Source: Malacoraja senta
Taxonomy: Eukaryota
Length of the DNA stretch: 64,000 bases
Assembly (NCBI GenBank): GCA_038087875.1
Contig: CM075991.1
Span: 5,704,001 to 5,768,000, forward strand
Direction of reading: 5' to 3'
The notes under the pieces are model-generated. The model did not search any database, had not been told where the DNA came from, and saw only the letters and a list, made by a program, of their open reading frames with translations. How positions within the stretch are numbered: position 1 is the stretch's first letter; every line of letters begins with the position of its first letter. Made by a program: the position numbers and the translations under genes. This document shows, in pieces, positions 1 to 64,000 of the stretch.

Positions 1-1458
1 AAAAGGCTTTTGGCACTTTCGCCTTCATCAGTCAGAGTATTGAATATAGAAGTTGGGAGTTCATGTTGCAGTTGTATAAGACGTTGGTGCGACCGCATCT
101 AGAATATTATGTTCAGTTCTGGGCACTATGTTATAGGGAAGATATTGTCAAGCTTGAAAGTGTTCAGAAAAGATTTACGAGGATGTTGCTAGGACTGGAG
201 GGTGTGAGTTATAGGGAGAGGTTGAGTAGTCTATTCCATGCAGAGGAGGAGGATGAGGGGTGGTCTTATAGAGGTGTACAAAATCATGAGACAAATAGAT
301 CGGGTAGATGCACAGAGTCTCTGGCCCAGAATAAAGCTATCGATTGCCAGAAGACTTAGGTTCAATGAAATGATTTAATAGTAATCCGAGGGGCAACTTT
401 TTCACACAAAAGGTGGTGAGTGTGTGGAGCAAGCTCGCAGAAGAGGTAGTTGTGGTTGGGACTATCCCATATTTTAAGAAACAGTTAGACAGGTTAGTAC
501 AGATTTGGAGGGATAGGGACCAAGCGCAGGTTAGTCAAATCGGCAGAGCGGTGGCAGGTGAAGGAGTGAGTGAGTTTATTGGCTGAGGAATGTAATTACC
601 AAAAAATGGTAAGTTTGCGAATTGGTCAATTTATCAGCTAATATAAGCAAGGCTTGCTCTAGGGGAGCGGCCTGTCGGGAAGCCGCCTTGTCGAGCGAAG
701 TACCTTGTGAGAAAAGTGCGAGACTTTTGGATCGTGAGCCTTGTGAGAAAAGTACGAGTTTTGGCTCGAGAGTCTTCATCGAGGAGGCTGAGTCGCAGAG
801 AAGAAATGACAGGTACGCTGATTCAGTGCGATGCTTGCACGATGTAGGAGGATAGGGACACTGTTGGTACTTCTGGTTGTTACAAGTGTGGAAGTGTTCT
901 GGTTCAGCTCCTGAAGGACCGTGTTGGGGTACTGGAGAGGCAACTGGATGAACTCAGGATCATCCGGGAAAACGAGAGTTTGCTGGACAGGATATCCAGC
1001 GAGATCGTTACACCGAAGGTACCGGAAGAGAGAAGGTGGGTGACGATGAGGAAGGGAAGGAAGCTGGAGAGTATAGGAAACCCCGGGGGATGTACCTCTT
1101 GAAAAAAGGTTCACCCTCTTGGAAGCTGTCGGGACAAAAGACACTGTCATTCTGAGTGTGGAACAGGTCTGCGAGTCAAAACGTAGCGCTGAAGCAAAGC
1201 CGAAGTGACAGACGTCAGGCAGAGTAGTCGGGGACGATCGCGAGAGGTGCCAAGAGAGCCAAATTGGAAATATAAGAATGGAATTAAGGAGAAAGAGAGT
1301 ATAGGAAAAGTTAAGAAAGTCACCAGAATTAACGGGGCAGTGAGCACACAAAGGGATAGGAGAGTATGACCAAGTGAAATAGGAATCGATGTGACATGTG
1401 AGGTGAGTAATGGATTAAAAGTAGTATATATGAATGCGCGAAGTAAAATAAGTATAAT
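1..1458 (+). mobile_element. CR1 LINE fragments (ORF2 3' part; 5'UTR/ORF1 to endonuclease start); copy at ~46605-48246
   Basis: LYKTLVRPHLEYYVQFW...VQKRFTRM (CR1 C-terminus) and LKVVYMNARS (APE start); frameshifted. Confidence 0.85.
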
Positions 1459-1826
1459 AGATGGCGCGGCCGGTTCCAGTCGCCGGAACCTCCTGAAGAA
1501 CCGCCCTCTCAAGATGGCGCGGCCTGGTCCTGTTGACGTCGTGGCAGCTCCGCGGAGATTGTGCGTTTTTTAAACTAGTACTTTTATTTTTAATATCTTT
1601 CAGACTAATAACACATCAGCACTAACACTCTCCGATCGTAAAACACGTTTAAACTTATACTTTAGAATAACCCATTTTTTTGTAGACACTTTATTGACCG
1701 ATCCAGCATGGCCGGCAGAGATCATGAGAGCGATCCGCGGCAACAACGATGGGAGCGCGGCTCCGGGAACAAGTCGGAAAAAAACATTGAGGTAAGCGGG
1801 AGGAGATTCGGAACAGGGAAAAAGCT
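1459..1826 (+). mobile_element. 5' fragment of a Rex1/Babar- or L2-like LINE; copies ~19405-19768(-), 48247-48614, ~63351-63714(-)
   Basis: Starts with AGATGGCG twice; decayed frame TLSDRKT...PAWPAEIMRAIR...RKKH.GKR resembles the basic N-terminus of fish Rex/L2 ORFs. Confidence 0.5.
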
Positions 1827-4800
1827 TGTTGAGTAAATCACACATACTCACAGATCTGGTTTAACAATATTTATTAAGACACGTATACAAAACACTTCAA
1901 CATGTTACTCCTATCATGCAGAAGTACAGACTGACAGCGCATGTCGGGTTGCCATAATATTAATGGCGTGGTAGTAGGTGTGGCTTTAAATAATAAAGCA
2001 CTACATTAGTTAGTAGGTAAAGTAACAAAACTACATCTTGTAAGGATATCAAGTGAAACACATCTACAATAAAGTGATATATATGTAGAAGCACGTTACT
2101 GGCAGCTGACTGATTAATAATGTAACCGAAACGCTAATAGCGCATACGTACTATTGATACAAACAAAGTCCCCGTATCTAAAGGGCGTCCTACAAACCCA
2201 TCCCGCGAGCATCGGTACAGATCCGCATCTCCTCCCTTCACCGTGCGGCGGGAGCACTGGGGACCCGGGGGACAAACACGGCGATTAAGATGAGCGGAGC
2301 ACCGAGCGTGGTGGCGAGGGAGCTGGAGTCACAATCAATGGTTGGTCTGCAGCTGCACGTCGTGACAGAGGAGAAAGTCCGTCAGTAGATGTGTAGATCG
2401 GAAGCGTCGCATCAGGATACGAGACAGCAGGACGTGGTTCCTTCACAGGAAGGAGATGTTGACGCCTGTAGATCCCTCCGTCTGCACTCACCGGGCATGA
2501 GCGCGGCTCTTTTTCGGAATTGTGAATGAAGTTCAAACGGTCCTAGCCCTTGTTGGTTTGAAGGCGAGCGACTTGGCCACTGGAGAGAGGTTTATGTGGT
2601 CAAATAATCGTGTTTGGTTATCGCGATTCAGTTGATGTTGTCACTGGATGGCTAGTGGTAAACGAACCTGTGGCTGCAGTAGTTGTTTGGGCACAGGAAG
2701 TGCAGCACGGGTCTGTCGGGACATCAGGCGTTGGACAGGAGACCCCAGTTTTGGGTCACAGGCGATGTTTCTCAGGTTTAGCAGGTGAGACATCGGATTT
2801 AGCAAAGTGTGAGCGCTCCATCAATTGCTTGGCGCTCCGGACAGACCGTTCTGCAAGTCCAATTGATTGTGGGAATTCTGGACTGCTGGTGAGAGGGTGA
2901 AAATCCCATCGTTGAGCAATGTTTCTAAAACACTGGCAAGTGAAATGACTGCCGTTGTCTGACAAGTGGCGTGAGGGGGCACCGTGCACGGTGAAATGGT
3001 CGCCAGCTTTTGGATTACTGCAGCGGATGTTGGACTTTGGAGCAGGTCGATTTCGAACCAGCCCGATTACGAGTCAACGAGAACCAGATACTGTTTGCCA
3101 CGCCACTCGAATATGTCAGTAGCAGGCGTGGACCAAGGCAGAGGAGAAACAGGGAGTGAGAGCAGGGCATGCTTCTGTTCGTGTGGCATCAGGCTGCTTC
3201 AGATAGCACAGGCTTAAACTTTCTCACGCATGAATTTGGTCATTCCGGGATAGTAAAAGACGCTCTGTGCTCGGAGTATGGTTGCTTCCAGGACGGGGTG
3301 ACCCCCTGAGAACGGCATCAAAATATGTATCTCATAGGGCAGTTGGGATGACAGCTCAGTGATCCTTGATTATGACACCGCCCTGCAGCACCAGTTCATC
3401 GCGGACCAGATAGTATGGGCAAATAGGAAGTGGAGCGTGATATTTTTTATCCTTTCAGCCACTCCGGATGACAGAAGACAATTGCTGTATAGTTGTATCC
3501 GCAGCCAGATGCTCTGCCAGGTCACTTAGACATTCTGTAGGTGCGTACAACACCATCATTACTGTGAACTGATAATATGCAGACGGCTGTTGTTCGCAGG
3601 TTGTTCGTGGGGTTCTTGGTGTGTCAGCCGGATACATGTCCCTTTTGTAGACGAGGGTGAAATCGAAACTCTGTAGCTGCATCATCATCCGTTGCAAGCG
3701 AGCAGGAGCTGCAAGAATGGGTTTGTTCAGAAAAGTGAATAACCACGGACTTCCGAAAAATAAAGTCCTTGTATTTTGTGCAGGTAAAAACCACGGCTAG
3801 TAATTCTTTTTCGATCTTCAGTCTCAGACAAGGTACGGGAGGAGTAAGCAATAGGTCTGCAGTCTCCTTCGATGGAATTCTGTAGGCAAGCAGCTCCAAG
3901 TTCATATTGGGATCCATCACACGGTATGTTTAAATTGAAATAAGCTAGGGTAGGGGCACTGGGCAATACTAATTTAGGCATTTCGAATCCCCTCTGGTGT
4001 TGTGGGCACCAAGACCATGTAGCGTCCTTGTGAGTTAGTTGCCGCAGAGGGGCAGATATTTTTTTCTGAGGTTGGGAATGAATTTCCCCAAGTAGTTAAC
4101 CGTTCCCAGGAATCTCTGCAAACTTGTCACGTCAGTGCGAACTGGTATCTCGCTAATGCCAATGGTCTTGGAGAGTTCAGGTCTGTGGCCGTTACTGGTG
4201 AATACGTGTCCGACATACAGGACCTCCTTGACCTGGAATCTGCACTTCAGAATGTTGAGCTTGCGGTGGATGTCTTTTGCACGGTCCAGTACTTTTTTAA
4301 ATTGGCATCATGTTCAGCCATGTCGCGTCCAGCAACGAGAATGTCATCAACAATGATGTCACGAGGATACCCAGTAAATAATTGTTCCATTGTACGCTGG
4401 AATACTTCTCTAGCAGAGTTGATGCCAAAGGGCATCCGCAAGAATTTGTACCGGCTTAACGGAGTGCCGAAAGTGGCGAATTTGGATGAGTCGGGGTCCA
4501 GCGGGATCTCCCCGAACGAGCTGTTGGCATCCAGAAACGAAAACACAGACGCACTGCCCAGCTGAGCAGCAACTTCCTCCATCGTGCGCATCGGGTAGTG
4601 CGGGCGTTTGATCGCTGAGTTCAAATCTCTACAAATTTGTATTTCTTCTTTAATTTTCTCCGTTGCGACCACCATGGTGGGAATCCAGTTGGATGGGTCA
4701 GTAACAGTGGCATTGACATCCAGGGGCACCACTCGCTGGTGCTTATTGTGTACTCTGCCACGCATAGCATGTGGCATGCGGTGTGGTGCTCGTACCACAT

Positions 4801-5090
4801 GTAAGACATTTGCATCATTGACGACGTTGCATCTGAGTGGTAGCTTCCAAAACGTATCGTCAAAACGTTCCTTGTACTGGGAAGTATCTGTTGGGTGGAG
4901 CCCTCGGCAGGAGAGATTTGATGGACAGCAGGCCGAAAAGTTACCAGTCCAAGGTCCTGGCATGCGTTAATGCCATGCAGAGTTGCAACTTTCCCTCGGA
5001 CAATAACAAAGTTCAGCCTCTGAGGTTGTGACGCTAGGTGGTATTTCAGCTCAGCTTTTCCAATTGGGTGCACCTCCCACCCCTCCCCCA
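1827..5090 (-). mobile_element. Gypsy LTR retrotransposon (decayed protease-RT-RNaseH-integrase + 3' LTR 1827-2035)
   Basis: RT motifs DLNSAIKRPHYPM, FSFLDANS, RMPFGINSA, IIVDDILV; RNaseH PIAYSSRTL/IEKELLAVVF; integrase SDNGSHFT, SSPEFPQSIGLAERSV; 209-bp TG...CA LTR. Confidence 0.93.
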
Positions 5091-6445
5091 TTGTAAATAT
5101 TTGCTGTCCCAGCAGCGAGTCGTGCGGTACCCCACAAGTCACTACCTGCCATTCTGAAATGGATCCGTTAATCCCTTCTCTTTGTTTCCTGTCTGCCAAC
5201 CAATTTTCTATCCATGTCAGTACCTTACACCAAATACCATATGATCTAATTGTGCCCACTAATCTCCTATGTGGGACCTTATCAAATGTTTTCTGAAAGT
5301 CCAGGTACACTACATTCACTGACTCTCCCTTGTCCATTTTCTAGTTACATCCTCAAAAATGTCCAGAAAATTAGTCAAGCATGATTTCCCCTTCATAAAT
5401 CCATGCTGACTCGGACCGATCCTGTTACTCCTACCCAAATGTGCCGCTTCTTCATCTTTTATAATTAATTCCAGCATCTTCCCCACCACCAATCTGAGGT
5501 TAATTGGTCTTTATTTCCTTGTTTTCTCTCTCCCTACTTTCTTAAAAGGTGGGATAACATTAGATACCCTCCAATCCACAGGAATTAATCCTGAATCTAT
5601 TGAACATTGGAAAATGTTCACCAGTGCATTCACGATATCTAGAGCATCTTCCTTAAGTGCCCTGGGGTGCAGACCATCAGGCCCAGGGGATCTATCACCC
5701 TTCAGTCCCATATACGCAACACCATTTCCTGCCTATGTGAATTTCCTTCACTTCCTCGGTCACCCGAGGCCCTCTGGCCGCTGGTACACATTGGGTAATT
5801 GTTTGTGTCTTCCTTTAGTGCAGGCATATCCAAAGTACAAGTTCAACTCCTCTGCCATTTCCTTGTTCCCCATTATAAATTCACCTGTTTCTGTCTTCAA
5901 GTAACCCACTTTGAATATCAAGTCCTATAAGCTCAACTGATTAACTATGTTTCCCTCTTCACATACCTAAACAAGCTTTTACAATCCCCCTTCATATTCT
6001 TGGCTAGCTTACCTTTCTACCGCATCTTATCTCCCCGTATTGCCTTTTTAGTTATCTTGTGCTGCTCTTTAAACGTTTCCCAATCCTCTGGCTTCCGGCT
6101 CATCTTTACTATGTTATACTTCTTCTCTTTTATTTTTATACTGTCCTTGAATCCACTTGCCAGCCACGGTCGCCTCTTACCCCCCTTTAGAATCTTTCTT
6201 CCTGTTTGGAATGAACTGATATTGCACCTTCTGTATTATTCCCAGAAATACCCTCCATTGTTGTTCCACTGTCATCCCTGCTAGGGTCTCTTTCAAATCA
6301 AACTTGGCCAGCTCCTCCCTCGTGCCCCCATAGTCCTCTTTGCTCAACTGTAATAATGACTCTTCCGATGTTCCCTTCTCCATTTCAAATTGCAGATGAA
6401 AACGTATCATATTATGGTCACTACCTCCAAATGGCTCTTTTCGCT
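5091..6445 (-). mobile_element. CR1 ORF2 internal fragment; copy 51879-53233
   Basis: VVYLDFQKTFDKVPHRRL, SPGPDGLHPR, GSDHNMI. Confidence 0.9.
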
Positions 6446-7299
6446 TGAGCCACGAAGTACTTACAAGAGCAACCGCAGTTCTGGAAAAAGGTCTTGTGGA
6501 CATATTAGGCGAAGATTGTCATATCAGAGTGAAAGCAAGAGCAAAGTATGGAAGAGAGAAGGAACTGCCCAAGATCCAAAGCATACCACCTCATCTGTGA
6601 AACATGGTGGGGGGTGTGATGGCCTGGGCATGTATGGCTACTTGCTATCTTCATTGATGATACAGCTGCCAATGGTAGCAGTATAGTGAATTATGAATGG
6701 TATAGACACACCCGATCTGTTCAAGTTCGAACAAATGCCTCAAAACTCATTGTTTAAGAATTGCAGATGCTGGAAAATCGAAGCTGGACAAAAATGCTGG
6801 AGAAACTCTGCGGGTGGGGCAACATCTATGTTTGGAGGGAGGAGGAGAAGTTTTTCAAGTTGCTGCCTCACCCGCTGAGTTTCGCCAGCATTTTTGTCTA
6901 CCCTCAAAACTCATTGGCCGGAGGTTCATTCTGCTGCAACACAATGATCCTGAACATGCCGCTGAAGCAACAAAGGAGTTTTACAAAGGATAAAAATGGT
7001 CAATTCTTGAGTTGTCAAGTCAATCACCCAATCTGAAACCAACTGAGCATGCCTTCACAGATTTCAAACAGTCATTACATGCAAAGGATATGCAACAAAA
7101 TACAAAACATGACTACTTTCATTTACATGACATTGCTTTGTCCCAAATATTACGGTGCCCTGCAATAGGGGGACTATGTATAGTCATTTCTGTAATCTAT
7201 ACATGGTGAAGCCAAATTGTATAAAAATGTCCTTTAATAAAATTATGGAGTATAGAGGCAAATAAATAAATGATGTCCCAAACATTATGGAGGGCACTG
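6446..7299 (+). mobile_element. Tc1/mariner DNA transposon remnant with right TIR; copy 53234-54087
   Basis: PKHTTSSVKHGGG, decayed QHNDPEH and SQSPNLKPTEH (Tc1 catalytic-region motifs); ends TGTCCCAAACATTATGGAGGGCACTG (reverse complement CAGTG...). Confidence 0.85.
6753..6901. mobile_element. Short self-inverted Penelope-like insertion inside Tc1; copy 53541-53689
   Basis: 15-bp TSD CCTCAAAACTCATTG (6738-6752, 6902-6916); arms GACAAAAATGCTGGAGAAACTC... and ...GAGTTTCGCCAGCATTTTTGTC. Confidence 0.6.
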
Positions 7300-7843
7300 T
7301 TCCAGACCCGAACTTGAATCTGATTCAATATGAAGCCACAGCTCCTCTATTAAGAGTGCTCATATTGAAGGCTGGTGTGCCACGCGCAATCTTTACCACC
7401 GTGTCTGCTTGCATTGCAAATTTAAGGGAATTATGTACACATATTCATTGTTCTCGCTGCACTCTCTTTTACAACACTCTGCGTGTCCCTATCATTCACA
7501 ATGCAGGTCTTGCCATTGGTTATCTTGTAAAATAGGGACGCGACTCATTTGCAGGAATCAAATTCCATCTGCCTTTCCTTGGCCTACTTCCCAGGTCTTT
7601 CGGTTCATTTTCTAATTTCAAATAATTCGTCTTACTATATGAACCGATTGTTTCACACACGTGATCACAATTTTACAACAGTAAATGATCACCATTTTGT
7701 TCCTTGCCACATACTGTGTCGAAATTGGATACCTTAAACCACATAAGGTAAGCAGCCATGCTCTTTTAAATTACCTTTATCGTGTTCCTTAATCCTTCAC
7801 CGTATTTTTTCCCTGACACGCTGCCTCACATTCCGTATCATTC

Positions 7844-8392
7844 GAAACATAGAAACATAGAAAATAGGTGCAGGAGTAGGCCATTCGGCCCTTCGAGCCT
7901 GCACGGCCATTCAATGTAATCATGGCTGATCATCCAACTCAGTATCCTGTACATGCCTTCTCTCCATACCCCCTGATCCCTCTAGCCACAAGGGCCACAT
8001 CTAACTCCCTCTTAAATATAGCCAATGAACTGGCCTCAAATACCTTCTGTGGCAGAGAATTCCAGAGATTCACCACACTCTGTGTGAAAAATGTTTTTCT
8101 CATCTCGGTCCTAAAAGATTTCCCCTTTATCCTTAAACTGCGACCCCTTGTTCTGGACTTCCCCAACATCGAGAACAATCTTCCTGCATCTAGCCTGTCC
8201 AACCCCTTAAGAATTTTGTAAGTTTGTATAAGATCCCCCCTCAATCTTCTAAATTCTAGCGAGTACAAGCCGAGTCTATCCAGTCTTTCTTCATATGAAA
8301 GTCCTCACATCCCAGAAATCAATCTGGTGAACCTTCTCTGTACTCCCTCTATGGCAAGAATGTCTTTCCTCACATTTGGAGACCAAAACTGT
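7844..8392 (-). mobile_element. 5'-truncated CR1 with 3'UTR and tail; copy 54632-55180
   Basis: YSLEFRRLRGDLI...FFTQSVVNLWNSLP; (GAAACATA)n tail on the + strand. Confidence 0.92.
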
Positions 8393-8729
8393 ACGCTGTT
8401 GTTTGGCCTGGTTGAGTGGCCGCAGGGATTCACTCTATAAAATGCCGGGGCCACATTGTTTATTCTCCAGAAGAAAAAAAGGTCGAGGCCCATTATCCAG
8501 CATTTGTTTCTCTGAACATGCAGTATTTCAATGTGTATGCAGCACAGTGATAGGGTGCGAATTTCGCATCAATGGGTTCAACTGTTCAATGTTCTGACTC
8601 GCAACCTCAGTTAAATCTAAGATTGTTGTGAAAGGAAGATATTTACACTAAAATCATCGGTCTGAATTGCACATGGGTTACTTATACTGGACTGGCAGAA
8701 TGTTCCATACACCAATTGTGGGAAAAAGC

Positions 8730-9425
8730 TACGTCGCAGATTCCCATTATATCGTCCCCATTCACCTCAACCGTCCTTTGATTCTCGATTCCCCTGCTCA
8801 GGGATATAAACTCTGTGCATCCACCGGATATGTTCCTCTCATGACTTTATACACATCTATAAGATCAGATCTCATCTTCCTGCGTCCCAGCCATCTTAAC
8901 CTCTTTATTCAGTTCAGACCCTCGCACCGTGTGAACATCCTCATAAAGCTTCCCTGTACGCTTTCCAACGGCATCTTCCCCATAAAAAGGTGCCCAGAAC
9001 TAAACACGGTCTACATGCGGTATTATCAATTTCCTGCATAACTGCAGCATGACCTCCCAACTTCTATGTACCTGCATTCGCGGATCCCTCTGCTCTATAA
9101 CACTCTGCAGAGCCCCGAGTAGGTCATGGCCATGTAAGACTTTCCAAAATGTGCCAACTCACAATTCTGTGTATTAATTTCCAACCACCATTCCTAATCG
9201 ATTATGATCCCGCTGCAATATTTGACATCCATCTTCGCTATCTGCAATCCAACCCGCTTTTGTATCTGCAAACTTTCTAATCTTGCCATGTGCATTCTCA
9301 TACTGTAATTTATATACTTGTGAAACAGTAATGGGCCAAGCATCGAACTCTGAGGCACACCACAGGCCTCCAGTCCGAGAAACAACCTTCCACCATTACC
9401 CTCAGCTTCCTTCCATGAAGCCAAT
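8730..9425 (-). mobile_element. Old, heavily deleted CR1 fragments; related piece at ~28550-29010
   Basis: GVPQSSMLGPLLF; at 28.6-28.9 kb VYLDFSKTFDKVPH...WLHGRKQRV. Confidence 0.7.
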
Positions 9426-9430
9426 ATTCT

Positions 9431-9786
9431 ATTTGAAATTCATTGTTCAGGTTAGAAATAATATTGTTCGCAGGAATAATTACATTTAAGAAACTCTAAC
9501 CTCGTGTCATAGAAATAGAGTTTGCAACATTCCCTTTTATAAAATGTGACAAAATACAGTAAAATTAACAGTTCGTGTAATCCCTTGAGGACAGAAATTC
9601 CTTGCGGAATGAGAAAAAAACATTTACGGTTGATGTTTGTTCAGTGGGCTGTGGCTGATGTGCCAGAGGTCACGCTAATTGTCTCAGAGGAATGTCCTCT
9701 TTTGTATAAATGTATGCTAAATCAATCACCAGTACAGATGGACAGTTGGAAAGTTATGTGTGATTGTTCGCTGCTTCACATAGAAA
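9431..9786 (+). promoter_or_regulatory. Putative proximal promoter of the GPCR (also ~29310-29663 and 56219-56574)
   Basis: Non-repeat block conserved upstream of all three ATGs. TATAAA at 9705-9710, TAATTG at 9676-9681, O/E-like elements at 9581-9591 and 9682-9691. Confidence 0.5.
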
Positions 9787-11744
9787 ATGGAATATCCAGC
9801 AATTTACTACATAGCCGCCACTTTCTACCCTGTACTTGTGGCGGTTGGTATTCCTGGTAAGATACTGGGACGAGTAGGTTTAGTTTTGTACAGAAAAACT
9901 GCGCGGAAAGAGGCCCTTCGATCAACCGAGTCCGCGCCAACCAGCAATCCCCGCACACTGACGGCACACGCTAGGGACAATTTACAATTGTACCAAGCCA
10001 ATCAGCCTACAAACCTGTGCATCTTTGGAGTGTGGGCGGATACCGGAGATCCCGGAGAAAAACCCAAGAAGATCACGGGGAGAATGTACAAACTCCGTGC
10101 AGGATCAAACCCGGGTGGTTGGCGCTGCCAGGCAGCACATTTAACGCTGCGCACCGTGCCGCCCTGCGTGCAGTTCTCCTTCCTTTCTGTATCTGCTGCT
10201 CTGAAGAATAGTCGCTTTGATACCCAGCCCAGATGCTGCCTCAGCTGACGAGTGTCTTCGGAAGGTTCAGGCTTCAGCGTCTGTTTTATTTCTGGCATTT
10301 TGTTCTTATTAATGTGTGGTTCTTTTGTCAATCAGGTCAGTTAATTTAGAGCTAATGTTTACATTTTTTCAGCATGTAACCGTATTCAAATTGGTTCTGG
10401 TGCATATTCTTCAAGCTCTGGGTCTCATTAATACAGACTTTTCCACCAAGAGTCAGCTAATGAGGAATGTATACATGTCTGTCAACATGCCTGTTGAATT
10501 ATCACAACTAGCTGAAACACCTTCCGGGTTTTCGTTCTCTGATTCATTTGCCAGTTTTGATTTTATGACTGCGTTTCCACTTGCTACGTCTGATATGTCG
10601 GAGGAAGCAGTTCTCCCTGAGTCTAATGCTCTCTGATACAAGTTAATTTCGATTGACGCAACGACTCGAAATGACTGTGATCAGTGCGTCGTAGACTTTA
10701 GGAGGCCGACTGTAAATTGCTGCAAATTACCGACACATCTGCCTCTTCGATCAGCACCGCTCTAAGTATTTCTCCGAACGGAAATTTGGTAAACTGGATC
10801 AGGTATTTGCTCATTGAAACTAACGTTTTTTTTGGTTTCTTGCAGTTAATTTAACGGCGATTGTGATCCTCTCCCGGGGAAAATGTGGTCTCTCCAAATG
10901 CATCACCCGTTACCTAGTGGGAATGGCAACAGCGGATCTAATGGTAGTTGTCATTGTTGCTGCAATTGAACAAGTTAATTACATATACGTTTACGCTAGT
11001 TCCTTGTTCATTGCACCGGTTTGCGCTCTGAACCTAGTACTAAGGGTTGTAACAATCGACTGTTCTGTTTGGTTCACCGTCAGTTTCACTTGCGATCGTT
11101 TTATGGCGATCTGTTGTCAAAAGCTACGTGAGCGCTACAGCACCGAGAGGGCAGCGTGTGTGATTATGGTGACTGTGGCTGTCGTCAGCTGCGCCCGGTC
11201 CATTCCCTTTTACTTTGCCGTGGAGCCTTCTGTCATAATTGACAACGTGCCTTGGCGTTGCGCCTTCTCAAAGGAGTACGCCACTTTGTCGGTTTGGAAA
11301 GGCTATGAGTTACTTGACAGCATCTTAGCACCGTTGTTACCGATCGGTTTAATCCTGTTGTTCAATGGGTTAACTTGCAGACATATCATAGCGGCCAATA
11401 GAGTTCGCAGACGACTTCGGAACAGCCATGAGAACAAGAAGGATACAGAGGTGGAGAACCGGAGAAAATCGATGATTTTGCTCTTCGCTGTATCAGGCAA
11501 TTTCATAATATTTTCGATACCCTATGTGGTTCATTCTCTGACATGGCAAGCATATAATTTCTTTTACACTGATAGATATTTGAGCAGCCCGGTATATATC
11601 CTGCAGCAGTTTGGATTTATGTTGCAGATTGTCAGTATGTGCACAAACACGTGTATCTATACACTGACACAGAGGAAATTCAGGGACCAGCTGAAGAGTG
11701 GAGTGAAATATCTACTCACATTGAATGGCCGATTATGTAGTTGA
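9787..11744 (+). CDS. GPR139/GPR142-like class A GPCR, copy G1 (intact, 2 exons: 9787-9856 + 10846-11744, 322 aa)
   Basis: Exon 1 MEYPAIYYIAATFYPVLVAVGIP ends at CCTG|GTAAG. Branch-like CTAAC and pyrimidine tract TTTCTTGCAG| at 10845. Phase-1 join gives GIPVNLTAIVILS. Seven hydrophobic segments, MATADL (TM2), SVWFTVSFTCDRF (TM3), NTCIY (TM7). AATAAA at 11780-11785. Confidence 0.9.
9878..10164 (-). mobile_element. HE1-type tRNA-derived SINE in the GPCR intron; copies ~29755-30038 and 56666-56952
   Basis: Minus strand begins GGGCGGCACGGTGCGCAGCG (A box), has CCGGGTTTGATCC (B box) and a CR1-like 3' tail. Confidence 0.8.
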
Positions 11745-11969
11745 CGTGTAACTCTGATAGCAACTTGGATGAAATTTCAAATAAATGTCTTTAACAATTC
11801 GTACGTTCGGTAAAATACCATAAAGTCAATGCAGGCCTGCGCTTGACAACCGAGAACTCGGTATACTCACGTCACGGTATTGGTCACGTTTGGAAAGTGT
11901 GGACACATGCTACCTGTTGCAGTTGTGATGTTGCATTGGTGGAATTATATTCCAAACCACTGGATCTTT

Positions 11970-12718
11970 TTCTTATTTTAATATTTAATTTTATTAGAAG
12001 TAAGTACAGTCATATGGCACCAAAGTGCCTAATATATATTTGCATAATACATTTTATGTACATCTTTTTTTTATTATAATAAAGAAGAATAAGAAAAATA
12101 AATTAGATAATAAAGAATAGAAAAACGTGAGGTATAGTGTGTGAAAAAGAAAAAAAGAGAATGAAAGAGGAAAGTTGAAGAAAAGAGAATAGGAAAAAGA
12201 GTAAAAAATACAAATAAAAAGAAATAAGGAGATCATTATTTATAATCGACCATCCCCCACCCAGTCCTGAAACAGTTCGTTTCTACAATTATGTTGTACT
12301 ATATGATTCCAAAAAGACGACAAATGGAACTAACTCGTTAAGAATTGGTCTGATTTTTCTATTAGGAGGAATCACATTTCTTCAAGATGTGCGGTCCAAC
12401 ATGCTGGCGATCCACATTTTAAGCGTTGGTATTGGTGTATTTTTCCAAAATTTAAGTATTAGTTTTTTTTGCAATTATTAAACCATAATTAAAAAATAAA
12501 TGTTGAGGTAAGTTCAATTTATTCCCATCTTCCATTACTCCAAATATAATAATTTCAGTATTAGGTTCCATTCCTATCTTGAATAATTTTGTAAATATAT
12601 CAAAAATATCACTCGAAAATCTATAACGTTTTATGCACGAAACAAAAGAGTGTGTTATAGTTGCGTTTTGGGATATACATTTATCACAAATGGGGGATAT
12701 ATTTGGATAGAATTTGTG
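11970..12718 (-). mobile_element. L1 3' end (same insertion as at 31848), truncated by deletion
   Basis: KFYPNISPICDKC...THSFVSC (ORF2 cysteine-rich C-terminus); inserted after CTGGATCTTT; empty site at ~13170 and ~58750. Confidence 0.9.
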
Positions 12719-12730
12719 ATTTGGATAGAA

Positions 12731-12955
12731 CCCTATTTGGTTCATTCTCTGACATGGCAAACACGTAATTTCTTTTACATCGATAGATATTTGAGCAGCT
12801 CGGTATATATCCTGCAGAAGTTTGGATTTAAGTTGCAGATTGTCAGTATGTGCACAAACACGTGTATCTATACACTGACACAGAGGAAATTCAGGGATCA
12901 ACTGAAGAGGGGAGTGAAATATCCACTCACATTGAATGGCCGATTATGTAGTTGA
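12731..12955 (+). pseudogene. 3' fragment (end of TM6 to stop) of a fourth GPCR paralogue, G4
   Basis: PYLVHSLTWQTRNFFYIDRYLSS...LNGRLCS* aligns to the G1-G3 C-termini and is followed by the homologous 3' flank to ~13410; the 5' part is replaced by antisense L1. Confidence 0.88.
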
Positions 12956-13411
12956 CGTGTTACTCTGATAGCAACTTGGATGAAATTTCAAATAAATGTC
13001 TTTAACTATTCGTACGTTCGGTAAAATGCCACCAAGTCAATGAAGGTATGCACTTGATAACCGAGAACCCGGTATACTCACTTAAATTGGTCACGTTTGG
13101 AAAGTGTAAACACATGCTGCCTGTTGCAGTTGTGATGTTGCCTTGGTGGAATTATATTCCAAACCACTGGATCTTTGATCGCTGCAACATACTTTGAGAT
13201 ATCTGGAGAATATATTATAACTCAGAACTGGAACTCTGATGTCAGATGAATTGAACCGGAATATTTCGGTTTTCCATAGAATTACATCATTCCTGTGGAC
13301 TAATGGTTCCTCAGTGAAACATTTCGCCGCTCATAACACAACTAAAATGTAGCAGCTGGTGAAAGAACACTCTAACGCGGAGATTGTAGTTTTTGCTTGT
13401 TTTAGTATAAA

Positions 13412-13500
13412 CTTGACTAAGTGGGAGCGGGTCCCATGTTCACACGGGAGGGCTGGTCCCCCAACGCAATATTTCACCTCTATCCACCAATTCCAATATT
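13412..13500 (-). mobile_element. Helitron-like 3' terminus; copy ~58991-59082
   Basis: Minus strand shows a degenerate GGGACCC hairpin shortly before a terminal CTAG|T (intact at 58991-58994). Confidence 0.4.
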
Positions 13501-15355
13501 AATAAATGTCTCTGTAACCTTTTATCTTTGTCTTTCCCCAAAGCTAATTTTAAACTTACGTTTCTTGTTGTTTAGAAATCTCCCTCCCATATATCTAACA
13601 TGTATTTACCATAAATGTCCAGATTGAGTCCGCTCGTAAAATAAGTCGTAAGTTAAACTTTGGGAGACTTGCCTGCTAAACACAATGACCAAAAGCACCT
13701 CTAATGCAAAATTGCAACGGATAAGAACGTAGACAGTACTAAAAAGGGCTATCATCCCCGACTGATAAGAATGCCCGCTCCTCAGCAGAATGTTTCATTT
13801 TTAGCTATTTTAACTACGTTCTATCTTGGCCATTTTCCCGTCATGCTCGCCAGTATGTGAGCTCCAGGGTTACTCAAACTATAACCTACTCATCTTCCTT
13901 ATAATTCTCACAACTCTCTACCTTTCCCCCTTTTGGCAATTGGTCACACCCAATTAATCCATATTTAACAGCACCCACTAATACACCTACTGAAAATAAT
14001 TGTTGTCTGTTAACCCCTCTTCCCACCTGCCTAACTAACATCAGGGTTTTCAACATCCTGTGAAACTAAAACAAGAACAAAGTAATCACTATCAATAACT
14101 GTACAAAAACTAATCAAACGGTGCACGTTAGTATTCAGTCCCCAGTTCCAGGCTCTTCCCCACCAAGTCCATTTTCTCAATATGTCCTCTGCTTCTCTGC
14201 CATGCATCCCAATAGGCTTAGTGCTCTCAGGCCAGTCAAGTATAACCATTTCACCCTCCTTGGTCAGTGTCTTCCAATCGGAATGGAAGTGTGGTATTTG
14301 TTGAAGTTGGTTTGCGATAAATCTTCTTAATGTCTCGTCCGAGTCATTCCGCACGACAAAGAAGCTTACTGTTATAGATTTTCCCACAGACAGTACCATT
14401 AATTTCTTGTCTCGGATAGCGATCTGTCTCGTTAAACCCCGGTTTACAATATTATGCCAACGTAGAGTACATTTCCGAGCAATCGTTCAATGCCACTTAG
14501 CAGAGGCAGCGACCTAATATTTTCCCATTTATAGGCAACACTAGCAAAATAAGAATTAGGTTTTACCTCAATCGAAAGCTTACCATTATATAGTGAATAA
14601 ATCCACAACCATCATACTCATTATTTCTTATTTGATGACTCGGTCCAATATGATGCCCCTTGGTACTTTATCCATTATCACATTACTTTCAATAGCATTG
14701 TGCATTGTTATCGAAGCTCCTTGTTTATACTGCCCAATAATATGCAACTGGTGTAGGATAAATGTCTTATTCTTCAGCTGGCGTGGGACATGGAGAACAA
14801 CTGCAAAAATAAATGTTTCCTGAGCATCTTGGTATATCCGATCCACTTGCCTCGCTATAGACAACGATCATACGTGACAGTCATATTGCATATGTTGACT
14901 CCAATTTTCCAGTTGATGATTCGATATAAAATTGGGGACTTGGTGGGTAGATACCATTAGAATGCCACCATGCACCTGACACATTAGCCAGTTGGAATAA
15001 ATACCACATACCTGTTCCCTACGCGCATTCTGAGAAATATTACTCAGTAGATTACTCAGTCTATCGTTCTGTTTATTGTGTCCTCATAGGGTTTAAGAAT
15101 TTTATCTCCCGTAAGAAAGATTTGCAATGCTAAGTGTCTCGGCATCTTTAAATCCCAGTACGGCCACTTTACACATCTTCTTTCAAACTGTTCTAATGTC
15201 ACAATAAGTTCAGCTACATCCATCACATTAACCCGTGGATAACTCTGTTGCACATCCAGCGCCCATTATCTCTATAAATTCCCTTCATGTTCTATGTGTT
15301 TTATTCATTTCAACTTCACGTTCCTTTCCACTTCCACTTCCACTTCTCGAATCAA
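13500..15355 (-). mobile_element. env: Endogenous retrovirus fragment: env TM subunit, polypurine tract and partial 3' LTR
   Basis: R-T-(TGA)-R furin-like site at 15282-15293, then EFIEIMGAGCATELST/VNVMDVAEL; WTWWGRAWNWG before a decayed anchor; PPT AAAAGGGGGAAA at 13923-13934 followed by GGTAGAG (TG>GG LTR start). Confidence 0.75.
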
Positions 15356-15360
15356 TGACA

Positions 15361-18060
15361 AGGAAAGATTGACAATGGACAACAGAGTAAGGTCAGGTCC
15401 AATTGCGAGCGGTGCGAGGGTGGAAGTGAATACGGAGGTCAAAGTACTGTGTATGAATGCGCGAAGTATATGGAATAAAGCGGACGAGTTTGAGGCTCAG
15501 TTAGAAACTGGCAAGTTTGATGTTGTGGGAATTACTGAGACATGGCTGCAAGGGGGCCAGGGCTGGGAACTGAATATTCAATGGTATACCTCCTTACGAA
15601 AAGACAAACAGGTGGGCAGAGGGGGTGGGGTTGCCCTGTTGGTGAGGAATGGAATTCAGTCCCTTGCAAGGGTTGACATTGAAACACGAGATGTGGAGTC
15701 AGTATGGATAGAACTAAGGAATTGGAATGGTAAAAATACCCAAATGGGACTAATCTACAGGCCCCCAAACAGTAGCCTGGACATAGGGCGCAAGTTGAAT
15801 CAGAAGTTAAAATTGGCATGCAGCAAAAGTAATGCTGTGGTTGTTATGGGAGATTTCAACGTGCAGGTAGACTGGGAAAATCAGGTTGGTACTGGACCCC
15901 AAGAAGGGGACTTTGTAGAGTGCCTTCGTGATGGATTCATCGAACAGCTTGTATTGGAGCCTACCAAGGAAAAGGCAATCTGGATTTAGTGTTATGTAAT
16001 GAACCGGATTTGATAAAGGACCTCGAGGTTAATGAGCCATTTGGAGGCAGTGACCATAACATGGTCAGGTTTAATCCACAGTTGGAGAGGGCGAACAGTA
16101 CATCGGAGGTGTCAGTGTTGCAGTTGTATAAAGGGGACTATGGGACCATGTGGGAGGAGCTGGCCAAAGTTGACTGGAAAGATACACTAGCAGGGATGAC
16201 AGTGGAACAAAAATTGCAGGTGTTTCTAGGAATAATACAGAAGGTGCGGGATCAGTTCATTCCTAGGAGGAAGAATGATTCCAAGGGGAGAAAGGGACGA
16301 CCATGGCTGATAACGGACGTCAGGGACAGTATAAAAATTAAAGCGAAGAAGTACAAGGTAGCAAAGATGAGCGGGAAGCAAGAGGATTGGGTAATGTTTA
16401 AAGAACAACAGAAGATAGCCAAAAAGGCAATACGGGGAGAAAAGATGAGGTACGAAGGGAAGCTAGCCAAGAATATAAAGCAGGATAGTAAAAGCTTCTT
16501 TAGGTATGTGAAGAGGAAAAAATTAGTTAAGACCAAAGTTGGACCCTTGAATACCGAAAAGGGTGAATTTATTATGGGGAACAAAGAAATGGCAGATGAG
16601 TTGAACAAGTACTTGGGATCTGTCTTCACTAAGGAGGACACAAACAATCTTCCTGATTTAATAGTCGCCAGAGGGTCTGGGGTGACAGTGGAACTGAAGG
16701 AAATCCACATTAGGCAGAAAATGGTGTTGGATAGGCTGATGGGACTGAAGGCTGATAAATCCCCAGGGCCTGATAGTCAGCATCCCAGGGTACTTAAGGA
16801 AGTGGCTCTAGAAATCGTGGATGCATTGGTGATAATTGTCCAATGTTCTATAGACTCGGGATCAGTTCCTGTGGATTGGACGGTAGCTAATGTTATCCCA
16901 CTTTTTAAGAAAGGCGGGAGAGAGAAAACGGGTAATTATAGACCACTTAGCCTGACATCGGTGGTGAGGAAGATGCTGGAGTCAATTATAAAAAATGAGA
17001 TAGCCGCACATTTGGATAGCAGTAACAGGATCGGTCCGAGTCAGCATGGATTTGCGAATGGGAAATCATGCTTTACTATTCTTCTGGAATTTTTTGAAGA
17101 TGTAACGAGGAAAATGGACAATGGAGAGCCAGTGGATGTAGTGTACCTGGACTTTCCGAAAGCATTTGATTAGGTCCCACATAGGAGATTCAATTATGGC
17201 ACATGGTATTGTGGGTAGAGTGTTGACATGGGTAGGGAAGTGATTAGCAGACAGGAAACAAAGAGTAGGGATTAACTGGTCCCTTTCAGAATGGCAGGCA
17301 GTGACAAGTGGGGTACCACAAAGCTCTGTACTGGGACCGAGGCTATTTACAATATACATCAATGATTTGGATGAAGGAATTCAAAGTAACATTAGCAAAT
17401 TTGCAGATGACACAAAGCTGGGTGGCAGTGTGAAGGGTGGGGAGGATTTTATGAGAATGCAGGGTGACCTGGGCAGGTTGGGAGAGTGGGCAGATGCATG
17501 GCAGATGAAGTTTAATGCGGATAAATGTGAGGTTATCCACTTTGGTAGCAAAAACAGGAAGACAGATTACTATCTAAATGGTGTCAAGTTGGGAAAAGGG
17601 GAAGTACAACGGGATCTGAGGGTCCTTTTATATCAGTCTATGAAAGTAAGCATGCAGTTACAGCAGGCAGTGAAGAAAGCAAATGGCATGTTGGCCTTTA
17701 TAACAGGAGGAATCGAATATAGGAGCAAAGAGGTCCGTCTGCAGTTGTACTGAGCCCTAGTGAGACCACATCTGGAGTATTGTGTGCAGTTTTGGTCCCC
17801 AATTTGAGGAAGTACATTCTTGCTATTGAGGGTGTGCAGCGTAGGATTACAAGATAAATTCCCGGGATGGCGGGACTGTCATATGCTGAGAGAATGGAGC
17901 AGCTGGGCTTGTGCACTATGGAGGATGTGCACACTGAGAAGGATGAGAGGGTATCTCATTGAAACATATAAGATTGTTAAGGGCTTGGACAAACTAGAGG
18001 CAGAAACATGTTCCCGATGTTGAGGAAGTCCAGAACCAGGGGCCACAGTTTAAGAATAAG
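15361..18060 (+). mobile_element. CR1 ORF2 (endonuclease + RT), degraded; copy 59308-~62006
   Basis: MNARSI, GITETW, YRPPNS, MGDFN, GSDHN, NYRPLSLTS, SGVPQ.SVLGP, SKFADDTKL. Confidence 0.95.
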
Positions 18061-18075
18061 AATGTTTAAGAATTA

Positions 18076-19404
18076 TTTTCCTCTGCATTGGTCCACGCTT
18101 GCTTCTGACATATTCGAGTAGCGTGGCAAACAGTATCTGGTTTTTGTTCACTCGTATTCGGGCTGGTTCGAAATCGACCTGCTCCAAAGCCCAACATCCG
18201 CTGCAGTAATCCAAAAGCTGGCGCGCCATTTCGCCATACACAGTGCCCCCGCACGCCACTTGTCAGATAACGGCAGTCAGTCAACTAGCCAGTGTTTTAG
18301 AAATTTTGCTCAACGACGGGATTTTCGCCATGTCACCAGCAGTCCAGAATTCCCACAATCAAGCGTACTTGCAGAACGGGCTGTCCGGAGCGCCAAGCAA
18401 TTGATGGAGCGCTCACACGTTGCTAAATCCGATGTTTCACCTGCGAAACCTGCGAAACATCGCCTGTGACCCAATACTCGGGTCTCCTGCCCAACGCCTG
18501 ATGTCCCGACATCCCGTGCTATACTTCCTGTGCCCCAACATCTACTGCAGCCACAGGTTCGTTCACCAATTGCCATCAGAAACAACTCGAACTGAAACGC
18601 GATACCCAAACACGATGTTTTGACCACTTAAACCTCTATCCAGTGGCCAAGTCACTCGCCTTCAAACCAACAAGGATTGGGCCGTTTGGGCTTCATCCAC
18701 AATTCCGAAAAAGAGTCGCGCTCATGCCTGGTGAGTGCAGAGGGGGGATCTACAGGCGCAACCGTCAACATCTCCTTCCTGTCAAGGAACCACGTCCTGC
18801 TGTCTCGTATCCGGATGCGACACGTTCGATCTACACATCTACTGACCGACTTTCTCCTCTCTCACGACGTGCAGCTGCAGACCAACCATTGATTGTGACT
18901 CCAGCTCCCTCACCACCACGCTCGGTGCTCCGCCTGCCTGCCTCGCCGTGTTTGTCCCCCGGGTCCCCAGTGCTCCCGCCGCACGGTGAAGGGAGGAGAT
19001 GCGGATCTGTACCGATGCGCGCGGGATGGGTTTGTAGGCCGCCCCTTAGATATGGGGACTTTGTTTGTATCAATAGTACGTATGCGCTATTACCGTTTCG
19101 GTTACATTATTAATCAGTCAGCACCTAGTAACGTGCTTCTACATATATATCACTTTTTTGTAGATGTGTTTCACTTTATATTCTTACAAGAAAGATGTAG
19201 TTTTGTTACTTTACCTACTAACTAATGTAGTGCTTTATTATTTAAAGCCACACCTACTACCACGCCATTAATATTATGGCAACCCGACATGCGCTGTCAG
19301 TCAGTACTTCTGCATGATAGGAGTAACATGCTGAAGTGTTTTGTATACGTTTCTTAATAAACATTGTTAAACCAGATCTGTGAGTATGTGTGATTTACTC
19401 AACA
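18076..19404 (+). mobile_element. Gypsy integrase + 3' LTR (19196-19404); copy ~62022-63350
   Basis: SDNGSQSTSQCF...SSPEFPQSSVLAERAV; purine tract AAGAAAGA, then TGTAG...CAACA LTR with AATAAA at 19356. Confidence 0.9.
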
Positions 19405-19768
19405 AGCTTTTTGCCTGTTCCGCATCTCCTCCCGCTTACCTCAATGTTTTTCCGACTTGTTCCCGGAGCCGCGCTCCCATCGTTGTTGCCGCGGATCGCT
19501 CTCATGATCTCTGCCGGCCATGCTGGATCGGTGAATAAAGTGTCTACAAACAAATGGGTTATGCTAAAGTATAAGTTTAAAAGTGTTTTACGGTCGACGA
19601 GTGTTAGTGCTGATGTGCTAGTCTGAAAGATATTAAAAATATAACTGATAGTTTAAAAAACTCACAATCTCCACGGAGCTGCCATGACTGCAACTGGAGC
19701 AGGCCGCGCCATCTTGAGAGGGCGTTCCTTCAGGAGCTGACTGTGACTGGACCCGTCGCGCCATCTCT

Positions 19769-21572
19769 TATACTTCTTTTACTTCGCGCATTCATATATA
19801 ATACTTTTAATCCATTACTCGCCTCACCTTTCACATCGATTCTTATTTCACTTGGTCATACCTATCCCTTCGTGAGCTTTCTGCCCCGTTAATTCTGGTG
19901 TCTTTCTAAACTTTTCCTATCCTTTCTATCCCTTTAACTCGATCCTTATATTTCCAATATGGCTGCCCCCCCCCCCCCCCACACACACACACACACACAC
20001 CTCCCCCCACTATTTAGTTTACACCCACGTGTAGCAGTGGCAAACCGTCCTGGGATACTGAGTTGGATGAGGGATACTGAGTTGGATGAGGGATACTGAG
20101 TTGGATGAGGGATACTGAGTTGGATGAGGGATACTGAGTTGGATGAGGGATACTGTTGGATGAGGGATACTGAGTTGGATGAGGGATACTGAGTTGGATG
20201 ATCAGCCATGATCATATTGAATGGCGGTGCAGGCTCGAAGGGCCGAATGGCCTACTCCTGCACCTATTTTCTATGTATCTATGTATCTATGTCCTGCCAG
20301 TATGCTGGTCCACCGCCTGTTAAGGTACAACAAGTGCGTTCTGTACAACTCACCCTTACCTCAAAACAGATACCTGTGGTCTAAGATTCTACATCCCTGC
20401 CTCCTGCATCAGCTCCTCAGCCACACATTCAGATCCCCTATCTCCCTGTTCCCGCCCTCACGAGCACAGGGAACTGGAAGCAAACCAGACATAACCACCC
20501 TGGAGGTCCTGTTTTCAGCCTTCTTCCGCGCTTTCTGAAGTCACGCTGCAGAATCTCTTTCCTCATTTCCCGCCGTCATTTGTGCCGACATGCACTACCA
20601 CTTCCGGCTGCTCACTTTCCGCCATGAGGATGCTCTGTAATCGGTCCATGGCGACCTGGATCTTGGCACCAAGGAGGCAACACACCTTCCTTGAATCCCG
20701 CCTGTTATCGCAGAAACCCCTGTCTGTACCTTTCGCGATCGTTCCCGATTACTGCGGCTCTGCCTGACGTCTGTCACTTCGGCTTTGCTTCAGCGCTACG
20801 ATTTGACTCGCAGGCCTATCCCCCACTCAGAATGGCTGTCTCTTCTGTCCCGACAGCTTCCAAGAGGGTGAACCTGTTTTTCAAGAGGTACATCCCCCGG
20901 GGTCTCCTATACTCTCCACCTTCCTTCCCTTCGTCATCGTCACCCACCTTCTCTCTTCAGGTACCTTCGGTGTAACGATCTCGCTGTATGCCCTGTCCAG
21001 CAAACCCTAGAGCAAGCCTTGCTTATATTGGCTGATAAATTGACCGATTAGCTAACTTACCATTTTTTGGTAATTACATTCCTCAGCCAATACCCTCACT
21101 CACTCTTTCACCTGCCGCTCCTCTGCCGACCTTGACTAACCTGCGCTTGGTCCCTATCCCTCCAAACCTGTATTAACCTTGCACCTGTCTAACTGTTTCA
21201 TAAAGTATGGGATAGTCCCAGCCTCAACCACCTCTTCTGGCAGCTTGTACCACACACTCACTATCCTTTATGTGAAAAGGTTACCCCTCGGATTCCGATT
21301 CAATCATTTCCTTAAACCTAAGTCTTCTGGCAATCGATAGATCTATTCTGGGCCAGAGACTCTGTGCACCTACCCGATCTATTTCTCTCATGATTTTGTA
21401 CACCTCTATAAGACCACCCGTCATCCTCCTGCTCTGCATGGAATAGACTACTCAACCTCTCCCTAAAGCTCACACCCTCCATTCCTAGCAACATCCTCAT
21501 AAATCTTTTCTGAATATGACAATATCTTTCCTATAACATAGTGCCCAGAAATGGACACAATATTCTAGCTGC
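19769..21572 (-). mobile_element. CR1 ORF1/5'UTR and ORF2 3' fragments
   Basis: Reverse complement of ~100-1458, with additional ORF1 sequence at ~20300-20755. Confidence 0.75.
20052..20290 (+). repeat. 8 x 19-bp tandem repeat (GGGATACTGAGTTGGATGA) heading a tiny CR1 3'UTR insertion
   Basis: Eight units at 20052-20201 (one is 17 bp), then CR1 3'UTR and (TCTATGTA)n tail; GTCCTG at 20047-20052 and 20291-20296. Confidence 0.9.
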
Positions 21573-21574
21573 TC

Positions 21575-22612
21575 AGGTATAGGGTGGCATTCAAATGTTC
21601 GCTACCCACCAAGTCCCCAATTTGATATCGAATCAACAACTGGAAAAAATGAGTCAAGATATGCAATATGACTGTCACGTAAGATCGTTGTCTATAGCGA
21701 GCAAAATGGATCGGATATACCAAGATGCTCAGGGAACATATATTTTTGGGGTCGTTCTCCATGTCCCACGCCAGCTGAAGAATAAGACGTTTATCCTATA
21801 CCAGTTGCATATTATTGGGCAGTATAAACAAGGAGCTTCGATAACAATGCACTATGCTCTTGAAAATAATGTGATAATTGATAAAGTATCAAGGGGCATC
21901 ATAATGTACCGATGTCATCAAACAAGGAATAATGAGTAGGATGGAGTTTGGTTCATCATTTACTCATTATAATAACGGTAAGCTTTCGATTGATGTAAAA
22001 CCTAATGCTTCTTTTGCTAGTGTTGCCCATAAATGGGAAAATATGAGGTCGCTGCCTCTGCTAAGTGGCATTGAACGAGTGGTCGGAAATGTACTCTACG
22101 TTGGCATAATATTGTAAACCGGAGTTTTACGAGACAGATCACTATACGAGACAAGAAATTAATGGTACCGTGGGTGGGAAAATCGATAACAGTAAGCTTC
22201 ATTGTCGTACGGAATGACTCGGACGAGACATTAAGAAGATTTATCGCAAACAAATTTCAACCAATACCACACCTCCATGCTGATTGGAAGTTACTGACTA
22301 AGGAGGGTGAAATGGTTATACATGACTGGGATGAGAGCACTAAGCCTATTCGGATGCATGGCAGAGAAGCAGAGGACATATTGGAGAAAATGGACTTGGT
22401 GGGAAAGAGCCTGGAACTGGGGACTGAATACTAACGTGCATCCTTTGATTAGTTGTTGTACATAATCATTCATAGTGATTACTTTGTTCTTATTTTTGGT
22501 TTCACAGGATAAGTTGAAAACCCTGATGTTAGTTAGGCAGGTGGGAAGAGGGGATAACAGACAACAATTAGTTTCAGTAGGTGTATTAGTGGGTGCTGTT
22601 TAATATGGATTA
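21575..22612 (+). mobile_element. env: Endogenous retrovirus env TM fragment (inverted relative to ~13955-14980)
   Basis: ORFs 21595-21939 and 22162-22434 match minus ORFs 14628-14864 and 14031-14399; cut just before the PPT by the DIRS element. Confidence 0.75.
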
Positions 22613-25600
22613 TACTTCGCAGTCACGTGAGTGACTACGTGAAGAACCCGCCAGCCCGCAGGCGCGTATTACGTCTAACGCATGGCGCAGCGACTAAGTT
22701 TAAAGACCTCCAGGTAAGTTCTCGAACTTAGCTTGCGGTTGTTTATCTTCGTTCTTATTACAGGTTAAGAACGAACAACTATGGACAAGGCGGGGGTGAA
22801 GTCCAGACGGGCCGCGAGAAAAACTGCTACGGAAGACCGCGGCAGTGCGATTAGCGGGCGGCCGTCGGTTTCACCATCACGGTCACTGACAGCACAGCCA
22901 GCGATTTCGGACGCGGTGCCCGTAGAAAGCACCTTGGCTACCCAGAGAGTTGGCAAGTCAAAAAATAGTCCGACAGACCGGTTGACTCGCACGAGCCCAG
23001 TCGGGAGGGTTCGCCTCCTTCAGCAGGGAACGTCCTCGGACATCTTTCCCGTATGGAGCATCTAATGGAGGAGATGCTCCAATATGATATACTCTTTGGA
23101 CGGGATTCATGTCAGCGCGGGTCTCTAGCGCCCGCGGCTGCGCCTGGTGCAGGGCTGCATTGTATCTCCCTATCTAAGGAAGGGAGTGTAGGTCATCAGT
23201 CCTGGGTTGGCTCACACTACAGTGGTATGTCGAGGGAACGCTACAAGACACAAGATCTGCGTGAAGCAGAGATACCCACTATGGTGTCGACATTTGCATT
23301 GCCGGCGCAAATCGACGAGCCACTGGACGAATAACTAGCGGCCTGCATCAATTACCTGGCTTCTCACCAGCTACGGGAAGAGGTAATGATGGAGACGGCC
23401 ACGAAATACCACACACCCAGCAACCGCGCTTCGCTAAGAGTTCTGGCCGTAAATAGCTCCATTTGTAGTTACATGGGTGGAGGCATAAAGATTCAGGAGG
23501 TTAAACTCCAAAGGATCCTGAGCCTTCTGGCATCCGGGGTCAAGGCCTTCGCCAGGTCAATGGACGGGAGCTCCCTGTCTGAGGTTCAACCGGACGCATT
23601 GGCACTGATGTGCAATGCACATTTTCAGATAAATTGCTTTTGCAAGAATGCCATTCGTCCTGTCCTCAATCCCAAGTTTGCTGGTTTATGCAGGTCGAGC
23701 AATGTGCAGCCGGCCAATTATTTATTTGGGGAAGACCTGTCCAAACAAGTCAAGGACCTGTAATCTACCAGCAACAGATGGTCTACAGGAGCCAGTACCA
23801 GCTCAAGGACCGAAAGAACCAGCCAAAGGTCTTTTATAGGACAAGGTTCAGGCCGGCCGACATCGATGATGCGCAGTTGGCGCACTCCAGTACCCTTACC
23901 CCTCAAACATCGAGGGCGGATATAAACATCGCAGATCCATCAATATCCATGGAGGTAGGTGGGTCTGGTTCTCTATGGAACATGCGGTGTGTGGGTCAAT
24001 CACAAGTTGGTGGGAGATTACGTTTCTTTTTGAATGAATGGCGTTCGATAACATCGGATATGTTCATACTGCACAGTATAGATGATTTCCAAATTGAATT
24101 TTCTGATTCACTTCCACCCACACAGCATACTCCAAACCGTACTTTGGTCCTTCACAACAAGACGGTTTGGATGTACAAATTGAAATTCAATCATTATATC
24201 CAAAAGTGTAATTGAGAAGTCGAATCATGAATCTCACCAATTTGTGTCCAATATATTTACAAAACAAAAGAAAGATGGGGGATGCCGAGTCATCCTGGAC
24301 TTGACCCGACTCAGCACCTTTGTGCAGTACAGACATTATAAAATGGAAAATGTTGTTACTGCCAAACAATTGATTTCCAAAGGACGTTATATGGCATGCA
24401 TCGATCTTAAAGATGCATACTATTCGGTGCCTATTCATAAGGATCACCGGAAATACTTAAAATTCAACTGGATGGGGCAGCTTCGGCAGTTTAAAGCATT
24501 GCCTAATAGGTTAACTTCAGCTCCCAGATTATTCACGAAATTATTAAAACCAGTTCTTGCTTTTTTAAGAGCTCAAAAACACATAGTAATGGCGTACTTG
24601 GACGATATCCTTATTATAGGCAAGACTCTGGAATTGTTTTTTTCAGCGGTCTGAGCCACCAAGCTCTTATTTGAGCGATTGGGATTTCTCATCCATCCAG
24701 TTAAATCCAAGTTGACACCATCCAAAGTTATGGAATATTTGGGATTCACTATTAACTCTGTTCATATGTCTGCAACTCTGCCTTGAAGCAAGATATTGGA
24801 GTTAATAGAGTGCTGTAATTACCTCTTAACGAAGCAGCAGCCTTCCATCCGACAAGTGGCCAGTTTAATTGGAAAATTAAATAATTGTATAAGGGGTAAG
24901 AGTGTTGTAAAAACAAGCCTGAAGGCGTTGTGTCTCAATGCAAGGAGTATTTGTAATAAGGTGGATGATTTGAATGTGCTGATAGATATTAATGACTATG
25001 ATATAGTTGGGATCACGGAGACATGGCTCCAGGGTAACCAAGGCTGGGAGCTGAACATCCAGGGATATTCAATATTCAGGAGGGATAGACAGATAGGAAA
25101 AGGAGGTGGGGTAGCATTGATGGTTAGAGAGCAGATTTACGCAATAGAAAGGAAGAACATTAGCTTGGAGGATGTGGAATCGATATGGGTAGAGCTGCGA
25201 AACACTAAGGGGCAGAAAATGCTAGTGGGAGTTGTGTACAGGCCACCTAACGGTAGTAGTGGAGTTGGGGATGGCATCAAACAGGAAATTAGAAATGCGT
25301 GCAACAAAGGTAAAACAGTTATAACGGGTGACTTAAATCTACATATAGATTGGGTGAATCAAATTGGCAAGGGTGATGAGAAAGAGGATTTCTTGGAATG
25401 TATGCGGGATAGTTTTCTAATCCAACATGTAGTGGAACCAACGAGAGAGCAGGCTATTCTAGATTGGGTATTGAGTAATGAGGAAGGGTTAGTTAGCAGT
25501 CTTGTTGTGCGTGGCCCCTTGGGCAAGAGTGACCACAATATGGTTGAGTTCTTCATTAGGATGGAGAGTGATATTGTTAATACAGAAACAAGGGTCCTGA

Positions 25601-28549
25601 ACTTAAAGAAAGGTAACTCTGAGTGTATGAGAAGTGAGTTGGCCAAGATAGACTGGCAATTGATTCTTAATGGGTTGACGGTAGATATGCAATGAAAGGC
25701 ATTTAAAGACCGTATGGATGACCTAAACAATTGTTCATCCCAGTTTGGCAAAAAAATAAATCTGGGAAGGTAGTGCATCCATGGATAACAAGGGAAATCA
25801 GGGATAGTTTCAAAACAAAAGATGAAGCGTACAAATTAGCCAGAAAAAGCAGCCTTCCTGAGGACGGGGAGAAATTCAGAGTCCAGCAGAGGAGGAGAAA
25901 TGGCTTAGTTAGGAAAGGGAAAATAGGTTATGAAAGAAAACTGGCAGGGAACATAAAAACTGACTGCAAAAGCGTTTATAGATATGTGAAGAGAAAAAGA
26001 TTAGTTATAACAAATGTAGGTCCCTTGCAGTTAGAAACAGGTGAATTGATCATGGGGAACAAGGACATGGCAGACCAATTGAATAACTACTTTGGTTCTG
26101 TCTTCACTAAGGAAGACATAAATAATCTGCCGGAAATAGCAGGTGACCGGTGGTCAAATGAGATGGAGGAACTGAGTGAAATCCAGGTTAGCCAAGAAGT
26201 GGTGTTAGGGAAATTGAATGGATTAAAGGCCGATAAATCCCCAGGGCCGGATAGGCTGCATCCCAGAGTAGTTAAGGAAGTAGCCCCAGAAATAGTGGAT
26301 GCATTAGTGATAATTTTTCAAAACTCTTTAGATTCTGGAGTAGTTCCTGAGGATTGGAGGGATAGTTAATGTAACCCCACTTTTTTAAAAGGGAGAGAGA
26401 AAACGGGGAATTACAGACCAGTTAGTCTAACGTCGGTAGTGGGGAAACTGCTAGAATCAGTTATTAAAGATTGGGTAGCAGCACATTTGGAAAGTGGTGA
26501 AATCATTGGACAAAGTCAGCATGGATATATGAAAGGTAAATCATGTCTGACGAACCTTATAGAATTTTTCGAGGATGTAACTAGTAGAAAGGATAAGGGA
26601 GAACCAGTGGATGTGATATATCTGGACTTTCAGAAGGCTTTCCACAAGGTCCCACATAAGAGATTAGTATACAAAGTTAAAGCACACGGTATTGGGGGTT
26701 CAGTATTGATGTGGGTAGAGACTTGGCTGGCAGACAGGAAGCAAAGAGTAGGAGTAAACGGGTCCTTTTCACAATGGCAGGCAGTGACTAGTAGGGTACC
26801 GCAAGGCTCCGTGCTGGGACGCCAGCTATTTACGATATATATTAATGATTTGGACGAGGGAATTGAATGCAACATCTCCAAGTTTGCGTATGACACGAAG
26901 CTGGGGGGCAGTGTTAGCTGTGAGAAGGATGCTCGGAGGCTGCAAGGTGACTTGGATAGGCTTGGTGAGTGGGCAAATGCATGGCAGATGCAGTATAATG
27001 TGGATAAATGTGAGGTTATCCACTTTGGTGGCAAAAACTGGAAAGTAGACTATTATCTGAATGGTGGCCGATTAGGAAACGGGGAGATGCAACGAGACCT
27101 AGGTGTCATGGTACACAAGTCATTAAAAGTAGGCATGCAGGTGCAGCAGGCAGTGAAGAAGGCGAATGGTATGTTAGCATTCATAGCAAAAGGATTTGAG
27201 TATAGGAGCAGGGAGGTTCTACTGCAGTTGCACAGGGTCTTGTTGAGACCACATCTGGAATATTGCGTACAGTTTTGGTCTCCTAATCTGAGGAAAGATA
27301 TTCTTGACATAGAGAGAGTACAGAGAAGGTTCACCAGACTAATTCCTGGGATGTCAGGACTTTCATATGAAGAAAGACTGGATAGACTCGGTTTGTACTC
27401 GCTAGAATTTAGAAGATTAAGGGGCGATCTTATAGAAACGTACAACATTTTTAAGGGGTTGGACAGGCTAGATGCAGGAAGATTGTTCCCGATGTTGGGG
27501 AAGTCCAGAACAAGGGGTCACAGTTTAAGGATAAGGGGGAAATCTTTTAGAACCGAGATGAGGAAAACATTTTTCACACAGAGAGTGGTGAATCTCTGGA
27601 ATTCTCTGCCACAGAAGATAGTTGAGGCCAGTTCATTCGCTATATTTAAGAGGGAGTACGGTGTGGCCCTTGTGGCTAAAGGGACCAGGGGGTATGGAGA
27701 GAAAGCAGGTACAGGATACTGAGTTGGATGATCAGCCATGATCATATCGAATGGCGGTGCAGGCTCGAAGGGCCGAATGGCCTACTCCTGCACATATTTT
27801 CTATGTTTCTATGTTTCTAAATTAGTGGCTGCTTTCCCAGCTGTACAATTTGGACCTTTGTATTATCAACAATTACAATGAGCAATGGTGCAGGCACTCA
27901 AACATCATTTAGGTCACTTTGACAGGCCCATGCAATTGACGGCTGAAGCCATTTCTGAATTACAGTGGTAGAAGTCCAATATTCAGCATTGCTCTAGCAA
28001 TATTTCGGTTGATAGTCGACCAGTTATTTTACAAACGGATGCCAGTGCTCTGGGATGGGGCGCTACTGACACCATCTCTAGCTGCGGTGGCAGATGGAAC
28101 ATGCATGAGCTATCATTATTTCAGTTACATGGTGTTAATTATTTGGAGTTACTGGCAGCTCTCTGTGGATTGAGGGCTTATTGCGGGTATATGCACATCT
28201 GCATGTTCGATTACAGATTGATAACACCACAGCGGTGGCATACATAAATCACATGGGTGGAATCAAGTCAGTATCCTGTGATAAATTGGCTAACCGCATT
28301 TGGCACTGGTGCATTGCAAGATATATTTGGGTTTCAGCTACCCACCTGCCAGGTAGGTTTAATACGGTGGCGGACAGTAGGTCATGCAAATTCAATGACA
28401 ACACCGAATGGATGTTGAATCATAGAGTGTTTAAGGATATTATTTCTAAATATGGAACACAGGATATAACTTTGTTTGCATCCAGGCTAAATCATCCGTT
28501 ACTGAAGTATGTTGCATGGGAACCAGACCCAGGGGCTGTAGCGGTAGAT
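22613..28549 (+). mobile_element. DIRS-type retrotransposon (gag, RT, RNaseH, start of methyltransferase-like domain; tyrosine recombinase missing), interrupted by CR1
   Basis: VGGRLRFFLNEW, KKDGGCRVILDL, IDLKDAYYSVPI, TSAPRLFTK, AYLDDILI, TDASALGWG, NYLELLAA, DNTTAVAYINHMGG, LFASRLN. Confidence 0.92.
24880..27818 (+). mobile_element. CR1 LINE (nearly complete ORF2 + 3' tail) nested in DIRS RT
   Basis: ORFs 24796-27722 carry APE and RT motifs; (TTTCTATG)n tail; AAATTA TSD at 24874-24879 and 27819-27824; excision restores DIRS VASLIGKL|VAAFP. Confidence 0.95.
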
Positions 28550-29663
28550 GCAATCCAAACCACTTTTGTCTCATCTGCAAACTTTCTAATCTTGCCATGT
28601 ACATTCTCATACTGTAATGTATATACATGCGAAACAGAAATGGGCCAAGCATAGCACTCTGAGGCACACCACGGGCCTCCAGTCCGAGAAACAACCTTCC
28701 ACTATTACCCTCTGTTTCCTTCCATGAAGCCAATTGTCTATACATCCGGTTATTTTTCCTTGAATCCCATGCGATCTAACCTTCCAAAGCAGCTTATCAT
28801 GTGGAACTTTATCAAATGTTTTGCTGAAGTCCAAATACACTGTATACAACATCTGCAGCTCTGCCCTCGTCAACATTTTTGGTCGCATCTTAAAATATGA
28901 ATATTTCCTATCCTGTGTAACCTATCCCTCAGAATGCTCTCTAGTAACTTTGCAACTGCAGATGTTAAGTTCACTGGCATGTAGTTCCCAGAATTTTCCA
29001 TCTTTCCTTTCTTGAGAGCTAAACTCCCCACGTGATTTCTTTTAACAGCCGCTCCGTATTCCTCACAAGTGATTCCAATATCTGCTTGGATGTGTTGATA
29101 TCATTGGAAGTCAGGAAATGCATCCATTGGTTAATTAGCATCGTCAGTGACTGTTGATCCTACGAATAATAACTTCCGAGTGGCAAGATGGTGGCGTGAA
29201 TCATTCCTTTCAAGGAAGACGTATGTCGAACGTTACTTCCCAAACTAAGATCCTTATTGCTTGATTTGACTAAATCACACTGTGCAACTAATGTTATTAA
29301 TGTTACATATTTGAAGTTCATTGTTCAGGTTAGAAATAATATTGTTCGCAGGAATAATTACATTTAAGAAACCTTTAACCTTGTGTCATAGAAATAGAGT
29401 TTTCAACATTCCCTTTTATAAAATGTGACAAAAACATTAAAATTAACAGTTCGTGTAATCCCTCGAAGACAGAAATTCCTTGCGCAATGGAAAAAAACAG
29501 TTACGGTTGATGTTTGTTAAGTGGGCTGAGGGTGATGTGCCAGAGGTCACGCTAATTGTCTCAGAGTAATGTCCTCTTTTGTATAAATCTGTGCTAAATC
29601 AATCACCACTACAGATGGACAGTTGGAAAGTTATGTGTGATTGTTCGCTGCTTCACATGGAAG

Positions 29664-31623
29664 ATGGAATATCCAGCAATTTACTGCATAGCCGCCACTT
29701 TCTACCCTGTACTTGTGGCGGTCAGTATTCCTGGTAAGATACTGGGACCAGTACGTTTAGTTTTGTACAGAAAAACTGCGCGGAAAGAGGCCCTTCGATC
29801 AACCGAGTCCGCGCCAACCAGCAATCCCCGCACACTGACGGCACACGCTACGGACAATTTTCAATTGTACCAACCCAATCAGCCTACAAACCTGTGCATC
29901 TTTGGAGTGTGGGCGGATACCGGAGATCCCGGAGAAAACCCAATAAGATCGCGGGGAGAATGTACAAACTCCGTGCAGGATCAAACCCGGGTGGTTGGCG
30001 CTGTCAGGCAGCACATTTAATGCTGCGCACCGTGCCGTACTGCGTGCAGTTCTCCTTCCTTTCTGTATCTGCTGCTCTGAAGAATAGTCGCTTTGATACC
30101 CAGCCCACATGCTACCTCAGCTGACGAGTGTCTTCGGAAGGTTCAGGCTTCAGAGTCTGTTTTATTTCTGGCATTTTTTTCTTGTTAATGTGTGGTTCTT
30201 TTGTCAATCAGGTCAGTTAATTTAGAGCTTATGTTTACATTTTTTCAGCATGTAACCGTATTCATATTGTTTCTGGCGCATATTCTTCAAGCTCTGGGTC
30301 TGATTAATACAGACTTTTCCACCAAGAGTCAGCGAATGAGACATGTATACATGTCTGTCAACATGCCTGTTGAATTATCACAACTAGCTGAAAAACCTTC
30401 CGGGTTTTCGTTCTCTGATTCATTTGCCAGTTTTGATTTTAGGGCTGTGTTTCCACTTGCTAGGTCTGATATGCCTGAGGAGGCAGTTCTCCCTGAGTTT
30501 AATGCTCTGTGATACGAGTTCATTTCGATTGACGCAACGACTCGAAATGACTGAGGTGATCAGTGCATCGTAGACATTAGGAGGCCGGCTGTAAATTGCT
30601 GCAAATTACCGACACATCTGCCCCTTCGATCAGCACCGCTCTAAGTATTTCTCCGAACGGAAATTTAGTAAACTGGATCAGGTTTTTGCTCATTGAAACT
30701 AACGTTTTATTTTGTTTCTTGCAGTTAATTTAACGGCGATTGTGATCCTCTCCCGGGGAAAATATGGTCTCTCCAAATGCATCACCCGTTACCAAGTGGG
30801 AATGGCAACAGCGGATCTAATGGTAGTTGTCATTGTTGCTGCCATTGAACAAGTTAATAACATATACGTTTACGCTAGTTCCTTGCTCATTACACCGGTT
30901 TGCGCTCTGACACTAATACTAAGGGTTGTAACAATCGACTGTTCCATTTGGTTCACCGTCAGTTTCACTTGCGATCGTTTTATGGCGATCTGTTGTCAAA
31001 AGCCACGTGAGCGCTACAGCACCGAGAGAGCAGCGTGTGTGATTATGGTGACTGTGGCTGTCGTCAGCTGCGCCCGATCGTTTCCCTTTTACTTTGCCGT
31101 GGAGCCTTCTGTCATAATTGACAATGTGCCTTGGCGTTGCGTCTTCTCAGAGGAGTACGCCACTTTGTCGGTATGGAAAGGTTATGATTTACTTGACAGC
31201 ATCTTAGCACCGTTGTTACTTATCGGTTTAATCCTGTTGTTCAATGGGTTAACTTCCAGACATATCATAGCGGCCAATAGAGTTCGCAGACGACTTCGGA
31301 ACAGCCATGAGAACCAGAAGGATACAGAGGTGGAGAACCGGAGGAAATCGATGATTTTGTTCTTCGCTGTAGCAGGCAATTTCATATTATTTTCGATACC
31401 CAATGTGGTTCATTCTCTGACATGGTAAACACGTAATTTCTTTTACACGGATAGATATTTGAGCAGCTCGGTATATATCCTGCAGCAGTTTGGATTTATG
31501 TTGCAGATTGTCAGTATGTGCACAAACACGTGTATCTATACACTAACACAGAGGAAATTCAGGGACCAGCTGAAGAGTGGAGTGAAATATCTACTCACAT
31601 TGAATGGCCAATTATGCAGTTGA
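29664..31623 (+). pseudogene. GPR139-like GPCR copy G2, nonsense pseudogene (exons 29664-29733 + 30725-31623)
   Basis: Same exon lengths and splice sites as G1, but CAA>TAA at 31426-31428 after TM6; the frame continues to the normal TGA at 31621-31623. Also L>Q in TM2, L>P in ICL2 and an out-of-frame upstream ATG at 29657. Confidence 0.88.
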
Positions 31624-31847
31624 CGTGTAACTCTGATAGCAACTTGGATGAAATTTCAAATAAATGTATTTTACAATTCGTACCTTCGGTAAAATACCAT
31701 AAAGTCAATGCAGGCGTGCGCTTGACAACCGAGAATCGGTATACTCACGTCACGATATTGGTCACGTTTGGAAAGTGTGGACACATTCTACGTGTTGCAG
31801 TTGTGATGTTGCATTGGTGGAATTATATTCCAAACCACTGGATCTTT

Positions 31848-34800
31848 CTTAAATATTTTATTTTATTAGAAGTAAGTACAGTCATATGGCACCAAAGTGC
31901 CTAATATATATTTGCATAATACATTTTATGTACATCTTCTTATTTTTTAAAATTATAATAAAGAAGAACAAGAAAAAGAAATTAGATAATATAGAATAGA
32001 AAAACGTGAGATATATAGTGTCTGAAAAAGAATAAAATGAAAATGCAAGAAGAAAGTTGAAGAAAAGAGATTAGGAAAAAGAGAGTAAAAAATACAAATA
32101 AAAAAGAAATAAGGAGATCATTATTTATAATCTTGACCATCCCTCACCCAGTCCTGAAACAGTTCGTTTCTACAATTATGTTGCACCATATGATTCCAAA
32201 AAGACGACAAATGGAGACCAACTCGTTAAGAATTGGTCTGATTTTTCTATTAGGAGGAATCGCATTTCTTCAAGATGTGCGGTGTCCAACATGCTTGCGA
32301 TCCACATTTTAAGCATTGGTATTGGTGTATATTTCCAAAATTTAAGTATTCGTTATTTTGCTATTATTAAACCATAATTAAAAAATAAATGTTGAGATAA
32401 GTTCAATTTATTCCCATCTTCCATTACTCCAAATATAATCATTTCAGTATTAGGTTCCATTCTTATTGTGAATAATTTTGCAAATATATCAAAAAATCAC
32501 TCCAAAATCTATAAAGTTTTATGCAGGAAACAAAAGCGTATGTTATAGTTGCGTTTTGAGATAGACATTTATCACAAATGGGGGATATATTTGGATGGAA
32601 TTTGTTCAAACTTGTTTTTGAATAATATAATCTATGTAAAATTTTAAATTGAATTAGATTATGTCTTGCATTAATCGAACATTTGTGTATATATATCAAA
32701 TACTTATCCCATGTAACCTTCGTAATTTTTATCATTAATTCCCGTTCCCACTCTTCTCTAAGTACCTTTGTCGATGGTAAATCTATATTTAAAATACTAT
32801 TATATAAATATGATATTAATTTTTGTGAGTCAGCTTTAATATTCATTGCTTCTTCCAATAAGTCAGAAGTTACTTTTTGATATCCTTGTATGTATTTCTT
32901 CATGAAATCGCAAATCTGAAGATATTTAAAATATTGGTTATTTTTCAATTAAAATTTTAATTGTAATTGTTGGAATGATAATAGATTTCCCATTTCATAC
33001 ATATCCCCGGTCCTTTTAATTCCTAAACTTTCCCATTGGTTATATATTTTATCAATAAGAGATGGTTTAAATATAGTGTTTTTCGCTATAGGCGTTAACA
33101 ATTATAAATTTCTTAATTTTAAGGATAATTTTATGTGTTTCCAAATTCTTATTGTATCGTGTATAATTGGGTTCTTCTTATATATTGTGTTGTTCAGTTT
33201 TTTCGGAGAGAAGAGGATCGTTCCTATATTACAAGGAAAACAATCCTCTTTCGCTATTGTTATCCATTCTGTCTGTTGGGTAGAACTGTCCAACCAATAA
33301 ATTATATTCTTAATATGCGCTGCCCAATAATAATACAAAAAATTCGGGAGTGAGTATCCCCCGACATCTTTTGGTTTACATAAATGTTTGTTTTAAATTC
33401 TATGTGATCTATAATCCCAAATAAAATTGGTAATATTAGAGTCAAATTTTTTAAAGAAGTATTTTGGTATATATAATGGTATAGACTGAAATAGGTATAA
33501 TAATTGTGGTAGAAAGATCATTTTTATAGCATTTATTCTACCTATTAATGATAAAGAAAGTGTTTTCCAAAATTTAATCAACATATTGAGTTTATTAGTA
33601 AAGGTATAAAATTAGCGTTGAATATTGCTTTATATTTTCTCGTAATTTGAATACCCAAATATTTATTTTTTTCTGTTGCAATTTTAAAGGGGAACTTCAG
33701 TAAAATTCCTCTATTAAATTTAATAAATTTGGTATGCTCGTTTGTGACTTTGTAACATATAAAAGTATATCATCTGCATATAATGAAATTTTATTATTTG
33801 AGTCCCTAGTGTTGTAGCCATGAATATTCGGATGAATTCTTATACTTTCAGCCAAAGGCTCTATCATAAGGGCAAATGGCAGGGGTGATAACGCACATCC
33901 CTGCGTACTGCCCATTGATAATTGAAAATTTTAAGATAACATATTATTAGTTAATATTCTTGCCATCGGGTTATCATATAATAGTTTTAACCGTGTAATA
34001 AAATTCTCTCCCATATTAATTTTTTGCAGTACTTTATATGAGTACTTCCACTCTACCTGATCAAATGCTGTCTCTGCCACCAGAGAAATAATTGATATAT
34101 CTTCTTCCTCCCTTTTATGCGAGTACATTATGTTAAACAGGCGTCTCAAATTATTAAATAAGTATCTTTTCTGTATTAACCCCGTTTGATCAGGATTTAT
34201 CAGTTTACTAATATATTTGCCTAATCTTCTTGCTAAAGTCTTCTCTAAAATTTTCTGGTCTGTATTTAAAAGTGATATAGCTCTTTATGAGCCCGGATCG
34301 TCTAAATCTTTATCTTTTTTGGAATAAGCGTAATAGTTGATTCTACTAATGTTTCAGGTAGTTTATTTTCTTTAAAAGCATGAGTATATAAATGAAATAA
34401 ATAAGGAGTCGTTATCTCATGAATTTTTTAAATAAAATTCATTACTAAAACCACCTGGTCCCAATCTTTTACCATTTTACAGCGATTTTATTGTTTCACC
34501 TATTTATTCAATTGCAATTTGAGCTCCAAGTTCCTCTTGTTCCAAAAGGACAAGTTTTGGAAGATTACAGTTATGAAAAAAAAATTGTTTTACTATCTTC
34601 TATTTTAGATTTAGATGCATATACATTTTTGATAAAATTGAGCAAATCTATTGATAATATCTTTAGGTAGTATTAATAATTCACCTTTCTATGATTTAAT
34701 TTTAGTTATAGTATTTTCCTTTTCTTGTTTTTTCAATTGACGAGCTAAAAGCTTATGTGGTTTGTCACCAAACTCAAAATGTTCCTGTTGTGTAATTTGG

Positions 34801-36890
34801 AATAGTCTTATTACTCTTGCTGATAAAATTCGATTAAGTTTAAATTTCAGTAACATTATCTTATTATGTTTATCTGTAGTGGAATCTTTGGCATTATCTA
34901 ACTCTAACTGTCTAATTTCTTGTTCTAACAGCATTTGTTCTGTCTTATTCTTTATATTTTGAAAAATTTGATATGAAATTATAATTCCTCTAATAAATGC
35001 CTTTAAAGTTTCCCATAATTAAGAAGGCGAAGGACCTGGTGTATCATTTGTCGCCAAAAAAAAAATAATTTGTTGTTTTAAGTATTGATAACCTTGTAAG
35101 TCATTTAAAATATGTGTATTAAACCTCCAAAAAAAGATTTTACACGACATTCCCTCAAATTTTACTGAAAATGTCAACGGAGAGTGATCAGAAATACTAC
35201 TATTGTGGTATATTGGATTAATTGTATATGGCATTCATTTCATATCCACTAAAAAGTAATCAATTCTTGAATAAGTTTATGTACCGAAGAGTAAAACGAG
35301 TATTCCCTTCCTACTGGATTAGCAGATCTCCATACATCTGTTATATTAGTATTTTTTATATATGTATTTAGAAGTTCACTAGTCTTAGATTTTAAATTAC
35401 TCCTCCTTTGTTTTACTGATTTGTCTAAGTATGGATCTAACACACAGTTGAAGTCACCCCTATTATCACATTTTGGTAATTAAACTCTAATATGATATCT
35501 ATAATTTTACCAAAAAAATTGGGGGTTGTCAAAATTCGGAGCGTAAATATTTATCATAGTTAGTGGGGTTGCATAAATTTCTCCCGAATCTATAATATAC
35601 CTTCCCTCTTTATCTGATATAGTATTCTTTAATTTGAAAGGTATACCTTTTCGAATATGAATAGCCGTACCTCTAGATGTGGAAGTAAATGACGAATAGT
35701 ATGTTTGACCTATCCACTTCGCCTTTAATCTCATTTGTGTTTGTTGTTTCATGTGGGTTTCCTGTAAAAACATTATGTCGCTTTTCAAAGATTTTAGTTG
35801 AGCAAAAATGTTACCCCTCTTTATTGGTTCATTGGCACCCGTTAAATTCCAACTACAGAATGTGATTCCTCCATTCTTTATTTGTCTATCGTCTTGCATT
35901 ATATATCAAAATAGTATTCCTGAATCATATGGTGCAAGCAAATACCTCAGAGTTATGGGTGTTGGGTGGTCATCCCAAGTTTTTAGATTTATATTACATC
36001 TCCTTCTTGAAAAGTACCTTAATAAAAGAGAGAAAAAATGTGATATAAAGTTGAATACAAACAAAATAAGCAAATACAAGTCTTTCTAGTGATTTAAAAA
36101 AAATAGTGATGTTAAGGTATCTAACAAAAGATACCTTAAAGGCAAGTAGCCACCTAAGGTGGCGAAACATTTATGGACTTCCGTTGATGTTGTTTTACAT
36201 TGAGCTCCAATCCCTTAATAAAACCTCATAAAAAGCTACAGACCGTTTCATATCTTATTTATTCTTATTTAATTTTATCAAACTGGCACCAGTGAAAACC
36301 GAAAACATTCAGAAAAATATATTTTAAAGAATATATATATATATATAAATATAAGTATATATGCCTTTCCAATTTATCTAACCTTAATCTAGTCTAAACT
36401 TTACCATAAATGTCCACCCAAGATTCTTACGTAATTCTTACCCATCCTTTAACTGCCATATAAGCAGGTACCAAGGGGTTAAACAAAACCTAATTCCTGG
36501 ATCTTTTCCAGGTTTATGCTGCGCCTAACTCCTTCCCACACCAGAAAAGTAGGTTAGTAATGTTATAAACATTTTGCTTGGTTACTATTTATAAGCATAT
36601 ATAATTTATAAGTATATATCATTAATATTAATTCATTTCCCTTTTTGAATATATAAAATCATAATTATATACACTCCCATTATCTCCTTCCCCGTCTCAT
36701 GGTTTATTCATGATTTGTTCATTTTACTACATACATTCACGAGTAATTAGTATTATTAAATTTGTTAAAATAATTGGTTAATTATAATTAGAATATAATG
36801 GTTAGATATTTTCTTAAATCAACAGTTTTTATATTCCAATTAGTATTATCTCGTTCCATGTCCATTATACATTCCCTCATTACTTCTGTA
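31848..36890 (-). mobile_element. Decayed L1 (L1-A): ORF2 from 35899, inter-ORF region, 3'UTR; ORF1 absent
   Basis: CSWNLTGANEPIKR, LQETH, SDHSP, QGCALSP, LYADDILL, many frameshifts; A-rich tail at the G2 3' flank. Confidence 0.93.
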
Positions 36891-37187
36891 TCTTCAACGT
36901 CAATTCAACGTCAACGTCAATCTTCAATGAGATGTTTTTTGTAGCCTCTTCCTGACCCTCCAATTGAACTTGAACTAACTTATCAATGGACTTATCAAAA
37001 CTTATCAAAAGACTTGGAATCTGATGAAGAATATTCAGATGAAGATCAGATGTAATGTAAACAAATAAATTGGGGAAATAAATGATTATATAAAGTTTTA
37101 TTTTAATGTCGATGGTTTCACTGTTTATTTGGTCAAATTATTTAAACACTTGTGATCATGACGTGCTGGTGAATGACAGTGCGACAG

Positions 37188-37478
37188 TCCACCCACCCAT
37201 CCACACATATAAACATACATGCATACATACACACATCCACACACATATCCATCCGTACGCACACTTCCGTGCATGCACACACATACACATACATTCACAC
37301 ATATATCCACACACACACACATCCACACATCCATCCGCACGCAGACGTACATGTACACATCCATGCATGCGCATACATCCACACACATACATCCATACAT
37401 ACATCCACACATCCATCCACACATCCATCCATCCACATATACATACACACTTAAATCCACACATCCACAGATACACCT
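37188..37478. repeat. Degenerate (CA)n/(CATC)n/(CATA)n microsatellite
   Basis: Directly visible low-complexity tract. Confidence 0.95.
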
Positions 37479-37867
37479 TTGATAGTTAATAATAATAATA
37501 CATTTTATTTGTACAGCGCATTTCTTTTTTTTAATTTTTTTTATTTTATTAGAAGTTAATACAATATAAAACAATACAGTGGCACATAATTTGGGTGCCA
37601 ACTATGTCATAACGTAATGCATTCTATGTACAACCTCTAGTTTTATGTTTTTGAAAAGGAGGTAAAAAATAAAAAATAAAAAATAAAAACATAGAGAAAA
37701 GAAAGTGGAAAAATAAATAGTAGAAAATAGAAAAACGTGAAGTGTGTATATAAGAAAAGAAAAAATAGAAAGTAGAAATAGTAGAAAAAGACCCTTAAAA
37801 AAGAAAATTTCAAATCTTTGTTTGGAGATGTAAATCTATCCACGACCTGACCTGAAATCAGTAATCT

Positions 37868-40800
37868 TTACGGTACTGCTGCATCACATGATTCCAAAAA
37901 GTCGATGAAAGGGGACCAACTCCTTAAGAATTGGTCATATTTATCTATTAGGCCGAGTCTCATTTCTTCAAGGTGTGCTATGTCCGTCATATTCCTAATC
38001 AACATTTTAATAGTTGGTATAGCTGTATTTTTCCAAAATTTATGTATCAATTTCTTTCCAATTATTAACCCATAATTAAAGAATACTTTTTGGTCTTTGT
38101 TTAAATTGATATCTTCTAATATTATTCCAAATATAATCCATTCCATATTAGGTTCTATTCTTGACTTGAAGAGCTTTGTAAATATATCAAATATATCGCT
38201 CCAATTCAACTTTGTACATCCTACAAATGAATGTGTTATATTGGCATTTTGAAACAAACATTTATCGCATCTGGGAGAGACATTTGGGTAAAATTCATTC
38301 AACCTCGTTTTTGAATAATATATTCTATGTAATAATTTAAATTGAATTAAATTATGTCTTGCATTAATGGAACAATTATGTGTATTCATCAGATACTTTT
38401 CCCATCTATCTTTCGGGATCTTTAATATTAGTTCATGTTCCCAATCTTCTCTTAGTGCCTCTGTTGAGGGTAATTCTCTATTTAATATACTATTATAAAA
38501 ATATGACATTAGTTTTTCTGAATCAGCCTTAATATTCATTGCTTCTTCTAAAGGGTCTAAAAATATAGTTTGAAATCTATGTATATATTTCTTCATAAAG
38601 TCACATATCTGTATATATTTAAAATATTGATTATCATTCAGTTTAAATTTTAATTTTAATTGTTGAAATGATAACAATTTGCCCAGTTCATACATATCTC
38701 CTACTTTCCTAATCCCTAATCTATCCCATTGTTTATATGTATTGTCGATAAGAGATGGTTTGAATGCAGGATTATTCAGAATTGGGGTTAATACTGATAG
38801 ATTATTTAATTTCAAGGATAATTTTATTTGTTTCCAAATTCTTATTGTATTGTGAATAATTGGGTTCTTCTTATATATTATACTATTCAATTTTATTGGT
38901 GAGAACAAGATCGTTCCTATATCGTACGGGAAACACTCGTCTTTTTCCATTCTTATCCACTCCGACGGGTGAGTTGAACTATCCAACCAGTACATTATGT
39001 TCTTAATATGCACTGCCCAGTAGTAATACGTAAAGTTAGGTAGTGATAAACCCCCAGCTTCTTTAGGTTTACACAAATGCTTTCGTTCAATTCTGTGTGC
39101 TCTATAATCCCATATAAAATTAGTGATATTAGAATCTAGTTTTTTGAAAAAATATTTCGGAATATATATTGGGATCGCTTGAAACAAATATATTAATTGT
39201 GGTAAGAAAGTCATTTTTATAGCGTTAATTCTACCTATCAATGAGAGTGGGAGCGTTTTCCAAAATTTAATCATAACATTCAATTTATTTAATAGTGGCA
39301 TAAAATTGGCGCTAAATAATGATTTGTGTCTTCTCGTAATTTGAATACCTAAATACTTGAATTTTTCTGTTGCAATTTTGAAAGGGAATTTTAATAAGTG
39401 TCTCGCATCCTATGGTTTTAAAGACATGATTTCGCTTTTATTCCAATTTATTCTATATCCTGAAAAAGAACCAAATTCCTCAATTAGTGTTAATAAGGTG
39501 GGAATACTCGTTTGTGTATTAGTAATATATAAAAGAATATGATCAGCATATAATGAAATTTTATTCTTTGAGTCCTTGGTGTTATATCCGTGAATATTCG
39601 GATGATTTCTAATCCTTTCAGCCAGCGGTTCTATCATAAGGGCAAATAGCAATGGTGATAAGGCACAACCCTGCCTATTACCCCTTGATAAATAAAAATT
39701 TGAAGATAACATATTGTTAGTTAATATTCTTGCCGTAGGTTTATCATAAAGTAGTTTAACACATCTAATAAAATTTTCTCCCGTATTAAATTTTTCGAGT
39801 ACCTTATATAAATACTGCCATTCTACCTGATCAAATGCCTTCTCTGCATCCAGCGTAACGACTGAAATATCTTCAATGTCCTCTTTGTGAGAGTTCATTA
39901 TATTGAAAAGCCTTCTCAAGTTATTAAATGATTGTCTTTTGGGTATAAATCCCGTTTGATCCGGGTTTACCAATTTATTAATATAATTATTCAGTCTTCT
40001 TGCTAGAATCTTTGCTAAAATTTTCTGATCCGTATTTAAAAGTGATATAGCTCTGTAAGAACCCGGTTCATCTAAATCTTTATCTTTTTTGGGTACAAGC
40101 GTTATTGTTGATTCTGCTAAAGTTTCTGGTAGTTTATTTTCGGTATACGCCTGCGTGTATAAATTGAGTAATCTTGGTACAAGTGACTCCTGAAAGCGTT
40201 TATAAAATTCATTACTAATACCATCTGGTCCTGGGGTCTTCCCAATTTTCAATTAGTTTATTATTTGTTTTATTTCTTCACTAGTAATCCGTGCTCCTAA
40301 TTCCTCTTGTTCTAAACGATCCAATTTAGGGAGGTTGCAAAGATCTAAACAATTTGTAATTTTACTATCATCTGTATTTATTTTAGTTGTGTATAAATTA
40401 TGATAAAATTGGGCAAACCTTTTATTAATATCCTTTGGTAATGTTAGAAGCTCACCCTTATCAGATTTAATTTTAGTGATAGTATTTGCCTTTTCTTGTT
40501 GCTTCAGTTGCCTCGCTAATAATTTATGTGGCTTATCCCCAAATTCGAAGTGTGCCTGTTTTGTAATTTGGAATAGTCTTATTACTCTACCCGATAATAT
40601 TCTATTGAGTTTATATTTCAATAAGGTTATCTTATTATGTTTATCTATAGTTGGGTCACTTGCATTGTCCAGTTCTAGTAATTTTATTTCCTGTTCTACC
40701 CTCTGAAGTTCACTTTTATTTTCTTTATTTTGATAACTTTGATAAGAGATTATAACACTGCGAATGTATGCCTTAAAGGTTTCCCATAATAGCGATACAG

Positions 40801-41671
40801 AAATACCCGGCGTATCATTTGTCTCGAAAGAAAATGGTGTTTCTTCTTTTATATACTCATAACCCTGCGGGTTATTTAATATTTGTGCGTTGAATTTCCA
40901 AAAAGATTTTATACCCGGCATTCCCTCGATTTTAAGTATAAAAGTCAGTGGTGAATGATCGGAAATAATACTATTATGATATGATGGTTTAATTGTATAC
41001 GGGATTAATTTTGTATCCACTAAGAAATAGTCAATTCGTGAATAAGTTTTATGAGGCGACGAGTAAAACGAATATTCCCTTCCAATTGGGTTTGCTATTC
41101 TCCAAACGTCAGTTATGTTATTATTTTTTATATAAGTATTTAAAAATTCACAGGTCTTAGTTTTAACTAGACGCTTCCCTACCTTTATTGATTTATCTAA
41201 GTATGGGTCTATAACACAATTAAAATCTCCCCCCATTATAATATTTTGATAATTATGCTCTGCAATTATATCTAGTATTTTCATAAAAAATTGGGGATTA
41301 TCAAAATTAGGCGCATAAATATTTATCATAGTTAATGGTGTATTGTAAATTTCTCCCGTGACTATAACGTATCTTCCCTCTTTATCAGATATGGACTTCT
41401 TTAATTTAAAAGGTATACCTTTCCGAATTATAATGACCGTGCCTCTTGCTTTAGAAGTGAATGAGGAGTAGTAGGTTTGACCTATCCAGTTTGCCCTTAA
41501 TCTGATCTGCGTTTGTTGTTTCAAATGCGTTTCTTGTAGGAAAGCAATATCAATGTTTAATGATTTTAATTGTGCCAGAATTTTACCCCTCTTAATTGGC
41601 TCATTCGCACCTCTAATGTTCCAACTACAAAAAGTGAGACCTCCGGTGTTTATTCGACTATTATCTTGCAT
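37868..41671 (-). pseudogene. L1 ORF2p (EN-RT-Cys), disrupted by frameshifts near 40253 and 39400
   Basis: Three consecutive ORFs of 472, 280 and 477 aa; catalytic YADD reads YADH. Confidence 0.92.
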
Positions 41672-42586
41672 TGGCTATTATTACCAGAATGTATAATTCA
41701 TGTGATGCAGCCAAGTACCTCGAAATCCCGAGTCCAGGGTTGTCCTTCATAATTTCTGCACTAGTTTTACATCTCCTGACACTATTAAACATAATTAAGG
41801 GAAAAAGAAAAACATAAAATGAAGTGTTCATAAAGATTGTTAAATCATACAACGCATAATAGTGAATAAACAAAAAAAGTGAATGTAAGTTATCAAAAAG
41901 GCGATATCTTACAAAAAAGCCACCTACGGTGGCTAAGATTTGTTTTAAATTGACCTCCGTCGATGGAATTATGCACTGGGCTTTGTCCCCCTAGTAAAAT
42001 ATCATCCAACATTAGTTGGTTTCCTCCACATAACCAAAATTATCATGTCAGGTCGATTAATAGCCAAAAAATTTAAAATAAAATAGAAGAAAAGCTAGAA
42101 GATTTACAATAAAATAAAATAGAATTATTATCGTCATTAATCAGACTTTTCATTAGCCTGTATGTTAGTTGATTCGTAATTAGTATTTAGAATATCTGTC
42201 TAACCTCCCCCATCCTTCCTACTATATAGTTAGTCATGTTAGTATAATACATTAAACCTTTAGGGTTAATTTAGTTGATTGCGTATATATAATTAATTAG
42301 TTAGTTAGTTATATGCTGTATATCTAAATAATAGATCATATAGTACTAAGACAAAGGCAGACCAACAAGACTGTTATAAATTCAAAAAAGAACAGTCAAT
42401 AAAACTCAGGGCTGAAAAACTTGGCGCAGAGCCTGCGACCTTGAACTTTCCATCTGTTGAGCCTCAGTTTTTCAATTCAAGATAAAGTTGGGACTCTGTT
42501 ATTAAAAAACACATTCTGGCCAAATAAGTATGTCTGAAAACCGTCTAAACAAAGTAAAAAACAAGTTCAGCCGGCGTAGTGTCTCG

Positions 42587-43702
42587 TTATTCTTTTCCTT
42601 GAATTTTATTTAAAATCTCCTGGGCATATTTGCAAGCTGAATCCGGATCCGTGAATGAACGTTGCTTAGCATTGTACGTAATTAACATTTTAGCAGGGTA
42701 GATAACTCCGTAACGAACTTCAGAATGTCCTTGTACGATACTGCTTGCACTTTTAAACTGGCGTATTTTTGCCAGTATTTCCCGAGGGTAGTCTCTGTAA
42801 AATCTAACAATATTATCAGCGAATGTAAGATTTTCTCCATAAGATATCTTGTTTAATAAATTTTCCAAAGTCGAAATGTCTAAGAACTTTACAATAATTT
42901 GACGTGGTGGAGCATTCGCTCCTCTTTGGAAGCGACCAACACGATGAGCCACATCTATCTTTGGTTTTTCTGGCAGTTTGAAAACATCTTTACGTAAATT
43001 AGTGATAAAATCACCCATTTCAGAGCCGTGCTCTGCCCCCTCTTTAACTCCTATTATTCTCAAATTCTGCCTCCTTGACCTGGCTTCCAAATCTTGACAT
43101 TTCTCATTCAGTTTATTCGTCAGCTCCCAATTCGCGTCGTGTTCTTTTTTCAAACCTGTTATTTCCTGGCCCATCTGCTGCATTTCACCCTCCATCTCTT
43201 CCATCAATTTTTCAGTCTTTGTTAATTGCTTCAGCAGGGAGTCATGTTTATTGTTATAATCTCTCTGCATTCTTTCCAATTCCTTAGCAGTCCTCGACTC
43301 CAAATCTTTGAACTGCTGGTTCAGGGATACGTAAAGTTCCTTTAATTCTCCACAGCTAGTGTCAATTTTCTCAGAGAGATTATCCTCCATTGAAGAAAAA
43401 TTGTTCTGCATTCTGGAATTCATTTTAGCAAATTGCTTCTGAAGATCTTTAGTAATGTCTTTAGTAATATTAACTCTTACCGATGCTTCCCAGCTTTTCA
43501 TTTCTTTCTCCCTTTCTTTTAACTCTTTTGTTTCAGCACTTGCAGCCATTTCGACTGTTGGTTGTTGAGATTCTAGCTCCTCTTCCAAACTTTCAAATGT
43601 AGATTCAGGAGTGGTTTCAAGCTCATCCAGAGCTTTTTGGAGCTGGAGCTGGAGACTGATTGTAGTCTTCTTGGGTCCTCTCTGACCTCTTCCCTTTTTC
43701 AT
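42587..43702 (-). CDS. L1 ORF1p (intact, 371 aa)
   Basis: Coiled coil followed by DLEARSRRQNLRIIGVKEG, DVAHRV, PRQIIVKF, FYRDY, IYPAKM. Confidence 0.93.
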   Translation of the reverse strand: MKKGRGQRGPKKTTISLQLQLQKALDELETTPESTFESLEEELESQQPTVEMAASAETKELKEREKEMKSWEASVRVNITKDITKDLQKQFAKMNSRMQNNFSSMEDNLSEKIDTSCGELKELYVSLNQQFKDLESRTAKELERMQRDYNNKHDSLLKQLTKTEKLMEEMEGEMQQMGQEITGLKKEHDANWELTNKLNEKCQDLEARSRRQNLRIIGVKEGAEHGSEMGDFITNLRKDVFKLPEKPKIDVAHRVGRFQRGANAPPRQIIVKFLDISTLENLLNKISYGENLTFADNIVRFYRDYPREILAKIRQFKSASSIVQGHSEVRYGVIYPAKMLITYNAKQRSFTDPDSACKYAQEILNKIQGKE

Positions 43703-43899
43703 CCGATTTTTACCGGTAAAATCGTTTTAAATCCCGATTCCACCGGCACCGTCTGATGACATCAGTACCCACGAGGTTCAGCAATCCCGGTAAGAGTTTT
43801 TAAATCGATCCTGGCGTAGGAACCGAGTTTATACACGATTTGTCGGGAGCAGAGCTCTGTGCAGCTGTCTTACTGCTTCATAGCAGCCACCGGAAGTCC

Positions 43900-45040
43900 G
43901 TACAGCGCATTTCAAGGACTCAAAGTCGCTTTACATGGAGAGTCAAGAACAAAATATAATAGAACAAAATAGGGCAATAAGACAGAGATGAAAAGGAGAG
44001 GGGGACATGGGACTAAGGGTATGCCGAGGTGAAGAGATGGGTCTTGAGGCGGGACTGGAGGATGGTGAGGGACTCAGAATTTCGGATCAATTGTGAGAGG
44101 GAGTTCCAGAGCCTGGGAACTGCCCTGGAGAAGGCTCTGTCTCCAAAAGTGCAGAGGTTGGATTTCGGAATGGAGAGGAGACCTACTGATATGGATCTGA
44201 GGGACCGAGAGGGTTGGTAGGGGGAGAGGAAGTCAGTGAGATAAGGGGGGGGGGGCAAGTGGTTGAGGGCTTTGTAAATGAGGACCAGGATTTTGTAGAT
44301 GATCCGGTGGGAAATGGGAAGGCAGTGAATTTCTTTGAGAACTGGGGTGATGTGGTGCCAGGATTTGGTGTGGGTGATGAGTTGCGCGGCTACATTCTAG
44401 AACAGTTGGAGTCTGTTGATGTTGCTGGAATTAATGCGAAAGAGAAGAGAGTTACAGTAGTCCAGTCGGGAGGAGATGAAGGCATGGATGAGTCTTTCAG
44501 CAGCGGGGGGTGTGAGAGCGGGTCTGATTTTGGCAATGATGCGGAGGTGAAAAAATGATGTTTTGATAACATGGCCGATGTGAGGCTCAAGGGAGAGTGT
44601 TGAGTCAAAGATCACGCCAAGGTTGCGGGCCTGAGGAGATGGGGAGACATTGGTGCCGTCAAATGTGAGAGTGGTGTTGTGAATTTTGGTAAGTGTTGAT
44701 TTGGAGCCAATGAGGAGAAATTCTGTTTTGTTACTGTTTAATTTAAGGAAGTTGAGTTGCATCCAAGATTTGATGGCTGACAGGCAGGAGTTGATATGGG
44801 AGAGAGGGGGTGGTGGGAGGACTTGGTGCTGAGATAGATCTGGGTGTCATCAGCATAGCAATGGAAGTCCACATTGAAGTGACGGAGTATATGACCATGG
44901 GGGAGGATGTAATGATGAAGAGGAGGGGACCGAGAACGGAGCCTTGGGGAACGCCTTGAGTGACAGTGGCTGTGGCAGAGCTGTGGTTATGGAGAGAGAT
45001 GAAGTGGGATCGGTTGGAAAGGTGAGGAACGGAGCCAGCT
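43900..45040 (-). mobile_element. L2 LINE 3' part (its extreme 3' end, ~37487-37524, lies beyond L1-B)
   Basis: QGVPQGSVLGPLLF, NFLKLNSNKTE, SRLDYCNSLL, GDRAFS..PRLWNSL; (TAA)n tail at ~37488-37500. Confidence 0.9.
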
Positions 45041-45622
45041 GAGAGCAGAACCTTCGTGCCAAGGTCTTTAAGTCTGGTAAGCACAGACACACACACAAAC
45101 TAGATACTCAAACAAAGCAACACTTTTAGGGTTATTTTAGGTTAAAGGTAATAGCCCTCATTTGCAAAGGCACCATCGGTGGGTCTCTAACATAAATATA
45201 GGCTCATTGTAGCTTAAAATGAATACTCATCGAGAAAACATCAGAGCATTCGATTCTTGGTCAGGATTGACATTTATATCAGAAATCAGACAGGTCTCTT
45301 ACAGGTCTGTCACCCAGCCTGGCACTGCCCCAGTCCCACTATGGCAGTTAACCCTACACTCCACACTATGGCAGTCAATGGGGTTCAGTAAACGGGGTAA
45401 CACAGAGGATCTGCCCTGACCCTTAAATTAGGCAGGTTCATGAGCCCTTAAAACCTGGGACCTCTGCTGCAGTCTCATTAAATTTCCTATTAAAGCGACA
45501 GGAAGATGCCTTGCAGGACTGCCCCCCAGCCTGGAACTGCCCCAGTCCCACCATGGCCGCGACCCCACCTCTGCACAATGGCAGTCAGTGAGGTTCTGTA
45601 AAGAGAGGAAACCACAAGAACT

Positions 45623-46605
45623 GTGTTTTTATTCCTTTCCACTTCAACTGTTCTATTAAAAAGATATGGAATAATTCCCACGTGGGTGTTGAGCACCATT
45701 CCGCAATTTCCAACCCCGGAAGGTTCAACGTCACCAGAATGTGACGGGAATGGGGAACAGAAGTTACCTTTTCTTCCTTCGGGGGCATCACGTACCCGTG
45801 ACAATCTACCACCTTAACATCCTCATCACAGAGGGTTGGGCTCACGGCAGTTGTGGCTCTGGATAAGGGAGTTGACCATCTATTTAACCACACCATGCCA
45901 CCTTGATCTCCACATACTACAGTAATGGGGTCTTCGGAATTACTTTGATTTATAATAAACCGCATTTGTCTCTCTCTCCTTTGATCCCCAGGGAGCCCCA
46001 AACACTACAATTCCAGCAATTCCACGCAACATTTTTGCCCTTCACATTGCACCGCTTCCTCTTCCAATAATGTAGCTCAATTTGTGCAAGTGACTGTATT
46101 TACATCATTAACAACTGTATTCATTCCATCAATTTTCAGTTAGGGTTTCTGATGATTCAATGTTGTGCCGTTGGAGCACTCTTGACTCCAGCCTGATGCA
46201 TGCATTATGTGAAACCCTGTGAAAATAAAAACAAATCCAGACCCTTGCCAGTTGTGGTAGTTCAATTCTTCCTTTATGGTTTATACTGTTTCTACTGAGT
46301 TCAATGTTTCCATTTAGCAGTCCTATTCATGTCAACGAGAAAAGATATTTCACCTTACAATTTAACACCATGTTGCCCACCCACCAGGGCTGGAGAGCAG
46401 CCCATTCCGGGAGAATTCTAACCATTACCTGATTTCCGTTCTTCGACCTTTTAGCTTAAATGCTTACTTTTCCTTTTCCTAATATTTGATCCTCTACTGA
46501 ACAAATAACTCATAATGAAGTTGAAGACATTTATTTACTAACTCTTGGATGTACCCAATATTATTCCATTTCCATTGCAGGCATGTGCTCCTATCGTTTT
46601 TATAT
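45623..46605 (-). mobile_element. Endogenous retrovirus fragment: integrase C-terminus + env leader/SU
   Basis: GNQVMVRILPEWAALQPWWVG...GEISFLVDMNRTAKWKH*TQ*K (GPY/F-type integrase tail), then a nearly open Cys- and N-glycosylation-site-rich frame of ~200 codons; overlaps the TM piece via TTCCTTTCCACTTC (45632-45645 = 15321-15334). Confidence 0.65.
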
Positions 46606-46788
46606 CTTCAGTAGGTGGATAACTCACTGATATACAGAGAATTGTGAGGTGTTGCATTTTGGGACGTCGAACAAGGGCAGGACATACACAGTAAATGGTA
46701 GGACTCCGGATAGTGTTGTAGAACAGAGGGATCTAGGAGTACGTGCATCGTTCCTTGAAGGTTGAGTCGCGGGTAGATAATTTGGTCA

Positions 46789-49700
46789 AAAAGGCTTTTG
46801 GCACTTTCGCCTTCATCAGTCAGAGTATTGAATATAGAAGTTGGGAGTTCATGTTGCAGTTGTATAAGACGTTGGTGCGACCGCATCTAGAATATTATGT
46901 TCAGTTCTGGGCACTATGTTATAGGGAAGATATTGTCAAGCTTGAAAGTGTTCAGAAAAGATTTACGAGGATGTTGCTAGGACTGGAGGGTGTGAGTTAT
47001 AGGGAGAGGTTGAGTAGTCTATTCCATGCAGAGGAGGAGGATGAGGGGTGGTCTTATAGAGGTGTACAAAATCATGAGACAAATAGATCGGGTAGATGCA
47101 CAGAGTCTCTGGCCCAGAATAAAGCTATCGATTGCCAGAAGACTTAGGTTCAATGAAATGATTTAATAGTAATCCGAGGGGCAACTTTTTCACACAAAAG
47201 GTGGTGAGTGTGTGGAGCAAGCTCGCAGAAGAGGTAGTTGTGGTTGGGACTATCCCATATTTTAAGAAACAGTTAGACAGGTTAGTACAGATTTGGAGGG
47301 ATAGGGACCAAGCGCAGGTTAGTCAAATCGGCAGAGCGGTGGCAGGTGAAGGAGTGAGTGAGTTTATTGGCTGAGGAATGTAATTACCAAAAAATGGTAA
47401 GTTTGCGAATTGGTCAATTTATCAGCTAATATAAGCAAGGCTTGCTCTAGGGGAGCGGCCTGTCGGGAAGCCGCCTTGTCGAGCGAAGTACCTTGTGAGA
47501 AAAGTGCGAGACTTTTGGATCGTGAGCCTTGTGAGAAAAGTACGAGTTTTGGCTCGAGAGTCTTCATCGAGGAGGCTGAGTCGCAGAGAAGAAATGACAG
47601 GTACGCTGATTCAGTGCGATGCTTGCACGATGTAGGAGGATAGGGACACTGTTGGTACTTCTGGTTGTTACAAGTGTGGAAGTGTTCTGGTTCAGCTCCT
47701 GAAGGACCGTGTTGGGGTACTGGAGAGGCAACTGGATGAACTCAGGATCATCCGGGAAAACGAGAGTTTGCTGGACAGGATATCCAGCGAGATCGTTACA
47801 CCGAAGGTACCGGAAGAGAGAAGGTGGGTGACGATGAGGAAGGGAAGGAAGCTGGAGAGTATAGGAAACCCCGGGGGATGTACCTCTTGAAAAAAGGTTC
47901 ACCCTCTTGGAAGCTGTCGGGACAAAAGACACTGTCATTCTGAGTGTGGAACAGGTCTGCGAGTCAAAACGTAGCGCTGAAGCAAAGCCGAAGTGACAGA
48001 CGTCAGGCAGAGTAGTCGGGGACGATCGCGAGAGGTGCCAAGAGAGCCAAATTGGAAATATAAGAATGGAATTAAGGAGAAAGAGAGTATAGGAAAAGTT
48101 AAGAAAGTCACCAGAATTAACGGGGCAGTGAGCACACAAAGGGATAGGAGAGTATGACCAAGTGAAATAGGAATCGATGTGACATGTGAGGTGAGTAATG
48201 GATTAAAAGTAGTATATATGAATGCGCGAAGTAAAATAAGTATAATAGATGGCGCGGCCGGTTCCAGTCGCCGGAACCTCCTGAAGAACCGCCCTCTCAA
48301 GATGGCGCGGCCTGGTCCTGTTGACGTCGTGGCAGCTCCGCGGAGATTGTGCGTTTTTTAAACTAGTACTTTTATTTTTAATATCTTTCAGACTAATAAC
48401 ACATCAGCACTAACACTCTCCGATCGTAAAACACGTTTAAACTTATACTTTAGAATAACCCATTTTTTTGTAGACACTTTATTGACCGATCCAGCATGGC
48501 CGGCAGAGATCATGAGAGCGATCCGCGGCAACAACGATGGGAGCGCGGCTCCGGGAACAAGTCGGAAAAAAACATTGAGGTAAGCGGGAGGAGATTCGGA
48601 ACAGGGAAAAAGCTTGTTGAGTAAATCACACATACTCACAGATCTGGTTTAACAATATTTATTAAGACACGTATACAAAACACTTCAGCATGTTACTCCT
48701 ATCATGCAGAAGTACAGACTGACAGCGCATGTCGGGTTGCCATAATATTAATGGCGTGGTAGTAGGTGTGGCTTTAAATAATAAAGCACTACATTAGTTA
48801 GTAGGTAAAGTAACAAAACTACATCTTGTAAGGATATCAAGTGAAACACATCTACAATAAAGTGATATATATGTAGAAGCACGTTACTGGCAGCTGACTG
48901 ATTAATAATGTAACCGAAACGCTAATAGCGCATACGTACTATTGATACAAACAAAGTCCCCGTATCTAAAGGGCGTCCTACAAACCCATCCCGCGAGCAT
49001 CGGTACAGATCCGCATCTCCTCCCTTCACCGTGCGGCGGGAGCACTGGGGACCCGGGGGACAAACACGGCGATTAAGATGAGCGGAGCACCGAGCGTGGT
49101 GGCGAGGGAGCTGGAGTCACAATCAATGGTTGGTCTGCAGCTGCACGTCGTGACAGAGGAGAAAGTCCGTCAGTAGATGTGTAGATCGGAAGCGTCGCAT
49201 CAGGATACGAGACAGCAGGACGTGGTTCCTTCACAGGAAGGAGATGTTGACGCCTGTAGATCCCTCCGTCTGCACTCACCGGGCATGAGCGCGGCTCTTT
49301 TTCGGAATTGTGAATGAAGTTCAAACGGTCCTAGCCCTTGTTGGTTTGAAGGCGAGCGACTTGGCCACTGGAGAGAGGTTTATGTGGTCAAATAATCGTG
49401 TTTGGTTATCGCGATTCAGTTGATGTTGTCACTGGATGGCTAGTGGTAAACGAACCTGTGGCTGCAGTAGTTGTTTGGGCACAGGAAGTGCAGCACGGGT
49501 CTGTCGGGACATCAGGCGTTGGACAGGAGACCCCAGTTTTGGGTCACAGGCGATGTTTCTCAGGTTTAGCAGGTGAGACATCGGATTTAGCAAAGTGTGA
49601 GCGCTCCATCAATTGCTTGGCGCTCCGGACAGACCGTTCTGCAAGTCCAATTGATTGTGGGAATTCTGGACTGCTGGTGAGAGGGTGAAAATCCCATCGT

Positions 49701-52700
49701 TGAGCAATGTTTCTAAAACACTGGCAAGTGAAATGACTGCCGTTGTCTGACAAGTGGCGTGAGGGGGCACCGTGCACGGTGAAATGGTCGCCAGCTTTTG
49801 GATTACTGCAGCGGATGTTGGACTTTGGAGCAGGTCGATTTCGAACCAGCCCGATTACGAGTCAACGAGAACCAGATACTGTTTGCCACGCCACTCGAAT
49901 ATGTCAGTAGCAGGCGTGGACCAAGGCAGAGGAGAAACAGGGAGTGAGAGCAGGGCATGCTTCTGTTCGTGTGGCATCAGGCTGCTTCAGATAGCACAGG
50001 CTTAAACTTTCTCACGCATGAATTTGGTCATTCCGGGATAGTAAAAGACGCTCTGTGCTCGGAGTATGGTTGCTTCCAGGACGGGGTGACCCCCTGAGAA
50101 CGGCATCAAAATATGTATCTCATAGGGCAGTTGGGATGACAGCTCAGTGATCCTTGATTATGACACCGCCCTGCAGCACCAGTTCATCGCGGACCAGATA
50201 GTATGGGCAAATAGGAAGTGGAGCGTGATATTTTTTATCCTTTCAGCCACTCCGGATGACAGAAGACAATTGCTGTATAGTTGTATCCGCAGCCAGATGC
50301 TCTGCCAGGTCACTTAGACATTCTGTAGGTGCGTACAACACCATCATTACTGTGAACTGATAATATGCAGACGGCTGTTGTTCGCAGGTTGTTCGTGGGG
50401 TTCTTGGTGTGTCAGCCGGATACATGTCCCTTTTGTAGACGAGGGTGAAATCGAAACTCTGTAGCTGCATCATCATCCGTTGCAAGCGAGCAGGAGCTGC
50501 AAGAATGGGTTTGTTCAGAAAAGTGAATAACCACGGACTTCCGAAAAATAAAGTCCTTGTATTTTGTGCAGGTAAAAACCACGGCTAGTAATTCTTTTTC
50601 GATCTTCAGTCTCAGACAAGGTACGGGAGGAGTAAGCAATAGGTCTGCAGTCTCCTTCGATGGAATTCTGTAGGCAAGCAGCTCCAAGTTCATATTGGGA
50701 TCCATCACACGGTATGTTTAAATTGAAATAAGCTAGGGTAGGGGCACTGGGCAATACTAATTTAGGCATTTCGAATCCCCTCTGGTGTTGTGGGCACCAA
50801 GACCATGTAGCGTCCTTGTGAGTTAGTTGCCGCAGAGGGGCAGATATTTTTTTCTGAGGTTGGGAATGAATTTCCCCAAGTAGTTAACCGTTCCCAGGAA
50901 TCTCTGCAAACTTGTCACGTCAGTGCGAACTGGTATCTCGCTAATGCCAATGGTCTTGGAGAGTTCAGGTCTGTGGCCGTTACTGGTGAATACGTGTCCG
51001 ACATACAGGACCTCCTTGACCTGGAATCTGCACTTCAGAATGTTGAGCTTGCGGTGGATGTCTTTTGCACGGTCCAGTACTTTTTTAAATTGGCATCATG
51101 TTCAGCCATGTCGCGTCCAGCAACGAGAATGTCATCAACAATGATGTCACGAGGATACCCAGTAAATAATTGTTCCATTGTACGCTGGAATACTTCTCTA
51201 GCAGAGTTGATGCCAAAGGGCATCCGCAAGAATTTGTACCGGCTTAACGGAGTGCCGAAAGTGGCGAATTTGGATGAGTCGGGGTCCAGCGGGATCTCCC
51301 CGAACGAGCTGTTGGCATCCAGAAACGAAAACACAGACGCACTGCCCAGCTGAGCAGCAACTTCCTCCATCGTGCGCATCGGGTAGTGCGGGCGTTTGAT
51401 CGCTGAGTTCAAATCTCTACAAATTTGTATTTCTTCTTTAATTTTCTCCGTTGCGACCACCATGGTGGGAATCCAGTTGGATGGGTCAGTAACAGTGGCA
51501 TTGACATCCAGGGGCACCACTCGCTGGTGCTTATTGTGTACTCTGCCACGCATAGCATGTGGCATGCGGTGTGGTGCTCGTACCACATGTAAGACATTTG
51601 CATCATTGACGACGTTGCATCTGAGTGGTAGCTTCCAAAACGTATCGTCAAAACGTTCCTTGTACTGGGAAGTATCTGTTGGGTGGAGCCCTCGGCAGGA
51701 GAGATTTGATGGACAGCAGGCCGAAAAGTTACCAGTCCAAGGTCCTGGCATGCGTTAATGCCATGCAGAGTTGCAACTTTCCCTCGGACAATAACAAAGT
51801 TCAGCCTCTGAGGTTGTGACGCTAGGTGGTATTTCAGCTCAGCTTTTCCAATTGGGTGCACCTCCCACCCCTCCCCCATTGTAAATATTTGCTGTCCCAG
51901 CAGCGAGTCGTGCGGTACCCCACAAGTCACTACCTGCCATTCTGAAATGGATCCGTTAATCCCTTCTCTTTGTTTCCTGTCTGCCAACCAATTTTCTATC
52001 CATGTCAGTACCTTACACCAAATACCATATGATCTAATTGTGCCCACTAATCTCCTATGTGGGACCTTATCAAATGTTTTCTGAAAGTCCAGGTACACTA
52101 CATTCACTGACTCTCCCTTGTCCATTTTCTAGTTACATCCTCAAAAATGTCCAGAAAATTAGTCAAGCATGATTTCCCCTTCATAAATCCATGCTGACTC
52201 GGACCGATCCTGTTACTCCTACCCAAATGTGCCGCTTCTTCATCTTTTATAATTAATTCCAGCATCTTCCCCACCACCAATCTGAGGTTAATTGGTCTTT
52301 ATTTCCTTGTTTTCTCTCTCCCTCCTTTCTTAAAAGGTGGGATAACATTAGATACCCTCCAATCCACAGGAATTAATCCTGAATCTATTGAACATTGGAA
52401 AATGTTCACCAGTGCATTCACGATATCTAGAGCATCTTCCTTAAGTGCCCTGGGGTGCAGACCATCAGGCCCAGGGGATCTATCACCCTTCAGTCCCATA
52501 TACGCAACACCATTTCCTGCCTATGTGAATTTCCTTCACTTCCTCGGTCACCCGAGGCCCTCTGGCCGCTGGTACACATTGGGTAATTGTTTGTGTCTTC
52601 CTTTAGTGCAGGCATATCCAAAGTACAAGTTCAACTCCTCTGCCATTTCCTTGTTCCCCATTATAAATTCACCTGTTTCTGTCTTCAAGTAACCCACTTT

Positions 52701-55700
52701 GAATATCAAGTCCTATAAGCTCAACTGATTAACTATGTTTCCCTCTTCACATACCTAAACAAGCTTTTACAATCCCCCTTCATATTCTTGGCTAGCTTAC
52801 CTTTCTACCGCATCTTATCTCCCCGTATTGCCTTTTTAGTTATCTTGTGCTGCTCTTTAAACGTTTCCCAATCCTCTGGCTTCCGGCTCATCTTTACTAT
52901 GTTATACTTCTTCTCTTTTATTTTTATACTGTCCTTGAATCCACTTGCCAGCCACGGTCGCCTCTTACCCCCCTTTAGAATCTTTCTTCCTGTTTGGAAT
53001 GAACTGATATTGCACCTTCTGTATTATTCCCAGAAATACCCTCCATTGTTGTTCCACTGTCATCCCTGCTAGGGTCTCTTTCAAATCAAACTTGGCCAGC
53101 TCCTCCCTCGTGCCCCCATAGTCCTCTTTGCTCAACTGTAATAATGACTCTTCCGATGTTCCCTTCTCCATTTCAAATTGCAGATGAAAACGTATCATAT
53201 TATGGTCACTACCTCCAAATGGCTCTTTTCGCTTGATCCACGAAGTACTTACAAGAGCAACCGCAGTTCTGGAAAAAGGTCTTGTGGACATATTAGGCGA
53301 AGATTGTCATATCAGAGTGAAAGCAAGAGCAAAGTATGGAAGAGAGAAGGAACTGCCCAAGATCCAAAGCATACCACCTCATCTGTGAAACATGGTGGGG
53401 GGTGTGATGGCCTGGGCATGTATGGCTACTTGCTATCTTCATTGATGATACAGCTGCCAATGGTAGCAGTATAGTGAATTATGAATGGTATAGACACACC
53501 CGATCTGTTCAAGTTCGAACAAATGCCTCAAAACTCATTGTTTAAGAATTGCAGATGCTGGAAAATCGAAGCTGGACAAAAATGCTGGAGAAACTCTGCG
53601 GGTGGGGCAACATCTATGTTTGGAGGGAGGAGGAGAAGTTTTTCAAGTTGCTGCCTCACCCGCTGAGTTTCGCCAGCATTTTTGTCTACCCTCAAAACTC
53701 ATTGGCCGGAGGTTCATTCTGCTGCAACACAATGATCCTGAACATGCCGCTGAAGCAACAAAGGAGTTTTACAAAGGATAAAAATGGTCAATTCTTGAGT
53801 TGTCAAGTCAATCACCCAATCTGAAACCAACTGAGCATGCCTTCACAGATTTCAAACAGTCATTACATGCAAAGGATATGCAACAAAATACAAAACATGA
53901 CTACTTTCATTTACATGACATTGCTTTGTCCCAAATATTACGGTGCCCTGCAATAGGGGGACTATGTATAGTCATTTCTGTAATCTATACATGGTGAAGC
54001 CAAATTGTATAAAAATGTCCTTTAATAAAATTATGGAGTACAGAGGCAAATAAATAAATGATGTCCCAAACATTATGGAGGGCACTGTTCCAGACCCGAA
54101 CTTGAATCTGATTCAATATGAAGCCACAGCTCCTCTATTAAGAGTGCTCATATTGAAGGCTGGTGTGCCACGCGCAATCTTTACCACCGTGTCTGCTTGC
54201 ATTGCAAATTTAAGGGAATTATGTACACATATTCATTGTTCTCGCTGCACTCTCTTTTACAACACTCTGCGTGTCCCTATCATTCACAATGCAGGTCTTG
54301 CCATTGGTTATCTTGTAAAATAGGGACGCGACTCATTTGCAGGAATCAAATTCCATCTGCCTTTCCTTGGCCTACTTCCCAGGTCTTTCGGTTCATTTTC
54401 TAATTTCAAATAATTCGTCTTACTATATGAACCGATTGTTTCACACACGTGATCACAATTTTACAACAGTAAATGATCACCATTTTGTTCCTTGCCACAT
54501 ACTGTGTCGAAATTGGATACCTTAAACCACATAAGGTAAGCAGCCATGCTCTTTTAAATTACCTTTATCGTGTTCCTTAATCCTTCACCGTATTTTTTCC
54601 CTGACACGCTGCCTCACATTCCGTATCATTCGAAACATAGAAACATAGAAAATAGGTGCAGGAGTAGGCCATTCGGCCCTTCGAGCCTGCACGGCCATTC
54701 AATGTAATCATGGCTGATCATCCAACTCAGTATCCTGTACATGCCTTCTCTCCATACCCCCTGATCCCTCTAGCCACAAGGGCCACATCTAACTCCCTCT
54801 TAAATATAGCCAATGAACTGGCCTCAAATACCTTCTGTGGCAGAGAATTCCAGAGATTCACCACACTCTGTGTGAAAAATGTTTTTCTCATCTCGGTCCT
54901 AAAAGATTTCCCCTTTATCCTTAAACTGCGACCCCTTGTTCTGGACTTCCCCAACATCGAGAACAATCTTCCTGCATCTAGCCTGTCCAACCCCTTAAGA
55001 ATTTTGTAAGTTTGTATAAGATCCCCCCTCAATCTTCTAAATTCTAGCGAGTACAAGCCGAGTCTATCCAGTCTTTCTTCATATGAAAGTCCTCACATCC
55101 CAGAAATCAATCTGGTGAACCTTCTCTGTACTCCCTCTATGGCAAGAATGTCTTTCCTCACATTTGGAGACCAAAACTGTACGCTGTTGTTTGGCCTGGT
55201 TGAGTGGCCGCAGGGATTCACTCTATAAAATGCCGGGGCCACATTGTTTATTCTCCAGAAGAAAAAAAGGTCGAGGCCCATTATCCAGCATTTGTTTCTC
55301 TGAACATGCAGTATTTCAATGTGTATGCAGCACAGTGATAGGGTGCGAATTTCGCATCAATGGGTTCAACTGTTCAATGTTCTGACTCGCAACCTCAGTT
55401 AAATCTAAGATTGTTGTGAAAGGAAGATATTTACACTAAAATCATCGGTCTGAATTGCACATGGGTTACTTATACTGGACTGGCAGAATGTTCCATACAC
55501 CAATTGTGGGAAAAAGCTACGTCGCAGATTCCCATTATATCGTCCCCATTCACCTCAACCGTCCTTTGATTCTCGATTCCCCTGCTCAGGGATATAAACT
55601 CTGTGCATCCACCGGATATGTTCCTCTCATGACTTTATACACATCTATAAGATCAGATCTCATCTTCCTGCGTCCCAGCCATCTTAACCTCTTTATTCAG

Positions 55701-57150
55701 TTCAGACCCTCGCACCGTGTGAACATCCTCATAAAGCTTCCCTGTACGCTTTCCAACGGCATCTTCCCCATAAAAAGGTGCCCAGAACTAAACACGGTCT
55801 ACATGCGGTATTATCAATTTCCTGCATAACTGCAGCATGACCTCCCAACTTCTATGTACCTGCATTCGCGGATCCCTCTGCTCTATAACACTCTGCAGAG
55901 CCCCGAGTAGGTCATGGCCATGTAAGACTTTCCAAAATGTGCCAACTCACAATTCTGTGTATTAATTTCCAACCACCATTCCTAATCGATTATGATCCCG
56001 CTGCAATATTTGACATCCATCTTCGCTATCTGCAATCCAACCCGCTTTTGTATCTGCAAACTTTCTAATCTTGCCATGTGCATTCTCATACTGTAATTTA
56101 TATACTTGTGAAACAGTAATGGGCCAAGCATCGAACTCTGAGGCACACCACAGGCCTCCAGTCCGAGAAACAACCTTCCACCATTACCCTCAGCTTCCTT
56201 CCATGAAGCCAATATTCTATTTGAAATTCATTGTTCAGGTTAGAAATAATATTGTTCGCAGGAATAATTACATTTAAGAAACTCTAACCTCGTGTCATAG
56301 AAATAGAGTTTGCAACATTCCCTTTTATAAAATGTGACAAAATACATTAAAATTAACAGTTCGTGTAATCCCTTGAGGACAGAAATTCCTTGCGGAATGA
56401 GAAAAAAACATTTACGGTTGATGTTTGTTCAGTGGGCTGTGGCTGATGTGCCAGAGGTCACGCTAATTGTCTCAGAGGAATGTCCTCTTTTGTATAAATG
56501 TATGCTAAATCAATCACCAGTACAGATGGACAGTTGGAAAGTTATGTGTGATTGTTCGCTGCTTCACATAGAAAATGGAATATCCAGCAATTTACTACAT
56601 AGCCGCCACTTTCTACCCTGTACTTGTGGCGGTTGGTATTCCTGGTAAGATACTGGGACGAGTAGGTTTAGTTTTGTACAGAAAAACTGCGCGGAAAGAG
56701 GCCCTTCGATCAACCGAGTCCGCGCCAACCAGCAATCCCCGCACACTGACGGCACACGCTAGGGACAATTTACAATTGTACCAAGCCAATCAGCCTACAA
56801 ACCTGTGCATCTTTGGAGTGTGGGCGGATACCGGAGATCCCGGAGAAAAACCCAAGAAGATCACGGGGAGAATGTACAAACTCCGTGCAGGATCAAACCC
56901 GGGTGGTTGGCGCTGTCAGGCAGCACATTTAACGCTGCGCACCGTGCCGCCCTGTGTGCAGTTCTCCTTCCATTCTGTATCTGCTGCTCTGAAGAATAGT
57001 CGCTTTGATACCCAGCCCAGATGCTGCCTCAGCTCACGAGTGTCTTCGGAAGGTTCAGGCTTCAGCGTCTGTTTTATTTCTGGCATTTTGTTCTTATTAA
57101 TGTGTGGTTCTTTTGTCAATCAGGTCAGTTAATTTAGAGCTAATGTTTAC
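46789..57150 (+). repeat. Near-identical direct segmental duplication of 1-~10360 (offset 46788)
   Basis: The ORF track repeats at constant offset 46788 with almost identical translations; only a handful of SNPs were seen by eye (e.g. ~1899, ~5536, ~6449, ~9559). Confidence 0.97.
48615..51878 (-). mobile_element. Gypsy LTR retrotransposon (duplicate of 1827-5090)
   Basis: Identical ORFs at +46788. Confidence 0.93.
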
Positions 57151-58534
57151 ATTTTGCAGCATGTAACCATATTCAGATTGTTTCTGGCGCATATTCTTCA
57201 AGCTCTGGGTCTTATTAATACAGACTTTTCCACCAAGAGTCAGCGAATGAGAAATGTATACATGTCTGTCAACATGCCTGTTGAATTATCACAACTAGCT
57301 GAAACACCTTCCGGGTTTTCGTTCTCTGATTCATTTGCCAGTTTTGATTTTATGACTGCGTTTCCACTTGCTACGTCTGATATGTCGGAGGAAGCAGTTC
57401 TCCCTGAGTCTAATGCTCTCTGATACAAGTTAATTTCGATTGACGCAACGACTCGAAATGACTGAGGTGATCAGTGCGTCGTAGACTTTAGGAGGCCGAC
57501 TGTAAATTGCTGCAAATTACCGACACACCTGCCTCTTCGATCAGCACCGCTCTAAGTATTTCTCCGAACGGAAATTTAGTAAACTGGATCAGGTTTTTGC
57601 TCATTGAAACTAACGTTCTATTTTGTTTCTTGCAGTTAATTTAACGGCGATTGTGATCCTCTCCCGGGGAAAATGTGGTCTCTCCAAATGCATCACCCGT
57701 TACCTAGTGGGAATGGCAACAGCGGATCTAATGGTAGTTGTCATTGTTGCTGCAATTGAACAAGTTAATAACATACACGTTTACGCTCGTTCCTTGCTCA
57801 TTACACCGGTTTGCGCTCTGGCACTAATACTAAATGTAATAACAATCGACTGTTCCGTTTGGTTCACCGTCAGTTTCACTTGCGATCGTTTTATGGCGAT
57901 CTGTTGTCAAAAGCTACGTGAGCGCTACAGCACCGAGAGAGCAGCGTGTGTGATTATGGTGACTGTGGCTGTCGTCAGCTGCGCCCGATCGTTTCCCTTT
58001 TACTTTGCCGTGGAGCCTGCTGTCATAATTGACAATGTGCCTTGGCGTTGCGTCTTCTCAGAGGAGTACGCCACTTTGTCGGTATGGAAAGGTTATGAGT
58101 TACTTGACAGCATCTTAGCACCGTTGTTACCTATCGGTTTAATCCTGTTGTTCAATGGGTTAACTTGCAGACATATCATAGCGGCCAATAGAGTTCGCAG
58201 ACGACTTCGGAACAGCCATGAGAACCAGAAAGATACAGAGGTGGAGAACCGGAGAAAATCGATGATTTTGCTCTTCGCTGTATCAGGCAATTTCATATTA
58301 TTTTGGATACCCTATGTGGTTCATTCTCTGACATGGCAAGCACGTAATTTCTTTTACATCGATAGATATTTGAGCAACCCGGTATTTATCCTGCAGCAGT
58401 TTGGATATATGTTTCAGGTTCTCAGTATGTGCACAAACACGTGTATCTATACACTGACACAGAGGAAATTCAGGGAGGAGCTGAAGAGTGGAGTGAAATA
58501 TCTACTCACATTGAATGGCCGATTATGTAGTTGA
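56575..58534 (+). CDS. GPR139/GPR142-like class A GPCR, copy G3 (intact, 2 exons: 56575-56644 + 57636-58534, 322 aa)
   Basis: Exon 1 identical to G1; GT-AG intron; open 899-nt exon 2 with DRF, FILFWIPY (TM6) and NTCIY (TM7). Confidence 0.9.
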
Positions 58535-59307
58535 CGTGTAACTCTGATAGCAACTTGGATGAAATTTCAAATAAATGTCTTTAACAATTCGTACGTTCGG
58601 TAAAATGCCACAAAGTCAGTGCAGGTATGCGCTTGACAACCGAGAACCCGGTATACTCACTTAAATTGGTCACGTTTGGAAAGTGTAGACACATGCTACC
58701 TGTTGCAGTTGTGATGTTGCATTGGTGGAATTATATTCCAAACCACTGGATCTTTGATCGCTGCAACATACTTTGTAATATCTGGAGAATATAATAGAAC
58801 TCAGAACTGCAAGTCTGGTGTCAGATGAATTGAACCGAAATATTTCGGTTTTCCATAGAAATACATCATTCCTGTGGACTAATGGTTCACCAGCGAAACA
58901 TTTCGCCGCTCGTAACACAACTAAAATGTAGCAGCTGGTGAAAGAACACTGTAAAGCGGAGATTGTAGTTTTTACTAGTTTTAGTATAAACTAGACTAAT
59001 TGTGACGCGTTGGGTCCCATGTTCACACGGGAGGGCTGGTCCCCCAACGCAATATTCCACCTCTCCACCAATTCCAATATTAATTAATGTCTCTGTAACC
59101 TTTCATCTTTATCTTTCCCCAAAGCTAACTTGAAACGTAAGTTTCTTGCTGTTTAGAAATCTCCCTCCTATATATCTAAAATGTATTTACCATAAATGTC
59201 CAGATTGAGTCCGCTCGTAAATTAAGTCGTATGTTGAACTTTGGGATACTTGCCTGCTAAACACAGTGACCAAGAGCAACTCTAATGCAAAATTGCTTAG
59301 AGGAAGG

Positions 59308-62300
59308 AAGGAAAGCTTGACAATGGACAACAGAGTAAGGTCAGGGCCAATTGCGAGCGGTGCGAGGGGGGGTGTGAATACGGAGGTCAAAGTACTGTAT
59401 ATGAATGCGCGAACTATATGGAATAAAGTGGAAGAGATTGAGGCTCAGTTAGAAACTGGCAAGTATGTTTTTGTGGGAATTACTGAGACATGGCTGCAAG
59501 AGAGCCAGGGCTGGGAACTGAATATTCAATGGTATACCTCCTGTCGAAAAGACAGACAGGTGGGCAGAGGGGGTGGGGTTGACCTGTTGGTGAGGAATTA
59601 AATTCAGTCCCTTGCAAGGGGTGACATTGAAACAGGAGATGTGGAGTCAGTATGGATAGAACTAAGGAATTGTAAGGGTAAAAAGACCCCAATGGGACTA
59701 ATCTACAGGCCCCCAAACAGTAGCCTGGACATAGGGTGTAAGTTGAATCAGGTCTTAAAATTGGCATGCAGCAAAAATAATGCTGTGGCTTTTATGGGAG
59801 ATTTCAACATGCAGGTAGACTGGGAAAATCAGGTTGGTACTGGCCCCCTAGAATGGGACATTGTAGAGTGCCTTCGTGATTGATTCTTCAGGCTTCTATT
59901 GGAGCCTACCAAGGAGACGGCAATTCTGGATTTAGTGTTATGTAATGAACCGGATTTGATAAAGGACCTCGAGGTTAATGAGCCATTTGGAGGCAGTGAC
60001 CATAACATGGTCGGGTTTAATCTACAATTGGAGAAGGCGAACAGTACATCGGAGGTGTCAGTGTTGCAGTTGGATAAAGGGGACTATGGGACCATGAGGG
60101 AGGAGCTGGCCAAAGTTGACTGGAAAGATACACTAGCAGGGATGACAGGGGAACAAAAATTGCAGGTGTTTCTAGGAATAATACAAAAGGTGCGGGATCA
60201 GTTCATTCCAAGGAGGAAGAATGATTCCAAGGGGAGAAAGGGACGACCATGGCTGATAACGGACGTCAGGGACAGTATAAAAATTAAAGAGAAGAAGTAC
60301 AAGGTAGCAAAGATGAGCGGGAAGCAAGAGGATTGGGTAATGTTTAAAGAACAACAGAAGATAACCAAAAAGGCAATACGGGGAGAAAAGATGAGGTACG
60401 AAGGGAAGCTAGCCAAGAATATAAAGCAGGATAGTAAAAGCTTCTTTAGGTATGTGAAGAGGAAAAAATTAGTTAAGACCAAAGTTGGACCCTTGAATAC
60501 CGAAAAGGGTGAATTTATTATGGGGAACAAAGAAATGGCAGATGAGTTGAACAAGTACTTGGGATCTGTCTTCACTAAGGAGGACACAAACAATCTTCCT
60601 GATTTAATAGTCGCCAGAGGATCTGGGGTGACAGTGGAACTGAAGGAAATCCACATTAGGCAGAAAATGGTGTTGGATAGGCTGATGGGACTGAAGGCTG
60701 ATAAATCCCCAGGGCCTGATAGTCAGCATCCCAGGGTACTTAAGGAAGTGGCTCTAGAAATCGTGGATGCATTGGTGATAATTGTCCAATGTTCTATAGA
60801 CTCGGGATCAGTTCCTGTGGATTGGACGGTAGCTAATGTTATCCCACTTTTTAAGAAAGGCGGGAGAGAGAAAACGGGTAATTATAGACCACTTAGCCTG
60901 ACATCGGTGGTGAGGAAGATGCTGGAGTCAATTATAAAAAATGAGATAGCCGCACATTTGGATAGCAGTAACAGGATCGGTCCGAGTCAGCATGGATTTG
61001 CGAATGGGAAATCATGCTTTACTATTCTTCTGGAATTTTTTGAAGATGTAACGAGGAAAATGGACAATGGAGAGCCAGTGGATGTAGTGTACCTGGACTT
61101 TCCGAAAGCATTTGATTAGGTCCCACATAGGAGATTCAATTATGGCACATGGTATTGTGGGTAGAGTGTTGACATGGGTAGGGAAGTGATTAGCAGACAG
61201 GAAACAAAGAGTAGGGATTAACTGGTCCCTTTCAGAATGGCAGGCAGTGACAAGTGGGGTACCGCAAGGCTCTGTACTGGGACCGAGGCTATTTACAATA
61301 TACATCAATGATTTGGATGAAGGAATTCAAAGTAACATTAGCAAATTTGCAGATGACACAAAGCTGGGTGGCAGTGTGAAGGGTGGGGAGGATTCTATGA
61401 GAATGCAGGGTGACTTGGGCAGGTTGGGAGAGTGGGCAGATGCATGGCAGATGAAGTTTAATGCGGATAAATGTGAGGTTATCCACTTTGGTAGCAAAAA
61501 CAGGAAGACAGATTACTATCTAAATGGTGTCAAGTTGGGAAAAGGGGAAGTACAACGGGATCTGAGGGTCCTTTTATATCAGTCTATGAAAGTAAGCATG
61601 CAGTTACAGCAGGCAGTGAAGAAAGCAAATGGCATGTTGGCCTTTATAACAGGAGGAATCGAATATAGGAGCAAAGAGGTCCGTCTGCAGTTGTACTGAG
61701 CCCTAGTGAGACCACATCTGGAGTATTGTGTGCAGTTTTGGTCCCCAATTTGAGGAAGTACATTCTTGCTATTGAGGGTGTGCAGCGTAGGATTACAAGA
61801 TAAATTCCCGGGATGGCGGGACTGTCATATGCTGAGAGAATGGAGCAGCTGGGCTTCTGCACTCTGGAGGATGTGCACACTGAGAAGGATGAGAGGGATT
61901 CTCATTGAAACATATAAGATTGTTAAGGGCTTGGACAAACTAGAGGCAGAAACATGTTCCCGATGTTGGGGAAGTCCAGAACCAGGGGCCACAGTTTAAG
62001 AATAAGAATGTTTAAGAATTATTTTCCTCTGCATTGGTCCACGCTTGCTTCTGGCATATTCGAGTAGCGTGGCAAACAGTATCTGGTTTTTGTTGACTCG
62101 TATTCGGGCTGGTTCGAAATCGACCTGCTCCAAAGCCCAACATCCGCTGCAGTAATCCAAAAGCTGGCGCGCCATTTCGCCATACACGGTGCCCCCGCAC
62201 GCCACTTGTCAGATAACGGCAGTCAGTCAACTAGCCAGTGTTTTAGAAATTTTGCTCAACGACGGGATTTTCGCCATGTCACCAGCAGTCCAGAATTCCC

Positions 62301-64000
62301 ACAATCAAGCGTACTTGCAGAACGGGCTGTCCGGAGCGCCAAGCAATTGATGGAGCGCTCACACTTTGCTAAATCCGATGTTTCACCTGCGAAACCTGCG
62401 AAACATCGCCTGTGACCCAATACTCGGGTCTCCTGCCCAACGCCTGATGTCCCGACATCCCGTGGTATACTTCCTGTGCCCCAACATCTACTGCAGCCAC
62501 AGGTTCGTTCACCAATTGCCATCAGAAACAACTCGAACTGAAACGCGATACCCAAACACGATTTTTTGACCACTTAAACCTCTATCCAGTGGCCAAGTCA
62601 CTCGCCTTCAAACCAACAAGGATTGGGCCGTTTGGGCTTCATCCACAATTCCGAAAAAGAGTCGCGCTCATGCCTGGTAAGTGCAGAGGGGGGATCTACA
62701 GGCGCAACCGTCAACATCTCCTTCCTGTCAAGGAACCACGTCCTGCTGTCTCGTATCCGGATGCGACACGTTCGATCTACACATCTACTGACCGACTTTC
62801 TCCTCTCTCACGACGTGCAGCTGCAGACCAACCATTGATTGTGACTCCAGCTCCCTCACCACCACGCTCGGTGCTCCGCCTGCCTGCCTCGCCGTGTTTG
62901 TCCCCCGGGTCCCCAGTGCTCCCGCCGCACGGTGAAGGGAGGAGATGCGGATCTGTACCGATGCGCGCGGGATGGGTTTGTAGGCCGCCCCTTAGATATG
63001 GGGACTTTGTTTGTATCAATAGTACGTATGCGCTATTACCGTTTCGGTTACATTATTAATCAGTCAGCACCTAGTAACGTGCTTCTACATATATATCACT
63101 TTTTTGTAGATGTGTTTCACTTTATATTCTTACAAGAAAGATGTAGTTTTGTTACTTTACCTGCTAACTAATGTAGTGCTTTATTATTTAAAGCCACACC
63201 TACTACCACGCCATTAATATTATGGCAACCCGACATGCGCTGTCAGTCAGTACTTCTGCATGATAGGAGTAACATGCTGAAGTGTTTTGTATACGTTTCT
63301 TAATAAATATTGTTAAACCAGATCTGTGAGTATGTGTGATTTACTCAACAAGCTTTTTGCCTGTTCCGCATCTCCTCCCGCTTACCTCAATGTTTTTCCG
63401 ACTTGTTCCCGGAGCCGCGCTCCCATCGTTGTTGCCGCGGATCGCTCTCATGATCTCTGCCGGCCATGCTGGATCGGTGAATAAAGTGTCTACAAACAAA
63501 TGGGTTATGCTAAAGTATAAGTTTAAAAGTGTTTTACGGTCGACGAGTGTTAGTGCTGATGTGCTAGTCTGAAAGATATTAAAAATATAACTGATAGTTT
63601 AAAAAACTCACAATCTCCACGGAGCTGCCATGACTGCAACTGGAGCAGGCCGCGCCATCTTGAGAGGGCGTTCCTTCAGGAGCTGACTGTGACTGGACCC
63701 GTCGCGCCATCTCTTATACTTCTTTTACTTCGCGCATTCATATATAATACTTTTAATCCATTACTCGCCTCACCTTTCACATCGATTCTTATTTCACTTG
63801 GTTATACCTATCCCTTCGTGAGCTTTCTGCCCCGTTAATTCTGGTGTCTTTCTAAACTTTTCCTATCCTTTCTATCCCTTTAACTCGATCCTTATATTTC
63901 CAATATGGCTGCCCCCCCCACACACACACACACACACACACCTCCCCCCACTATTTAGTTTACACCCACGTGTAGCAGTGGCAAACCGTCCTGGGATACT
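59308..64000 (+). repeat. Direct duplication of ~15361-20059 (offset ~43946)
   Basis: Same CR1-Gypsy-LTR-LINE succession and identical junctions; ORFs 16226-19626 recur at +43946. Confidence 0.95.

Follow-up and report, generated by a model that had tools for sequence, protein, structure and literature searches.

A decayed endogenous retrovirus of Malacoraja senta with a non-gamma envelope of predicted F-like class

The window (the whole stretch of Malacoraja senta DNA that was analyzed, 64,000 nucleotides) contains the remnant of a dead LTR retrovirus with a non-gamma Env. This remnant most probably represents the decayed 3' end (TM half, polypurine tract (PPT) and partial LTR) of an old, multi-copy endogenous retrovirus (ERV), whose Env is predicted to be of class Ib and whose carrier would have been of orthoretrovirus type, neither foamy virus nor lokiretrovirus. 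The features in the window are as follows.

13494..13922, minus strand: truncated 3' LTR, corresponding to nt 13-457 of the 697-nt family LTR (76% over 13910-13494)
13923..13934, minus strand: PPT, AAAAGGGGGAAA
13960..15345, minus strand: env remnant, SU end to anchor and short tail, with several stops and frameshifts
14171-14142, minus strand: Trp-rich membrane-proximal motif, WTWWGRAWNW
15305-15282, minus strand: broken basic cleavage motif with a stop in frame
15360..18060, plus strand: LINE, presumably CR1-like, adjoining the env remnant at its 5' end and outside the provirus
21573..22612, plus strand: second TM-coding copy, inverted, 91% identical (K2P 0.084)
45601..46650, minus strand: SU-coding env half from the same family, together with the C-terminal end of integrase, ending just before the cleavage motif
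59075..59295, minus strand: part of an LTR (nt 218-457) in the adjacent array unit, env part deleted

Read on the minus strand, the env remnant passes from the SU end through the broken cleavage motif, a fusion-peptide and helical region, a beta-rich ectodomain and the Trp-rich motif to the anchor. This copy is non-functional; the longest open stretch in its coding frame is 151 aa, and each frame contains 21-41 stops. The motifs quoted in an earlier note, which was made from the sequence of the window alone, were all found on the minus strand, scattered over three frames. The non-gamma Env proposed there agrees with the absence of a CX6CC or ISD-like motif from all three sense frames of the remnant, whereas the post-furin subunit, put at ~415 codons, is longer, with about 438 codons between the cleavage motif and the env end. 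The PPT and LTR start described downstream are both present; however, the LTR covers only part of the family LTR and begins with GG, where most family copies begin with TG. In tblastn comparisons the homologue P0003 matched the remnant at 5e-17, as against 0.03 for the best of 30 shuffles, so the similarity is more than chance. No gag, pol or 5' LTR of the env family adjoins env within the window.

Identification as an ERV was obtained by pooling copies across the genome, not inside the window alone. There are 964 LTR candidates in the genome, 40 of which were scored, and the order assembled across copies is LTR, tRNA-Ser primer site, zinc-knuckle gag, pol remnants, env, PPT and LTR. The primer site is complementary to the 3' terminus of a tRNA-Ser gene from the same genome. 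Upstream of env are a gag remnant and remnants of the RT thumb/connection, RNase H and integrase; a CCHC knuckle is present in two gag remnants (L042 and L043; Pfam zf-CCHC, 1.2e-5). The env end lies about 30 nt from the PPT, and an unbroken R-T-R-R occupies the cleavage position in 3 of the 15 copies scanned. A 5-bp target duplication was exact at three of six insertions and had one mismatch at a fourth, with no call for the other two. The earlier note had named copies without flanking pol and LTRs as evidence against its hidden endogenous retrovirus; other copies do carry LTRs and gag and pol remnants, which supports the ERV origin.

Dispersed env copies are at K2P distances of 0.22-0.33 from the window copy (n=5), and array copies at 0.084-0.085 (n=2). 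A two-LTR copy, L025, gave LTR distances of 0.031 and 0.067, and a tandem pair on C9 gave 0.275. At the rate assumed by Han (accessible text of PMC4422223), the age of L025 would be roughly 70-150 My. On C9 (36.82-36.85 Mb), L034, L035 and L029 form two tandem proviruses in which the middle LTR is common to both. A family solo LTR was found with near-identical scores on some 30 contigs (L049, L050 and many small contigs), where it is captured in another tandem repeat.

Neither protease nor RT palm of the family was found in 22 loci. Short scraps of palm were present in 2 of 25 loci fetched by the thumb region, both without env, and the proposition that the family never had an RT was dropped as an absolute. 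Among 20 loci chosen by RNase H similarity, 18 lacked the family env and two were family relics. An AT-rich stretch of ~0.9 kb (GC 0.35, ~79% between copies) occupies the place expected for protease and RT (L034:3773-4660, with matches in L025, L030, L033, L035, L036, L039, L043 and L051). Copies that lack pol retain it too, and it shows no clear reading frame; a cis element of a non-autonomous sublineage is possible. At L030:2820-1186 the family env is joined straight to an RNase H that was assigned by the RNase H tree to a different ERV and rejected as a family member. Loci L062-L067 are other, unrelated ERV families of the genome with gamma-type or other Envs.

A profile search returned 10 homologues, 9 of them named, all from sharks or a ray. 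An intact 714-aa shark Env reached in this way aligns along the remnant (hhalign, 99%). Shark Env-like proteins of Mustelus asterias (LOC144497276, P0012), Scyliorhinus torazame (XP_072331073.1) and Heterodontus francisci (XP_067912921.1) are homologous along the TM subunit, including the Trp-rich motif, and have a single basic cleavage site and no CX6CC; ISD and CX6CC are both absent from all five homologues scanned. They differ in identity (about 15-32%) and are labelled uncharacterised or hypothetical, the family being nameless. The layout of P0012 is signal peptide, RXKR, fusion peptide, coiled coil and TM. An env-family piece was also seen at the N-terminus (residues 34-113) of an annotated TRP-channel protein of Pristis pectinata (P0008, XP_051879492.1); this fusion is either a gene-model error or an exonised env.

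The intact shark Env was modelled with a pLDDT of 51. Against the PDB, RSV/henipavirus F ranked first; against viral models, the Env of walleye dermal sarcoma virus (WDSV) ranked first and foamy Env lower. The model has a nested core in which a pre-cleavage strand pairs with a post-cleavage sheet and helical bundle, the architecture by which class Ib is defined (PMC11468914, accessible text). With about 390 codons, the TM ectodomain is of suitable length for beta-rich domains I and II, but pLDDT is below 50 over most of residues 430-611. An F-like, non-gamma Env is thus supported indirectly, by the alignment of the intact shark homologue and by the model rankings. The earlier note had looked to viral fusion proteins for a profile or structural match; the intact homologue matches F proteins in modelled structure, whereas the remnant itself gave no Pfam, PDB or fold match. 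When the broken copy was folded (X at stops, ~32 out-of-frame residues), pLDDT was 39.5 and Foldseek gave no match, and no matches were returned by word-indexed homologue searches (window piece; alignment A3), PDB sequence searches with alignments A2, A3, A6 and A7, or an Atlas search with the 151-aa piece. Pfam gave nothing close to cut-off on 7 env pieces, PF00523 matched none of 26 proteins scanned, and the PF00523 and PF03408 profiles gave nothing above cut-off in the Malacoraja senta genome, in a search in which the controls were also silent.

The first ranking of WDSV Env raises the possibility, which we consider unlikely, that the family is an epsilon-related (clade Mu) ERV keeping a WDSV/WEHV-type Env, in effect a relative of the walleye viruses in sharks; such a placement would be a sub-case of the preferred reading. 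WDSV was absent from the earlier note's candidates, of which the F-like class is supported, by way of the intact shark homologue, and the foamy and lokiretroviral assignments are not. The Env of WDSV and WEHV-1 is likewise non-gamma, and MLV-type RNase H is consistent with class I. However, at 1159-1317 aa (1159 aa in WDSV) these Envs are much longer, their accessory genes are not seen here, and the likeness is one of predicted structure. The four family RNase H rows group on a separate branch (99/98), with 16 rows from other ERVs of the same genome falling outside it, in a tree that is unrooted and without reference sequences. The 5-bp duplication and tRNA-Ser site also recall class III (HERV-S), of which such features are typical. 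Epsilon Env is already known as distinct and uncharacterised (PMC3758190 and PMC9967133, in part), and epsilon-like as well as SnRV-like ERVs are described from chimaera in the accessible text of PMC4422223 and PMC6001957.

The undescribed elasmobranch lineage suggested in the earlier note is unproven, since the family could fall within the snakehead-retrovirus (Huo) or the epsilon (Mu) clade, both of them established groups. Like snakehead retrovirus (SnRV) and clade Huo, including CmiERV lineage I, it would be a deep fish orthoretroviral lineage in cartilaginous fish (PMC6001957, PMC4422223 and PMC12193657, each in part). In SnRV the Env tail measures 136 aa and env is followed by a 3' ORF (accessible text of PMC12193657), whereas the present family has a short tail and an env that ends next to the PPT; the long tail and 3' ORF may not be required for clade Huo.

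A non-gamma Env of another fold, with the F-like matches an artefact of long helices in a weak model, was considered. This is improbable. Instead of clustering on the tail helix, the VIA matches center on region 190-425, where strands and helices are mixed, and it is within this region that the pre-cleavage and post-cleavage strands pair. Foldseek in two libraries and a sequence-feature search concur. A separate, wide VIA search was taken up by coiled coils.

More doubtful still is membership of the true lokiretroviruses or of foamy-like viruses; the former would bring cartilaginous fish, which are not among the hosts named in the accessible text of PMC7947760, into the lokiretrovirus host range. 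The Env layout (signal peptide, basic cleavage site, fusion peptide, coiled coil, anchor) and F-like class fit the lokiretrovirus description in that text, and foamy Env is present among the fold matches; the family Env is predicted to share its core with foamy Env and with pneumo- and paramyxovirus F, which make up class Ib (PMC11468914, in part). However, the RNase H of lokiretroviruses groups with that of foamy viruses, apart from other retroviruses (PMC7947760, accessible text), and the family profile matched XMRV/MLV at 3e-15 and lentiviruses at 7e-4 or worse. This MLV-type RNase H argues against the foamy/lokiretrovirus group; no foamy chain was among the 20 RNase H matches at E<=0.1, by a best-match criterion and not a tree, and integrase matches do not discriminate among retroviral groups. 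There is also no PF00523 or PF03408 match. A lokiretroviral RT would be expected as sister to the RTs of all other retroviruses; the RT palm of the family survives as short scraps. That the element is not foamy is further indicated by its zinc-knuckle gag, its 5-bp duplication and the lack of space for accessory genes after env; in the accessible parts of the respective sources, foamy viruses are without the gag knuckle (10.1101/2024.07.05.601823) and duplicate 4 nt of target (PMC5210030). In foamy Env the receptor domain is inserted ahead of the cleavage site, and there are also a leader subunit and a second span across the membrane (PMC11468914, in part). The shark homologue differs: it carries a signal peptide, 252 residues precede its one site, and its extra domain is N-terminal. 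The carrier virus was likely an ordinary orthoretrovirus-type virus, rather than a foamy virus or lokiretrovirus.

The further copies listed in the earlier note lie at 21575-22612, which is indeed a TM copy, and at 45623-46605, which is the SU half and not TM: 45601-46650 has no similarity to the TM part and 65-77% to the SU region of dispersed copies. The window, on contig C15, sits inside a tandem array with a 46.8-kb repeat carrying intronless rhodopsin-type GPCR frames, some of them broken (in the window, 10824-11741, 30703-31425 and 57614-58531). The array extends on C15, C1302 and C506, and most near-identical env matches are array units there. In one unit env is deleted, with the junction at 59296/59308. 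In another, L075, SU and TM are 3.4 kb apart, separated exactly at their junction by an insertion with inverted ends (384-3796), likely a DNA transposon with nested material. Two further elements lie in the window (22613-29000 and 35500-43726): one that bears an RT, which we take to be DIRS-like and which a LINE interrupts, and a long L1/Tx1-like one whose open frames are also long.

These arrangements could have arisen from a single old insertion beside a GPCR gene, which would have been split at the SU/TM junction by later insertions with loss of the 5' half, the env remnant then being copied passively along with the ~47 kb array. That the host kept the env half because it served some function next to the GPCR genes, a reading for which its presence in many array units might speak, is extremely unlikely given the stops in every frame, the separation of SU from TM, the deletion in one unit and the near-identity of array units as segmental copies.

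From the class Ib model, the ancestral Env would have comprised a signal peptide and an SU some 200-250 residues in length, the final strand and helix of which would pair with TM in the way that F2 pairs with F1. The fusion peptide would be released by furin-type cleavage, the long helical region would extend, and the beta-rich domains would refold as the chain closes to a hairpin, with no gamma-type SU-TM isomerase disulfide. By analogy with the class, receptor binding was likely the role of the Cys-rich N-terminal part of SU.

F-like envelopes in print are those of foamy viruses and lokiretroviruses only, epsilon Env being described as distinct and uncharacterised. A survey of anamniote Envs covers gamma-type only in its accessible text (10.1101/2021.11.23.469661), and in a targeted literature search, with subscription papers outside its scope, no publication describing an F-like Env from shark or epsilon-type retroviruses came up. 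The badly decayed window copy contributes host range and anatomy rather than decisive data, and the intact shark homologues open structural testing of F-like Env. The combination of F-like Env, MLV-type RNase H and zinc-knuckle gag, with WDSV as best viral match, bears on Wang and Han's four env-origin scenarios. Tentatively, and against the greater likelihood, the family could be an old, nameless shark and ray orthoretroviral lineage with a compact F-type Env homologous to walleye epsilonretrovirus Env; class Ib would then be ancestral and kept in foamy viruses, lokiretroviruses, epsilonretroviruses and these fish lineages, with the gamma/beta hairpin Env having replaced it later.
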